Both the position numbers and the translations under genes were made by a program. From Candidatus Latescibacterota bacterium (GTDB taxonomy: Bacteria; Latescibacterota; UBA2968; UBA8231): 64,000 nt of DNA. Shown here piece by piece: positions 1 to 64,000 of the stretch; the stretch's first letter is position 1, and every line of letters begins with the position of its first letter. Below the pieces are notes generated by a model that was given only the letters and a program-made list of their open reading frames with translations, was not told where the DNA came from and searched no databases. The DNA lies in NCBI GenBank assembly GCA_965215195.1, contig CBDCDC010000001.1, forward strand, positions 64,001-128,000, read 5' to 3'.

Positions 1-2
1 TT

Positions 3-668
3 GTCGGCGCGGGCTATCCGCTTGGGGTCGCGGCACTCTTGCTGGTCGAATTGGACGGGCCGCAAAGCGAGGTTGAGTGCCACAGCCGTGCGCTGGAATC
101 GCTCTTGCGGCAGACCGGCGCGACCGCGCTCTCCCGTGCCACCACCGAGGCCGAGCGGCAAAAGCTGTGGGCCGGCCGCAAAGCGGCCTTTCCGGCGATG
201 GGCCGGATTAGTCCCGACTACTACTGCATGGACGGGACCATCCCGCGGGGGGCGCTGCCCCAGGTGCTAGAGAGAATCCGGGAGCTGTCGGCCGCCTATG
301 GCCTGCGGGTGGCCAACGTCTTCCACGCCGGCGATGGCAACCTGCACCCGCTCGTGCTGTACGACGGCAATGTCGAAGGCGATCTGGAGAAGGCCGAGTC
401 GTTGGGGGCCGAGATCTTGAAGCTCTGCGTGGAGGTGGGAGGCGTGTTGAGCGGGGAGCACGGGATTGGCATTGAGAAGCGAGATTTAATGCCGTGCATG
501 TTCAAGGACGCGGATTTGGACGCCCAAGAGCGAGTCAAAGCCGAGTTTGACCCGCAGCAAGTATTGAATCCGGGCAAGGTGTTTCCCACCTTGCGGCGGT
601 GCGCTGAGGGCGGGGCCATGCACGTGCATGGAGGCGAGGAAAAGTTCCCGGAGTTGGAGCGGTTTTAA
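3..668 (+). CDS. glcD: FAD-linked oxidase C-terminal domain, glycolate oxidase subunit GlcD-like (5' truncated by window edge)
   Basis: Frame is open from the window start (VGAGYPLGVAALLLVELDG). Motifs ANVFHAGDGNLHP, GGVLSGEHGIGIEK and LNPGKVFP are typical of GlcD. Confidence 0.85.
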   Translation, partial: VGAGYPLGVAALLLVELDGPQSEVECHSRALESLLRQTGATALSRATTEAERQKLWAGRKAAFPAMGRISPDYYCMDGTIPRGALPQVLERIRELSAAYGLRVANVFHAGDGNLHPLVLYDGNVEGDLEKAESLGAEILKLCVEVGGVLSGEHGIGIEKRDLMPCMFKDADLDAQERVKAEFDPQQVLNPGKVFPTLRRCAEGGAMHVHGGEEKFPELERF

Positions 669-761
669 GGCGGTGCGCTCGCCGCCAGTTGCAACCGCAC
701 AATCACGCACGTAGGGGCCCGCGCCCATTGCAGAAGCGAAATCATGCTGAGGAGGCGATTC

Positions 762-1490
762 ATGGCTACGGCCTTTGCCCTAGTGGGCGACCGCTATCAC
801 ACGTCTGATTACATCCGCACGGCTTTGGGCCGCACCTTGGTCCAAGGCATGGGATTGTCCGTTGACTTTACCGACGAGATCACCCTGCTCAACGCCCAAC
901 ATCTGTCGAGCTACCGGCTGCTGATCGTCTTCCGCGACGGCATGATCTGGCCGAATGGCTACGGCCTAGAGGCTGCGCCCGTCAGCGAGCCGCCCGTCGA
1001 GGCCGCGGAATCCCGTCCCGTGCAGTGGATTACCGAGGCCCAAGGACGCGCCGTGCGGGGCTTTGTGGAGGCGGGCGGAGCGGCTCTTTTCTACCACAAT
1101 TCCACGTACATCGCCCCGGGCAGCCGCGACTTCCGCCACGTGCTAGGCGCCGCTACGCAAGGGCACCCACCGGTGCGTCCATACCGCGTTCACATCACGC
1201 GCACAGACCACCCCATAACGTGCGGCGTGGAGGACTTTGTCGTCGAAGACGAGCAGCACTTCATGCAGTACGACAAGGACCCAACCCATGTCTTGGCCGT
1301 CAGTGTCAACGACGACGGACACGCTTGGCAGGACTTGGGCACCACGTGCGAGGCGGCTTGGGCTTACGATTATGGCGCGGGCCGAGTGTGTTATTTATCG
1401 CCGGGGCACACTATCCCCGCGCTGTGGAACCCGGCCTACGAGAAGTTGCAGCAAAACGCCGTGCGCTGGCTGCTGCGCGACGCCTGCTAG
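762..1490 (+). CDS. ThuA-like (trehalose utilisation / class I GATase-like) domain protein
   Basis: GGAGG RBS at 751-755 before ATG 762. Motifs FVEAGGAALFYH, HPITCGVEDFVVEDEQH, YGAGRVCYLSPGH and LQQNAVRWL. Confidence 0.8.
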   Translation: MATAFALVGDRYHTSDYIRTALGRTLVQGMGLSVDFTDEITLLNAQHLSSYRLLIVFRDGMIWPNGYGLEAAPVSEPPVEAAESRPVQWITEAQGRAVRGFVEAGGAALFYHNSTYIAPGSRDFRHVLGAATQGHPPVRPYRVHITRTDHPITCGVEDFVVEDEQHFMQYDKDPTHVLAVSVNDDGHAWQDLGTTCEAAWAYDYGAGRVCYLSPGHTIPALWNPAYEKLQQNAVRWLLRDAC

Positions 1491-1684
1491 GCAAGGCGCG
1501 TAAGCAACCCATCGGTGTGTGCTTTCCGACACAGTGTGCGCCCCCGCAAGCCACCTCTACCAGACTATCAGTGCTGGCATGTATATTGCTTATACGACGG
1601 GCCCGGCACCATGCAGCAACCTACATACCGGGCCTCGGTGCCAAGCCCCCCACTTTGTTGTTCCCCAACGAAGGAGAACCACCC

Positions 1685-2047
1685 ATGCAGCAACCCCCCG
1701 AAGTCAACTCCGATCCCGTGCAAGTGGAGTTGTCCAAGCGGTTAGACAGCTTTGAGCGTCGCCTTGACCGCATGGAGACCAACCAGCGCGAGGACAACGC
1801 CCAATTGCAGCAGGACAACGCCCAACTGCGGCAGGATATGCGGCAGGACAACGCCCAATTGCGGCAGGACAATGTCCAACTACGGCAGGATATGCAGCAG
1901 GACAACGCTCAATTGCGGCAAGATATGCGGCAGGACAACGCCGAGATTCACCGCCGCTTAGACGTGCTCAACGGCCGCATCTATTGGGTTATTGGAACGC
2001 AAATCGCGCTTATGGGCCTTTTGTTCGCCGCCCTGAAGCTGACCTAA
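1685..2047 (+). CDS. Small coiled-coil repeat protein with C-terminal transmembrane anchor (DUF1640/Bdr-like architecture)
   Basis: AAGGAG RBS before ATG 1685. RQDNAQL/RQDM repeats are followed by the hydrophobic tail IYWVIGTQIALMGLLFAALKLT. Confidence 0.75.
   Translation: MQQPPEVNSDPVQVELSKRLDSFERRLDRMETNQREDNAQLQQDNAQLRQDMRQDNAQLRQDNVQLRQDMQQDNAQLRQDMRQDNAEIHRRLDVLNGRIYWVIGTQIALMGLLFAALKLT
1787..1948 (+). repeat. In-frame tandem repeat of 21-nt (CGGCAGGACAACGCCCAATTG) and 12-nt (CGGCAGGATATG) units
   Basis: Read directly: six DN-containing heptads interspersed with three RQDM tetrads. Confidence 0.9.
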
Positions 2048-2084
2048 GTAAGTACGGCTCCCACCAGCGCGGCGGTTTGCGGAA

Positions 2085-4259
2085 TCAATCGCTCGGCCGT
2101 GTCGGTTCTAGCGGGACGGCTTGCCCTGCTTCCAACACCGCGCCGACCTCGCCGCACAGGCGCTCTTTGAGGGTGGTGTAACGCTGGGCGACCTTGTCGT
2201 TTGCAATGGCCAGCTTGAGGGCCTTGGGGGTGCCGACGATGACGATCATTTGCTTGGCGCGGGTAATGGCCGTGTAGAGTAGGTTGCGCTGGAGCATCAC
2301 GTAGTGCTGAGTCGTCAGCGGCAGCACCACCACGGGAAATTCCGACCCCTGAGAGCGGTGGATGCTGATGGCGTAGGCGAGGGTTAGCTGGTCGAGATCG
2401 ACTTGATCGTATTCCAAGGTGTAGTCAAAGCGCACGTAGAGCACCTGCTTTTCCGCGTCGAGCCGCTCAATTGTGCCGATGTCGCCGTTAAAAACGCCCT
2501 TGTCGTAGTTGTTTTTGACCTGCATGACCTTGTCGCCCACCCGGAACTCGGCCCCGCGATGGCGGAGTGCTTGGCCGTGCGGGTTGAGGCGCTGTTGCAG
2601 CCGCTGGTTGAGGTTGAGTGCGCCGGTCTCGCCGCGGTACATGGGCGAAAGCACTTGGATGTCGGCGCGTCGATCCCACTCTCGATAGCTGGGCAGCCGC
2701 GTGGCGCACAACTCCTCCACTAGCTCGACCACTCGCTCCGGGTCCCCCTCGCGGATAAAGTAGAAATCCGCGGCCGCATGGTTTTCGACAACGGGCATTT
2801 CGCCGCTGTTGATGCGGTGCGCGTTGCGGATGATGTGGCTTTTTTGAGCTTGGCGAAAAATCTGCGTCAGGCGCACCACCGGCACTTGGGCAGAGTCGAT
2901 GATGTCGCGGAGCACGTTGCCCGGCCCCACCGAGGGCAACTGGTCGATGTCACCGACTAGCACCAGCCGAGCGCGATCGGGCAGGGCGCGCAGGAGCGCG
3001 TTCATCAGCACCACGTCGATCATGGAAGCCTCATCGACGATCAGTGCGTCGAGTTCGAGGCGGTCGTCATAGCCCTTTTTGAATTGCCGCTCGCCCGGCT
3101 GAAATCCGAGCAGCCGATGAATGGTCTTGGCCTCGCGGCCGCTGGCCTCGCTCAGCCGCTTGGCGGCGCGGCCCGTAGGCGAGCACAGCGCGACCTTGAG
3201 GCCGCCTTCCTCCAACAGGCGCAAGATGCGCCGCGTAACGGTCGTCTTGCCGGTGCCCGGTCCGCCGGTCAGCACTAGCACCTTGCTCGTAGCGACCAAC
3301 TCCACGGCCTGTTCTTGCGCCGGGGCCAATTCCAGCCCGTCTTCAGCTTCTGCGGGCACGGCCAATTCTGCGGCCGATGCTTGCAAAAGCCGCTTTAGCG
3401 ACGATGCGGCACCCACTTCGGAGCGATGGAGCGGCGGTAAGTAGTAGTGCAGGTCTTCGGTGACTACGCCATCGCTGGCGCGCAGGGCCTCCAATGCCGG
3501 CGGCAGCAGCTCGGCGTTGATGTCCAAAATTTCGACCGCCCGCTCCATCATTTCGACCGCCGGCAGGTACACGTGCCCCTCGTTGGCCGCTTCGGAGAGC
3601 AGATAGCGGATGCCAGCCTGCACACGCTCGGGTGCATCGTGGCTCAGGCCCAAGCGCTGGGCAATGCGGTCGGCGATGCGGAAGCCGATCCCATCCACAT
3701 CGCGCTCTAGGCGATAGGGATCGCTGCGCACCTTTTGGATGGCCTCTTGGCCGTAGGTCTTGAAAATTTTTACTGCGTAGCCAGTGGTAATCCCGTGCGA
3801 CTGCAAAAAGACCATCACGTCCTTGATTTGCCGCTGCTCGTCCCAAGCCTCGGCAATGAGCTCGACCTTCTTCTTGCCCAGCTTGGGTACTTCCGCTAGC
3901 CGTTGGGGATCCGCGTCGATGACGTCGAGCGTTTCCTCGCCAAAGTGCTCGACGATGCGCTTGGCCGACCTCGGCCCGATGCCTTTGATCAAACCAGATC
4001 CGAGGTACTTTTGCATGCCTTCGAGGGTCGAGGGATAAACGGCCTTATAGCGCTCCACTTTGAGCTGTTTGCCGTATTTGGGATGATTGGTCCACACGCC
4101 TTCTACTTCGATGCTCTCGCCCTCTTGGATGGAGGCAATCGCCCCCACAATTGCGATTCGCTCCCGCTGGCCCTCTACTACTAAGCGCGCAATGGTATAG
4201 CCGTTTTCCGGGTTGTGGTAGGTCAGGCGATCTATAAAGCCTTTATACGATTGGTTCAT
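2085..4259 (-). CDS. recD2: ATP-dependent RecD-like DNA helicase (RecD2)
   Basis: N-terminal OB region (HPKYGKQL), HhH (YLGSGLIKGIGP), Walker A TGGPGTGKT, SPTGRAAKRL, DEASM, GDIDQLPSVGPG and AYAISIHRSQGSEF. Start MNQSY at 4259 overlaps the upstream stop (ATGA). Confidence 0.95.
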   Translation of the reverse strand: MNQSYKGFIDRLTYHNPENGYTIARLVVEGQRERIAIVGAIASIQEGESIEVEGVWTNHPKYGKQLKVERYKAVYPSTLEGMQKYLGSGLIKGIGPRSAKRIVEHFGEETLDVIDADPQRLAEVPKLGKKKVELIAEAWDEQRQIKDVMVFLQSHGITTGYAVKIFKTYGQEAIQKVRSDPYRLERDVDGIGFRIADRIAQRLGLSHDAPERVQAGIRYLLSEAANEGHVYLPAVEMMERAVEILDINAELLPPALEALRASDGVVTEDLHYYLPPLHRSEVGAASSLKRLLQASAAELAVPAEAEDGLELAPAQEQAVELVATSKVLVLTGGPGTGKTTVTRRILRLLEEGGLKVALCSPTGRAAKRLSEASGREAKTIHRLLGFQPGERQFKKGYDDRLELDALIVDEASMIDVVLMNALLRALPDRARLVLVGDIDQLPSVGPGNVLRDIIDSAQVPVVRLTQIFRQAQKSHIIRNAHRINSGEMPVVENHAAADFYFIREGDPERVVELVEELCATRLPSYREWDRRADIQVLSPMYRGETGALNLNQRLQQRLNPHGQALRHRGAEFRVGDKVMQVKNNYDKGVFNGDIGTIERLDAEKQVLYVRFDYTLEYDQVDLDQLTLAYAISIHRSQGSEFPVVVLPLTTQHYVMLQRNLLYTAITRAKQMIVIVGTPKALKLAIANDKVAQRYTTLKERLCGEVGAVLEAGQAVPLEPTRPSD

Positions 4260-4879
4260 AACAATCCAGATGCCCGGTACAATAACGCCGTACTCCCCGC
4301 GCCCAACGCGCCACCCGCGCCGAGCTGAAGCGGAGTATGGGCCCGCAAGTAAAGCCGCGCCCAAGCGACGGCTGGCCAACTCAGCAAGAAGGGCCACGCT
4401 GCGCTGCCGACGCTGATCAACAATATGTAGGTCGCTCCCCCGACGCCAGCCGCGTGAATGCTGATCTTATAAGAGCGATTGATCCACCAGACCAACAGCG
4501 TATTGACGACGCAAGACGCGGCCGCGACCAGCATCAGGGGCGGAGCACCGATCCCGTAGAGGGCCGCACTCCCCAAAGCGTAGCAAAGAGCACCCAGCAA
4601 GAGCAGGGTAGCGCGCTTGTTGCGGTCGTCTGTATAGGCTTGGTCGAGATAGCCCGAGCGCACCAAGTGCCAGAGTAGCAACCCGGGTACCACAGAGAAG
4701 GTGCCGATCGCCACTGCGCCGGCGAGCCAGTCGCCCAGTACGCGTGCTTGGACGCCGAAGACCAAGAGTGCCAACAGCGCGGGATTGAGCAAGTGCGAGA
4801 GGAAGTGTGCGGCTTGGTGCGGATGCAGACGAAAACAGGGACGAGCTAATTGCTCGCCCCTGTTTGTTTTTTTTGCCAT
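4256..4879 (-). CDS. PAP2-like multi-pass membrane protein
   Basis: About 6 hydrophobic segments. KISIHAAG and WARLYLRAHT resemble PAP2 C2/C3 motifs. Start uncertain. Confidence 0.6.
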   Translation of the reverse strand: MAKKTNRGEQLARPCFRLHPHQAAHFLSHLLNPALLALLVFGVQARVLGDWLAGAVAIGTFSVVPGLLLWHLVRSGYLDQAYTDDRNKRATLLLLGALCYALGSAALYGIGAPPLMLVAAASCVVNTLLVWWINRSYKISIHAAGVGGATYILLISVGSAAWPFLLSWPAVAWARLYLRAHTPLQLGAGGALGAGSTALLYRASGLL

Positions 4880-5292
4880 TTTTTTCCGCTGGCCGCGCCG
4901 CGATCGGGCGGCCTCTCGTCGTCTAGCACAAAGCCGATGAAGCGCTTCTGCCCAAGGGTCTTCAAGTATTGGAGCAGGGAGACCTCGGCCTCCTTGCGGT
5001 TGAGCTGGTACTTTTCGCTGAGCAATTCGATCATCTTGCCGACCGAGTTGCGGCCGTTGCACATCCGCCAGACCTCGCTGCCGACCTCGTCGAGGGTGAT
5101 TTTGCGCTGCTTGGGGATGTAGAAAAACTTGGACAGCAGCCGCACCTTCCAGGTCTCTTGGCGCTTTATTAAGACCCGCACCTCGTCGTTGTCGCTGAGC
5201 TCCCAGCTCAGGGACTCATTGCGCGTTGGCCGCGACGCCAACATGGCGGCCCGGCTCAGCTTGGGTGCCTTGTTTTTTGATAAAATGCCCAT
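4846..5292 (-). CDS. PqqD family / RiPP recognition element (RRE) protein
   Basis: ITLDEVGSEVWRMCNGRNSVGKMIELLSEKY...LLQYLKTLGQKRFI matches the PqqD pattern (L..vg..iW...dG..tv..i...l...y). Confidence 0.8.
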   Translation of the reverse strand: MGILSKNKAPKLSRAAMLASRPTRNESLSWELSDNDEVRVLIKRQETWKVRLLSKFFYIPKQRKITLDEVGSEVWRMCNGRNSVGKMIELLSEKYQLNRKEAEVSLLQYLKTLGQKRFIGFVLDDERPPDRGAASGKKWQKKQTGASN

Positions 5293-6208
5293 TTACTACC
5301 TTGGAGACTAAGTTGTCTTCTGCGTCTTTCTTGCGGTAGAGGTGCTCGACGATTGCGATCTTGTCGAGGTCGGTATCGCACCAGACGCGCCCCCGCAGAT
5401 ATAGGCGCGGCCTCGGGTTCATAAAGGGCAGGGGACGCAGCAGCTGACGCCAGCGGCTGCGCGGCCGCCCCTCAACGCGAATGCCCTCGTGCTCTTGCAC
5501 GGCTTCTGGAGCAATGTCCACCACGAAGTCGCGCAATTGCTTCTTAAAAAAAACCGGATACCAGTCTTGAACATACGCGTCTTTGAGCATGATCCGGGCC
5601 ATGCTCAACCGATGCACCCTTAGAACCTGTTTGCCGCGGGAAAACTCTAGCTGGATGTGGCCCGATTTGAGGGAATGGCTTTGCAGCTTGAGGTCGCTGG
5701 GCGCGAAAAACTGCAAGCCGTACACGCTCCACAGATGAGCGTCCTCAGCTTCTTGGTCGACGAGCGAGCTGAACACGGCCTCGGCTTGCTCGGGCAAAAA
5801 CTCGTCTAGCTTGGCCAGCACTCTCAGGAGCACTACCCGCCCGGACTCCAAGGCGAGCGCTAGGTTGTACGCGCGAAAGTCGGCTTCCCAGATGAAGACC
5901 TCGTATTCCCGGCCTTCGAGGAATTTCTTGTTTTTGAGGAATCGGGCGCGGCGCTGGACCTCAAAGGGGGCATCGACCTTTTGGGCCTTCTTTTGCAGGT
6001 TGGCCAAGTAGCGATCTACCAGCTCGGTCAGGCGCAGGGCCTCGCCGCGGCCTTTGAGACGCCGCCATTCGATCTCGGCGCGCACGATTTCGGCGTCGTC
6101 GAGGCGGGCATAGCCCTTTTCAAAGTCTCCGTCAACCCGGCCGAGATTCCAGTCGTCGGGCACGGACAGCCTCAGTCCTTGCCACGCGAAATCCACCCAA
6201 TCGCTCAT
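5216..6208 (-). CDS. Hypothetical cytoplasmic protein with two internal repeats (possible PsbP/DcrB-like fold)
   Basis: 330-aa ORF starting 2 nt after the upstream stop. Repeats FAWQGLRLSVPDDWNL and WSVYGLQFFAPSDLKL. No signal peptide or TM segment. Confidence 0.65.
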   Translation of the reverse strand: MSDWVDFAWQGLRLSVPDDWNLGRVDGDFEKGYARLDDAEIVRAEIEWRRLKGRGEALRLTELVDRYLANLQKKAQKVDAPFEVQRRARFLKNKKFLEGREYEVFIWEADFRAYNLALALESGRVVLLRVLAKLDEFLPEQAEAVFSSLVDQEAEDAHLWSVYGLQFFAPSDLKLQSHSLKSGHIQLEFSRGKQVLRVHRLSMARIMLKDAYVQDWYPVFFKKQLRDFVVDIAPEAVQEHEGIRVEGRPRSRWRQLLRPLPFMNPRPRLYLRGRVWCDTDLDKIAIVEHLYRKKDAEDNLVSKVVNGHFIKKQGTQAEPGRHVGVAANAQ

Positions 6209-6209
6209 G

Positions 6210-8630
6210 CTAGAAGATCAACACGGAGACCGATTTCTGGATCAGGGCAATCCCCACCGATGCCATCCCCATCAGTGCCATGCCGCAGGAGAAGCCTACC
6301 GCCAGAATCGGAGCAAACTGCCGCCATTCCTGCCGCCCGTACTTGTTCCAAAAGTAGTAGCGAGCCAAGAGCGCACCGACGATCTCGGTGACGACCAAGT
6401 GTGGCAGAGTCGTCAGTGAGCGCACGAAACCAAAGATCAGCAGAATCGGCAGCCCGAGGATAGACAGCAGAATGAAACTCACCAGCCCAAAGCCGGCACC
6501 AAAGGCGATGACCTCTAGTTTCAGCGCCCTAAAGAGCCAAGGCACGTCGGTGGAGTGCTGGATCCAAGAGCTGGTAAAGAGCGGATCGGTATCGACCTCA
6601 AAGTAGAAGGACCATCCGGCCGGCACGGCACGCTCGACCTGCACTTCGAGGGTCGGGCGGGGATCGCGGATGATTGTGTCCATCGCTGGCCCCAGCGGCA
6701 CAATCGCCGGCAGGCCCTCGACAACTTCCTCTTCGGCTAGCTGCTCGTCGCGCAAGTAGCGCTCGGCGACGATGTCGGGTGCCCCCTGCTCAAAGTACGA
6801 GTAGAAAACTTGGGTCGGCATCCACTGCCCGACTTGGCCGCGCTTGCCGTTGGAGTCCAGCCACTCCTGATCCACTAGCCGCACCCGCCAGTACCACCAC
6901 TCGTTTTCGATTAGATTAGCCGGGGTCCATCCCGCCCGGTCGTTGTCTATGGCCAGTTCGCTGCGCATGGTGCCGGTGATAAACAGGCATTGCTGGTAGG
7001 CGCGCAGCCGCCACATTAGCTGGGCATAGGGGTAGGAGGCCGACGGAATGGGTGCCAGTTTCCAAATGTAGGAGCCGTAGAGAAAACTGGTAAAGAGTAC
7101 GATGGGCACCATGAAAATCTCGGCGCGGATGATGCTGGTAAACTGGGTTCCAGTCAATTCGATCTCGCGGAACTTCTGGGTCTGGGCACCGTAGTTGCCC
7201 AAGGGAAACGGAATGAACCAGATGTCAACGCCGCGATACCCAGAGAAGATAATCGTGGCCTCGCGCACAAAGGGGATCTCCACCGTCTGCCCCACCATCC
7301 CGACTAGGCGGGCGTTGACGAAGGACTGAAAGGGCGTGAATATGAAACCAAAAAAGAGAAAAAACCATATAAATTGGGCAATGCCCGGCAGCAGCCAGGC
7401 GGCGATGCCGATCAGGCCGGCCGTGGCCAAGACGTATAGGGCCAGCGCTACCCAGATGGGGAAATCGCCGCGGCCCACGGGGGTAGCGAAGCTGCGCTTG
7501 GGACTGCCATCATCTCCTGCGTTGGCCCTAGCACTGCGCACGCTCTGAAATACCTGATAGATGCCGATGACGGCGATGGCGATGGTGGTGCCGATGCCAA
7601 AGCTCATCCAGAAATCGACATTGTTGACGAAGAAGGTCTCGACCGTGCCCATGCCTTGCTGCCACAAATTCAGGTACGGCTCCTCGCGCCACGAAGGCGT
7701 CCAAGTATAGAGCAGCGGATTGGCAATGGAGGCGACGACCACGCCGAGAAAGGTGCCGACCACGCCCCAAAACGGCACCACTAGCCCGGTAAAGATCGGC
7801 CCCAAGTGCGCGGTAAATCCCAGCGGAGTGGCCGGGATGAAGTTACCGGTGACTTGCGTGAAGTCGACAAAGGGAATGGGTATGAGTTGGATCGGCTCAG
7901 TCAGCAGTGCGCCGGTAATCGCCGGCAAGGCCACGTAGATCGTGCCAAAGACCAAGCCGATCATCGCCCCGGCCGAGAATACTCGCCAGCGCCAAGTCTC
8001 AAGCCCTTGGGTGGTCTCGGCTAGGGCCGTAGCACCTTGGGCGTTTACGGGCGCGAAGGGAAAGGGCAGGCGCTCGTAGTCGGAGCTGAGCCGGAAGAGC
8101 GCGTACGACATGGTGAACCAGTTGATGCGCGAGATGATCATCCCCAAGACTAGGAGTACGATCGGCATCGCCCAATCCGAGTGTAGGAAGGTCCGCTCGA
8201 TGATGGCGGAGGAATTGAGCGGCGGTGCCACCCAAGTGGGAATCAGCTTGGTGATGCCGAACTGCTTGGCCGCTGGGGATTGCACCAAGTACTGGTTGTA
8301 GAGCAAACCCTCAAAGGCACCAGTCTCCGCGGCAATCAGGGAGGAGGCCACGTAGAACAGCACATAGACTTCTTGGCGCCGGAGGGAGGAAAAGGAGCGC
8401 TTGGTGATTTCGGCGAAGAGGATGATGGTCACCCACTCGGCCGCTGCCCCCAAAGAGCCACCGATCATCAGGCTCAAGTACATGTTGCCCGGCACCATGA
8501 TAAAGGCGACGAAGAATACGCCGAGGATGGCCTTGATCGTAAAGCCGTTCTCGAAGCGGTCCGGGACCTGCATTAGATCCCGATATTCTTCGATCTCTTG
8601 GTTCGGGTTTCTATTTTTTCTTCCGAGCAC
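6210..8630 (-). CDS. OPT/YSL-like oligopeptide transporter-type polytopic membrane protein with a soluble insert
   Basis: Many TM helices. N-terminal GFTIKAILG...EWVTIILFAEI...LRRQEVYVL and YERLPFPFAPV resemble OPT-superfamily patterns. GGGAGG RBS before the GTG start. Confidence 0.7.
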   Translation of the reverse strand: MLGRKNRNPNQEIEEYRDLMQVPDRFENGFTIKAILGVFFVAFIMVPGNMYLSLMIGGSLGAAAEWVTIILFAEITKRSFSSLRRQEVYVLFYVASSLIAAETGAFEGLLYNQYLVQSPAAKQFGITKLIPTWVAPPLNSSAIIERTFLHSDWAMPIVLLVLGMIISRINWFTMSYALFRLSSDYERLPFPFAPVNAQGATALAETTQGLETWRWRVFSAGAMIGLVFGTIYVALPAITGALLTEPIQLIPIPFVDFTQVTGNFIPATPLGFTAHLGPIFTGLVVPFWGVVGTFLGVVVASIANPLLYTWTPSWREEPYLNLWQQGMGTVETFFVNNVDFWMSFGIGTTIAIAVIGIYQVFQSVRSARANAGDDGSPKRSFATPVGRGDFPIWVALALYVLATAGLIGIAAWLLPGIAQFIWFFLFFGFIFTPFQSFVNARLVGMVGQTVEIPFVREATIIFSGYRGVDIWFIPFPLGNYGAQTQKFREIELTGTQFTSIIRAEIFMVPIVLFTSFLYGSYIWKLAPIPSASYPYAQLMWRLRAYQQCLFITGTMRSELAIDNDRAGWTPANLIENEWWYWRVRLVDQEWLDSNGKRGQVGQWMPTQVFYSYFEQGAPDIVAERYLRDEQLAEEEVVEGLPAIVPLGPAMDTIIRDPRPTLEVQVERAVPAGWSFYFEVDTDPLFTSSWIQHSTDVPWLFRALKLEVIAFGAGFGLVSFILLSILGLPILLIFGFVRSLTTLPHLVVTEIVGALLARYYFWNKYGRQEWRQFAPILAVGFSCGMALMGMASVGIALIQKSVSVLIF

Positions 8631-8643
8631 TCGCTATCCTCCC

Positions 8644-11600
8644 TTACGCCGACACTTCGCTGCGCAGCCCTTGCAGAATTTCCGCGCCCTGTTGGCGGTA
8701 GCCTTCTTTGGCCTCGGCATCCACCGTGCGCCAGATGAGGAACTGCTTGCGGATGACGTTCATAAAGCGCTGGTTGACCCTTCGCCACGAGGCGTCCTCG
8801 CCGCTGAGTCGCTTGATTTGCAGGCCGACCGCGTAAATGTTGTGCTCGGCCTCTGGCATGGCCCGCACGGTGACGTGTTGGCTGACTCCGAGGTCAAAGG
8901 GAGCCAGCCAAATGTTCATGTCGATCAGATATCCCTCGCCGTTGGGCGTCTCCTCGCGTTTCAAGCTGGCACCGTCGGTGTAGAAAGTGCCGATGGACTC
9001 CTCGCTGTAGGAGTCGAAATAGCCGATGAGGAATACGCTCAAGCCCAAGACCTCGTGGCCGCTGACCGTAAAGGGGAACTCGAAATCCCACTGGTCGCCA
9101 TCGGGCGGCGGCAGCTTCCACTTGCGGGTCACGTCGGGCACGGCCATCTGCGATGCCTTGCGCGCTGGATAAATCGTCGAGAGCATGACCACGGCCATTA
9201 CCAGCATACAGGAGAGCACCGCGGCCACCGAGGAGTAGTTGAGGGTGAAGCCGCCCAGCAGGTCGAACTCAATGAGCACCTTGGCGATCACTTGGCCGCT
9301 GAGGTAACCGGCTACTACTCCGAGCACCGAGTACACGCAACTCTCGGCGATAAAGAGCCAAGAGATATGGCCGGGGGCTAAGCCCACTGAAGAGTAGATG
9401 CCGATTTCGCGGAAGCGCTCGTACACGCTGCCCATCATGGTGTTGAGCACGATCAGTGAGGCGATCAGCATGGGGATGAACAAGTTGCTCATGCCGGAAA
9501 AAGAGGTCATCCCCAGCGATGAATAGATCGACACCTTGATGTATTCGTCTCCGGGCTCCTTGACTCCGGCGAAGAGCGTCACCGCGAGGCGGGAGAGGAA
9601 CTCCTCGACCTCGCCGCGCACATCGCTGCCTGCTGGGAAGCGCACCGCTACCGACTGTAGCGGGTTGCCGCTGCCGACGTTGCGCAGCGTGTGGTAGGGC
9701 GTGATCAGGATGTTGGCCGGCTCTAGATGGACAAAGGGCTTGATGACGACCTTGGCGTCCTCCAAGCCCTGCTTCTCGCGCTTTTCTTCCTCGGCTATTT
9801 CCTGCACGGCTTGGCCGCCGGTGACGGCAAAGTCGGCCGGCGTCAGGATTTCGTCGTCGAGATCTTTGAGGTCCTTCATCCGCTTGGAGTCGAGGACGCC
9901 AACGACCGTGAACAAGTCGCCGAAGATCCGCACCTGCGCCCGGCCGACATCGGCGAGGTCGAGGTCGAGATGGGCCTCCTTGACCATGTCGATGGGCAGG
10001 ATGCAGACCTTGTCCTCGCCCGGCTCAAACCACCGCCCGGCAACTAGGGCTTGGTCCAGCCCGGTGACCTCGGTTTCATCCGGGGTCAATCCGAGGACGC
10101 CGAGCGCGTTATGGGCCTTGTCGCCGTGTTTTATTTTGATATGCGCCTTGGCTTTGTTGCTGTACCAACTGCGCGGCGCGACCGCGGCGCGACCGCCGAA
10201 GTTGCTGCGGGCGTATTCGAGCACGGAATCCTCCATCGGATTCCACGCCTTGCTGCGGATTAGGATGCCTTCGTAGAGGCCCTCGTTGTCGCGGCTGATT
10301 TGGTTGAATCGCAAGCCGGTGCGGATGGAGGTGAAAGAGAGGACCGTAAAGGTCAGCAGCAAGAGCGTGGTAAAGGTGAGGACCGTGCGCGTCTTGCGCC
10401 GCTTCATGTTGGAAATCCCGAGCTGGAAGGCCGTCAGCGAGGCCGAAGAGCGGCTGACGTCCGTGTCGTGAATCACGGCCACCTCGGTGCGCAGCTTCTT
10501 CATCTGCTCGTTGAAGCGGCCGGAAATGATCGACATTACGAGGACGGCCAGCGCGATGATGATGAAGGCCAATAGGATGACGAAGGGATTGGATAGCTGG
10601 AAGGCCGGATGCACTATCCACAGCACGATCCAGATCGCCAAGAAGACCCCGACGAATCCGATGATCTGATTGCGGATCGTGGCGGCCGTAAAAAGGAGCC
10701 GCTCGGTAAAAAAGGCGCAGGGAAGGACGAGGGCCATGAAGAAGATAATGCCCTGAATGACGTCGTTTTGGGTGGATTTGACGTCTGGATAGGCACGCGA
10801 CTCCAGCCCGAAGGCCGCGCGCGTGTGGCGCACGAAATCGCCCCAGCGCTGCTCGGTGCCAGCCGCTGCGGCTTGGTCTAGCTCGGTCTCGGCCCGGTAG
10901 TGGAGGTCGTTGAGGCGCTGGTTTTCAATGGCAAAGCTCCGCAACTCGCGCATCCGCGACTCGTCGAGATTCCACATGTCTTGGGCGGCTTGGAAGGTCG
11001 TGCGGGCAAAAGAGGTGCCGGGGCGGATCTCAAAGCCCTCGCCTTCGGCCTTGTCTTTGTTGGTGACGCTAGTGGCGTTGAGCAGCAGCGAGCGAAAGCC
11101 GAGCAGGCCCGCGCCAAAGCCCATCTTTATGCGCGAGCCGGGCCGCGCAAAGAGCACCCCAACCGGCTCGTTTTGGGCCGAGGGGCCTTCGCCGATGGTG
11201 TAACCGTACTCCACGGGTGCGCTGTTCGTCTCGTCGAAAACCTGCACGTTGGACAGCTTGGTGAGATAGCGCGGATCGACGATGTCGAAGAAGTTGTAGG
11301 GTACGCAGGGGAAGAGGATGACCATCCACTGCTTGTCGCGCCAGTCCATGGAGACCTTCATCGGGTAGCTCTCGTCGCCTTGCACGCCGCGGTCTGGGGC
11401 GTAGGTGATGCGGCCGGTGATCGGGTCCATGTAGTAGCCCTCGATCTGCACGTTGTTGACCCGCACCCGATTTACGTAAAAAGCCCCCCGATCATCGACG
11501 ACTTCGTAATACTCGCCGCGCACGCCTTTGTACGACTTTTTCTTGCCGTTGCGCACGACGGCCACTGCGTCGGCACGCGGCAGGTCGGGGATGATGCTGC

Positions 11601-13470
11601 GGCGCGGAAAGACCATGGTGCGGCCGCGCAGGGAGCGCAGATTGTCGCGCAGGCGCATCTTGAAGTCCGGGAAAAGCTCTGGGTCTGCAAAGGCCATCTC
11701 GAACATGCCGGAGAGCACCCGGATCTGTTTGGCGAGATTGGCGTGGTTGACGCGCTCGCCTTGGTCTAAGGGCGTATCGACGAGGAAGCGCGCGTCGTTG
11801 ACGGTGACAAAGGCCAACGCCGGCGTACCGGTCGCCAACACCAATTCGCTGTTGACCGATATTTCGCCCGGTACAAAAGTCTGCCAGCTCATCCCGCCTT
11901 CGGGGCTGATGCCATTGACCAGCACGTCGCGCTGTTGGTAGCCCAGTTCGCGGCTGATCTTGCGCGCATAAGCCATGAAGTTCTTGCCGAAGGGCGCGAA
12001 GTAGCGCTTGTAGTAAAAGCTGGTATTGCTATTCCACACCCCGAGCTCGTCGGTCTGCGAAGAAAGGTCGAGACTGATGAAGAGCTTGACCGCGAGCGAA
12101 TCGACTTTGGGATCGACCCAAGTTTTGTAGAGCGCGAGGCGCAAGTCGTCGTCCGAGCGCACCTGATCAACCAGTTCGCGGCGGTTTTTGAATCGCTCGC
12201 CGGCGAGGTGCAGGTCGCCTTCTTCTCGGCTCAGCAGCCCCTTGAGGCCCTCTACGGCTCTCTTCCACAAGCCCTGTGAACTGCTCGCTGCGCCTTCTTC
12301 TTGGCTCAGCAGCCCTTCGGCGAGCGCGGCGTCGGCAATGTCTGCGGCCAAGTCGGTGCGCCCTTCGGCAACGCTCCGCACGAGAGCTTCCTTGCCGGTG
12401 AACTCCTCCTCGCCGATGGCGTAGTGGATGCCGTCTTGGGCGATCATGTTCCGTGCGAGTGCGGCATCGACGACCCGCCTCACCAGCATGTGTTCGATAA
12501 AGGGATCCTCTTTGCGCAAATAGCGCTGGATGAAATCATCGACCCCGCGCAAGCCTAAGTGGTGGGCCGAAGTAGCGAGAAAGACGACCGTGCGCGCTGG
12601 CGGGTGCGCACGAAAATAGCGCGCCAGCTCCAACAGTGCAGTAATGCTGGAGGCCTGCTCGGCACCCGGGGTGAGGGCCGGCACGACCGACATGGCGTCG
12701 TAGTACGCTTCCAGCACGATCACGTCCTCTTTCATCAAGGGATCGTATCCGGGGATCGCGCCGAGGATATTCCAAGCGGGACGCCGCTCCCAATCCATGC
12801 GGTACTCCAAGTGCAGCGTCTGCTCGTCCCCTGCGGCCAATTGGCGGCGCAGGCGCTGGCCGGCTTGGCGATTGATCCAGAACCTCGGCAGGTCGAGCGG
12901 CATGGTGAGGAACTTCTTTTCGCCTTCCAAGTACACGGTGGAGTCCGGCTCGATAAAGACGATGGCCTGCGCCCCCAGATAGGCGGCATTGAGCCAAGCG
13001 TCGCCCGAATTGAAGTCCATCAGGGCGACGGCCCCTTCGACTTGTTGGCCATCCATGTCCGCGTATTCGCCCGCGCCGGCGTCTATCAAGCGCCCGGTCA
13101 CCCCGCCTTCGGGCAGCGTCGAAGTTTTGACTAGATTGGGCCAGAGGCCGTGGATTGGCACTTGTTCGCCGCTTTCGACGACCCGCAGGAATCCGCCCTT
13201 ATCGACGGGAATCGAGACGTCGTATTCGTGGACTGCGACGTCGTCGAGGCCGATTGCGCGGAAGTGCTCCTGCACGATCTGGGCCGCTTGGTCGGCCCCC
13301 GGATAGCCGGCGACCCTAGATCCCAAACCGGCAAAAGTGTCCATCGTCTGCTGTACGCGCTCGACCGGGGCCGTGCGCGCCAACTCGGCAAAATCGACCT
13401 CGGCTTGGGCCAGTGCCGCGCCGGCCAAAATCCAGCCGAGGGCCATCCACTTCACCGCGAACTTAGGCAT
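8644..13470 (-). CDS. Large fusion: signal peptide, degenerate M28 peptidase/PA domain, two FtsX-type permease TM blocks with a MacB-like periplasmic domain
   Basis: Signal peptide MPKFAVKW...ALAQA. M28-like segment NILGAIPG...VIVLEAYYDA...PGAEQ...ALLELARYF...RTVVFL. FtsX motifs NMKRRKTRTVLT and SVYERFREIGIYSSVGLAP...IYPARKAS. Confidence 0.85.
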   Translation of the reverse strand: MPKFAVKWMALGWILAGAALAQAEVDFAELARTAPVERVQQTMDTFAGLGSRVAGYPGADQAAQIVQEHFRAIGLDDVAVHEYDVSIPVDKGGFLRVVESGEQVPIHGLWPNLVKTSTLPEGGVTGRLIDAGAGEYADMDGQQVEGAVALMDFNSGDAWLNAAYLGAQAIVFIEPDSTVYLEGEKKFLTMPLDLPRFWINRQAGQRLRRQLAAGDEQTLHLEYRMDWERRPAWNILGAIPGYDPLMKEDVIVLEAYYDAMSVVPALTPGAEQASSITALLELARYFRAHPPARTVVFLATSAHHLGLRGVDDFIQRYLRKEDPFIEHMLVRRVVDAALARNMIAQDGIHYAIGEEEFTGKEALVRSVAEGRTDLAADIADAALAEGLLSQEEGAASSSQGLWKRAVEGLKGLLSREEGDLHLAGERFKNRRELVDQVRSDDDLRLALYKTWVDPKVDSLAVKLFISLDLSSQTDELGVWNSNTSFYYKRYFAPFGKNFMAYARKISRELGYQQRDVLVNGISPEGGMSWQTFVPGEISVNSELVLATGTPALAFVTVNDARFLVDTPLDQGERVNHANLAKQIRVLSGMFEMAFADPELFPDFKMRLRDNLRSLRGRTMVFPRRSIIPDLPRADAVAVVRNGKKKSYKGVRGEYYEVVDDRGAFYVNRVRVNNVQIEGYYMDPITGRITYAPDRGVQGDESYPMKVSMDWRDKQWMVILFPCVPYNFFDIVDPRYLTKLSNVQVFDETNSAPVEYGYTIGEGPSAQNEPVGVLFARPGSRIKMGFGAGLLGFRSLLLNATSVTNKDKAEGEGFEIRPGTSFARTTFQAAQDMWNLDESRMRELRSFAIENQRLNDLHYRAETELDQAAAAGTEQRWGDFVRHTRAAFGLESRAYPDVKSTQNDVIQGIIFFMALVLPCAFFTERLLFTAATIRNQIIGFVGVFLAIWIVLWIVHPAFQLSNPFVILLAFIIIALAVLVMSIISGRFNEQMKKLRTEVAVIHDTDVSRSSASLTAFQLGISNMKRRKTRTVLTFTTLLLLTFTVLSFTSIRTGLRFNQISRDNEGLYEGILIRSKAWNPMEDSVLEYARSNFGGRAAVAPRSWYSNKAKAHIKIKHGDKAHNALGVLGLTPDETEVTGLDQALVAGRWFEPGEDKVCILPIDMVKEAHLDLDLADVGRAQVRIFGDLFTVVGVLDSKRMKDLKDLDDEILTPADFAVTGGQAVQEIAEEEKREKQGLEDAKVVIKPFVHLEPANILITPYHTLRNVGSGNPLQSVAVRFPAGSDVRGEVEEFLSRLAVTLFAGVKEPGDEYIKVSIYSSLGMTSFSGMSNLFIPMLIASLIVLNTMMGSVYERFREIGIYSSVGLAPGHISWLFIAESCVYSVLGVVAGYLSGQVIAKVLIEFDLLGGFTLNYSSVAAVLSCMLVMAVVMLSTIYPARKASQMAVPDVTRKWKLPPPDGDQWDFEFPFTVSGHEVLGLSVFLIGYFDSYSEESIGTFYTDGASLKREETPNGEGYLIDMNIWLAPFDLGVSQHVTVRAMPEAEHNIYAVGLQIKRLSGEDASWRRVNQRFMNVIRKQFLIWRTVDAEAKEGYRQQGAEILQGLRSEVSA

Positions 13471-13487
13471 AGTTGTAAGTGCCTTTC

Positions 13488-15458
13488 TCAGATCCAGAAG
13501 ACCACATTGTCGGTCATGCCCGTAAAAAAATCGATAATCAACCAGAGCCCGGCGATGAAAAACTGGCCTACGATCAGGCCCAAAAAGAAGGGACGCGCCC
13601 GGCGAAAAAGGCTGGGACCGCCGTATTTCATTGCCATTAACTTTAAGAGCCAAGCGAGGGCAATGCTAAACCACAACTGGTCCATCAGCCATACGGCACC
13701 AATGGGGTATCCAATGGGATGCAGAGGCCACCACAAGAGCCGCTGGCGCACCCACATGAGCAGGGCCATGATGCCCCCGCCGACAAAAGTGTGAACCCAG
13801 CCATCTATGTTCGGCTTGGTGGGCGCGCTTAACTTGGTGGTAATATAATCAAAAGGGGCGCGAGTTCCACCACCAAAAAACCACCCGTTGAGGTTGATGC
13901 CACCGTATTCGTAGGCGAGGTACAAAATTGCTGCGACCGAGCCGACAATGCTGACGAAAATCGCCAGCAGCATGTACCAAAAAAGCGGGCGCAGCCGCGG
14001 CCCCAGTTCTTCGCCCAACTTGAGGCCGTGTGCGCAGGAAGCCATGACAAACGTGCGGATGTCCGCCGCCCACACGTAAGTGTAGGCGAGGCCGACCATG
14101 CCCGCCGGGCCGAGCACCGAAGAGCCTACGGCCGAGACCAAGACCGACGAAGAAATCATCGGCCCGACCGCCGCTGCCACGCCTCCCTCTACTACCACTC
14201 GGGTCAAGCCGACAAAAATAAGGATGGCCAGCATCAGGGTCAAAAAGGCCGCCCACAGCGGCAAGCCGGACTGCCACAGCCAGATGGTCATCACCGCGAC
14301 TCCGGCGAGCCAAGTTAAGACCGCCGCCCGATAGGAGAGCATCTCGCCGCGGTCGTCAATGCGGTCGTCGCCCACGAGGGCCTTGCGCAACACGTCGCGC
14401 AGGTGTTCGCGGCCGACCCACAGGCCGAAAAACACTAAGACGATCATCGCCCCCTGTCCTTGATGGGCGAGGATCGGCTCGCTAGGAGCACCGTAAATGC
14501 CCAGCTTTTCGGTGCTACCGACCCCTAAAACCCCCAGCCCTCCTCGAATCAGCTTGGCGATGGTGTTGAAAAACCACAGGCTGAAGGCAATGTCGAGATT
14601 GATTAGATAGGCGAACCCCACCATGGGAAAGCTCAGGCGGAAGATCAGGCTGACGGTGTTGCGCAGGATCGGCACAGAGGAGACGAGCTGGATGGCGGGG
14701 ATGAAGTTGAAGTACGCGTGTAGGGCGTTGAGACTGCTGACGAGCGCGGGCAGGGCAAAGCCGATCCACATGATCGGGTTTTTGAAGAAAGGCCCTAGGG
14801 CCTCTCCGCGGCTCCCGCTCTGCACCATGGCCAAGGGCACTTGCACCAGCGGGTAAACCAGCCGCTCCCGCTCCACCCACTGGCGGCGCAGAATGACCAT
14901 AGACGAGATCATAACCAAGTACAGGGCCACGATCAGCACGGCCCAATAGCACAGCGGGCCGCCCCAGACGGCCCAAGGCACCCCAGCGGTGCGCGGTGCC
15001 CCTTCGTAAAACCACTTGATCGACTCGGGATCCTGCGGCGCGATCCAGTCGGGAAGGTGCGGCAGGATGTGCAAGGCCCACTCGTTTTCCGGGGTGGCGT
15101 AGTACTGGGCACCGGTGATGATCGTCAGCCAGTACTCGCTGAGGCCCATCGTGGGGATGGCCGAAGCCGTGAGCATCATAATGTACGCGACGATGAGCTC
15201 GCAGCGCCCGAGGGCCACAGGAGTGGCGAAGCGAGTCAGCAAGGCGTTGAACGAGCCAGTCAGCACGAAGAAGAGGAACAGGGCACCTGCCGCGCTGAAA
15301 TCAATCGACATGTAGGAGCCGCGGATGACCATATTGCCGTAAGGTGCCCCCAAGGCAATGCACAGCGACCCCAAGGTCCCCGCCGTCAGCGCTTTGGCGC
15401 TGAAGACCGGCTCGGCTCGTACTGGGCCCTGAAAGGCAGACTCTTGCGGCAAATCCAT
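13488..15458 (-). CDS. DUF6785/DUF6784-type polytopic membrane protein (putative peptide transporter)
   Basis: ELIVAYIM, ILRRQWVERERLVYPLVQVP, WWPLHPIGY and KYGGPSLFRRARPFFLGLIVG are characteristic of this family as recalled. Confidence 0.75.
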   Translation of the reverse strand: MDLPQESAFQGPVRAEPVFSAKALTAGTLGSLCIALGAPYGNMVIRGSYMSIDFSAAGALFLFFVLTGSFNALLTRFATPVALGRCELIVAYIMMLTASAIPTMGLSEYWLTIITGAQYYATPENEWALHILPHLPDWIAPQDPESIKWFYEGAPRTAGVPWAVWGGPLCYWAVLIVALYLVMISSMVILRRQWVERERLVYPLVQVPLAMVQSGSRGEALGPFFKNPIMWIGFALPALVSSLNALHAYFNFIPAIQLVSSVPILRNTVSLIFRLSFPMVGFAYLINLDIAFSLWFFNTIAKLIRGGLGVLGVGSTEKLGIYGAPSEPILAHQGQGAMIVLVFFGLWVGREHLRDVLRKALVGDDRIDDRGEMLSYRAAVLTWLAGVAVMTIWLWQSGLPLWAAFLTLMLAILIFVGLTRVVVEGGVAAAVGPMISSSVLVSAVGSSVLGPAGMVGLAYTYVWAADIRTFVMASCAHGLKLGEELGPRLRPLFWYMLLAIFVSIVGSVAAILYLAYEYGGINLNGWFFGGGTRAPFDYITTKLSAPTKPNIDGWVHTFVGGGIMALLMWVRQRLLWWPLHPIGYPIGAVWLMDQLWFSIALAWLLKLMAMKYGGPSLFRRARPFFLGLIVGQFFIAGLWLIIDFFTGMTDNVVFWI

Positions 15459-15501
15459 TGAGACGATCCTTACCTGAGTGGGCGTTTTCTGGCGTCGCCT
15501 T

Positions 15502-15524
15502 GGGAGCGCGGGCTTCTGGCCCGC
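15502..15524 (+). repeat. REP-like short palindrome GGGAGCGCGGGC-N5-GCCCGC
   Basis: Intergenic. Related copies at 25707-25729 and 58492-58520. Confidence 0.55.
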
Positions 15525-15580
15525 ACGAGGGCGGGACGGGCGTGTACTTATAGGAAAGGTCTATTATAATAGTACTAGCC

Positions 15581-16093
15581 CTAGTCCAACCAGCCTATTT
15601 TCTCTAGTTGTTCCAAGGTCCACCAAGCCAACAGGCCAATCGCCCCCCCGCTCACCAAAGCGCTGAACAAGGCCAGCGGCAAAAGCGCGAACAGACCGCT
15701 GTGGCCGATATAGCCAGCGGCGAGAACGAGCTGGCTGAGCTGGTGCGCCAACGCGCCCCAGATGCTCAGGCCCACGACGCTGAAAAGCCGCGCTCCCATG
15801 CGGCGGACCGCAACCATGACCAGCCAGCTCGCCAAGCCAGCCCCGCCGCCTATGACAAAGGCCGGACCGGCAAATCCCCCGCTGAGCAAGCCGCCGACTA
15901 CGAGCTTGATGGCACTAACGGCCAACGCCGGGCCGCCGCCAAAGCTCACCAGCGCGACCAAAACCGGCAGATTGCCGAGCCCCAACTTCATCCAAGGCAA
16001 GGGTTTGGGCACCAGCGATTCAAAGGCAAAGAGCACGATGGCCGCACTGGCCATAAGCCCCAAACGGGCCACGTCTCTAGGGCGCGCAAACAT
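15581..16093 (-). CDS. Gx transporter family membrane protein (heptaprenyl diphosphate synthase component I-like)
   Basis: FESLVPKPLPWMKLGLGNL and SVVGLSIWGALAHQLSQL. TGATG overlap with the upstream gene. Confidence 0.85.
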   Translation of the reverse strand: MFARPRDVARLGLMASAAIVLFAFESLVPKPLPWMKLGLGNLPVLVALVSFGGGPALAVSAIKLVVGGLLSGGFAGPAFVIGGGAGLASWLVMVAVRRMGARLFSVVGLSIWGALAHQLSQLVLAAGYIGHSGLFALLPLALFSALVSGGAIGLLAWWTLEQLEKIGWLD

Positions 16094-16482
16094 CAGCGAA
16101 TCATCGCGTCTAGGGGCGCGGCACCAGCGATCCTCAGCACTAGGCCGTTGGGTACGCACGCGGCCACGTCGCCCGCTCGCTGCATCCAGCCTTGCCGCAT
16201 GCAGATCTTGTGGACGCAGGGCGCGGAAAGTACGCGCACGCCCTTAGGGCCGATTTCGATCTCGCTCGCTCCCAAAGGCCCTACAACCGGCAAGACTCCG
16301 TAGTTGGAGAGGGCATGTGTGGCGGGCGCGGCCCCGGCCAACTCGACGATGAGCACGCCGCCGGCTTCGGCCGTATAGCGGCCGTAGAGCACCAGCCCGA
16401 GCGCGCTCAAGCTCACGACGAGCGCGAGGATTTTATCCGCTCGCGTCAGCGCCGGTGCGTTTTCGGTATTTAGCCGCCACAT
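16093..16482 (-). CDS. NusG domain II-containing (DUF1312) membrane-anchored protein
   Basis: N-terminal TM helix, then VRVLSAPCVHKICMRQGW...AACVPNGLVLRI. Confidence 0.85.
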   Translation of the reverse strand: MWRLNTENAPALTRADKILALVVSLSALGLVLYGRYTAEAGGVLIVELAGAAPATHALSNYGVLPVVGPLGASEIEIGPKGVRVLSAPCVHKICMRQGWMQRAGDVAACVPNGLVLRIAGAAPLDAMIR

Positions 16483-16608
16483 CCTGCTCCCTTTTCTCTT
16501 TTCATTTTAATTTAAGTTCTACCAGACGTGCAAACGAGCGGGGAACTTCTGCTTGTATGTACTTGTTTTTTTTCTATATTGACGGGCAAATAGAGAACGA
16601 AGGACCCC

Positions 16609-18825
16609 ATGGCCGAAACCACTCCCACGCCTCTTTTGGCCCTCTCAAACACCTACTTGGACGAGCTCGTTGAGCAGGGGGGCGACGAACTGCATCTACA
16701 GATGCTGCTGATCGAGGTCTCTTCCTACGCCTGCGACGACCAAGCCGGTCGCAACGGTCTCAAGCTGCTCAGGTGCGCCTACTACTTCGCCAAGAAGCAT
16801 CACGAGGGCCAGATCCGCAAGTCCGGCGAGCCGTTCATAGCCCACTGCGTCGAAGTGGCCCGAATTTTAGCGCAACTCCGCATGGACCACACTACGGTCG
16901 CTGCCGGGCTGTTGCACGACGTCATCGAGGACACGCCGGCGACCGATGCGGAAGTCGCCGAACAATTCGGCGAAGAGATCGCCGAACTGATTAACGGGGT
17001 TACCAAAATCGATCAGACAACCTGCGAAAGCCGCGAGGAACGCCAAGCCGAGACCTATCGCAAGTTGCTGCTCTTCGTGTTCAAGGACATCCGCGTCCTA
17101 TTCATCAAGCTGGCCGATCGCCTGCACAACATGCGCACGCTCCAATACCTAAGTCCCCAATCCCGCGAGCGCACTGCGAGCGAAACGCTCGAAGTGTACG
17201 CGCCGCTGGCCCACCGCTTTGGGATGGCGCGGATCCGCTGGGAATTGGAGGACCAAAGCCTCAAGTTCCTCGAACCCGAAATGTACCAAGAGCTGCGCAA
17301 CAAGGTGGCCATGAAGCGCCAAGAGCGCGAAGACTATATAAACGAATTTAAGGTCCTGCTCGAGGAGAGCCTGCACGCCAATGGCATTAAAGCCGAGTTT
17401 ACGAGCCGCGCCAAGAACTTCTACAGCATCTACAATAAGATGAAGGTGCGCGGCAAGCCCTTTGAGGAAATCTACGACCTGTTGGCCATGCGCATCATCA
17501 CCGGCACCATGCGCGAATGCTATGACATCTTCGGCTTGGTCCACGACATTTACACCCCCATCCCCGGACGCTTCAAAGACTATATATCGACTCCCAAGAG
17601 CAACATGTACCAGTCGCTGCACACTTCGGTGAAAGGCCCCAAAGGTCAATACGTCGAAGTGCAAATTCGCACCGAGCAGATGCACAACACGGCCGAAATG
17701 GGCATCGCCGCCCACTGGCGCTACAAATCCAACGACAAGGCTCCCAGCGACTTAAACCAACACATGCGTTGGCTGCACCGAGTCATTGACTGGCAACAGG
17801 AGGCCACCGATCCGGTCGAGTTCATGGAAAACCTGAAGACCGAGCTCGCGTCTCAGGACGAGATTTTCGTCTTCACCCCCAAAGGCGACCTACACCAGTT
17901 GCCCAAGGGGGCCACGCCAATCGACTTCGCCTTTGCCATTCACACCGACATCGGGCTGCACTGCACAACGGCCAAAGTAAACGACCAAGTCGTGCCGCTA
18001 AGCGCGACTTTGAGCAGTGGCGAAACCGTGGAGATCGTCACCACGCCGCAGCAAAAGCCCAAACTCGCTTGGCTGGATCAAGTCAAGACCGCCAAGGCCC
18101 GCCAAGCCATCCGCCGTTGGCTGCGGGAGGAGCAATACGACCACAACGTGCGCCTCGGCAAGGAGGCGCTCGACAGGGAGTTGAAGCCCTATCGGGCTGC
18201 CGACTCACCCGACCTCAATGCCGTGGCGGCGGAGTTCGGGTTCAGCGACGCCGAGCACCTGTACGCGGCCTTGGGCAACGGGGATCTGTCCATCGGCAAG
18301 ATCATCAGCAAAATAGCCCCGCCCAAGCCCAAGCGGCGCACGCTCCGACCCCAAGACCGCAGAGACATCCGCATCCAAGGCATGCAAAACCTGATGATCC
18401 GCTTCGGCAAGTGCTGTGGTCCCATCCCGGGCGACGATATTGTCGGCTTAGTCACCCGCGGCCGCGGCGTCACGGTCCATCGCACCAACTGCCCCAACAT
18501 CGGCCGGATTTCCTCCGAGCCAGACCGCCTGCTCGCGGTTGAGTGGGAGCTGGGGGACGAACCGGCCTTTACCGTTCTGCTGCGCACCCGTAGTTGGGAT
18601 CGCACGTACTTGCTCGCGGACATCTCGCGGGCGATCAGCGACGCCGGCTTCAACATCCGCGGCTCCACTACCCGCACCGATGGCGGCATCGCCGAACAGG
18701 ACTTCTTGATCGATGTCGCCGATAGCGAGCAGTTGCGCCAAGCCATAGACCAAATTGAGCGCATCGAGGGCGTTTTGGAAGTGCTGCGCGTGGATGAGCC
18801 GGCAAACGGCGACCCGCTTCCTTAG
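16609..18825 (+). CDS. rel: Bifunctional (p)ppGpp synthetase/hydrolase Rel (RelA/SpoT)
   Basis: Intact HD motif LLHDVIEDT, KLADRLHNMRTL, RFKDYI, YQSLHT, EVQIRT, TGS domain (DFAFAIHTDIG), and KCC zinc-finger/ACT region. Confidence 0.95.
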   Translation: MAETTPTPLLALSNTYLDELVEQGGDELHLQMLLIEVSSYACDDQAGRNGLKLLRCAYYFAKKHHEGQIRKSGEPFIAHCVEVARILAQLRMDHTTVAAGLLHDVIEDTPATDAEVAEQFGEEIAELINGVTKIDQTTCESREERQAETYRKLLLFVFKDIRVLFIKLADRLHNMRTLQYLSPQSRERTASETLEVYAPLAHRFGMARIRWELEDQSLKFLEPEMYQELRNKVAMKRQEREDYINEFKVLLEESLHANGIKAEFTSRAKNFYSIYNKMKVRGKPFEEIYDLLAMRIITGTMRECYDIFGLVHDIYTPIPGRFKDYISTPKSNMYQSLHTSVKGPKGQYVEVQIRTEQMHNTAEMGIAAHWRYKSNDKAPSDLNQHMRWLHRVIDWQQEATDPVEFMENLKTELASQDEIFVFTPKGDLHQLPKGATPIDFAFAIHTDIGLHCTTAKVNDQVVPLSATLSSGETVEIVTTPQQKPKLAWLDQVKTAKARQAIRRWLREEQYDHNVRLGKEALDRELKPYRAADSPDLNAVAAEFGFSDAEHLYAALGNGDLSIGKIISKIAPPKPKRRTLRPQDRRDIRIQGMQNLMIRFGKCCGPIPGDDIVGLVTRGRGVTVHRTNCPNIGRISSEPDRLLAVEWELGDEPAFTVLLRTRSWDRTYLLADISRAISDAGFNIRGSTTRTDGGIAEQDFLIDVADSEQLRQAIDQIERIEGVLEVLRVDEPANGDPLP

Positions 18826-18827
18826 TC

Positions 18828-19892
18828 GTGTCAGACCTGTTTCGTCCCAATATCGCCCGCCTGCACGGGTACGTCCCCGGAGAACAGCCCCGCGAAAAGG
18901 GCTATCTCAAGCTCAATACCAACGAAAACCCCTATCCGCCCTCCCCCTTAGTGCTGGAGCGGCTGCGCCATGCCTGCTCAGCTAATCTGCGCCTGTATCC
19001 CGACCCGGACGCTTGGGCCCTGCGCCGCAAGCTAGGCGAGGTGTTCGCCATTGCCCCCCAACAGATCATGGCCGGCAACGGCTCGGACGAGTTGCTCAAC
19101 GTCATCATCCGCAGTTTTGCCGGCGAGGGCGACAAAATCGCCTATCCCCATCCCACCTACGGCTACTACAAGCCGCTGATCGACATCCAAGGAGCCGAGG
19201 CGGTCCCGGTTGAGTTCGGCGAGGATTTCGCCTTGCCCGAGGGCTTGGCCGGGGCCGAGGCTCGCGTCACCTTTCTCGCCAATCCCAATGCTCCCTCGGG
19301 CACCCTCGTCCCCTACGACGAGGTCGCCGCGCTTTGTGCGCGGATTGCCGGCGTCTTGGTCGTGGATGAAGCGTATGTGGATTTTTCGCAGGGCGGCTGC
19401 ATTCAGCTCATCGAAGAACACCCCAACGCCATTGTGGTGCGCACCATGTCCAAGTCCTTTTCCCTCGCCGGCCTGCGCATCGGCTTTGCCTTTGCCCGGG
19501 CCGCGCTGATCGAGGGGATGTGGAAGGTCAAGGACCACTACAATCTCAATCGGCTGAGCTTGGTGGCCGCCGAGGCGGCTCTAGAAGATATAGACGCGAT
19601 GCGCGCCAACGCCGCCCGCGTCTGCGCGACGCGGGCGCACCTGTGTGCTGGGCTGCGGGGGTTGGGTTTTTACGTGTGGGATTCGCAGGCGAACTTTGTG
19701 CTCGCTAGGCTCGGCGAGCGCTGGGCCAATTGCGCCGCTGCCACGCTCTATGCCCAGCTCAAGGAGCGCCGGATCTTGGTGCGCTACTTTGCCGCGCCGC
19801 CGCGCTTGGCCAACTGCCTGCGCATCTCGGTGGGCACGGACGCCGAGATCGCCGCGTTGCTGGCGGCCCTAAAAGAGCTATCACCCGTTTAA
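18828..19892 (+). CDS. hisC: Histidinol-phosphate aminotransferase
   Basis: KLNTNENPYPPS, GNGSDE, NPNAPSG, DEAYVDF and RTMSKSFSLAGLRIG. Confidence 0.92.
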   Translation: MSDLFRPNIARLHGYVPGEQPREKGYLKLNTNENPYPPSPLVLERLRHACSANLRLYPDPDAWALRRKLGEVFAIAPQQIMAGNGSDELLNVIIRSFAGEGDKIAYPHPTYGYYKPLIDIQGAEAVPVEFGEDFALPEGLAGAEARVTFLANPNAPSGTLVPYDEVAALCARIAGVLVVDEAYVDFSQGGCIQLIEEHPNAIVVRTMSKSFSLAGLRIGFAFARAALIEGMWKVKDHYNLNRLSLVAAEAALEDIDAMRANAARVCATRAHLCAGLRGLGFYVWDSQANFVLARLGERWANCAAATLYAQLKERRILVRYFAAPPRLANCLRISVGTDAEIAALLAALKELSPV

Positions 19893-20849
19893 GCGCTCGG
19901 CAATGCGCGGGGTGCGCCCGCCGCGCTGGTGCATGCTGGCGATCATGTCCCCTAAAAAGCCGATGGAGAAGCACTGAATGCCGACGATGATCAGCAGGAT
20001 GCCCAGCATGAGCAGGGGATGGCGATTTTGGATGTTGCCGTGCTCGTAGCGCAGCAAGGCCACATAGGCGCAGATGACCGATCCGCACAGGGTGGAGCCA
20101 AGCCCCAAGCTGCCGAAGACGTGCATGGGCGTGGTCATAAAGCGCACGACAAAGGTCACGGTCAGCAGATCCAAAAACCCGTTTAGCAGCCGCTTGGCCC
20201 CGAATTTGGAATGGCCGAAGCGGCGGGGATGGTGCTGCACCGGGATCTCGCCGACTCGATAGCCCATCCAGTGGGCGACAGCGGGCAAAAACCGATACAA
20301 TTCTCCGTAGAGGTACGGCAGCGCGTCTTCGGCCACCTCGCGTCGATAGGCCTTGAGGCCGCAGTTGAAATCGCGCAGGCGCACCCCGGAGACCAGCGAG
20401 GTAATCCAGTTGAACAAGCGGGAGGGGAGGGTTTTGCTCAACGGGTCGCGGCGCTTGGCCTTCCAGCCCGAGACCAAGTCGTAATCGCGGTTTAGCTCGG
20501 CCAGCAGCCGGGGGATTTCGCCGGGATCGTCTTGCAGGTCGGCGTCCATAGTGACGATGACTTGGCCGCGCGACTGCTTGAAGCCGGCGGCGAGGGCTGC
20601 GGCCTTGCGGTAGTTGCGGCGGAAGCGCAAGGCGCACACTTGCGGATGCTGTTTGGCCAACTCGCCCAAGACCGCAAACGAGGCGTCCGTGCTCCCGTCG
20701 TCCACGAAAATGGCCTCCCAAGGCCATTCCGCATTCGCGAGGGCGCGGTCGATTTGCACCCATAGATGGGGCAGGCTTTCCTCTTCGTTAAAAACGGGAA
20801 TGACGAGGGACAGAAAAACCTCTCCCGTCGCTTCTTTCTCTTGGCCCAT
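19881..20849 (-). CDS. Glycosyltransferase family 2 (ArnC/polyprenol-phosphate glycosyltransferase-like)
   Basis: SLVIPVFNEEESL, VDDGSTD, MDADLQDDP, DFNCGLKAYRR and two C-terminal TM helices. Confidence 0.9.
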   Translation of the reverse strand: MGQEKEATGEVFLSLVIPVFNEEESLPHLWVQIDRALANAEWPWEAIFVDDGSTDASFAVLGELAKQHPQVCALRFRRNYRKAAALAAGFKQSRGQVIVTMDADLQDDPGEIPRLLAELNRDYDLVSGWKAKRRDPLSKTLPSRLFNWITSLVSGVRLRDFNCGLKAYRREVAEDALPYLYGELYRFLPAVAHWMGYRVGEIPVQHHPRRFGHSKFGAKRLLNGFLDLLTVTFVVRFMTTPMHVFGSLGLGSTLCGSVICAYVALLRYEHGNIQNRHPLLMLGILLIIVGIQCFSIGFLGDMIASMHQRGGRTPRIAERLNG

Positions 20850-20924
20850 TGGCTCCTCTCTTGCAAGCAATACCCCCACTATAAAACAATCGCCGATTGC
20901 CGCGCACAAACCGGCCCGATTCGC

Positions 20925-20954
20925 TTGACATCTGCGTCCCCCCAACGGTATATA
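20925..20954 (+). promoter_or_regulatory. Putative sigma70 promoter of mpl (probably leaderless)
   Basis: TTGACA-N18-TATATA ends 5 nt before ATG 20960. No SD sequence. Confidence 0.5.
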
Positions 20955-20959
20955 CGGAC

Positions 20960-22387
20960 ATGCCGCTTCCCTCGGGTTCCCACATTCATCTGATTGCCGC
21001 TTGCGGCACGGCCATGGGGTCTTTGGCCGGCATGCTGCGCGAGCGGGGATATCGCGTCACCGGGTCGGACAGCCGCGTCTATCCGCCGATGAGCACCATG
21101 CTCGCGGCCTTGGGAATCGACGTGCGGGCCGGCTTCTCGGCGGATCACCTCGTGCCAGCGCCGGATTTGGTCGTCATTGGCAATGCCGTCTCGCGCGGCA
21201 ACCCGGAGGCCGAGGCCGTACTCTCGCGCCGGATCCCGTACCTGTCGCTACCGGAAGTGCTGCGCGAGTTCTTCATCCGCGGCAAGCGCTCGGTGGTAGT
21301 GACCGGAACCCACGGCAAGACCACCACTACCGCGCTCATCGCCCACCTCTTCACCGCCTGTGGGCTCGACCCTTCCTTTCTCGTCGCCGGAGTGCCGCAA
21401 AACTTCGACCGCTCCTACCGGCTCGGCCAAGGCGCGCACTTCATCGTCGAAGGCGACGAATACGACAGCGCCTTCTTTGCCAAGTGGGCGAAATTTTTCT
21501 ACTACCTACCCGATGTACTAATCGTCAACAACATCGAATTTGACCACGCCGACATCTACCAAGACCTTGCCGACATCGTCAAAGCCTTCCGCCAACTCGT
21601 CAACATGGTGCCGCAAAACGGCCTGATTCTAGCCAACGGCACCGACCCCAATATCGCCGAACTCCTCCCCGCTGCGCCGGCACCGGTGGAGACCTTTGGC
21701 CTCTCAGAAGGCGCGTTTTGGCGCGCCACCAACCGCCGGGCCAGTGCCGAGGGCACGCGCTTTACCTTGTGTCGGGCAGGGCGCGCGGTGGGGGTTTTTG
21801 ACCTGCCGCTGAGCGGCGATTACAACGTCTGCAATGCGCTCGCCAGCTTGGCCGCTGGTTTCCACGCTGGCCTGACTGCCGACGACCTGCGCGCGGCCTT
21901 GGCCCGCTTTGCCGGCGTCAAGCGCCGTCAGGAGCAGCTTGGCCTCATCGACGACATTCTCCTCCTCGACGACTTCGCCCACCATCCCACTGCGGTCGCC
22001 CACACCCTAGAAGGGCTGCGCCGGTCCTATCCCGGCCGCCGGCTCGTCGCGGTTTTCGAGCCAGCCAGCGCGACCAACGCCCGCGCTATCTTTGAGAGCC
22101 GCTATGTCGAGGCATTCGCCTTGGCCGACGCTTTCGTCGCAACCGCGGTCCCCCGTCCCGAACGCGCCCGGGACGACGAACCCTTCTCGCCCGCGCGCTT
22201 AGTGGCGCGTCTTTGCGCCACCGGCAAATCGGCGCACTACTTGCCCGACACCGAATCGATGGCCGCTTTTTTAGCTGCGGAAGTTCGCCCGGGCGATTTG
22301 GTGGTTTTTATGAGCAATGGCGGTTTCGGCGGCCTGCAACAGAAGCTGTGCGCGGCACTCGCGGCCCGTGCGCCCTGTATCGACTAG
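20960..22387 (+). CDS. mpl: UDP-MurNAc:L-Ala-gamma-D-Glu-meso-DAP ligase (murein peptide ligase)
   Basis: HIHLIAACGTAMGSLA, YPPMST, TGTHGKTTTT, EGDEYDSAFF, NNIEFDHADIY and DDFAHHPTA. Confidence 0.92.
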   Translation: MPLPSGSHIHLIAACGTAMGSLAGMLRERGYRVTGSDSRVYPPMSTMLAALGIDVRAGFSADHLVPAPDLVVIGNAVSRGNPEAEAVLSRRIPYLSLPEVLREFFIRGKRSVVVTGTHGKTTTTALIAHLFTACGLDPSFLVAGVPQNFDRSYRLGQGAHFIVEGDEYDSAFFAKWAKFFYYLPDVLIVNNIEFDHADIYQDLADIVKAFRQLVNMVPQNGLILANGTDPNIAELLPAAPAPVETFGLSEGAFWRATNRRASAEGTRFTLCRAGRAVGVFDLPLSGDYNVCNALASLAAGFHAGLTADDLRAALARFAGVKRRQEQLGLIDDILLLDDFAHHPTAVAHTLEGLRRSYPGRRLVAVFEPASATNARAIFESRYVEAFALADAFVATAVPRPERARDDEPFSPARLVARLCATGKSAHYLPDTESMAAFLAAEVRPGDLVVFMSNGGFGGLQQKLCAALAARAPCID

Positions 22388-22491
22388 GTGTCAGAACTGT
22401 TGCCGGACCGACGCACTGAGCGCGGGTAAGACGCGCAGTGTGAATTCTATATTTGTATATTTTACAATATGTTATAAAAAATAAAACCCCG

Positions 22492-22507
22492 CGGTACGCA
22501 TATTGCA
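22492..22507 (+). promoter_or_regulatory. Putative sigma54 promoter
   Basis: CGGTACGCATATTGCA has GG-N10-GC spacing and is preceded by a very AT-rich tract (about 22443-22486). Confidence 0.4.
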
Positions 22508-22552
22508 TTAAACGCATGGCACTTGCCATCTCACCCCAACCTGGAGGCTGCC

Positions 22553-23227
22553 ATGCGCTCTTTTATCGCCGTTGTCTTTTTCGCCCTCGCCGCACCGCTC
22601 TCGGCCCAATCCGGCCCGGTCGTCATCTCCGAACTGATGTGGCCGGGTAGTACAGCATCTACGGCCGACGAGTGGATCGAACTCTACAACCCCAGCGACT
22701 CAGCGGTTGATCTAGCCGGCTGGACCTTGACCTACCGCAGCGGCACCGAGGACAAGGTAATGCTCGTCCTCGAAGCCGGTGCGATCCCCCCCGGACAGAC
22801 CTTTCTCATCGCCAACTATGCCGCCGATCACAAAAACTCCCTTCTCGCTGTCCAGCCGCAGCGCGTTGACGCGGCCGTTTCCCTGCCCAACACCAAGCTG
22901 CTCTTACAGCTATACGATGGCGACCCACAAGCTGGGGGCCAGCTCATCGACACAGCCGACGATGGCCGCGGGGCCCCTTTCGCCGGTGACTCGGCCAGCA
23001 AAAGCGCCATGGTGCGCATTGCCTTTGACCAGCCCGGCGACCAGCCCAAAAGTTGGGCCACGGCGACCGAACAAAGCGGCTGGGATGCGGGTGCCAGCGA
23101 GTTGGGTACGCCGGGATCCATTCCCGCGTACCTGCTCCCGGACGCGGGCGAAGCACCCGAGCGCGTCATGGGGACGAACATTCTAGCGATGCCTTGGGCT
23201 TTAGTAAAAGCGCGTCTATCCCCATAG
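22553..23227 (+). CDS. Secreted lamin-tail-domain (LTD) protein
   Basis: GGAGG RBS, signal peptide, VVISELMW...DEWIELYNP...VDLAGWTL and GTPG. Confidence 0.85.
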   Translation: MRSFIAVVFFALAAPLSAQSGPVVISELMWPGSTASTADEWIELYNPSDSAVDLAGWTLTYRSGTEDKVMLVLEAGAIPPGQTFLIANYAADHKNSLLAVQPQRVDAAVSLPNTKLLLQLYDGDPQAGGQLIDTADDGRGAPFAGDSASKSAMVRIAFDQPGDQPKSWATATEQSGWDAGASELGTPGSIPAYLLPDAGEAPERVMGTNILAMPWALVKARLSP

Positions 23228-23242
23228 CGCGGATTGCAGAAC

Positions 23243-23276
23243 AAAAGGCACCTACTTGCGGGTAGGTGCCTTTTTT
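23243..23276 (+). terminator. Intrinsic, probably bidirectional, terminator
   Basis: AAAAGGCACCTAC-TTGCGG-GTAGGTGCCTTTTTT. Confidence 0.85.
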
Positions 23277-23338
23277 ATAGCCAAAAAGAAAAAGGCCGCG
23301 GAAGCTGAGATGCGCTTCGCACGGCCTTTCTTTGCTGA

Positions 23339-23415
23339 TGGTGGGCAATCGCAGATTTGAACTGCGGACCTCCGGTATGTGAGACCGGCGCTCTAACCAA
23401 CTGAGCTAATCGCCC
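23339..23415 (-). tRNA. tRNA-Val (CAC)
   Basis: GGGCGATTAGCTCAGTTGGTTAGAGCG CCGGT CT-CAC-AT ACCGG AGGTCCGCAGTTCAAATCTGCGATTGCCCACCA. Cloverleaf with encoded CCA. Confidence 0.95.
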
Positions 23416-23453
23416 CAGAACATTTTCTAAGTTAGCCTCCAACGGCTACTGAG

Positions 23454-25646
23454 TCAATGTCCGTTGTGCTCGGCGGCAAAGTGGAATTTCGGCAGGGCTA
23501 CTTCAGTCGCCGATGGGTGGCCCTCGCGCAGGCGGTACGCTCGGTTGAGCTTCAGCCCCGGCCAGCGCTGTGTCTGATGGGTCGCCGGCCAAGTGATTTC
23601 CACGAACTCCAAGGCCACAGCGTCCCCCAGCCCGAGTTGCGGTGCGAGCGGGTTGGCTCCAAAGCTGCCGCCCGAGCCGATGAGGTGGTGGATGTCGCGG
23701 GTGCTGCCGTCCGGTCGCCGCACGCGCACGCGCACGCGGCCGCCAATAGCACCTCGGTTCGACTGCACACCTTGGGGAAACAGCCGCAGCCAGCGATGGC
23801 CGTGCCCGGGATTTTCGTAGAGCACGTTCTGGTAGAGGTCGCCTTCAAAGGCGCCGCCCATCACCTCGAAGACGTCTTGGTCCCCGTCGTTGTCGAGGTC
23901 GGCAAAGGACACGCCGTGCCCTTTCTGCACGTTGCCGAAGCCGCCGGTGGTGGTGACGTCCAAAAACCGCGTACCACCGTCGTTGCGCAACATGCGGTTG
24001 GGCGTGAGCGAGCGCAGATCGGGAATCCCGGTGCCCACGTAGCAGTCGGGGAATCCGTCATTGTCCAAGTCGCCGTAGTTGGCCCCCATGGCTAGGATGA
24101 CTCGGCCAAATCCCCCCAGCGATTCGGTGACCTCGGTGAAGGTCCCGTCGCCGTTGTTGCGGTACACGTGGGCGCGGTCGGCGGCAAATTCCTCGCCGAG
24201 GTACGCGCGCGCCATGTCGCCGAGGTCGTCCATGTTGTAACCGCCGGCAAACAGATCGAGCCAGCCGTCGTTGTCGTAGTCCCAAAACCAAGTGGGAAAG
24301 CTCTCGGCCGGCCCCGGCGCGACGACCGTCGCCGCAAAGCGCCAGCCCGCTGGTGTGTTGCCGAGGTTGCGGTAGAGGACGTTTTCTCGGTAGAACTGGG
24401 ATACGTACAGGTCGATTGAGCCGTCGTTGTCTATATCGCCCCAAGCAACTCCCTTCACAAAGCCCACGTGATCGACGCCGACCGCGGGGGCCACATCGAC
24501 AAAACGGCCATCCCCTTGGTTGCGAAACAACTGGCATGGGTGGGCCCGCTTGCCGGACTCATTGCCGACGAACAGGTCCAACCAGCCGTCGTTGTCGTAG
24601 TCGGCAAAGGCCGCTGCGTGGGTCGGGTGCAAGGAGAATAAGCCGGTGCGCCGCGTCACGTCCGCAAAGGTGCCGGTGCCGTTGTTGCGCAACAGGGAGT
24701 TGGGCATGCGGCCCTCTTCCCCCATCCAAGCCCCGCGTAAGACGAACAGATCGACATCGCCGTCGTTGTCGTAGTCGGCCTGCTCGAGGTTGATCCCCCC
24801 GATCTGCCCGGCCAGCCCAGCCGCTGTGGTGGCCTCGGCAAACGTGCCGTCGCCCTCGTTGTGAAAATAGCGCAGGGGATCGCGCAGCCCCCATGAGGAA
24901 ACCGCGATATCGAGCAGACCGTCGCCATCGAAGTCCTCGACCGCGCTGCCGCCCGCTAGGCCCACGGCCGCAACTCCAGCCGCCGGTGCCACGTCGCGGA
25001 AGCGCTGGATCCCGCCGCTGTCGCCATCGAATACGCGCGGGGGAATGCGATAGGGTTCCGGCACCCCTTCCGGGTATTCGCCCAAGGTCATGTACGCCAA
25101 GTTCAACAGCCAGCGCGTCCCCAGATCGCCTGGGCGCTTGTTCAAGTTTAGGGTGTAGTGCTCAATGGCGCGGCGGGAGCCTTCTTGCAAGCGGTGGACG
25201 CCGTCGCCGCGGATTGGCAGCAAGCAGGAATTCGTGGTGTGGTTGCGCAGGCAGTTTTCCTGCTCCCCGAGGCGCAGATAGGCAATGGCGAGCTGGTCGT
25301 GCAGCATGTAGACGAAGCCCTCGGTCGCCGGCACCTGCCCGGCTTCTACGGCCGCTAGAACGCTTTGCATCTCTTCGATGCCCGCGCGCAAATCCCCGGC
25401 CCGCACCCGCTCTTGGGCGATCCGCAGGCGCATGTTTAGCCGCTTGCCCGCGCTCATTGGTTGCCCCAGCAGGGAACTAAGGCCCTCGGCGCGGGCTTGG
25501 TTCAGATAGATGTTGGCAATGGGATCGGCCCGCTGGGCAAGGCGCGCCAGCACCGTCGCCATAAAACGCGAATCTCCGCGCTCGACGCCGGCTTCGACTT
25601 GCCCGCTGGCTGTGGCCCATAGCAGGACGGCTATAATGCTCTGCAT
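23454..25646 (-). CDS. CRTAC1/ASPIC-UnbV family secreted FG-GAP repeat protein
   Basis: Signal peptide, multiple D[YF]DNDGxxDLF repeats and a C-terminal UnbV segment (SNRGAIGGRV...GLGDA...VEITWP). Alternative GTG start at 25661. Confidence 0.88.
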   Translation of the reverse strand: MQSIIAVLLWATASGQVEAGVERGDSRFMATVLARLAQRADPIANIYLNQARAEGLSSLLGQPMSAGKRLNMRLRIAQERVRAGDLRAGIEEMQSVLAAVEAGQVPATEGFVYMLHDQLAIAYLRLGEQENCLRNHTTNSCLLPIRGDGVHRLQEGSRRAIEHYTLNLNKRPGDLGTRWLLNLAYMTLGEYPEGVPEPYRIPPRVFDGDSGGIQRFRDVAPAAGVAAVGLAGGSAVEDFDGDGLLDIAVSSWGLRDPLRYFHNEGDGTFAEATTAAGLAGQIGGINLEQADYDNDGDVDLFVLRGAWMGEEGRMPNSLLRNNGTGTFADVTRRTGLFSLHPTHAAAFADYDNDGWLDLFVGNESGKRAHPCQLFRNQGDGRFVDVAPAVGVDHVGFVKGVAWGDIDNDGSIDLYVSQFYRENVLYRNLGNTPAGWRFAATVVAPGPAESFPTWFWDYDNDGWLDLFAGGYNMDDLGDMARAYLGEEFAADRAHVYRNNGDGTFTEVTESLGGFGRVILAMGANYGDLDNDGFPDCYVGTGIPDLRSLTPNRMLRNDGGTRFLDVTTTGGFGNVQKGHGVSFADLDNDGDQDVFEVMGGAFEGDLYQNVLYENPGHGHRWLRLFPQGVQSNRGAIGGRVRVRVRRPDGSTRDIHHLIGSGGSFGANPLAPQLGLGDAVALEFVEITWPATHQTQRWPGLKLNRAYRLREGHPSATEVALPKFHFAAEHNGH

Positions 25647-25658
25647 CTTAGTACGCGA

Positions 25659-25675
25659 CACTAAGGCTTCGACGA
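25659..25675. repeat. Left copy of a 17-bp inverted repeat flanking the RND operon
   Basis: CACTAAGGCTTCGACGA is 16/17 identical to the reverse complement of 32118-32134. Confidence 0.6.
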
Positions 25676-26133
25676 CTCGACTGAGCTCAGCCGAAGAGTT
25701 TCCGCCGGGTGCGCGGGCAGCCTGCCCGCCAACCCAGAGCGATAGTAGAGCAGCAAGCGGCCAGCGTCAAACGATTCCCGCTTCTCCACGTTACGCCGGC
25801 GGCGGGGACGGACCGGCTATGCGGTCTCGCAAAGACCCCTACCCACCCAGCCGCCGCGAGACTGGTATCAACTGGCGTAAAGCGGATATTTTGCCCATTA
25901 TATCCGTTTTTAAGGGATATTAACCCAATATATCGTAGAAAATAAAAATGTCTTGTACTGCTCTTTCGCGTTGCAGTACCTAATCGGGGGAACGGATCGT
26001 GCGGTGCGCTCGGCGTCCGAGTACTCGCGTACAAATTCAAAGGGACTCACTACCAAAATGTTGACACGGTTCAATCAGTGGCCGTACCTCTGCACATGGC
26101 TTGATTTACTTCTACTCGAGCGATTGCCTTGAA

Positions 26134-27591
26134 ATGAGAGCCGACGGTCGTCACTATTGCGCCGCGAGCCGGTGCGCGATCACGGGCATGGCCATCACTT
26201 GGCTCCTGCTGGCCTGCGGCGTTGCGGCTTCGGAGATCGCGCAGCCCGGGGAAGAGTTGGTGCTGAGCATCGACGAGGCCGTGGCCTTAGCCTTGGAACG
26301 CAATCAGGAGTTGGCAGAGGCGCGACTGATCCAGACCGAAGCCAATGAGCAGGTCTCTGAAGCTTGGGGGGAGATTTTCCCGCAGCTCGACTTCTCCGCT
26401 AGCTACGTCCGCAACATCTCGCCTGCTGTCTCCTTCGTGCCGGCCAACATCTTCGATCCCACGGCACCAGAAGGGGAGTTCCTATCGCTGCAGTTCGGGG
26501 CCGACAACAGTTGGCAGAGCGCCCTCACCCTGCGGCAGCCCCTGTTCTACCCGGGTGCCGTGGTCGGTCTCAGTGTTGCCCAGCGCGCCTTGGGGATGCA
26601 GCGGGAGATGGTGCGCGGCCGCGCCCAGCAGGTGGTGACGCGGGTCCGTCTCGTCTGTTTTGACTTGCTGCTGCGCTCCGAAGAGGTGCGCCTCAGCGAA
26701 CGGTCCCTAGAGCGCCTGCGCCAAGCTCTCGAAGAGACGCGCGGCCGTGCCCGGGCGGGGCTGGCCTCCGAGTACGACGTGCTGCGGCTGGAGGTTGAAG
26801 TGGCAAATCTCGAGCCGCTCCTGCTGCGCGCCCGCAACGCCAAGGCGTCGTCGCGCCGCCAGCTAGCCATCGAGCTGGCCGTGGACGATCCCGGCCGCCT
26901 GCGACTGTCGGAGAGCGGGGCACTCACCGGGGCCACGGTGCTCCTCGCTCCGCCGCCGCCCGCCGCCGATCTCGTGAAGACGGCACTGACCCACCGCTCC
27001 GACGTGCGCCAGCTCGAGCATACGGCCGAGCTGCGCAGGATCCAGGTGCGGCGCGAGAAGGCAGAGTATTTGCCCAGTATCTCCTTGTTCGCTACTTGGG
27101 ACGTGCAGGCTCAGCAGAACGGGAGACCCGATTTCTTCGGCACTGAGAAGACGCGCGCCACCAGTAAGATCGCCGGCGTGTTGGTGGAGCTGCCGCTGTT
27201 CACCGGCCTGCAGCGCGACGCCCGCATCGACCGGCACCAAGCGGTGCTGCGCCAGGCGCAGATCCAAGCGCAGTTGGCGCGGCACCAAGCCACGGCCCAA
27301 GTCCGGGATCTAGCGGCGGCGCTGGCCGAGGCCGGTCAGCGGGAAAGGGGCCAACGGCTCGCCATATCCCAAGCTCAACGCGGTTTCGACATTGCCATCG
27401 CCCGCTACCGCGAGGGCCTCGGCAGCCAGCTCGAGGTCACCGATGCCGAGATGGCACTGCGGCAGAGCGAGTTCAACATGGCCCAAGCGGTACACGACCG
27501 GCTGGCCAGCCGAGCCCGGCTCAACTTGGCCATAGGGCGGGTCGCCCCTATCGACGAGGAGATCACAATTAATTTGGAGGAGATGGAGTGA
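26134..27591 (+). CDS. TolC family outer-membrane efflux protein
   Basis: LSIDEAVALALERN, LRQPLF, EYDVLRLEV, AEYLPSISL and RYREGLGSQLEVTDAE. Start uncertain (26134 or 26188). Confidence 0.9.
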   Translation: MRADGRHYCAASRCAITGMAITWLLLACGVAASEIAQPGEELVLSIDEAVALALERNQELAEARLIQTEANEQVSEAWGEIFPQLDFSASYVRNISPAVSFVPANIFDPTAPEGEFLSLQFGADNSWQSALTLRQPLFYPGAVVGLSVAQRALGMQREMVRGRAQQVVTRVRLVCFDLLLRSEEVRLSERSLERLRQALEETRGRARAGLASEYDVLRLEVEVANLEPLLLRARNAKASSRRQLAIELAVDDPGRLRLSESGALTGATVLLAPPPPAADLVKTALTHRSDVRQLEHTAELRRIQVRREKAEYLPSISLFATWDVQAQQNGRPDFFGTEKTRATSKIAGVLVELPLFTGLQRDARIDRHQAVLRQAQIQAQLARHQATAQVRDLAAALAEAGQRERGQRLAISQAQRGFDIAIARYREGLGSQLEVTDAEMALRQSEFNMAQAVHDRLASRARLNLAIGRVAPIDEEITINLEEME

Positions 27592-28691
27592 GAATCCCCT
27601 GCCCCCGATCGCGTCTCTTCCAGTGCGCCGTCCTACGCGCCGCCAGCGTCGCCATCCTCGCTCTCTGGGGCTGTGGTGATGGGGAAGGCGAGCCAAAGAC
27701 AGCGGGCGACGCTCGCCGCATCATCAACGTCGAAGTCGAGACCTTGGCGGTGCGCTCCTTCACCGACGTGATTCGCCTGACCGGTGTGGTCTTGGCCGAC
27801 CGCGCGGTGACGCTGGCCGCCGAGGAGAGCGGCACCGTGGTCCAGATTCTCGCCGACAAGGGCGAGAGCGTGAGCCGTGGACAGGCTCTGATCGGGCTAA
27901 ACGACGAACTCCTGCGCGTCCAGCGGAGCGAAGCCGAGGCGCAGGCGGCACTGGCCGCGGAGATTTGGCGGCGCAAGAAGCGGCTCTACGAAGAGGAGCG
28001 CATTGGCACCGAAGGGGAGTACCTCGAAGCGCGCTATACTGCCGACCAGACCCGAGCGCGGCTCAACCTGATCGAAGCGCGGCTGCGGCGCACTGTGGTG
28101 CGCGCTCCCTTCGACGGCCTACTCGACAGGCGTCTGGTCGACGTCGGCTCGGTCGTCTCCCCGGGCCAAGCAGTAGCCCATATTCTCGATCTGGAGCCGC
28201 TGAAGGTAGCCACCGGCGTCCCCGAGCGCTACGCGGCGGACGTGGGCGTCGGCACCCGCGCCGTGGTCGCTTTCGAGGCCCTCGCGGATACTTGCGCTGC
28301 CATCTTGACCTACGTGGGTGCCGCGGTCGACGGTGGCCATCGCACCTTCCCCGTCGAGCTGGCCCTCGAGCGTCCGGTGGCCAGTGCCAAGCCGGCCATG
28401 GTGGCCGAGGTGCATCTCGTGCGCCGCGTCTATCCGCAGGTCCTAATGGTGCCGCGCCAAGCCTTGGTGCGCACCGAGGACGGCTTTAGCGCCTTCGTCG
28501 CCATCGACGGGGAGGCCGGCCCTTTAGCCGAGGTACGCCCGGTCACTCTCGGTGCCTCCGGCGGCGACCAAGTGGTGGTCACCTCCGGCCTGTTGCCGGC
28601 GGATCGCCTGATCGTCGTCGGCCAGCAGCAGGTAGCGAATGGCGACCGCCTGAGCATTGTCTCTGAACGCCACCTCCGGATCTCCGAATGA
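27588..28691 (+). CDS. RND efflux periplasmic adaptor (membrane fusion protein)
   Basis: Lipobox-like LWGC, lipoyl halves (ESGTVVQILADKGESV; VRAPFDG) and VTSGLLPADRLIVVGQ. Confidence 0.92.
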   Translation: MRIPCPRSRLFQCAVLRAASVAILALWGCGDGEGEPKTAGDARRIINVEVETLAVRSFTDVIRLTGVVLADRAVTLAAEESGTVVQILADKGESVSRGQALIGLNDELLRVQRSEAEAQAALAAEIWRRKKRLYEEERIGTEGEYLEARYTADQTRARLNLIEARLRRTVVRAPFDGLLDRRLVDVGSVVSPGQAVAHILDLEPLKVATGVPERYAADVGVGTRAVVAFEALADTCAAILTYVGAAVDGGHRTFPVELALERPVASAKPAMVAEVHLVRRVYPQVLMVPRQALVRTEDGFSAFVAIDGEAGPLAEVRPVTLGASGGDQVVVTSGLLPADRLIVVGQQQVANGDRLSIVSERHLRISE

Positions 28692-31600
28692 CCGATCGCT
28701 CTGACAGCCGCATTGACGCGTTCAAGGAGTTGGCCGTCACCTCGTGGGCGGTGCGCCACGGCACCAGCATGCTGATGCTGTTCGCCATCATCGCTCTCGC
28801 CGGTACGCTGGCCTACCGCAGTGTTCCCAAGGAATCCTTCCCCGAGATCGAGATCCCCATGATCGCGGTGAACACGATCTATCGGGGGGCTTCGCCAAAG
28901 GACGTGGAGTCTCAAGTTACGCGGGTTGTGGAGCAGGAGCTGAACACCGTACCAGGTCTGAAGGTGCTGACCTCGACCTCGGTCGAGGGCTACTCGAGCG
29001 TGGTGGCTGAATTCAGCACTGAGGTCGACCTCGACGAGGCCCTGCAGCGAGTGCGGGAGAAAGTCGATCTGGCCAAGCCCGAGTTACCCGCCGACGCCGA
29101 AGAGCCCGGGATCTTCGAATTCGACTTCGAGGAGGTGCCGATCCTACAGGTGAACTTGTCCGGGGAATACGGGCTGGTGCGGCTCAAGCAGATCGGCGAG
29201 GAGGTGGAGGATCGCCTCGAACAGATCCCCACCGTGCTGCGCGTCGATCTGCGCGGCGGCCGCGAGCGCGAGGTGCAGGTGGATGTATCGCTGCCGCGTT
29301 TGCTCTACTACGGCCTGACCCTGAACGACGTAGTCGAGACCGTGCGCGACGAGAACGTAAACATCCCCGGTGGTGCCATCGACGTGGGGGAGATGAAGTT
29401 CCTAGTGCGCGTCGACGGCGAGATCGACGACCCGCTGTCGATCGGCGACCTCGTAGTAAACGCACCCGGCGGCCGGCCAGTGTACGTGCGCGATGTGGCC
29501 GACGTCGACTTCGGCTTTGCCGAGCGCGACAGCTACGCCCGCCTCGACGGCCGCTCGGTGGTGACCCTCGACGTGATCAAGCGCACGGGAGAGAATATCA
29601 TCGAGACCGCCGACGCAGTGCATGCTGTGATCGCCGGCATGGAGGTGGAGTTCCCGCCGACCACAGTGGTGAAAACGACCTCCGACATGTCCCGCGACAT
29701 CCGCATGATGGTCAGCAGCTTGGAGAACAACATCCTCTCCGGCCTGCTGCTGATCGTGAGTGTGCTGCTCTTCTTCCTCGGCGTGCGCACCTCGATCTTC
29801 GTCGGCATCGCCATCCCCACCTCAATGCTCCTCTCCTTCCTCCTCCTCGGGTTGCTCGGTGCGTCTATGAACATGGTGGTCCTGTTCTCGCTGATCCTGT
29901 CCCTCGGCATGCTGGTGGACAATGCCATCGTCATCGTGGAGAACACCTACCGCTACGTAGAGGAAGGCTGGGACCGGGCCGCGGCCGCGCGCAAGGCCAC
30001 GGGCGAGGTGGCCGTGCCGGTCATCGCCTCGACGCTGACGACCTTGGCTGCCTTTGGCCCGTTGCTGATCTGGCCCGGCATCATCGGGGATTTTATGAAG
30101 TACCTGCCCATGACTCTGATCGTCACCCTGTCGAGTTCCCTGTTCGTAGCCCTCGTGATCGTGCCGGTGCTGTGCAGCCGATGGCTGCGGCTGGAGGGCC
30201 AGCGCACCGCGTCCCTGCCGCGGTCGGGGCGCTGGATGCTAACTGGTCTAGCGCTGGCCATCGCGGCGTGGCTGGCGGCGCTCAACGCGTTCACCATGGC
30301 CCTGCTGGGGGCGACGGCCTTGGTGGCCATTCTGGTGCATCGACTCCTCCTCGGTCCCCTTGCCCGCCGTTTCCAGAGCGCGGGTCTGCCGTGGCTCGTC
30401 GACCGCTACGAGAGCACACTGAGCTGGGCCCTCGACCATCGCCTCATCGTCGTCGCCGGATCCTTCGCGGTCCTAGTGGCCATGGTGGTCGCCTTCGCCC
30501 GCTTCAATCACGGCATCGAGCTGTTCCCCGAGGACATTCCGCCGCGCCAAGTCTGGGTCGACATTGAGACGCCCGTGGGTACGCGCGTTGAGTTCATCGA
30601 CGGCATCGCCCGCAAGCTGGAGGAGCGAGTGCGCCGCGTCGAAGGCTACGACGACGCCGAATCGGCGGTGACCACGGTCGGCGGTGGTGGCAATGTGTTG
30701 ATGGGCGGTGCCCAAGGAGCCAACAGTGCCCGCTTGGTGGTGAGCTTGGCCGAGTACCAGGAACGCCGCTTCGACAGTTCCCTGACGCTGGTGCGCATGC
30801 AGAAGGTAGTGGGACGTCGCATCGCCGGTGCCGAGATTTCAGTGGAAAAGCCTCAGGAGGGGCCGCCGACGGGTGCCCCGGTAAACGTCGAGATCGTCGG
30901 TCGGAAGCCCGAGGTGCTCAAGGAACTGTCCGACCGGGTGTTGCAGATCCTGCAGAACTCCCCCGTCGGTGAAAAGCTCACCGGCCTAAAGAGCGACCTC
31001 GACGAAGCCCGTCCAGAGCTGGCCGTGCACGTCGATCGCGAGCGAGCCGCCCTGTACGGCTTGTCCACGGCGCAGGTGGCCGGCGTCGTGCGCACCGCTG
31101 TACAGGGCACTGAGGCGAGCCAGTACCGCACTGGCAACGACGAATACGACGTCATCGTCCGTCTGGCCGAGCCGTGGCGCCGCGACCTAGAGTCGCTGCG
31201 CGATCTGGCCATCGAGAACGACCCGGGCGAGCAGATCCCACTGGTGTCGGTGGCTAGCTGGACCGTAGGCGAGGGTCTCGGCTCAATCCGCCGCAAGGAC
31301 ATGGACCGCGTGGCCACGATCAGTTCGGAGGTGCGCGCTGGCCTGAACAAGAACGCCGTGCTCGGCGAGGTGCAGCAGAGCCTAGAGCCCTTCGTCCGCG
31401 ACGAGCTGCCGCCGGGTTACGCGATGCGCTACACAGGACAACAGGAGGAGCAGGCCGAGGCCGAGGAGTTTTTGACCAACGCCTTCCTAGCGGCCTTGGC
31501 CCTGATCGCCTTCATCCTCGTGACCCAATTCAACTCGGTGGTCAAGCCCGTCATCATCCTCACCTCGGTGGTGATGTCCACGGCCGGCGTCCTGCTCGGA

Positions 31601-32098
31601 CTGATGGTGTTCCAAATGCCCTTCGGGATCATCATGACTGGCGTCGGCATCATCTCGCTGGCCGGGATCGTGGTCAACAACGCCATTGTGCTGGTCGACT
31701 ACATCGACGTGCTGCGCCGGCGCGACGGTCTCGAGCGGCGGGCGGCGCTCATCCGCGGTGGCCGCACCCGCCTGCGGCCGGTGCTCCTCACGGCGATCAC
31801 CACCGCCCTCGGCTTGGTGCCGTTGGCCATCGGGCTCAATTTCGACTTTTTCGGACTTTACGGCCACCTCGATCCAGACCTGTATTGGGGTGGCGAGCAA
31901 GCTGCGTGGTGGGGCCCCATGGCTATCGCCGTGATCGTGGGGATCCTGTTCGCCACCTTCCTGACGCTGATCCTCGTGCCCGTGATGTACTCGCTCACCG
32001 ACGACATGGCGCGGTTCTTGGCGCGTCACTTCACTGGGGACGCGGCCGAGGCCACGGAAGGAGGAGCGGCTCTGGCCGAGTCGCCTCCCGGGTCTTGA
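28688..32098 (+). CDS. AcrB/AcrD/AcrF family RND efflux permease
   Basis: GMLVDNAIVIVEN, GIVVNNAIVLVD, RLRPVLLTAITTALGLVP and ATFLTLILVPVMY. Confidence 0.95.
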   Translation: MTDRSDSRIDAFKELAVTSWAVRHGTSMLMLFAIIALAGTLAYRSVPKESFPEIEIPMIAVNTIYRGASPKDVESQVTRVVEQELNTVPGLKVLTSTSVEGYSSVVAEFSTEVDLDEALQRVREKVDLAKPELPADAEEPGIFEFDFEEVPILQVNLSGEYGLVRLKQIGEEVEDRLEQIPTVLRVDLRGGREREVQVDVSLPRLLYYGLTLNDVVETVRDENVNIPGGAIDVGEMKFLVRVDGEIDDPLSIGDLVVNAPGGRPVYVRDVADVDFGFAERDSYARLDGRSVVTLDVIKRTGENIIETADAVHAVIAGMEVEFPPTTVVKTTSDMSRDIRMMVSSLENNILSGLLLIVSVLLFFLGVRTSIFVGIAIPTSMLLSFLLLGLLGASMNMVVLFSLILSLGMLVDNAIVIVENTYRYVEEGWDRAAAARKATGEVAVPVIASTLTTLAAFGPLLIWPGIIGDFMKYLPMTLIVTLSSSLFVALVIVPVLCSRWLRLEGQRTASLPRSGRWMLTGLALAIAAWLAALNAFTMALLGATALVAILVHRLLLGPLARRFQSAGLPWLVDRYESTLSWALDHRLIVVAGSFAVLVAMVVAFARFNHGIELFPEDIPPRQVWVDIETPVGTRVEFIDGIARKLEERVRRVEGYDDAESAVTTVGGGGNVLMGGAQGANSARLVVSLAEYQERRFDSSLTLVRMQKVVGRRIAGAEISVEKPQEGPPTGAPVNVEIVGRKPEVLKELSDRVLQILQNSPVGEKLTGLKSDLDEARPELAVHVDRERAALYGLSTAQVAGVVRTAVQGTEASQYRTGNDEYDVIVRLAEPWRRDLESLRDLAIENDPGEQIPLVSVASWTVGEGLGSIRRKDMDRVATISSEVRAGLNKNAVLGEVQQSLEPFVRDELPPGYAMRYTGQQEEQAEAEEFLTNAFLAALALIAFILVTQFNSVVKPVIILTSVVMSTAGVLLGLMVFQMPFGIIMTGVGIISLAGIVVNNAIVLVDYIDVLRRRDGLERRAALIRGGRTRLRPVLLTAITTALGLVPLAIGLNFDFFGLYGHLDPDLYWGGEQAAWWGPMAIAVIVGILFATFLTLILVPVMYSLTDDMARFLARHFTGDAAEATEGGAALAESPPGS

Positions 32099-32117
32099 GC
32101 ACTCTATACGGGTTGTC

Positions 32118-32134
32118 TCGTCGAAGCCGTAGTG
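32118..32134. repeat. Right copy of the 17-bp inverted repeat flanking the RND operon
   Basis: TCGTCGAAGCCGTAGTG, about 20 nt after the RND stop codon. Confidence 0.6.
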
Positions 32135-32272
32135 CGCAAGAGAAACATAGGGCAGGGTGGCATTGCACAGGGCTCTCCACGACTCGTGCAGGGCGCAGGG
32201 CCTATCATCGGAGGAGAATTTTCGGGAGTTCGCGTTAAACAACAAAGCCGCCAAAGTTAGCGGCTGGAGATT

Positions 32273-32349
<77 letters not shown>

Positions 32350-32390
32350 CCGTAAAGTTGTTAAAAACCTAGGATTTTTCCCCAAGAAGG

Positions 32391-34196
32391 TCAAGAGTTT
32401 TGTTGGGTAGTGACCGCTTGGCGCTCTTGATTGAGCGCGACGAGTTCGGCGCTGATGCGCACAATTTCGCTGTCGTCGGATGCCTTGGATGCCGCTGCGA
32501 GAGCTTGACGCACGTTGGCGATGCGCTTTTGTAGCGCACTCTTCTGAAAGTAAAGCAAATAGTCGCGCCATTGCCGCTCGACTTGTTCCTCGTCAAAACC
32601 TTGGGCCGCGCATTGGGCGGCTAGGCGTACGAGGGGGGGATCGTCCTCTAGGTCGCTGATGATCATGCCAAGGTCGATGGCTTTGCCGTGGGCATGGCGG
32701 TCGAAGAGCGTGCGGCACAGGGCCTGAGTGCGGCTGTCGCTTAGCGAGTCTGGGGCGAATTCCCGGACGGTTTCGGGTATAAACTGCGGGAATTTGATCA
32801 ACAAGCCGATGAATTCGAGCTCGTGGCGCGGCGGGTCGGGCGCGGCCGCTGGAGGTGACTCGGCAACGGCCTTGCGCGGCCGTTGGGGGCGGCGCATGGA
32901 GGCTTGCACGCCGTCGCGCAGGGCCTGTTCGTCAACCGCGAGGCGCTGGGAGACTTCGCGCAGCAGCAGGTCGCGGCGGACCGCATCTTGGGGTTTGTTC
33001 AGCTTGGCTAGGAGCGGTTTGAGCGTTTCGACAGCGTGGCCCTTGCCCTCGACGCTGGAGAGATCGTGCCTCTGGGCGAGTTGTTCGAGGTAGAAATCGA
33101 GAACCGACTGGGCATTTTCGGCCCGCTCTATCAGAGCGTCCGGGCCGTGCTTTTGCACGAAGCTATCGGGGTCGTGCTCGGAGGGCAGCGAAACGACGCG
33201 GGCATCTAGGCCCGTGCCTAGGAGAACTTCTAGGGCGCGCATGGCGGCCGTGGAACCGGCCGCGTCGCCATCGAACAGCAGCACGACTCGGCGGGCAAAG
33301 CGATCCAACAGGTGGCCGTGGTCTTCGGTCAGGGCCGTGCCAGAGGTGGCGACCACGTGCTGGATGCCGGCCTGCGCTAGGCTGATGAGGTCCATGTAGC
33401 CTTCGACGACTAGTACGGTATTTTGGCGGCGAATAGCGTCGCGGGTGTCGGACAGGCCATAGAGCACTCGACCCTTGTGATAGATGGGCGTCTCGGGCGA
33501 GTTGAGGTACTTGGGCTCTTGGTCGGGCTGGCGCGCACGCGCACCGAAGGCGATGGTCCGATTGGAGAGATTGGCAATGGGAAAGGCGACCCGGTCGCGA
33601 AAGCGGTCGTAGTGGCCGCTACCGCTCTTTTGCGGCAGGGCTAGCCCGGCCCGCTCCAAAATCTGGGGAGTCAAGCCTCGGCGACCAGCCACTTTGAGCA
33701 AGGCGTCCCACTCCGGCGGCGCGTAGCCCAAGCCGAAGCGCTCGATGGTTTCGCCTGCGAGACCGCGGGTTTGTAAATACGCGCGGGCACTAGCGCCGAC
33801 AGCGTCGTTAAGCAACAGATGGTGAAAGTACTTTCGCGCTAGGTCGTTAGCCCGATAGAGTTCGTCGGCGGCCGCGCCCTCCTCGTGCGATGGCCCCGAA
33901 CGCTCGGGCAGGGCGACGCCGGTGCGTGCGGCGAGGAATTTGACCGCTTCGACAAAAGTGACGCGGTCAATCTCTTGGATGAATTTGAATACATTGCCCC
34001 CTACTCCACAGCCGAAGCAGTGGTAGAATTGGCGGTCGGGATCAACGCTGAAAGAGGGGGTTTTTTCGTCGTGGAAAGGGCAAAGGCCGGAGTAGTTGCG
34101 GCCCTTTTTGACGAGCTGGACGTGTTCGGAAACCAAGTCGACGATGTCGGTGGCGTCGCGGATGCGTTGGAGGATGTCTTCGGGGATGCGTGGCAT
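32391..34196 (-). CDS. dnaG: DNA primase
   Basis: Zinc finger CPFHDEKTPSF...CFGCG, KYLNSPET and TOPRIM VEGYMD / FDGDAAG / DPDS. Confidence 0.97.
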   Translation of the reverse strand: MPRIPEDILQRIRDATDIVDLVSEHVQLVKKGRNYSGLCPFHDEKTPSFSVDPDRQFYHCFGCGVGGNVFKFIQEIDRVTFVEAVKFLAARTGVALPERSGPSHEEGAAADELYRANDLARKYFHHLLLNDAVGASARAYLQTRGLAGETIERFGLGYAPPEWDALLKVAGRRGLTPQILERAGLALPQKSGSGHYDRFRDRVAFPIANLSNRTIAFGARARQPDQEPKYLNSPETPIYHKGRVLYGLSDTRDAIRRQNTVLVVEGYMDLISLAQAGIQHVVATSGTALTEDHGHLLDRFARRVVLLFDGDAAGSTAAMRALEVLLGTGLDARVVSLPSEHDPDSFVQKHGPDALIERAENAQSVLDFYLEQLAQRHDLSSVEGKGHAVETLKPLLAKLNKPQDAVRRDLLLREVSQRLAVDEQALRDGVQASMRRPQRPRKAVAESPPAAAPDPPRHELEFIGLLIKFPQFIPETVREFAPDSLSDSRTQALCRTLFDRHAHGKAIDLGMIISDLEDDPPLVRLAAQCAAQGFDEEQVERQWRDYLLYFQKSALQKRIANVRQALAAASKASDDSEIVRISAELVALNQERQAVTTQQNS

Positions 34197-34418
34197 TGCT
34201 AGCAGGGGGCTTTTTCTCTATATTAACAGCACCATTAAGCAAAATATGGCGGCCTATTAACTGGGTCAAGAAAGTCAATTAGCGACGCTAATTTGCGTTA
34301 ATTCCTTGAGTTTACAGCAAACTGTTGGTATTATTGATAAGTTAAACGCTTATTCATGGCCTATGCTGGGGCCAAATCAAAATTTGACCCATTGAGTATC
34401 AAGAGGAGGATATCAGAT

Positions 34419-35084
34419 ATGTCGAAAGGCATAAAGGAAGCTATCGCGAGTTTGGCCTTGTTGGGACTCAGCGTTTTTCTGTGCGCGAGTCCGGCTGCAG
34501 CGCAGTTGGCAGTCTCTGGAGCTTCGGTGGATACAGACGACCTTGCACCCAGTCCTGTCGACGGAGTACAGGCTGAGTTCAACGAAGGTGGAAGGAGTAT
34601 TACCGTCTCTTGGACCTTGTCCGGCGACGATGTCGTGCGCCAGACCCCGACGAGTAGCGACTTTACAACGGGCGGAACCTTTAAAAACGTCAACGATGTG
34701 GCTGGTTACAATATATGGCGCCGTCCAGCCGAGGACCCTGAAGGTAGCTTGGCAATAGTCGGCACCGCTGGTGCCGGCGTGACGGCCTTAGTTGACGCCT
34801 CGATCAACGTGAGCGAGGGGAGCAAGCGGTACTTCTACATGGTCTCGGTCGTCGATGCTAGCGGCAACGAGAGCGCTCCCATCGAGTCCAACGAAATCAA
34901 GAACACATTGCTCCTTGGCGACTTTGACTACGATGGCGATGTGGACCTCGATGACTACGGAATTTTTCAAGCCAACTTTGGCCAAGCCGAATTCGATCCA
35001 GCCACAGATATCGACGGCAACGGCGTGGTTGAGCTCGAGGACTTTTTCCTTTGGGCCGACAACCTCGGTGCCAACTTGTACTAG
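34419..35084 (+). CDS. Secreted FN3-like protein with C-terminal dockerin/EF-hand pair
   Basis: GAGGAGG RBS and signal peptide. FN3 pattern (SWTLS...GYNIWR...YFYMVSVVDASGNES), then GDFDYDGDVDLDDY and DIDGNGVVELEDFFLWADNLG. Confidence 0.8.
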   Translation: MSKGIKEAIASLALLGLSVFLCASPAAAQLAVSGASVDTDDLAPSPVDGVQAEFNEGGRSITVSWTLSGDDVVRQTPTSSDFTTGGTFKNVNDVAGYNIWRRPAEDPEGSLAIVGTAGAGVTALVDASINVSEGSKRYFYMVSVVDASGNESAPIESNEIKNTLLLGDFDYDGDVDLDDYGIFQANFGQAEFDPATDIDGNGVVELEDFFLWADNLGANLY

Positions 35085-35138
35085 GTGCCGGCTTCAACCT
35101 AGCTATGGTATTCCATCCTTTACAAGGAGTATAGTTCG

Positions 35139-35831
35139 ATGAAAGAGTATATCCGCATCATCGCGCTAGCCGCTTTTTGCGCTGCTCCCGCGGCCGCTCA
35201 GTTGACCACCTCTGGGCCCGTAGCTTCCGTCGATAATATCCCCCCGGCACCTGTGGCCAACCTGCAAGCGCTCGCCACAGCCGGCGATGAGCCATCCGTG
35301 TTGCTCACTTGGACGCTATCAACAGAGGACGCTCGTTCGTTTACGACCTTTGGTGCCCAAGTAGTGCCCACGGGCGACGTACACGGCTATCGCGTGTACC
35401 GTGCGGATTTCTTTCTGCCCGTGGACGATAGCGGAGAGGTAGTGCTCGGTTGGTTTACGCGCGAGGGAGGCAGGGTTGACTTCGACGACTTCTTCCTCTT
35501 AGCCGATCGCTTTGGCACTTCTGACGCCGAGGCGGATTTTGAGTTGTTCTTCGACATAGTGCCCAATGGCCAAATTGACGTCGATGATTTTCTTCGTTTC
35601 GCCGATGATTTCGGCAAGGCCGTAACTCAGGAAGAACAGGGCAGTGAAAAGTTGATCGCCACGCTGGGGCCGGGCATCTCCGAGTTCATCGACGATGACG
35701 TCGTCAGCGGAGCCTCCTATGTCTATGACGTAAGAGCCTTTGACGGGGACAACGAAACTGGCGTCATCGCACCTTTTGCTTCCAATGAAGATATAGCCCG
35801 GACGGCGATGCTCGTCAGCGCCGATCAATAG
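35139..35831 (+). CDS. Secreted FN3-like protein with an internally inserted dockerin/EF-hand pair (paralog of the upstream gene)
   Basis: AAGGAG RBS and signal peptide. LTWTLS...GYRVYR [VDFDDFFLLADRFG...NGQIDVDDFLRFADDFG] ...YVYDVRAFDGDNET. Confidence 0.8.
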   Translation: MKEYIRIIALAAFCAAPAAAQLTTSGPVASVDNIPPAPVANLQALATAGDEPSVLLTWTLSTEDARSFTTFGAQVVPTGDVHGYRVYRADFFLPVDDSGEVVLGWFTREGGRVDFDDFFLLADRFGTSDAEADFELFFDIVPNGQIDVDDFLRFADDFGKAVTQEEQGSEKLIATLGPGISEFIDDDVVSGASYVYDVRAFDGDNETGVIAPFASNEDIARTAMLVSADQ

Positions 35832-35853
35832 GGCGTACGCGAAGCCGCAGAGG

Positions 35854-35892
35854 ATAGGACGCCCACTCAACGAGCGAGCGTCCTATTTTTTT
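35854..35892 (+). terminator. Intrinsic terminator
   Basis: ATAGGACGC...GCGTCCTAT stem followed by a T run. Confidence 0.8.
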
Positions 35893-35905
35893 ACGGTAGC
35901 ACGTC

Positions 35906-35934
35906 TTGACAAACAAAGATGTTCTCTGTACTTT
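35906..35934 (+). promoter_or_regulatory. Sigma70 promoter of rho
   Basis: TTGACA-N17-TACTTT. Confidence 0.7.
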
Positions 35935-36215
35935 TTGATCTCTTTACGCACCACCTTCAAGCAAATACCTCAGCGGTTTATTCCGCTTGAAATTCCACTT
36001 TCCCTTTAGACATTCTTCCTTCGCGATAGACCTCCTGTAGCGATTAAAGAATTTTGCCAAGGTACGGCATACTCTAGGTTTTAATGTCTTAGCGGTACTA
36101 CCGCTTTTAACAATCCAATCCTCGCAACAGCCCTAGGTGTTTCTAGTGCTGCATCGCACCTAAATGTCCGCTTCGAGTCCCGCACTTTAACCGCAAGAAA
36201 GGTAGCAGGGAAGAG

Positions 36216-37490
36216 ATGCCGCCTGTCAATAGAACGCAGAAAATGAATATCGTCGAACTCCAGCGCATGAACATCTTGGATCTCCAAAAGCTGGCCAAGA
36301 AATTGGAAGTTGTAGATTGCACCTCTTTGCGCAAGCAGGAGCTGATCTTCGCCATCCTCAAGCACCAGACCGAGCGCAGTGGGCTGATCTTTGCCCAAGG
36401 CACTTTGGAGGTGCTGGAAGAGGGATTCGGCTTTCTCCGCTCGCCGAGCTATAACTACTTGCCTGGCCCCGACGACATTTACGTTTCCCACTCGCAGATT
36501 AAGCGATTTAGCCTGCGCACGGGAGACACGATCTCCGGTCAGATCCGCCCGCCGAAAAACGACGAGAAGTACTTTGCGCTGCTGCGAGTTGAGGCGATCA
36601 ACTTCGACGATCCAGAAGTCACCAAGAACAAGACGATCTTCGAGAACCTGACGGCCTTGCATCCCACGGATCGCTTTAAGTTAGAACACAATCCCAAGGA
36701 TATGACGACGCGGATTCTCGACTTGCTCTCGCCCATTGGCAAGGGGCAGCGCGGCCTAATCGTAGCGCCGCCCTTCACCGGCAAAACCATGCTTCTGCAA
36801 AAGGTCGCCAACGCCATTACCACCAACCATCCCGAGGCGATTCTCATCGTCTTGCTCATCGACGAGCGCCCCGAGGAAGTCACCGATATGCTGCGTTCGG
36901 TCCAAGGCGAAGTCGTCAGTTCGACCTTTGACGAGTCGGCTACGCGGCACGTGCAGGTGGCGGATATGGTGATCGAGAAGGCTCGGCGCCTAGTTGAGCA
37001 CAAGCGGGATGTGGTCATCCTACTCGACAGCATCACGCGCTTGGCGCGGGCCTACAACACGGTGACGCCGCACTCGGGCCGGATCCTCACTGGCGGCGTT
37101 GACTCGACGGCTTTGCAGTGGCCGCGCCGCTTTTTCGCCGCCGCCCGCAATCTCGAAGAAGGCGGTAGCCTGACGATTATCGCCACGGCCTTGGTCGAGA
37201 CCGGGAGCCGCATGGACGAAGTGATCTTTGAAGAGTTCAAAGGCACGGGCAATATGCAGGTGCAGCTAGACCGCCGGCTGAGCAACCGCCGCGTCTATCC
37301 AGCCGTTGACGTGACAGCGACGAGCACCCGCAAAGAAGAGCTGCTGCTCACGGAGTTTGAATTGAACCGCTCGTGGGTACTGCGCCGCATACTCAATCAG
37401 ATGGGAGTCATTGAGGGCATGGAGTTCCTCCAAGAGCGCATGCAGGGCACGGAATCCAACGAGGAATTTCTCAAGGCCATGAACGACTAG
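36216..37490 (+). CDS. rho: Transcription termination factor Rho
   Basis: [40 protein letters not shown] and [10 protein letters not shown]. Start could be 36243. Confidence 0.98.
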
Positions 37491-37574
37491 TCGCCTTGTT
37501 TTTTGAGCGTTAAGCCTCTATTCTTATTGACTCGGTAGCCGAGTTTCACCGCCAAGAAAACAGAGGAGTGCAAA

Positions 37575-37832
37575 GTGCAAAAAGACATGCATCCCCCGTA
37601 CCAAACGGTTATCTTTCTCGACACTAGCTGCGACTACAAGATACTGTCGCGTTCGACGACGAAGTCCGAAGAGACGATGGAGTGGGAAGACGGGAATTCC
37701 TATCCGGTGATCCGGGTCGAAATCAGTTCGGCTTCGCATCCTTTCTACACGGGCAAGCGCCAGCAGATCATGGATCGCGGCGGGCGCATCGACCAGTTCA
37801 ATCGTCGCTACGGCACAAGCGCACAAGCCTAG
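37575..37832 (+). CDS. rpmE2: 50S ribosomal protein L31, type B (zinc-free)
   Basis: MQKDMHPPY...[26 protein letters not shown]. No CxC/CxxC zinc ligands. Confidence 0.92.
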
Positions 37833-37909
37833 CGATCCATTTCGTGCGATGAGGTGATAGGACGCCCTCCCGAGGGTGCTCGTATCGCCTTTTTCGTGTA
37901 CGCGAGTCC

Positions 37910-38830
37910 ATGGATAGGGAACAACTCACGCAAGATCTGCCAGTCGGCGGCCAAGCCGTCATCGAAGGGGTGATGATGCGCGTGCCCGGCAAAATCGTCA
38001 CTGCGGTGCGGGCGGCTGACCACCAGATCGTGGTGCGCGAGGAAGCGTACGATGCCCTAGCGCAGCGCTATCGCCTGTTGGGTCTGCCCGTATTGCGCGG
38101 TGCCCTTTCTTTTTTTGAAATGATGCTTATCGGTCTGAGAGCCCTCAATTTCTCAGCCGATGTCGCCAGACAGGAAGAAGGGCAGCTCGAGCGGCGGGAG
38201 CAATTGGCCTTGTGGGCGACGATGATCTTTTTCATGGGGCTGGGCGTGGGCCTGTTTTTCTTTTTGCCGCTGCTAGCTGCCCAGCTCTTCGGCTTGCAGG
38301 AGAACGTCCTCGAATTCAACCTAGTGGCCGGTGCGGTGCGGGCGACGCTTTTGATTCTCTATCTTTGGGCGATAAGCCAGTGGCGCGAAATCCAGCGGGT
38401 TTTTCAATACCACGGTGCCGAGCACAAAAGCATCTTCACCTTAGAAGCCGGTGCCGAGCTGACGGTGGCAGTGGCGCGGGGCTTTGGTCGGCTGCATCCG
38501 CGCTGCGGAACTAGCTTCATGCTAATCGTAGTGCTATTTGCGATCCTGATTTTCGCCTGCGTGGATTCGCTTTTCCCGCTCGTCTTTGGGCACACGCAGA
38601 GCCTTTTTGAGCGCTTTGCCACCCATTTTGCAGTGCTGCCCTTTGTCGCGGGGACGAGCTTTGAGTTGCTCAAGTTCTCGGGCAAAAAGCGCAATGCCCC
38701 GCTGGTCCGGTTGCTGAGTGCCCCGGGGCTGTGGTTGCAGTGCATTACGACCCGCGAGCCGGACGACGACCAGTTAGAGGTCGCCTTGTTCGCGCTGCGC
38801 CGCGCCCTAAATGAAGAAGTTCACGCCTAA
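37910..38830 (+). CDS. DUF1385 (YqhQ-like) membrane protein
   Basis: GGQAVIEGVMMR, FQYHGAEHKSI, HPRCGTSF and LQCITTREPDDDQLEVA. Confidence 0.9.
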   Translation: MDREQLTQDLPVGGQAVIEGVMMRVPGKIVTAVRAADHQIVVREEAYDALAQRYRLLGLPVLRGALSFFEMMLIGLRALNFSADVARQEEGQLERREQLALWATMIFFMGLGVGLFFFLPLLAAQLFGLQENVLEFNLVAGAVRATLLILYLWAISQWREIQRVFQYHGAEHKSIFTLEAGAELTVAVARGFGRLHPRCGTSFMLIVVLFAILIFACVDSLFPLVFGHTQSLFERFATHFAVLPFVAGTSFELLKFSGKKRNAPLVRLLSAPGLWLQCITTREPDDDQLEVALFALRRALNEEVHA

Positions 38831-38859
38831 AGGCGCGGTGAAAGCGAGGCCAACTTATC

Positions 38860-39927
38860 GTGTTAGATAAATTGAACGGATACGAGCAGCGCTACGAGGA
38901 GCTAAGTGCGCTGATGGCCGATCTGGCCATTAGCCAAAACCCGGCTCAGTACCAGAAGCTGGCGCGGGAGATGGGCGACTTGCAGGAAGTGGTGGATTTA
39001 GCGAGCCAGTACCGCGCAGCACTCGCACAGCTCGCAGAGGCCGAGGAGATCATCGCCGATGGCAGTGATGCAGAGCTAGTCGAATTGGCCGCAGCCGAAC
39101 GCGACCAACTGAAAGGAAAAGTGGCGCAGCTAGAAGAAATACTCAAAGTGCTGCTGATTCCCAAAGACCCCAACGACGGTCGCAACGCCATCGTCGAGAT
39201 CCGCGCCGGCACCGGCGGCGACGAAGCCGGGCTTTTCGCCAGCGATCTATATCGCATGTACCACCGCTTCGCCGAGCGCAAGGGCTTGAAAACCGAGGAG
39301 CTTTCCTCCAGTCAGAATCCGGCCGGTGGCTTTAAGGAAGTGGTGTTCGTGGTTTCGGGCGCGGACGCCTTCGGCCAGCTCAAGTTCGAGAGCGGGGTAC
39401 ACCGCGTACAGCGGGTTCCCAAAACCGAGGCTTCGGGCCGGATTCACACGTCGGCGGCTTCGGTGGCGGTCTTGCCCGAAGCCGAGGAGGTTGAGGTGGA
39501 GATCGCCCCCGAGGATTTGAAAATCGAAGTGTACCGCTCCAGCGGGCCTGGCGGCCAGAGCGTCAACACCACGGATTCGGCCGTGAAAATCACCCATGTT
39601 CCAACGGGTATTGTCGTCTCCTGTCAAGACGAGAAGTCGCAACTCAAGAACAAGACCAAGGCATTGAAGGTCCTTCGCGCCCGGCTCTACGACAAATTGC
39701 AGGCCGAGCAAAAGGCCGAGCGCGACGCCGCCCGCGCCGGCCAGATCGGCTCTGGCGATCGCAGCGCGAAAATCCGCACCTACAACTTCCCGCAGGGCCG
39801 GGTCACTGACCATCGCATTGGCTTGTCCCTCTATCGCTTAGAGGAAATCCTCGATGGCGATTTTGAAAAATTCGTCGAGCAATTAGCGCTCGCATCTCAG
39901 CAGGACGCGCTAGCGGCAGGCCTATGA
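38860..39927 (+). CDS. prfA: Peptide chain release factor 1
   Basis: [14 protein letters not shown] motif (QRVPKTE) and GGQ ([15 protein letters not shown]). Confidence 0.97.
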
Positions 39928-40796
39928 GCGGGTGCTCTTGGCGGCTACTCGATATCCTCGAAAACGCGAGCTGTTTCTTCGCGTCAAAGGGGTTGGAAAA
40001 CGCCCGCCTACAAGCAGAGCTCCTACTCGCTGCCGTGCTCGGTGTCAAACGCCTCGATCTCTACCTGCAATTTGAACGTCCCTTGCACCGCAGCGAAGTG
40101 GATCGCTATCGGGAATACGTGCGGCAGCGGTTGCGGCGCGTGCCCGTGCAGTACATCACGGGCGTGGCCGCCTTTCGCCATCTAGAGCTGGCCGTGACGC
40201 CCGCGGTGTTGATCCCGCGCCCCGAGACCGAAGTGCTCGTCGATGTGGCCTTGGAGTTTTTGCCCGAAGGCGGTCGGGTCCTCGACCTGTGTTGCGGCGC
40301 AGGCGCGGTCGCCCTGTCGCTGGCCCGAGAGGCGTCAGCGGCCGAGGTGGTGGCAGCCGATGTATCGGCCGCTGCTTTAGACGTGGCGAAGGCCAACGGC
40401 CAACGCTGCGGGCTAGCCGGGCGCGTTGAGTGGCACTGCGGCGATCTTTTTGCGCCCTTCCGCAGCACCGAGCCTTTTGACCTCGTCGCGGCCAACCCGC
40501 CGTACGTGCGCCACAGCGACTTGGCGCAACTAGCGCCGGAAGTTCGCGACTACGAACCGCATCTCGCCCTAGACGGGGGCGAGGACGGCTTGGCGTACTT
40601 CTGCCGCATCGCGCAGGCGGCGGCCGACTTTATTCGCCCCGGAGGCTATCTGCTGCTAGAGGTAGGAGACGGCCAAAGCGCGGCCGTGGTGGACTTACTT
40701 GCGCGGTCTGAACGCTTGACTGAGGTTCAGATAAGACTGGACTTAAACCAAATCCCCCGCGTCGTTGTCGTGCGCACGGCTGCTCAGGCGAGTTGA
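39924..40796 (+). CDS. prmC: Release factor glutamine methyltransferase
   Basis: VLIPRPETE, LDLCCGAG, ANPPY and ALDGGEDGL; directly after prfA. Confidence 0.95.
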   Translation: MSGCSWRLLDILENASCFFASKGLENARLQAELLLAAVLGVKRLDLYLQFERPLHRSEVDRYREYVRQRLRRVPVQYITGVAAFRHLELAVTPAVLIPRPETEVLVDVALEFLPEGGRVLDLCCGAGAVALSLAREASAAEVVAADVSAAALDVAKANGQRCGLAGRVEWHCGDLFAPFRSTEPFDLVAANPPYVRHSDLAQLAPEVRDYEPHLALDGGEDGLAYFCRIAQAAADFIRPGGYLLLEVGDGQSAAVVDLLARSERLTEVQIRLDLNQIPRVVVVRTAAQAS

Positions 40797-40799
40797 AGC

Positions 40800-42173
40800 A
40801 TGGCCAAAAAGAACCGTTCCGCTTACATCTGCCAGTCCTGCGGCCACAGTGCCGCGCGCTGGTTTGGGCGCTGTGTGGCCTGCGGCGAGTGGAACACCTG
40901 CGTCGAAGAGCGGCCCCAAGCACCCGACAGTCGGCGCGAACACCTAGCGGTATCGCCCCGCTCCCAATTGCAGCCCATTACCCAAGTCGATGACCAAGAC
41001 CACGAGCGGCTGCAAATCGGCATCTCCGAGTTCGATCGGGTCTTGGGCGGCGGCATCATGCCCGGTTCGGTCGTCTTAGTCGGCGGCGATCCCGGCATTG
41101 GCAAATCGACGCTCCTGTTGCAGATGGCCGGACAGCTAGCGGCCTCTGATTTTCGCATCGCATACATTTCCGCCGAGGAATCGGCCGCGCAGATCCGCCT
41201 GCGCGCCGGGCGCTTGGGGGCGTTGTGCGAAAGCCTGCACGTGATGGCCGAGACCAGCCTCGCGGCCATTCTCGACCAGTTGCAATCCGCCGGGCCGCTG
41301 GCCATCGTCATCGACTCGATCCAGACCATTTACATGCCCGAGTTGGAGAGTGCGCCCGGCAGCGTAACCCAAGTGCGCGAATGCGCGGCGCGGCTCGTCT
41401 ATTTGGCCAAAGAAAGCGGCATTCCCACGTTTTTGGTGGGGCACGTGACGAAAGAGGGCACGGTCGCCGGGCCGCGAGTGCTGGAGCACTTGGTCGATAC
41501 CGTGCTCTATTTAGAGGGCGAGCGCCACCATCACTTCCGCATCCTCCGCGCTGCCAAAAATCGCTTTGGTTCAACCAATGAGATCGGGATTTTTGAGATG
41601 CGGGACCAAGGGCTAATCGAGGTCGCCAACCCCTCCAAAATTCTGCTGGCCGAGCGCGCCGAGGGCGTGTCGGGTTCGGCCATCGTCTGTAGCATAGAGG
41701 GCACTCGGCCGCTCTTGATCGAAATTCAGGCCCTCGTCTCGCGCTCTAGTTTTGGCTATCCGCAGCGGGTTGCCACCGGCATCGACGCCAAGCGGCTCTC
41801 GATTATTATCGCGGTGCTCGAAAAGCGCTGCGGCCACGACCTGTCGAGCGAGGACATTTTCGTCAATGTCGTAGGGGGCATTCGCCTCGACGAGCCGGCC
41901 GTGGATATGGGAGTGGGGCTGGCGGTTGTCTCTAGCTTCCGCAACAAGCCCATTGACGCGCAGACCGTGGCGATTGGCGAGATCGGGTTGGGGGGGGAGA
42001 TCCGGCCGGTGAACCAGATTGACCGGAGGGTGGCCGAGGCGCGGAGCTTGGGGTTTGAGCAGTGTTTGGTGGCGCGGAGCAACCTACAGGGGTGGAAGCG
42101 ACCGGCGGGGATGGAAGTGGTCGGGGTGGGGGGGATGGAGGCAGCCGAAGCGCTCGCACTTGGCTCAAGCTAG
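40800..42173 (+). CDS. radA: DNA repair protein RadA/Sms
   Basis: CxxC...CxxC zinc finger, GDPGIGKST and KNRFG motif. Confidence 0.97.
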   Translation: MAKKNRSAYICQSCGHSAARWFGRCVACGEWNTCVEERPQAPDSRREHLAVSPRSQLQPITQVDDQDHERLQIGISEFDRVLGGGIMPGSVVLVGGDPGIGKSTLLLQMAGQLAASDFRIAYISAEESAAQIRLRAGRLGALCESLHVMAETSLAAILDQLQSAGPLAIVIDSIQTIYMPELESAPGSVTQVRECAARLVYLAKESGIPTFLVGHVTKEGTVAGPRVLEHLVDTVLYLEGERHHHFRILRAAKNRFGSTNEIGIFEMRDQGLIEVANPSKILLAERAEGVSGSAIVCSIEGTRPLLIEIQALVSRSSFGYPQRVATGIDAKRLSIIIAVLEKRCGHDLSSEDIFVNVVGGIRLDEPAVDMGVGLAVVSSFRNKPIDAQTVAIGEIGLGGEIRPVNQIDRRVAEARSLGFEQCLVARSNLQGWKRPAGMEVVGVGGMEAAEALALGSS

Positions 42174-42345
42174 CCCCTTTTCTTCACAGAGCTGTTTCTC
42201 GCAGTTCCCAATTTTTGCTTTTCGCAGCATCCTTCTCCTTTTTCTAACATATTATTAAACAATAAATTGCGCGTATTTTTGCCGCTTGGCACGGCATTTG
42301 TTATAAACGGCTAGAGTAGCTTAATCCGCTTCAATTAAAAAATGC

Positions 42346-42385
42346 TTGACACCTGAACATTACTTCACTATCTTTTTGTTCAGGT
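42346..42385 (+). promoter_or_regulatory. recA sigma70 promoter with an overlapping 9-bp inverted repeat (candidate operator)
   Basis: TTGACA (42346-51)-N17-TATCTT (42369-74). ACCTGAACA (42351-59) and TGTTCAGGT (42377-85) form the inverted repeat. Confidence 0.6.
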
Positions 42386-42428
42386 TGGCGGTGTGCTACC
42401 CATTCATAGAATACGCGAGGAGGAAATC

Positions 42429-43544
<1,116 letters not shown>

Positions 43545-43656
43545 CCTCTGCGCACTCGCGGGTCGAGGTGCCAAGGCCGCTGGGAACCCCACGCCAAGGC
43601 GGCCGCAGCACCTCGCACCCGCGCGCACTCCTTAACTCCCCCAAGGAGGTGAAATC

Positions 43657-43908
43657 ATGCAGACTGCCAGACTAAACCCCCTGCAAGCGCGCATTGACCA
43701 CGCCCGCTCTTGGGCCGACTTGGAGCTGCTGTGCGAGCACATCGACGCTGCCTATCAGTGCGGCGAGCTCGATCTGTCCAGTGCCGACGAGCTAAGTGCC
43801 TTGGTTGCGGCTGCCGCCCTGAAGGTGCCCGAGCAGCCCAGCATCCCCGCCGAAGTGCTCTTAGGTCGGGAGCGGGAAATGTCGCACAACACCCGCCAAG
43901 CCGCCTGA
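43657..43908 (+). CDS. Small hypothetical protein (83 aa)
   Basis: Strong AAGGAGGTG RBS and a helical-looking sequence. No family recognised. Confidence 0.6.
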   Translation: MQTARLNPLQARIDHARSWADLELLCEHIDAAYQCGELDLSSADELSALVAAAALKVPEQPSIPAEVLLGREREMSHNTRQAA

Positions 43909-44017
43909 CCAAGCCGCGACACAGCCCGCCTTTAGGGTGGGCCAACATGGGCACTGGAGTAAAAAACTCCGGTGCCTTTTGTTTGCAAAAAACAGCCCAT
44001 GCCGTATAATCAAAGGC

Positions 44018-44605
44018 ATGCCCCGCAGTCCGTTGGAAACCCCCGCCTTAAGAGTGCTAATCGAGCGCCAGCAAGTACAGCAGCGCATCGGCGAGTTGGC
44101 CCAGATGCTAGCCGCCGACTACGCTGGGTCCGCCCCCTTATTTATCGGCCTCCTCAACGGGTCAGTGCCGTTTATGATGGCCCTCGTGAACCGCCTGCCC
44201 GAGGAGCTGTCGGCGCGGTTGGACTACGATTTTATCGGCGTTTCGAGCTATCGGGGCACGGAGAATACCGGGCAGGTCGAGCTGACCAAAGACCTCGTCG
44301 TCGCCGTGGCCGGCCGGGACGTGCTCGTCGTCGATGGCATCGTCGATACGGGCCGATCGCTAAATTTTGTGATGGCCATGATAGCGTCGCGGCAACCCCT
44401 TTCGCTCAGAGCATGTACGCTGCTGGACAAACGCGCTCGCCGAGAGTTTCCAGTGCCGATAGATTACTGTGGTTTTGAAATTGAAGACACGTTCGTCGTT
44501 GGCTACGGCATGGATTGCAACCAGCGCTACCGCGCCCTGCGCTACATCGCCGCCATCGAATACGCCAGAGGAGAATCGGATCAATGGCCCCCAAGAAAGT
44601 CTTAA
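44018..44605 (+). CDS. hpt: Hypoxanthine phosphoribosyltransferase-like protein
   Basis: VSSYRG, PRPP loop VLVVDGIVDTGRSL, LLDK and FVVGYGMD. TATAAT lies 7 nt upstream of the ATG. Confidence 0.85.
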   Translation: MPRSPLETPALRVLIERQQVQQRIGELAQMLAADYAGSAPLFIGLLNGSVPFMMALVNRLPEELSARLDYDFIGVSSYRGTENTGQVELTKDLVVAVAGRDVLVVDGIVDTGRSLNFVMAMIASRQPLSLRACTLLDKRARREFPVPIDYCGFEIEDTFVVGYGMDCNQRYRALRYIAAIEYARGESDQWPPRKS

Positions 44606-45402
44606 TTACCGGCGTTTGCGGATTGATCGCCGGGACTGTGTATCGGCATCTGCACACCCAACCCGACGGCTATGACCTCTATGGCCTAGCACGGCGCCCC
44701 CAGCTTTCGGAGCGGGTGCCCAAAGACGCAGAGTTGGGAATTCCCGAAGAGAAATTCACCCTCGCAGACCTGACCGACTACAACGCGCTAGCAAAGGCTG
44801 TCGAGGGTATGGACGTGGTCGTGCAACTGGCAGCCGACCCGCGGCCAGACGCTAGTTGGGAGAGCCTGCTCGGCAGCAATATCGTCGGGCCGCGCAATGT
44901 GCTGGAGGCCGCGCGCCGCGCTGGCGTCAGGCGCGTGGTCTTCGCCAGTTCGATCATGGTGTCTTGGGGCTACCAGCAGGAGGACCCGTACAAGGCAATC
45001 TCCGAAGGGCGCTTTGACGCAGTCGATGCCGGTCAGGTACAGATCGTGACCCACGAGTGGCCGCATCGGCCGACTGGCCTCTATCCGGCGACCAAAATTT
45101 GGGGCGAGGCCCTAGCGCGATACTACGCCGACGTTCACAATATGTCGGTGCCCTGTCTGCGCATCGGCTGGGTCAATGCCGAGGACCACCCGCGCGACGA
45201 GCGGGGCGGGGCCATCTGGTGCAGCCAGCGCGACGTGGTGCAGCTCGTGCAGCGCGCCATCGAAGCGCCCGCGGACTTGCGCTTTGATATTTTTTACGGC
45301 GTGTCCAACAACCGCTGGCGCTGGGTCGATATCGACCATCCGCGCGAGGTCTTGGGCTATATCCCGGCAGACAGCGCCGAAGAGAAGCTGGGGCTGGCCT
45401 GA
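44584..45402 (+). CDS. NAD-dependent epimerase/dehydratase (uronate dehydrogenase-like SDR)
   Basis: VLITGVCGLIA, RRVVFASS, YPATK (YxxxK) and CLRIG. Confidence 0.85.
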   Translation: MAPKKVLITGVCGLIAGTVYRHLHTQPDGYDLYGLARRPQLSERVPKDAELGIPEEKFTLADLTDYNALAKAVEGMDVVVQLAADPRPDASWESLLGSNIVGPRNVLEAARRAGVRRVVFASSIMVSWGYQQEDPYKAISEGRFDAVDAGQVQIVTHEWPHRPTGLYPATKIWGEALARYYADVHNMSVPCLRIGWVNAEDHPRDERGGAIWCSQRDVVQLVQRAIEAPADLRFDIFYGVSNNRWRWVDIDHPREVLGYIPADSAEEKLGLA

Positions 45403-45406
45403 GCCA

Positions 45407-45964
45407 ATGGGCCGCGCGCCTAAGACCAAAACGGACCTATTGTCCGTCAAGCTGTTCTTTGTCGTCCTAGGGGCCATTGTCGCCTACAATGTCGTCGATT
45501 GGGTGCGCGGTGCGCCGGAATGGGAGGAGCGGACCTATGAGCCGGGGGCCTTTGCAGTGCAGATGGCCGGCCGGCCCAATCTGCGCAAGCTGCGCGAGCA
45601 GTTGTCCTTTGGCGAGGTAGAGTTCCAATACCTGATGTTCGAGCGCGCCGACGTGCAATACGCCATTGCCTACGGAGACGTGCCCGAGGCCGTCCAAGCC
45701 GATAGCGCGATTGCCGCGCACCGAGATGCCATCTTGCAGAAGGTGACGGGGACGATCCTGTCGGAGGCCGCCGTTGAGATGGACGGATATCCCGCTTGGC
45801 AGACGCAGATACAAGCTGCGGACCAAAGCCTGTTGCGATTGCAGAGCCTACAGGTGGGCCAGCGGCTCTACAGCTTGATGGCGGTCGGAGCGCCCTATGC
45901 GTTTGACGATTCCTCGGATATCGAGCGATTTTTCGCATCCTTCAGACTCGTCAAGCCCCGATGA
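45407..45964 (+). CDS. Hypothetical membrane-anchored protein
   Basis: N-terminal TM helix and a soluble domain ending RFFASFRL; starts 4 nt after the upstream stop. Confidence 0.65.
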   Translation: MGRAPKTKTDLLSVKLFFVVLGAIVAYNVVDWVRGAPEWEERTYEPGAFAVQMAGRPNLRKLREQLSFGEVEFQYLMFERADVQYAIAYGDVPEAVQADSAIAAHRDAILQKVTGTILSEAAVEMDGYPAWQTQIQAADQSLLRLQSLQVGQRLYSLMAVGAPYAFDDSSDIERFFASFRLVKPR

Positions 45965-45967
45965 TAA

Positions 45968-46069
45968 GCCCCGTTCGAGCTGGTTGACAAAGGCGACTTG
46001 CAAGCGGCCGTGGATCTGCTGACCGCCTTTCTCGAAGAGGGTCATCGAGCCGACTTGACGCTCGTCTGA
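45968..46069 (+). pseudogene. Orphan 3' fragment resembling the C-terminus of an M42/M20 metallopeptidase
   Basis: APFELVDKGDLQAAVDLLTAFLEEGHRADLTLV* has no start codon and resembles the (H)sPxExvdxxDlxxavxLl tail. Confidence 0.45.
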
Positions 46070-46351
46070 ATAAGTGCGGAATGACGAAGACGCCGTGTGC
46101 AACTGTTGCAACTGCTATGTCCACACAACACGCATAGAGTGCTCAGGGCCGTATCAGCAGTAATACCTCGTTTCCCCAACACGATCTCGTTGATACCGAA
46201 ACCCTAGTTTTAAGAACGCCTCTAATGGCTTCGCCGTGCCCGAACCGCGCATGCGGTTGGGCGGAGGTGCCTTCAGGTGCCGGAGCGGGCATGGTCGTGT
46301 TAGGCGACGCTGTAAACGTTGGGCATCGGTAGCTTTGCTGCTCCGGGCACA

Positions 46352-47200
46352 TCAGAAGATCCTGTAAACTTCAGTCATACACCGATCAACAAGAGCTCTA
46401 TCTTGTACGTAGCCAAGGATTCCATAGAATCCATACGGGTACTTCACAACATGACCAAGGTTCCAGTCCCCTTTCTGCTCGACCCAGTATTGCTTCTGAA
46501 GTGGTTTTGCCTCCTTTCGTGAATGCTCCGCTCTTGGTATATCCGATTCCAGCGGCCCCAATCGAATTCGCCGAATAAATGCTTCAAACCCTGCTCTAGC
46601 AGCCTGAACAGTTTCTAGATATCCCATGCATTGCAGATCCAATAATGCCTTGGAATAGGTCAATAGATGGCCCGTCCATCCCTGTCCCCTGCCGTCAAAT
46701 CGTCTCCCGCATTCGAGGAATTCTTCCAGTACAAACTCCGCAAACGCTTGGCCATGTACTGGATCAGGTACTTCGACTGGGTCCGAATCGGGTACATCGG
46801 ATACGGTGAAACTCTCAATGAGCCTACAGATGCCCTCTACTCGAGACTCCGTGACTGCCCCTAGAACATCGTTAAAGGCCTTCAACGCCAGTGTTGGAAG
46901 GATGACGTTGTGTCCGGCCTGGCGCAAACCGTCCGTGTTTCGAGCCAGCGTGTCTAGTATTCTTTGCCTCAACCCGGGCTGCGCATCTTCATCTGGGAAA
47001 GGGGCGCACAGATCTGTATGCGTCCAGTGCTTGTCAATCAGTCGCCCCAACACCTGTGGAACTTCGTCCTCAACTGGGTTCTCTTTGCAGAGATAGATGG
47101 CTGAGATGATCGCACCGCCACGATGCCCGTCCTCAAAGTAATCGAGGGAATGAGCCCGGCTCACAGCATTCAATCCGAATAAGAGGTAGTTTGCGTTCAT
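46352..47200 (-). CDS. Hypothetical protein with four His motifs (paralog of 48136-49086)
   Basis: AAGGAG RBS, lower GC than the flanks, and motifs DGHRG, AGHNVI, TGHLL, LGHVVK. Confidence 0.75.
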   Translation of the reverse strand: MNANYLLFGLNAVSRAHSLDYFEDGHRGGAIISAIYLCKENPVEDEVPQVLGRLIDKHWTHTDLCAPFPDEDAQPGLRQRILDTLARNTDGLRQAGHNVILPTLALKAFNDVLGAVTESRVEGICRLIESFTVSDVPDSDPVEVPDPVHGQAFAEFVLEEFLECGRRFDGRGQGWTGHLLTYSKALLDLQCMGYLETVQAARAGFEAFIRRIRLGPLESDIPRAEHSRKEAKPLQKQYWVEQKGDWNLGHVVKYPYGFYGILGYVQDRALVDRCMTEVYRIF

Positions 47201-47249
47201 GCTATTGCTCCTTGCAAATGAGTTTGTTCTGCTCGCTACTCAAATTCGC

Positions 47250-47283
47250 AAAAAAAAAGGCCCTCCGAATCGCTCGGAGGACC
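47250..47283 (-). terminator. Intrinsic terminator downstream of the LuxR remnant
   Basis: Minus strand reads GGTCCTCCGA-GCGAT-TCGGAGGGCC followed by a T run. Confidence 0.75.
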
Positions 47284-47345
47284 AGTCTAAAGGTCTGCAA
47301 TTAGGCCAAGATATGGCCTGTCCCAAAGGACAGGGCGGCGCTAAT

Positions 47346-47723
47346 TCACACGGTAATAAGCCCCTGTTGCGCGGCCAGCGCCACGGCCTCGGTGCGGTTG
47401 CCAGCCCCCAACTTGCGCAGCAGGGCGCTGACATGGAACTTGGCGGTGCGCTCGCCAATGTGCAGGACGGCGGCGATTTCCTTGTTCTGCAACCCCTTGG
47501 CCAACAGTTCGAGCACTTCCCGCTCGCACGGCGTCAATCCAGCCGGCGCACTCTCCCCGCTGAGCTGGCCGAGCAAGCGCGCGGCGACCACCGGCTGCAA
47601 GAGCGACCCCCCGGCATAGACTATGCGAATGGCCTGAAAAACCTCTTCCCGCGGCGCGCTCTTGAGCAGATAGCCCTGCGCCCCGGCCTGCACGGCGCGC
47701 AAAATCCGCTCATCCGTGTCAAA
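47346..47723 (-). pseudogene. NarL/LuxR-family response regulator, 5' truncated
   Basis: FDTDERILRAVQAGAQGYLLK and HTH LTPCEREVLELLAKGLQNKEIA...TAKFHVS. The N-terminal receiver half, including the phospho-Asp, is replaced by IS sequence. Confidence 0.85.
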
Positions 47724-47941
47724 ATTGGTCGTTGTATAATCGCGCGTTGGTCGCTCGGGGGAGCCTGACGGTGTGGCTGGACGATTGTTTGTGGAAGCAA
47801 TGGTATGCTCAGGGGCCGTCGCAACGGGGTGCTCAGTTTGTGTGTTCGGATCCAACGATTGCATGGATTTTGACGATGCGGATGTTGCTTCAGTTGCCGT
47901 TGCGCCAGACGCAGGGCTTTATCCAATCGCTTTTGGGTCTG
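47723..47941 (+). mobile_element. IS5-family (IS903-like) transposase N-terminal fragment
   Basis: NWSLYNRALVARGSLTVW...RGAQFVCSD...LPLRQTQGFIQSLL. No DDE core follows. Confidence 0.8.
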
Positions 47942-48135
47942 AGATTCATGCAACAACGCCCGGTCGAACTGTCAAAAAGGACAGGCTTCGTGCTGAACTT
48001 TTTGACAGATATAAATCTGTTCTATTGTACGATGCGGAGGGTTTTGTAGGAGCTATATTTTTAGTATTTCTAGACAGGGAGTAAATGGCCCCTATTTGAT
48101 GGGTTGTAAAATCACAGCACAGAGGAGGTATTCCG

Positions 48136-49086
48136 ATGATCAATTTTGAATTTCTCAAGAAAGGTCTTTTCGGCTTGAGCCGTGCATACCGGGCAAATAC
48201 CATGACTGGACATCTGGGCGCAGCCGTCGTCGCTGGATACTTCTTTAGCGAACGACATCCCCAACTTGACTCCAAGGTTCACGCAGGTATCGAGAATGAG
48301 CTGAGTCGTATCATCCAAGGCGAAGAGTTGGCGTTTAATCCAAGAAAAGACGATGACATTGCGGTTCCTGAGCTGTTTGAACCACACTCTGAAGAAAAAC
48401 CACGAGAAGACCAAATCGAGCGTATTGCACAGGCGCTGTCCCACAATATCGACAAGACGCGTCAGTCAGGACACAACGTGATTTTTGCTGCTATTGCGAT
48501 TCGGGCCCTTAAAGACCATCCAGAGTATGCGACACCATCCATCATCGAAGGCATCTCCAGGTTGATCCGAGGCTTCGACGATGAATCCCCTGGAAACGGG
48601 TACTACGGAAAGACCATTGGCCGGATCGATGGTAACAAAGTTTCCTTGAATGAGGATGACGATTTTCCACTGTATTCCGATCAACAGGCAATGGCGGAAG
48701 TGGTGCTGGACGAATTAATTCATAAGGCTGCCGAGCGCCGACAGGGGTTTGGCGGACTCCACCATATTATCAACCATGCCGCTGCGCTGACTGAGCTATC
48801 ACAATATGGCTACAAGGAATTAGGGGAAATGGGCCTTAGGGCGCACCAGCAGCATATGCGATTGTGGAGATCATTGCCAAACGTATCGAACGAATTGGGC
48901 GCTGAAAAACCGGTGGAACATGATCCCAGAATACCGGCTTTTTGGGACTCTTTAAGAGTTGAGAAAGGGCGCGCTAAACTCACGCACCGAATCAAGACAC
49001 TCTACGGTTTTTTTACGCTCGTTCGGCTTATTGACGATTCGACCAAGGCTAGGGAGGCTGAAGATAAGCTCCGTTATCTCATGTAA
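48136..49086 (+). CDS. Hypothetical protein with four His motifs (paralog of 46352-47200)
   Basis: GGAGGT RBS, lower GC, and motifs TGHLG, SGHNVI, LHHII, LTHRIK. Confidence 0.78.
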   Translation: MINFEFLKKGLFGLSRAYRANTMTGHLGAAVVAGYFFSERHPQLDSKVHAGIENELSRIIQGEELAFNPRKDDDIAVPELFEPHSEEKPREDQIERIAQALSHNIDKTRQSGHNVIFAAIAIRALKDHPEYATPSIIEGISRLIRGFDDESPGNGYYGKTIGRIDGNKVSLNEDDDFPLYSDQQAMAEVVLDELIHKAAERRQGFGGLHHIINHAAALTELSQYGYKELGEMGLRAHQQHMRLWRSLPNVSNELGAEKPVEHDPRIPAFWDSLRVEKGRAKLTHRIKTLYGFFTLVRLIDDSTKAREAEDKLRYLM

Positions 49087-49329
49087 TGGTCACTCAAAAA
49101 AAAGGGAACGTCGCTATCGATCATACCCAACGCGTCATTATCTTAAACGAATATTGCTTTTGTGCGCCCTTCAAAAAGCCACTTAACTGCCTGATATTAT
49201 TTGATATACGCCGCTATCATCTCACCTGCCAGATCCGAGTACAAGGTATAGCGGTCCTTGACTAGGCGCAGATTCTCCTGCGCTTGGTCCACTGTGCGCT
49301 GAAAAACAAAAACAAGGGGATATAGAAGA

Positions 49330-49353
49330 AAGCCCCTGAAAAATCAGGGGCTT
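49330..49353 (-). terminator. tRNA terminator hairpin
   Basis: AAGCCCCTGA-TTTT-TCAGGGGCTT, followed by TCTTCT on the minus strand. Confidence 0.75.
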
Positions 49354-49359
49354 AGAAGA

Positions 49360-49436
49360 TGGTGGGCAATCGCAGACTTGAACTGCGGACCTCCTGCATG
49401 TCAAGCAGGCGCTCTAGCCAGCTGAGCTAATCGCCC
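49360..49436 (-). tRNA. tRNA-Val (GAC)
   Basis: GGGCGATTAGCTCAGCTGGCTAGAGCG CCTGC TT-GAC-AT GCAGG AGGTCCGCAGTTCAAGTCTGCGATTGCCCACCA. Confidence 0.95.
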
Positions 49437-49517
49437 TCATGTTGCCTAATTGCAAACGGGCCAATAATATATCCCCGCATACCAACTGCGTCAAGGTCGC
49501 ACGGAGAGGAGAGCAAA

Positions 49518-50570
49518 ATGCCCACCACCTACCGAGTTGGACTCATCGGCTGCGGGCGCATGGGTGCCACCATCGACGACGAAGTCAAAGGCGGCCCCAA
49601 TGCCCGGCTCTATCTGCCGTATTCGCATGCGGCGGCCATCGTCGCCTGCGAGCGCATGGAACTGGTCGCTGTCTGCGACCCGGTCAAGGAGAAGGCCGAA
49701 CGCATCCGCGCCCGCTACGGTGCCCAACGAGCCTATGCCGATTACAGGGAAATGATTGAGCACGAAAATCTCGACGTGGTCAGCATTGCCACCCGACCGG
49801 GCCCGCACGCCGAGCAGGTGATTTTCGCGGCCGAGGCCGGCGTCAAAGGCGTCTACTGCGAGAAGGCACTGTGCAACGCGGTACACGAGATGGACGCGAT
49901 GCTCGCCGCTTGCGAGCCGCGTGGCGTCAAATTCAACTACGGCACCCAGCGGCGCTACGCCGCACTCTACCGCAATGCGCGGGCGCTGATCGAGCGCGGC
50001 GACATCGGTCAGGTGCAGACGGTCGTGGCTCATTGCGGGATCAGCGTGGCGCAATGGGGCCACACGCACGCAGCCGACATGATGCTCTTTTTCGCGCTGG
50101 ATGCAGCGGCGGAATTCGCCCAAGGGACGGCACAGGCAGAGGCCGCGGATTGGGAGGGCGACTGGCTTACCAAGGACCCGGCGATCAGCAGCGGATACGT
50201 AAAGTTCAAAAACGGGATCCACGCCTATCTGGTGGGAGCGCCCGGCTGGGAGTTTGAAATCAGCGGCACCGAGGGCCAGCTACGCACTTTGAGCAACGGG
50301 ATGGGCTATAGCTTGCGCCAGAAAGACCAGCACGGGGAATTGCGCCCGGTGGCCGCGCCCGCAGCTATCGTTGAGAGCGGTACGCTGCGCGGGATGGAGG
50401 ACATCGTCCGGGCACTCGACGAGGATGGCGATACCCAAGGCAATCTGCCGCTCGCCTGTCGCAGCCAAGAGCTAATTTTCGCAATCGTGGAGTCGCATCG
50501 GCAGGGTGGGGCGCGGGTGGCCTTGCCGCTGGAGAACCGGGCCTTGTCGATTGCTCCAGATCACTACTAG
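49518..50570 (+). CDS. Gfo/Idh/MocA family oxidoreductase
   Basis: RVGLIGCGRMG, LDVVSIAT, VYCEKAL and GTQRRY. Confidence 0.9.
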   Translation: MPTTYRVGLIGCGRMGATIDDEVKGGPNARLYLPYSHAAAIVACERMELVAVCDPVKEKAERIRARYGAQRAYADYREMIEHENLDVVSIATRPGPHAEQVIFAAEAGVKGVYCEKALCNAVHEMDAMLAACEPRGVKFNYGTQRRYAALYRNARALIERGDIGQVQTVVAHCGISVAQWGHTHAADMMLFFALDAAAEFAQGTAQAEAADWEGDWLTKDPAISSGYVKFKNGIHAYLVGAPGWEFEISGTEGQLRTLSNGMGYSLRQKDQHGELRPVAAPAAIVESGTLRGMEDIVRALDEDGDTQGNLPLACRSQELIFAIVESHRQGGARVALPLENRALSIAPDHY

Positions 50571-50663
50571 CGCCAATGCAGGTCAGCGTTGTCTCCTACG
50601 AGAAACGCTTCAAAATGAAGCTCAGGGTGCATTTCTCCCTCGCGTTCAATAGAGCACTTCTTT

Positions 50664-51791
50664 TTAGAAATACGTCATCAGCTTGTCCCAAAGCCCCATG
50701 CGGCCGATGCTCTTTTCAGCGTGGATGGGCACCTCGGCCAATAGGCTATCGCCCAGCGAGACCCGCAGCTTGCCCAGCGCGTCGCCAGCAGCGACCGGTG
50801 CCGGCAATTCCTCGGGTAGCTCTAGGTGGCGGACGATCTGTTTCTCCTGTTCGGGGCTGAGCACGGCGACTACAGTGTCTTGGGCCAAGACGCGCACCTC
50901 TGGCTCTATTCCCCAGTTGAGCACGACCTTGCCCATCAGCTCGCCGGTTTCGACGAGGGGTACGCGAGAGAAGCTATTAAAGCCCCAGTTTAGCAGACGG
51001 CTGGTCTCGCGCGTGCGGACGCGCCCCGATGGAGCACCTAAGATCACCGAGATCAGGCGCATCTCGTGGCGCTCGGCCGTGGCGACCAGACAGTACCCGG
51101 CGCGGCGGGTATAGCCAGTCTTAAACCCGTCAACTCCCCGGAACCTCCCTAGGAGCTTGTTGGTGGCGCGGAGCATAAACTTGCCGTTGCGGAACGGCTT
51201 GGAGCGAATGGAGGACCAAGCCAAAATTTCGGGGTACTCCAAGAGCGCACCGGCAATTTTGGAGAGGTCGCGAGCCGTAGTGATGTTGCTCTCGTTGCGA
51301 GGGGTATCGTCGAGACCATGCACGTTGACGAAGCGCGTGTCCGTCATGCCGAGGCTTTGGGCGCGGCTGTTCATCAGATCGACGAAGCCCTCGGCCGAGC
51401 CGCCGACGTGCTCGGCGATGGCGACGCAGGCATCGTTGGCCGAGGCGATGACGACCGTCTCCATGAGCTGCTCCAGTGTAAAGACTTCGCCTTGGGCTAG
51501 ATAGACCTGAGAGCCACCGGTTCTGGCGGCGCGGCGGGAGGCTTGAATCGGGTCGTCCAGAGCGACCTTACCGGCTTTGACCAAGTCCATGACCACCAGT
51601 TCGAGCATCAGCTTGAGGGTGCTGGCGGGCGAGCGCGGCAAATCTGGCTTGTGGGCAAAGAGCACGGCACCGCTTTCGGCTTCGAGCAAGATGGCGGCGG
51701 CATACGGTGGGTTTGGGCCGGGGTCGAAGGAGGCGGCTTGAAGCGGTACATACGACAGACATAAGGCGACACACAGCGAGCGAATGTACAT
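50664..51791 (-). CDS. D-alanyl-D-alanine carboxypeptidase (PBP5/DacA family)
   Basis: Signal peptide, SxxK (ASTLK), SxN (ASAND), KTG (GFKTGYT) and a PBP5 C-terminal domain. Confidence 0.92.
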   Translation of the reverse strand: MYIRSLCVALCLSYVPLQAASFDPGPNPPYAAAILLEAESGAVLFAHKPDLPRSPASTLKLMLELVVMDLVKAGKVALDDPIQASRRAARTGGSQVYLAQGEVFTLEQLMETVVIASANDACVAIAEHVGGSAEGFVDLMNSRAQSLGMTDTRFVNVHGLDDTPRNESNITTARDLSKIAGALLEYPEILAWSSIRSKPFRNGKFMLRATNKLLGRFRGVDGFKTGYTRRAGYCLVATAERHEMRLISVILGAPSGRVRTRETSRLLNWGFNSFSRVPLVETGELMGKVVLNWGIEPEVRVLAQDTVVAVLSPEQEKQIVRHLELPEELPAPVAAGDALGKLRVSLGDSLLAEVPIHAEKSIGRMGLWDKLMTYF

Positions 51792-51973
51792 TGTCTCTCT
51801 CGATCAAAAAGCGGACGGGGATTACAAAACGCGGGGTTGCACAATGGGGTGTTTTCAAATGTAATAGCTCAGCCATTTTAGGTCAATCGCCGATCTAGCG
51901 GTCGGTGGAAAAAGCGTTGCACCGTTTGCACACGAGGGCCAGCAGCGTAATTTTAGACCAGAAAGGACAACAG

Positions 51974-52957
51974 ATGACTGCGGCAACCATGCCTCAACTC
52001 ACGTATAGTGGCAAGCCGGTCGCCATGGATCAGGTAGGCGAGCTTTGCCGCTCGGATGATGTAATCGACGATCGGGACGCGCTCTGGGAGCGGATGGAAG
52101 AAGACGGGTATTTGTTTTTGCCCGGGTATTTGGACCGGCGCGACGTGTTGGCGGCACGGGCAGAATTGTGCGAGCGCCTCTTCAAGTCCGGGGTGCTAGA
52201 CCCAGCACATCCACCCATGGAAGGCGTAGTGGCCACGGACAAGACGATCAATCCGGCGGCCACCGGCCCGTTTATGCCAATTTTAGCGCGCAACAACCCG
52301 CCTCTGGACAAGGTCCTCTACGACGGCCCGATGATGGCCTTTTACGAGTTCTTCTTGGGAGGGCCGGTCCGGCATTACGACTACACTTGGTTCCGCGCCA
52401 AGCAGCCGGGTACGCATACGGCCACGACCCCGCATTGCGACATCGTCTATATGGGCCGAGGGACCAAGGCGCTCTATACGTCGTGGACGCCCTTCAGCGA
52501 CGTGCCCTACGAAATGGGCGGCCTGATGGTGTTGGAGGGATCGCACCAAAACCAAGCTCTGAAACAAGGCTACGGCCAAACCGACGTGGATGCGTTTTGC
52601 GAAAACGACGGCCCCACAGCGCGCCAAATCGTCGCGGCCGCTCAAGAGCAGGGCCGCGAGTTGACCAAGCGGGAACGCGAGCAAATTCGCTGGAACTCGT
52701 CCGGGGCCTATGCACACGACGCGATTGCCGTGCGCGAGGAGCTACAGGGCCGTTGGCTGACGGCCGAGTACCAGATGGGGGATTTGCTGGTCTTCTGCAT
52801 GTATCTGTTGCACGCCAGCTCAGACAACCAGACGGACCGCATTCGCCTCTCGGCCGATACGCGCTACCAGCGTTCCCACGAGCCAATCGACGAGCGCTGG
52901 ATCGGCCACGACCCGCCCGCGCACGGCATCCGCGCCAAGCGGGGCATGGTGTGCTGA
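51974..52957 (+). CDS. Phytanoyl-CoA dioxygenase (PhyH) family Fe/2OG enzyme
   Basis: DGYLFLPG, HxD (TPHCD), GGLMVLEGSH, distal His (LLHAS) and RLSADTRY. Confidence 0.88.
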   Translation: MTAATMPQLTYSGKPVAMDQVGELCRSDDVIDDRDALWERMEEDGYLFLPGYLDRRDVLAARAELCERLFKSGVLDPAHPPMEGVVATDKTINPAATGPFMPILARNNPPLDKVLYDGPMMAFYEFFLGGPVRHYDYTWFRAKQPGTHTATTPHCDIVYMGRGTKALYTSWTPFSDVPYEMGGLMVLEGSHQNQALKQGYGQTDVDAFCENDGPTARQIVAAAQEQGRELTKREREQIRWNSSGAYAHDAIAVREELQGRWLTAEYQMGDLLVFCMYLLHASSDNQTDRIRLSADTRYQRSHEPIDERWIGHDPPAHGIRAKRGMVC

Positions 52958-53548
52958 TTAATTGACCGAAGGATCTTCGGGAAATACCGACATAGGGCGA
53001 TATTTGCCCCCCATGGAGTAGAGCACTGCTTGCCAAATGGTTTCGGGCGCGGGGGCGAGGACCAGCTCGGGGTCGCCCGGGGCCAAAAACCAAGTGCCAG
53101 CGCCAATCTCGGATTCGAGCTGGCCTGGCTCCCAGCCGGCATAGCCCAAGTAGAATCGCAGCCGCGGTGCGTCGGCCCGGAGCACCTCGGCTTCGGCGTA
53201 CTGGGTATCGAGGTTGCCGCCCATATAGAGGCCGTCGAGAATTTTCGTACCCCCTTTGACTAGGCCGTCGAGCCGGTGCAAAAAGAAAAGATAGCGCTGG
53301 TGTACTGGCCCGCCCTGATAGAAAATCCGCCCCAACTCCGCACACGCCTCTTCGCTGCCCGCGAGGTGTTGCAGGGACCCGGTCGCATAGCGCCGCACCC
53401 GCTCGCCGAGGGGCCGGTTGATCACCAAGCCCATGGTGAGGTCTGTTTCGCTGTAGTGGGTAATGAGCACGACCGCGCGGTCAAAGGCGAACGATTCGAG
53501 CGCAGGACTAGCAACCAACAGAGTTCCGGTTTGGAGCGGTGCGGGCAT
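52958..53548 (-). CDS. YqgE/AlgH family protein (DUF179)
   Basis: FDRAVVLI, GLVINRP, YQGGPV and FYLGYAGWEPGQLESEI. Confidence 0.92.
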   Translation of the reverse strand: MPAPLQTGTLLVASPALESFAFDRAVVLITHYSETDLTMGLVINRPLGERVRRYATGSLQHLAGSEEACAELGRIFYQGGPVHQRYLFFLHRLDGLVKGGTKILDGLYMGGNLDTQYAEAEVLRADAPRLRFYLGYAGWEPGQLESEIGAGTWFLAPGDPELVLAPAPETIWQAVLYSMGGKYRPMSVFPEDPSVN

Positions 53549-53616
53549 GACAGGTATCAGGTGTGGCGAGTGCCGCTATGGACGATAACAAAGATCGCGC
53601 GGCAAAACAACCTCGC

Positions 53617-54774
53617 TCAAGGGTACGCCAAGTAGCGGCGGCGAATGGCGTCAAAGGCTTGGCACGCCTCGGCCCAAGCGGCCTGTAGCTCGGCGACAGC
53701 CGCGCCCGCGTCGAGTGCGCGGCGGATCTGGTCGGTGCCGGCGAGGCAGTCGAAGTTGTGGATGCCGCCGGTGGGTACGCGCCAAGCGAATTCGCGCGGA
53801 TAGAGGCGACGCACGGCCGCGAGGGCCTCAAAGCCAACGCCCACAGGCTCAAAGGCCATGCGATCGAGGACGTGGACTTGGACGCCTTGGCAGGTTTCGC
53901 CCGCGTACTTGCCGGCCGTCGGCTGGAAAAACACCGGGCGGAAGCCCACCCCGGGCAGCGCTCGGCTGTTGAGCGCGTCGGCTAGGTGCGCCCCGTCGAT
54001 AAACGGCGCGCCAAACTGCTCAAAAGGCTTGGCCGTTCCCCGTCCTTCAGACACGTTGGTCCCCTCGAAAAAGCAGGTTCCCGGATAGATCACGGCCGTC
54101 TGCGGGCTGGGCATGTTGGGCGACGGCGGCACCCACGGCAGGCCGGTGTCCTCCCAGTAAAAAGAGCGCTGCCAGCCCTCCATAGCGACGACGTGCAGGT
54201 CCGCGCCGATTCCGTATTCCTCGTTGAAGAGCCGGGCGAGCTCGCCGATGCTCAGGCCGTAGCGCACCGGGATCGGGTACTGCCCCACGAAAGAGGCAAA
54301 CCCCGGGTCGAGACAATTTCCGGCGATGGCTTGGCCGCCAATGGGGTTGGGGCGGTCGAGGACGAGGAAGGGGATGCCCACTTGGGCACAGGCGGCCATG
54401 CTCAGGCTCATAGTGTAGAGATAGGTGTAAAAGCGCGCGCCGACGTCTTGAATGTCAAAGAGCATCAGCTCGACGCTGGCGAGCATGGCCGCGTTGGGTG
54501 CTCGCACTGGGCCGTAGAGGCTATAGGCCGGTACGCCGGTGCGCTCATCCGTGAAATGGGCGATGCGCTCGCCGTCCTGCGCTGCGCCGCGGATCCCGTG
54601 TTCCGGCCCGTACAAGGCGACGAGCGCACAGAGATCGGACTGGTGCAGCCGGTCGGCTGTGGATTGCAGGCACGCATCAACCCCTGAGTGATTGGTAATC
54701 AGGCCGACGCGCCGGTCGCGGATCAGGTCGCTGGCCGCGAGCAGGCGTTCGCAGCCGAGGACGACGCGGCTCAT
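53617..54774 (-). CDS. namZ: DUF1343 / exo-beta-N-acetylmuramidase NamZ family
   Basis: GLITNHSG, GPEHGIRG, FDIQDVGARFYTY, LDRPNPIGG, WVPPSPNMP and SEGRGT. Confidence 0.85.
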   Translation of the reverse strand: MSRVVLGCERLLAASDLIRDRRVGLITNHSGVDACLQSTADRLHQSDLCALVALYGPEHGIRGAAQDGERIAHFTDERTGVPAYSLYGPVRAPNAAMLASVELMLFDIQDVGARFYTYLYTMSLSMAACAQVGIPFLVLDRPNPIGGQAIAGNCLDPGFASFVGQYPIPVRYGLSIGELARLFNEEYGIGADLHVVAMEGWQRSFYWEDTGLPWVPPSPNMPSPQTAVIYPGTCFFEGTNVSEGRGTAKPFEQFGAPFIDGAHLADALNSRALPGVGFRPVFFQPTAGKYAGETCQGVQVHVLDRMAFEPVGVGFEALAAVRRLYPREFAWRVPTGGIHNFDCLAGTDQIRRALDAGAAVAELQAAWAEACQAFDAIRRRYLAYP

Positions 54775-55799
54775 GGCTCGGGCACGAGCGCGGAGGTGCG
54801 CTGGACGCGGCGAGCAAGGTACTGGTAGAGGATGCTGCCCGCATAGACGCCATCGCGTGCGACGGATGCGCAGCGGGTGGCTTGGCTCTGACGGCGGCGG
54901 CGATAGATGTTGCGCGGATGCACGAGGCACCAAAGCAAGGCGGCACAAGGAGCTGGGGCGCTGGACCACCGGCCTTGGACGACGTAGTAGAGCGCGGCGA
55001 ACACCTCTAACCACAGGCGCAGGGGCAGCAGCCACAGCAGGCGGCGCAGCCTTTCGTTTTTGCACAGCGTGATGAGGCTGTTGCGGTGGTTGAAGTACGC
55101 CTTGCGGAAGGTGGCCGGAGGCTGGGAAAAGCCCGAGTGGTGCAAGACCACGGATTGCGGCACGGCGCGGATCTGGTAGCCAGCGAGTTGGAGACGCCAG
55201 CACAAGTCGATTTCCTCAAAGTGCATGAAGTACTCGGGGTCGAAAAATCCGACTTGGCGCACCGCAGCGACGCGGAGGAAAAGGGCTGCGCCGCAGGCCC
55301 AAAAGAGCGGTACGGGCGCGTCGTATTGGCCCTCGTCGCGCTCGCAGCGGTCGAAGAGCCGCCCCCGACAAAACGCGTACCCCAAGGCGTCGATATAGCC
55401 GCCGGCGCCGCCGCCGTAGTCGAAGTGCTCGGGTGCGCTGGCCGAGCGCAGCTTGGGCTGGCAGGCCGCGATCCGCGGGTTGCTGTCGGCCATGGCGACG
55501 AGGGGGGCGAGCCAGTTCGGCTCGACGCGCGTGTCGTCGTTGAGCAGCACGGCGTAGCGGGTGTGGGCGGCCGCCAAACCGCGGTTGCAGGCCGCGGCAA
55601 ACCCGAGATTGCGCTCGTTGGTCAAGACCTTTAGCTCGGGAAAGGCGGCTTGGGCCCGCTGCAAGCTCGGCGCGTTGCCACCGTCGTCAACCACGAGCAC
55701 ACAGACGGGATGATCACTGTGGGCATAGACCGCGCCCACGCAGTCGTAGAGCACGTCCGCACGGTAGTGCGGGATGACAATGGTGACGGCCTCAGTCAT
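54771..55799 (-). CDS. Glycosyltransferase family 2
   Basis: NLGFAAACNRG, LLNDD, WACGAA and FMHFEEIDLCWRL. Confidence 0.9.
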   Translation of the reverse strand: MTEAVTIVIPHYRADVLYDCVGAVYAHSDHPVCVLVVDDGGNAPSLQRAQAAFPELKVLTNERNLGFAAACNRGLAAAHTRYAVLLNDDTRVEPNWLAPLVAMADSNPRIAACQPKLRSASAPEHFDYGGGAGGYIDALGYAFCRGRLFDRCERDEGQYDAPVPLFWACGAALFLRVAAVRQVGFFDPEYFMHFEEIDLCWRLQLAGYQIRAVPQSVVLHHSGFSQPPATFRKAYFNHRNSLITLCKNERLRRLLWLLPLRLWLEVFAALYYVVQGRWSSAPAPCAALLWCLVHPRNIYRRRRQSQATRCASVARDGVYAGSILYQYLARRVQRTSALVPEP

Positions 55800-58372
55800 G
55801 GAGCGGTGGATTGGCGGAGGATGCGCTCGGCCTCGACCAACTCCGTCCGCTCGCCGTATTGCTCTTTGTACTGCTGGAGAATGGCTAGGGCCCCGGGAAT
55901 ATCGCCCTTGGCTTGGCGGGCGGCCGCCAACTCGTAGTAGCCCTCCCAGCGTTTCGGCGCGAGGGCAATGGCTTGGCGATAGAGGGGCTCAGCGCGATCG
56001 TAGGCCGAGTAGGGTTCTTGGATCAGCACCCCGATCAGGGCGATGATATTGTCGTACGTGGCGGCCGACTCAATGCCCACGCGCTCGATGAGGAACCGAG
56101 CGGCCTCGTAGATGTGCTCGGTCGCTATGTCGTGCTGGCCGAGCTCGCTGAAGTAATCAGCCGCCGCATAGTGGTTTTCCCAGCTCATGTAGATGTTGTC
56201 CCGCGCCCACTGCATGAGCTGCGGCACCTCGGCTCTGCGCCCCTGCTCCTCGTAGCTGCGGGCCAATTGCAAGACGCAAGCCCAGTAGTTGCCCAAGAGG
56301 CGCTCGGAGTTTTCGTCCTTGTACAAGGACGGGTCGGTGAGGCCGCGGAAGCGGTATCGCTCGAGGAGATTGCGCTCTAGGGCCTCGTCATCTACTCCGT
56401 CTGTAGGTTCGGGCGAGGCTTTTACGCTCATGCCGACCATCGTCAGATAGGGGTCGAGGTTGAGCAGGTTGCTGGTGGGAACGGTAATGGCAAAGTGGAT
56501 GGGTTTTTTCCACTCGTTCCAGGCCAGAATTTTGATGACCATGACGTCTTGGACGCGGAGGACCGGGTAATCGAGCGGGGTACTCACTTCCACGTCCATG
56601 CCCAGCTTCTTTAGCTCCGGCGGCACCTTGGGATCGGGCCAGTACCTTTTGTATAAATCGACCATCTGCGTGTCGGTGAGCACCGAGTCGATGAAGTCGT
56701 CGGTGTAGCGGATGTCGATGCGCGGCTCGCGGTCGCGCAGTTGCTTGATGTACCATCCGGTGTTCAACAGGCTCAAGTTGACCACCCGCACATCGCGCCG
56801 CACTCCTTCTACTTCCTGCAAAAACCACAGCGGAAACGTGTCGTTGTCCCCGTTGGTGAACAGGATGGAGCCTTCCTCGCAGCTAGTCAGCATGTTGTAC
56901 GCGTAATCGTAGGCGATAAAGTCGCCCGTGCGGTCTTCCACGTGATAGAGCCGCGCCGCCACCCCGGCCGGCAGCAACAACCCTGCGGCCGCCACCGCTA
57001 CGATGGCCGCCCGATGCCGCCCCCACTGCTGCCGCACGGCCTCCACCACGCCCAGCCAGCCCAACCCCATCCACAGCGCGAACGCCAAGTACATCCCGCC
57101 GAACACGTAGTGCCGCTCGCGCGGCTGCGGGTCCGGCATGTTCAGGTAGAGCGACAGCCCAAACCCCATGATCAAGAACAGCAGCAACACCCCTCCGAAC
57201 CGCCGCCAGTCCTGTCGCCCGTGCCACCACAGCCCCCACAGCCCCAGCCCGTACGGCACCAGCGAAATGGACACCCGGTCCGGCAGGTTTATGGTGGCCT
57301 TGCGGAACTCCACGACCCGCTCCAACAGCGGAAAGGGAAACTGCTGGAAGAAGTACTTCATCTGTTGGTCCCAGAACTGATAGGTGCGGCTCGCCCGCGC
57401 CGTCAGCATGGTAGTAAGCATGCTCTCGGTGCCGTATTGCTCGCGGTTGAGGAACGCCAAGAACGCCGACCAGGTTTCTGGATCGTTCTCGTCGATGGCC
57501 GGATTCAAGCCAGAGCGAATGTACAACGCGCCATACGTGGAATAGCCCAGCGCGAACAGCACGAGGACGCCTAGTAGGAGGACAAACAGCCGTCGGTCGC
57601 GGCCGTGCAGGTACGCCAGCAGCCCAGCCAGCCCCAGCACCATCACCCCATTCGACTGCGCCCCCGGCCCCAATGCCACCAATCCCAGCCCACTGACTAC
57701 GCCCAAGCCGACTAGCAGCACGATCAGCCGTTGCAACTGGCGGTCGGCAAACCACGCCAGCAGCATAAGCGATGGAATCGTCAGCAGGCACAACAGATGC
57801 ACGCCGCCGCCGAGGCCGAACAAATAGGCCAGCACCAACAGCCAGCGGTCGTTGGCCGCCCCAGCGCCGCTGCCTTCCCAGTAGAAAATCAGCCACAGCC
57901 CCAGACAGGTAAACAAAATGGAATAGCCATACACCTCGGCTTCGGAGGCATTGTACCACTGGGTGTAGGAAAACGCCAACGTCAGCGCGGCCACGGCCCC
58001 ACCGGCGAGGACGCCGATGTCGCGGGCGTCGCCCAGCGGTTGCAGGGGCTGGCCGCCCAACGCTCGCCGCCCCAGCGCGACGGTTGATAGATAGACGCAC
58101 CAAATTGCCAGCGCGGAGGTCAGCGCGGACATGAAGTTGACGCGGATGGCAACTTCGCCGATGGGGAACAAGGTGAAGACCCGCCCCAATAGCACGTACA
58201 AAGGAGCCCCCGGCGGATGGGGTACGCCGAGGATATAGGACGTGGCAATGAACTCGCCGCAGTCCCAAAACGACACGGTCGGCGCGAGGGTCTTCACGTA
58301 CACCCCCAACGTCAGCACGAAAATCCCCACCCCGAAAACCCGGTGGATTACAGCGGAATTAGGCATTGGCAA
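55796..58372 (-). CDS. DUF2723 / TMEM260-like GT-C membrane glycosyltransferase with C-terminal TPR
   Basis: APTVSFWDCGEFI, GVPHPPGAPLY, EAEVY, PRERHY and FTNGDNDTFPLW; TPR-like tail. Confidence 0.88.
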   Translation of the reverse strand: MPMPNSAVIHRVFGVGIFVLTLGVYVKTLAPTVSFWDCGEFIATSYILGVPHPPGAPLYVLLGRVFTLFPIGEVAIRVNFMSALTSALAIWCVYLSTVALGRRALGGQPLQPLGDARDIGVLAGGAVAALTLAFSYTQWYNASEAEVYGYSILFTCLGLWLIFYWEGSGAGAANDRWLLVLAYLFGLGGGVHLLCLLTIPSLMLLAWFADRQLQRLIVLLVGLGVVSGLGLVALGPGAQSNGVMVLGLAGLLAYLHGRDRRLFVLLLGVLVLFALGYSTYGALYIRSGLNPAIDENDPETWSAFLAFLNREQYGTESMLTTMLTARASRTYQFWDQQMKYFFQQFPFPLLERVVEFRKATINLPDRVSISLVPYGLGLWGLWWHGRQDWRRFGGVLLLFLIMGFGLSLYLNMPDPQPRERHYVFGGMYLAFALWMGLGWLGVVEAVRQQWGRHRAAIVAVAAAGLLLPAGVAARLYHVEDRTGDFIAYDYAYNMLTSCEEGSILFTNGDNDTFPLWFLQEVEGVRRDVRVVNLSLLNTGWYIKQLRDREPRIDIRYTDDFIDSVLTDTQMVDLYKRYWPDPKVPPELKKLGMDVEVSTPLDYPVLRVQDVMVIKILAWNEWKKPIHFAITVPTSNLLNLDPYLTMVGMSVKASPEPTDGVDDEALERNLLERYRFRGLTDPSLYKDENSERLLGNYWACVLQLARSYEEQGRRAEVPQLMQWARDNIYMSWENHYAAADYFSELGQHDIATEHIYEAARFLIERVGIESAATYDNIIALIGVLIQEPYSAYDRAEPLYRQAIALAPKRWEGYYELAAARQAKGDIPGALAILQQYKEQYGERTELVEAERILRQSTAP

Positions 58373-58420
58373 TAGTCTTAGGTGAATGCGCGGACAAACG
58401 CTCTGTTTATAGTATTATAG

Positions 58421-58553
58421 CTTAGTACACGACCCCTAAAGTAGGCGACACTCACTTTGAGTACGCCTTTTCTGCTGTTACCGCTGGGTGCGGGATCGAG
58501 GGCCAGATGCCCTCGATCCTTGGCCGGCTGAGGGCTGGTGTCGTGTAGTCAAG
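58421..58553. mobile_element. 133-bp MITE-like element with imperfect terminal inverted repeats and a 9-bp target-site duplication
   Basis: GTATTATAG at 58412-58420 and 58554-58562 directly flanks CTTAGTACACGAC ... GTCGTGTAGTCAAG. Internal hairpins are present. Confidence 0.65.
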
Positions 58554-58626
58554 GTATTATAGTATAGGGGAATTTCGCGGTTAGGAACATTTCGGCTTGA
58601 TCCCTTTCGAGCCGCTTGCCCGGGCG

Positions 58627-58671
58627 CAGCGTCCGCCGCGCCGAAGCGACGAATCGGCGCGGCGGACGCTG
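58627..58671. repeat. Perfect 18-bp inverted repeat (REPIN-like hairpin)
   Basis: CAGCGTCCGCCGCGCCGA-N9-TCGGCGCGGCGGACGCTG, with no U tract. Confidence 0.8.
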
Positions 58672-58779
58672 GCCTCGCTTGGGGACGAAGCAATCCGTCG
58701 CGCCAGTACCGAGTCTCCTCCGCTCTAAGCAAAATCGCAAGATCGGCCAGATAGTTTCGTCCAGCGGCACCTGCTGCGC

Positions 58780-59429
58780 CTAGCCCACCAATTCGGCCGT
58801 GCCCCAAGTGCTCGGGTCGCGCTCTACGCCCATGTCCGAAGTAGCCGACCAAGACTGGGTGCCGCGATGCGAATCGTGCAACAGGTACGCAAACCCCACC
58901 CGGCTGAATTCCCGCGGCGCAAAACCATTGAGGCCCGCGGCCGGCAGTTTGATCTCTAGCTGATAGCTCCGCTTGAGCCGACGCAAGCCGGTCGCAATCG
59001 AATCTTCCGGGCAGGGCGGTGCTTGTTCGCGGGCGTCCTCAATGGAAGTTTGGCGGGCGATGGGTTGCTTGCCGTCCTTGCCGCTGCCGCCGGGCAAGAC
59101 GTAAAACCGGTGGCAGAAGCGGTTGGCGCGGTGCTCCTTGACGTCGCGGGTGTCGATGAAGAGTTCGAGGCTGTCGCCGGCAGCGGGTTGGAGCGGGTTG
59201 AGCTTGTAGGTCGTCTTGCTCTTGACCTCGCAGGCAAAGTACAGGCCGCTGTCGTCGTAGGCCATATAGACCGCGGCAAAGGGCTGCTGGCCATCGACGG
59301 CCATCAGGTCGGGCACACGCGCTGCGTCGTCCCAATCGCGCAAGTTCCCGTCGATCTTGGGCGGCTTCTGCGGTCGCGGGCAGCGAAAGGAAAACTCGAA
59401 AAAGGCGCGTTGGGGCAGGTGCAACTCGC

Positions 59430-59433
<4 letters not shown>
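58780..59433 (-). CDS. CBM9/DOMON-like sugar-binding domain protein
   Basis: PKIDGNLRDW, YMAYDDSGLYFACEV, GDSLELFID, YQLEIKLP and PSTWGTAEL. Confidence 0.75.
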
Positions 59434-63998
<4,565 letters not shown>

Positions 63999-64000
63999 CG

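Follow-up and report, generated by a model that had tools for sequence, protein, structure and literature searches.

The DNA window analysed here comprises 64,000 nucleotides of the genome of a Candidatus Latescibacterota bacterium, and positions are counted from its first letter. Six genes, designated A to F, were found next to recD2:

13488-15458, minus strand: A, polytopic protein with DUF6785 and DUF6784 (Pfam), 656 aa
8644-13470, minus strand: B, giant permease of the MacB/FtsX class, ~1608 aa from the ATG of MPKFAV
6210-8630, minus strand: C, polytopic protein, divergent relative of A (hhalign), 806 aa
5216-6208, minus strand: D, two predicted PsbP/Mog1-like domains (AF2 and Foldseek), 330 aa
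4846-5292, minus strand: E, PqqD/RRE-like protein (Pfam PqqD), 148 aa
4256-4879, minus strand: F, PAP2-like membrane protein (weak PAP2 match)
2085-4397: recD2 (clear Pfam assignment)

These open reading frames agree with the preliminary description of the locus, which had noted six co-oriented genes with gaps of 17 nt or less or overlaps. According to the coordinates, A and B are separated by 17 nt, B and C by 13 nt, and C and D by 1 nt, while D and E overlap by 77 nt and E and F by about 34 nt. F also overlaps with recD2, by only 4 nt should recD2 begin at an internal ATG. The start of B was set to the ATG of MPKFAV; its open reading frame itself opens at 13653. Contigs from RNA libraries of four studies (90-95% alike), which cover positions ~4870-15160, bridge the junctions E/D, D/C, C/B, and B/A. 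They are compatible with the proposed co-transcription of these genes but do not prove one transcript, and DNA carry-over is possible.

Proteins encoded by the cluster

A matches DUF6785 (E 3.4e-123) and DUF6784 (E 1.1e-30) in Pfam and has no match to Pfam OPT even at E<=10. Its AF2 model (pLDDT 92.2) nevertheless predicts an OPT/Yellow-Stripe-like fold, as Foldseek aligned it with barley YS1 (PDB 7wst_A; E 9.5e-9, probability 1.0, TM 0.62-0.67, ~690 aligned columns), the next unrelated match being far weaker (E 0.019). The overall fold is thus common to A and the OPT/Yellow-Stripe-like transporters (barley YS1, PDB 7wst/7wsr), whereas sequence identity to YS1 is just 12-13% and Pfam files A under its two DUF families. 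A further difference is the huge expansion of A, with 47 Pfam matches in the source genome, 44 of them full-length, and its partial tie to an ABC permease. Stand-alone A paralogs lie in catabolic loci with genes for GFO/IDH/MocA proteins, aldo-keto reductase, GH116, lactonase, enolase-superfamily proteins, PfkB, and sulfatase, where they are often the sole transporter gene among the neighbours scanned. Many A paralogs also have neighbours encoding secreted proteins with FlgD_ig/CHU_C tails.

No Pfam match was obtained for C even at E<=10. For the 220 N-terminal columns, comparison of the A and C families with hhalign gave 93.9% (E 1.6e-7); for residues 3-648 of A and 14-800 of C the value was 92%, with low mact. 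The motif ERL.[YF]P...V, present as ERLVYPLVQV in A and ERLPFPFAPV in C, was paired in these alignments. C is therefore a divergent full-length relative of A, enlarged by an insert of ~150-200 aa, and the earlier proposal of two distantly related OPT-like proteins holds on the basis of the hhalign values, the shared motif, and the predicted fold of A. C departs from the OPT/Yellow-Stripe-like transporters by its large insert or, in one paralog, by a PDZ domain. Among 3864 C homologs at E<=1e-5, the best 120 are all unnamed proteins.

In B, Pfam detected Peptidase_M28 (1.9e-8, profile positions 1-79 of 193 only), MacB_PCD (1.8e-8), and FtsX (3.1e-15). The protein begins with a signal-like N-terminus followed by a PA/M28-like ectodomain and three extra transmembrane helices, and continues with a MacB unit (one transmembrane helix, the periplasmic core domain, and three more helices) and a conserved cytoplasmic tail of ~165 aa; a hydropathy scan placed transmembrane segments at 904, 936, 964, 1031, 1324, 1369, and 1415. 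A B profile searched against the PDB matched the PA-M28 aminopeptidase 2ek8 (E 1.8e-16), YwaD (1.4e-12), and Nicalin (4.5e-6) across the PA domain and the first half of the M28 region, and also MacB (5.9e-12), LolC, LolF, and YtrF. These matches bear out the earlier assignment of B as an FtsX/MacB permease with a peptidase-fold ectodomain, in which the catalytic residues are substituted wherever they can be aligned (HHD to yYD, DD to eq, EE to H(H/F)). The M28 ligand positions are altered rather than deleted; one His is still invariant, and a Glu and an Asp are conserved. Because conservation extends to the replaced positions (Y257, D258, E271, H303), a new site is possible, and the ectodomain may hold a variant metal site and hence be catalytic. 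YwaD and 2ek8 we take to be active PA-domain aminopeptidase relatives and Nicalin to be an inactive M28-fold module. B shares the M28 fold and the loss of catalytic positions with Nicalin and differs from all three in the fusion of this domain to an ABC permease. The source genome encodes six B paralogs with divergent ectodomains.

For D, neither a transmembrane segment (hydropathy scan) nor a Pfam match was found. The AF2 model (pLDDT 91.0) matched Tli4/TplEi (1.4e-5), PsbP (6e-5, TMt 0.65), and Mog1 in Foldseek, in line with the two-repeat protein described before. D belongs to a large unannotated family (1475 representatives of 50%-identity clusters at E<=1e-3), in which a CxxC...C...CH motif is near-invariant; the alignment shows that it is absent from the present copy. 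In loci L149, L153, and L154, an FtsW/RodA gene is directly followed by a D homolog. The location of D beside FtsW/RodA in Armatimonadota and a weak LysM match in a Poribacteria B both suggest a connection with the cell wall and not with nutrients.

E scored above the Pfam PqqD cut-off (E 6.9e-11, 42.8 bits versus 23.4), as expected from its earlier classification as PqqD-like, whereas all matches to NCBIfam PqqD-type equivalog models were far below their cut-offs. In the maturation and export of RiPPs, precursor peptides are bound by PqqD-like domains. E shares the Pfam match with these PqqD/RRE peptide chaperones but has an insert and an extra conserved N-terminal extension; the overlap of its start with the end of D (~77 nt) is conserved in orthologs. 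Unlike in RiPP pathways, the clusters scanned showed no precursor ORF and no radical-SAM, YcaO, or lasso enzyme, which agrees with the earlier view that this is not a RiPP cluster.

Conservation of the cluster and location of the ATPase

From 573 B matches in Latescibacterota we kept 80 loci, 69 of which have both flanks. A or C directly adjoins B in 62 of these 69 loci, and both do so in 32; C adjoins B in 56/76 loci. In all 12 loci from Armatimonadota and Poribacteria MAGs, B is directly followed by C. In the source genome, each of the six B paralogs has an A copy no more than 8 kb away, and five also have a C copy. This arrangement is far beyond chance. The predicted conserved multi-subunit unit was thus recovered in three phyla, with a constant core of B and an OPT-fold polytopic protein (C, often also A), to which the source orthogroup adds the cytoplasmic proteins D and E. 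A had been listed as a member, yet it is missing from 12/35 orthologous loci and is an optional, dispensable part of the unit.

The preliminary description had further included F and a coupling to recD2, which proved to be an accident of the lineage. The PAP2 match of F (E 0.0095, 16.1 bits) is below the cut-off of 27.2. F is present in 27/33 orthologous loci; beyond this orthogroup, no copy accompanied the system in the loci scanned from three phyla. In several relatives E and F are 1.5-1.8 kb apart, in L098 with a flagellin gene on the opposite strand between them. F probably does not belong to the unit; it travels with recD2.

An ABC ATPase is lacking at the present locus but not in the system. 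No ABC_tran gene was found within 9.9 kb of any of the six B copies of the source genome, and the ATPase gene is absent within the fetched flanks in 75 of 85 Latescibacterota loci scanned. In other Latescibacterota families, the order A-B-C-D-E-small FtsX-ATPase occurs in L170, L171, L172, and L174 (A cut by the contig end), B-C-D-E-small FtsX-ATPase in L173, and D-E-small FtsX-ATPase at a contig start in L175. L141, L144, and L147 show B-C-(D)-(E)-small FtsX-ATPase (genes in L147 spaced by 0-4 nt), two Poribacteria loci show B-C-D-E-ATPase, and all six Armatimonadota/Zipacnadia loci with enough upstream flank show small FtsX-ATPase-B-C. Altogether, at least 17 loci from three phyla carry the ATPase and small permease in cis. 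The motor of the system is a small FtsX-type permease without ectodomain plus an ATPase of the LolD/MacB/YbbA/FtsE class (closest models LolD, MacB, DarD, YbbA, and DevA), which other lineages encode within the operon itself.

The search for a trans-encoded ATPase, suggested earlier, revealed one orthologous pair in the source genome (contig 2: 1364212-1365706), with 72-74% identity to the linked ATPases and 44-54% to the linked small permeases. Its neighbours are polysaccharide-synthesis genes (GT2, RmlD), and the pair could serve a separate function. Nor is it the sole candidate partner: an orphan ATPase gene lies next to uvrB (contig 2: 3379883-3380635), and its product shares 53-57% identity with the linked ATPases. 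The five genomes with verified cis linkage (G043, G045, G050, G054, and G069) each have one B match, the source genome six. Of 61 genomes of the phylum, 47 had B, 47 had DUF6785, and 44 had the small FtsX, the latter invariably as a single copy; none of the three was found in any of the 13 genomes of family f10. As related genomes are not independent, this phyletic match may reflect one single loss.

Known relatives and possible functions

The closest known systems are the type VII ABC systems MacAB-TolC, LolCDE-LolA, FtsEX-EnvC, and YbbAP-TesA, with which the present system shares the FtsX domain and MacB periplasmic core of B, the profile matches to MacB, LolC, LolF, and YtrF structures, and the ATPase class. 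Two different FtsX-type permease genes are likewise found for LolC/LolE, and the B ectodomain recalls the periplasmic hydrolase-fold partners TesA and EnvC. Differences are the size of B (~1600 aa) with its three extra transmembrane helices, fused ectodomain of ~880 aa, and conserved cytoplasmic tail, the second permease without ectodomain, the constant OPT-fold partner, the added PsbP-like and PqqD-like cytoplasmic proteins, and the presence of several permease cassettes with one engine per genome; no gene for an adaptor or an outer-membrane duct was seen among the neighbours scanned. Group II ECF transporters combine one shared energy module with many S-components. The present system resembles them in having one engine gene pair per genome for up to six B-C/A cassettes, the pair being located in cis when a single cassette is present, whereas fold class and mechanism are unrelated and the sharing of the engine is suggested by gene counts only.

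We tentatively favour the explanation that the cluster encodes most of a modular ABC system of type VII that works with OPT-fold permeases on peptide-like ligands, probably for their uptake. One ATPase/small-permease engine would, judging from gene counts, serve several B-C/A cassettes. ATP hydrolysis would act through the transmembrane helices of B and the small FtsX on the periplasmic part of B (MacB core and degenerate PA/M28 domain), which would capture the ligand and hand it over to the OPT-fold permease for passage through the inner membrane, most probably into the cell. Contacts of B with C and with the small FtsX are putative; D and E would work at the cytoplasmic face, E possibly binding an extended peptide like RRE domains. 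The peptide theme derives from the PA-M28-related B ectodomain, the PqqD-like E, the PDZ-bearing C paralog, and the OPT-fold A, and the uptake theme from the stand-alone A paralogs in catabolic loci, often as the only transporter gene. Against uptake, none of the characterised type VII ABC systems is known to be an importer; they extract, expel, or activate.

It seems unlikely that the cluster instead forms a cell-wall system of the FtsEX-EnvC type, in which the ATPase would drive the B ectodomain to bind peptidoglycan or activate a hydrolase, the OPT-fold partner would recycle the peptides set free, and D would connect the system to SEDS synthases. Such a role is suggested by the D homologs behind FtsW/RodA, by L181 (small FtsX-ATPase-B-C, two pilin-like genes, FtsW/RodA, D, TPR protein), by the LysM match (28.9 bits) in the 2358-aa B of Poribacteria, and by EnvC as a precedent for an inactive peptidase fold (a LytM domain) acting as activator. 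However, the FtsW-D linkage comes from few related genomes, the LysM match is partial and confined to a single lineage, six B paralogs with divergent ectodomains are odd for a housekeeping division system, and the whole system was not found in any of the 13 genomes of one family. Somewhat less probable still is an export or extraction machine of the MacAB, LolCDE, DevCBA, or YbbAP-TesA type. Its cargo would be a peptide or a lipid-linked or hydrophobic molecule that comes from the cytoplasm or the inner membrane; D and E would bind it in the cytoplasm, C would be the conduit, and B would expel or process it on the periplasmic side. The characterised type VII precedents, which all act outward or in the periplasm, the closest models of the ATPase, the precursor binding by PqqD-like domains, the chaperoning of hydrophobic segments by PsbP-like DUF1795 proteins, and the secreted proteins near many A paralogs agree with export, whereas precursor and maturase genes were not seen in the clusters scanned, no HlyD/MacA-type adaptor or TolC-type gene was present among the neighbours scanned, and characterised OPT-family members are importers, YS1 being an uptake carrier. 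The catabolic contexts of the A paralogs speak against both the cell-wall and the export reading.

An ATPase-independent complex, with an FtsX-type protein lacking an ABC motor and possibly powered by a proton-driven OPT-like partner, is improbable. It would fit the distance of at least 9.9 kb between the B copies and the closest ABC_tran gene, the 75 of 85 loci without ATPase, and the precedent of the ADOP family (NCBIfam name), which are orphan FtsX-type permeases, but not the cis-linked motor genes of three phyla, the orthologous pair in the source genome, or the phyletic profile of the one-copy small FtsX, which matches that of B. That the genes are mere neighbours with separate functions is very improbable: A is dispensable and F and recD2 are accidental neighbours, yet B-C adjacency is kept in three phyla though all surroundings are rearranged, and overlaps and tight spacing are conserved.

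The preliminary description is confirmed in its observations and supported in its idea of a conserved multi-subunit unit; the ATPase-less composition and the PAP2/recD2 coupling are to be corrected, and no evidence bearing on a role in membrane-protein biogenesis was found. In agreement with its statement that no such system was known, literature word searches retrieved no paper on this gene combination. The cluster represents the body of a conserved membrane machine of uncultured bacteria, so far without a literature description that we could find, in which a giant MacB/FtsX-type protein stands beside a peptide-transporter-like partner.

Gene order and the constant part of the cluster

The cluster comprises six genes, designated A to F in the order of transcription, and is followed by recD2.

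Genes of the cluster and the adjoining recD2
A: 13488-15458, minus strand, 656 aa, Pfam DUF6785 and DUF6784
B: 8644-13470, minus strand, ~1608 aa, Pfam Peptidase_M28, MacB_PCD and FtsX
C: 6210-8630, minus strand, 806 aa, no Pfam match
D: 5216-6208, minus strand, 330 aa, no Pfam match
E: 4846-5292, minus strand, 148 aa, Pfam PqqD
F: 4256-4879, minus strand, ~207 aa, Pfam PAP2 below cut-off
recD2: 2085-4397, downstream of F

The ORF coordinates gave intergenic gaps of 17 nt (A/B), 13 nt (B/C) and 1 nt (C/D) and overlaps between the downstream genes, in agreement with the preliminary description of six co-oriented genes that overlap or are separated by at most 17 nt. The operon had also been described as continuing into the PAP2-like gene F and recD2, which was not confirmed: several relatives have a space of 1.5-1.8 kb between E and F, which in locus L098 contains a flagellin gene on the opposite strand. 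Synteny in relatives thus rules out F and recD2 as operon members. The PAP2 match of F reached 16.1-16.5 bits, under the Pfam cut-off of 27.2.

Among the 33 loci of the orthogroup (the orthologous loci of this cluster) with both flanks, C, D and E were present in 31 each, F in 27, recD2 in 26, and A in 19. None of C, D and E directly follows B in loci L088 and L103; in the latter, C reappears 6.4 kb downstream. At 12 of 35 orthogroup loci B comes directly after the upstream Hpre_diP_synt_I-family gene, with no A between. The orthogroup synteny and the E-F spacing indicate that B-C-D-E is the constant part, that A is optional, and that F and recD2 are mere neighbours. In a same-genus relative (L079/L068) the A ortholog is broken into 4-5 overlapping ORF fragments with B to E intact; gene decay or errors in the assembly would account for this, and it fits A being dispensable.

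Upstream of the cluster, the Hpre_diP_synt_I-family gene and a NusG_II gene lie on the same strand, followed by a divergent relA/spoT gene; these genes (15581-16482, minus strand; 16609-18825, plus strand) are syntenic with the cluster throughout the orthogroup, with no evident functional link. A putative gene on the plus strand (1025-2047), overlapping another listed ORF, encodes a C-terminal run of QDNAQLRQDM-like repeats and then a hydrophobic tail. A promoter and terminator scan of 2000-16700 gave counts close to the shuffle expectation and no element between the genes.

Four metatranscriptome studies yielded contigs, 90-95% alike, that cover ~4870-15160 and include pieces spanning 5381-12348, 4871-7187, 8071-10515 and 13107-15164. 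This is consistent with expression of the cluster in close relatives, a single transcript being unproven and DNA carry-over possible. In some runs the RNA depth was lower outside 4870-15160, a difference that is not interpretable because this stretch had served to select the runs and the depths are per-contig values.

The giant permease and its OPT-like partners

The assignment of B as an FtsX/MacB permease with an extracytoplasmic peptidase-fold domain was borne out by Pfam, PDB profile matches and hydropathy. The FtsX domain matched PF02687 with an E-value of 3.1e-15 (56.7 bits; cut-off, 25.5), and the periplasmic core domain, residues 1029-1215, matched PF12704 with an E-value of 1.8e-8 (35.4 bits; cut-off, 27); hydrophobic segments at 1031 and 1324 bracket this domain. 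The match to M28 (PF04389) scored 34.7 bits (cut-off, 21.3) over profile positions 1-79 of 193 only. Against the PDB, the N-terminal region matched the PA-domain M28 aminopeptidases 2ek8 (E 1.8e-16) and YwaD (1.4e-12) and the inactive Nicalin (4.5e-6), and the C-terminal part matched MacB, YtrF, LolF and LolC. According to the hydropathy scan, B starts with a signal-like N-terminus, ~880 aa outside the membrane and three transmembrane (TM) helices, followed by a cytoplasmic linker, a MacB unit (one TM helix, core domain, three TM helices) and a conserved ~165-aa cytoplasmic tail. NCBIfam gave no more than weak ADOP/MacB/FtsX and PqqD-type matches on the cluster.

The zinc ligands and catalytic Glu of M28 peptidases (H-x-D, bridging D, E-E) are not kept at the alignable positions of B. 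In the alignment to 2ek8, HHD is replaced by yYD, DD by eq, and EE by H(H/F), the last two ligands lying outside the alignable part. Y257, D258 and H303 do not vary among 12 family members, E271 is present in at least 90%, and a His at the first ligand position occurs in two B paralogs only. In the genus, one group of B paralogs (e.g., G001:C1:5209165-5212494) has open frames of 2094-2148 aa, ~500 aa longer than the others.

An AF2 model of A, built on 43 paralogs of the same genome (pLDDT 92.2), was compared with the PDB using Foldseek. Barley Yellow Stripe 1 was the sole significant fold match (7wst_A, E 9.5e-9, TM 0.62/0.66; 7wsr_A, 2.6e-8), the next hit having an E-value of 0.019. Based on this single significant match, A has an OPT/YSL fold, despite the lack of a Pfam OPT match (PF03169, TC 2.A.67) in A and C even at E<=10. 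With phmmer, neither A nor C matched any PDB sequence, and A, C, D and F are not represented by an NCBIfam model. The C and A families aligned over the N-terminal 220 columns (probability 93.9%, E 1.6e-7), a stretch that includes the shared ERL.[YF]P...V motif, which was found in both sequences as described before. A more global alignment extended over the full length (A 3-648 to C 14-800, 92%). From these two alignments C is a divergent A relative with a large insert, and we infer via this homology that C would also have the OPT/YSL fold. The view of A and C as distantly related OPT-like proteins is therefore upheld by the fold match and the family alignments. The C family has 3864 homologs, one C paralog carries a PDZ domain, and the only type of cluster that an atlas look-up gave for C was its own, with the automatic name "Peptide transporter family protein."

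The genome (6.13 Mb, 2 contigs) contains 47 DUF6785 matches, 44 of them full-length. The family reaches ~50 copies per genome, and at least 10 copies occur in most families of the phylum and in three Armatimonadota-type genomes. The 38 A copies that lie apart from the B paralogs have two types of neighbours: secreted FlgD_ig/CHU_C-tailed, FG-GAP/ASPIC, F5/8-type-C and TPR proteins, and catabolic proteins (GFO/IDH/MocA, aldo-keto reductases, GH116, lactonase, ThuA-GSDH-CBM6, enolase superfamily, PfkB, sulfatase). A recurring DUF6785 locus type of this genome outside the window (L011-L046) has ~650-aa FlgD_ig/CHU_C-tailed and ~840-aa F5/8-type-C proteins, together with FG-GAP/UnbV_ASPIC proteins and ~850-aa membrane proteins with a spermine-synthase-like domain. 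In or beside paralogous A/B clusters there are HicB-like and PIN-domain genes (L008:12659-13153 and 18039-18476; L013:5051-5461; L032:3280-3720), which look like toxin-antitoxin genes. A 568-aa reverse-transcriptase (RVT_1) gene lies beside a paralogous C-A-B cluster (L009:1868-3574, minus strand), with an HTH/M78 (IrrE-like) gene.

Paralogous cassettes, the ATPase and the cytoplasmic proteins

The genome encodes six B and five C paralogs, whereas D, E and F are single-copy. An A copy is located no more than 8 kb from each B paralog, and five of the paralogs have a C copy as well; no gene other than A and C is common to the paralog clusters. All 41 relatives that were searched have B. For the best 80 of 573 B matches in species-representative genomes, 69 loci had both flanks; A or C directly adjoins B in 62 of these and both do so in 32. 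In the remaining 7, an A copy lies within 8 kb in 5. The expected co-occurrence in other genomes thus holds for B with A or C in Latescibacterota and for B with C in two further phyla, but not for F and recD2, which are only neighbours, nor for A in the orthogroup, where it is optional.

The ABC_tran matches of the genome all lie 9.9 kb or more from each B copy, whereas its ordinary FtsX-type permeases have an adjoining ATPase. An HMM scan detected a co-oriented ATPase in 10 of 85 Latescibacterota loci. In these and other lineages the ATPase follows or precedes the cluster, mostly together with a small FtsX-type permease without ectodomain (smallFtsX).

Gene orders of loci with a linked ATPase
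L170, L171, L172 (three other Latescibacterota families, single B): A-B-C-D-E-smallFtsX-ATPase
L174 (other Latescibacterota families, single B): A-B-C-D-E-smallFtsX-ATPase, A cut by the contig end
L173 (other Latescibacterota families, single B): B-C-D-E-smallFtsX-ATPase
L175 (other Latescibacterota families, single B): D-E-smallFtsX-ATPase at the contig start
L141, L144, L147 (unclassified MAGs): B-C-(D)-(E)-smallFtsX-ATPase
Armatimonadota/Zipacnadia MAGs (6 of 6 loci with enough upstream flank): smallFtsX-ATPase-B-C
L187, L188 (Poribacteria MAGs): B-C-D-E-ATPase

The ATPase was found in cis in L141, L144, L147, L164/L177, L170-L175, L178, L181, L182, L184, L185, L187 and L188. In the Armatimonadota/Zipacnadia and Poribacteria set, C comes immediately after B in all 12 loci. 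On contig 2, the genome under study has one orthologous pair, whose FtsX-type permease (233 aa, no ectodomain; 1364212-1364913) and ATPase (256 aa; 1364936-1365706) share 44-54% and 72-74% identity, respectively, with the cis-linked pairs. The small permease matched PF02687 (E 4.9e-18) and has a ~55-aa loop where B has the core domain; NCBIfam places the ATPase in the LolD/MacB/YbbA/FtsE class. A second, weaker candidate is an orphan ATPase beside uvrB with 53-57% identity to the linked ATPases. The reported lack of an ABC ATPase hence applies to the window but not to the system, which has one in cis in other lineages and, as had been considered, an ortholog of it in trans here.

In 61 genomes of the phylum, B and DUF6785 were each present in 47 and the small permease, always as a single copy, in 44. 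None of the three was found in 13 genomes of one family (f10), and the few other misses concern genomes that are 57-89% complete. As related genomes are not independent, this phyletic profile may reflect few evolutionary events.

The earlier description of D as a two-repeat protein was corroborated by a model built on 110 sequences (pLDDT 91.0), which shows a tandem of two PsbP/Mog1-like domains. Its best PDB fold matches were the two-domain T6SS immunity protein Tli4/TplEi (1.4e-5), PsbP (1v2b, 6e-5, TMt 0.65) and Mog1 (3e-3); the sequence profile of D gave chance-level PDB hits only. The family has 1475 representatives at E<=1e-3 and reaches other phyla, where the atlas look-up returned unnamed clusters. 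In the wider family (alignment A6) a CxxC...C...CH motif is nearly invariant, and D of the window and its closest relatives do not have it; the motif is probably a zinc site lost in this lineage. Distant D loci were searched with a single protein query. In Armatimonadota, the D gene is found after FtsW/RodA and before a TPR protein gene; L181 has this trio downstream of smallFtsX-ATPase-B-C, at a distance of ~2.3 kb. Two prepilin-type (N_methyl and DUF1559) genes are located between B-C and the trio in this MAG (L181:11150-13034).

E matched PqqD (PF05402) with an E-value of 6.9e-11 (42.8 bits; cut-off, 23.4), as expected from its earlier annotation. The hydropathy scan found no TM segments in D and E, and the D/E overlap and the N-terminal extension of E are kept in every ortholog examined. 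A complex prediction for D and E scored 0.23 against a mark of 0.32 and carries no information on binding. Neither a maturase (radical SAM, YcaO, lasso enzymes) nor a precursor peptide was present among the genes of the window and the related clusters scanned, small ORFs being covered unsystematically. A RiPP cluster, already disfavoured in the preliminary description, is rejected on the basis of the genes scanned.

Possible function and biological meaning

The composition of a type VII ABC system with giant and minimal FtsX-type permeases, a LolD-class ATPase and a constant OPT-fold partner is well supported, as is the membership of two accessory proteins of the cytoplasm in some of the lineages that have the system. 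We are confident that these proteins, including the trans-encoded engine class (small permease and ATPase), form one functional multi-subunit system. It seems to have a modular build of a single engine and many cassettes. The well-characterised type VII ABC systems are reported to be of four kinds, FtsEX-EnvC, LolCDE-LolA, MacAB-TolC and YbbAP-TesA, each making a different use of cytoplasmic ATP for envelope work. These have the same permease and ATPase class as the system described here, but are not known to have an OPT-fold, PsbP-like or PqqD-like partner or such a giant fusion. What is new in the class is the partner set of an OPT-fold permease with PsbP-like and PqqD-like proteins. A search of a literature library returned nothing on DUF6785, DUF6784, PF20581 or PF20580, nor on FtsX together with PqqD and OPT, in line with the previous statement that no characterised system of this composition was known.

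A capture-and-import mechanism is a tentative reading to which we give slightly less than an even chance. In its full version, a single ATPase/small-permease engine would dock interchangeably onto several giant B permeases, whose dead-peptidase ectodomains might capture different peptide-like ligands; each ectodomain would mechanically load its ligand into the dedicated OPT-fold permease, and the cytoplasmic PqqD-like protein would receive the incoming chain. Peptide-like ligands are suggested by the aminopeptidase-derived ectodomain, the OPT fold, the PqqD domain and the PDZ-bearing paralog, and uptake of varied substrates is favoured by three features: the cassettes are many and their ectodomains diverge, there is a single engine, and free-standing A copies occur in catabolic contexts. 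To our knowledge no type VII ABC system imports, which counts against uptake. The full version, a hybrid primary/secondary transporter that would be the first type VII ABC importer, with a shared engine, dead-peptidase capture, OPT loading and a PqqD receiver, is doubtful. A function at the cell wall would agree with FtsW/RodA beside D in Armatimonadota and with a weak LysM match in B of Poribacteria; we consider it improbable. A role in export or extraction seems less probable still.

The system ranges over Latescibacterota, Armatimonadota and Poribacteria, all three known here from MAG records only, and offers a first structural and contextual handle on families without a function, namely, DUF6785/DUF6784, the C family and the D family. 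If the DUF6785 proteins are uptake carriers, they may be a main nutrient-uptake route of these organisms.
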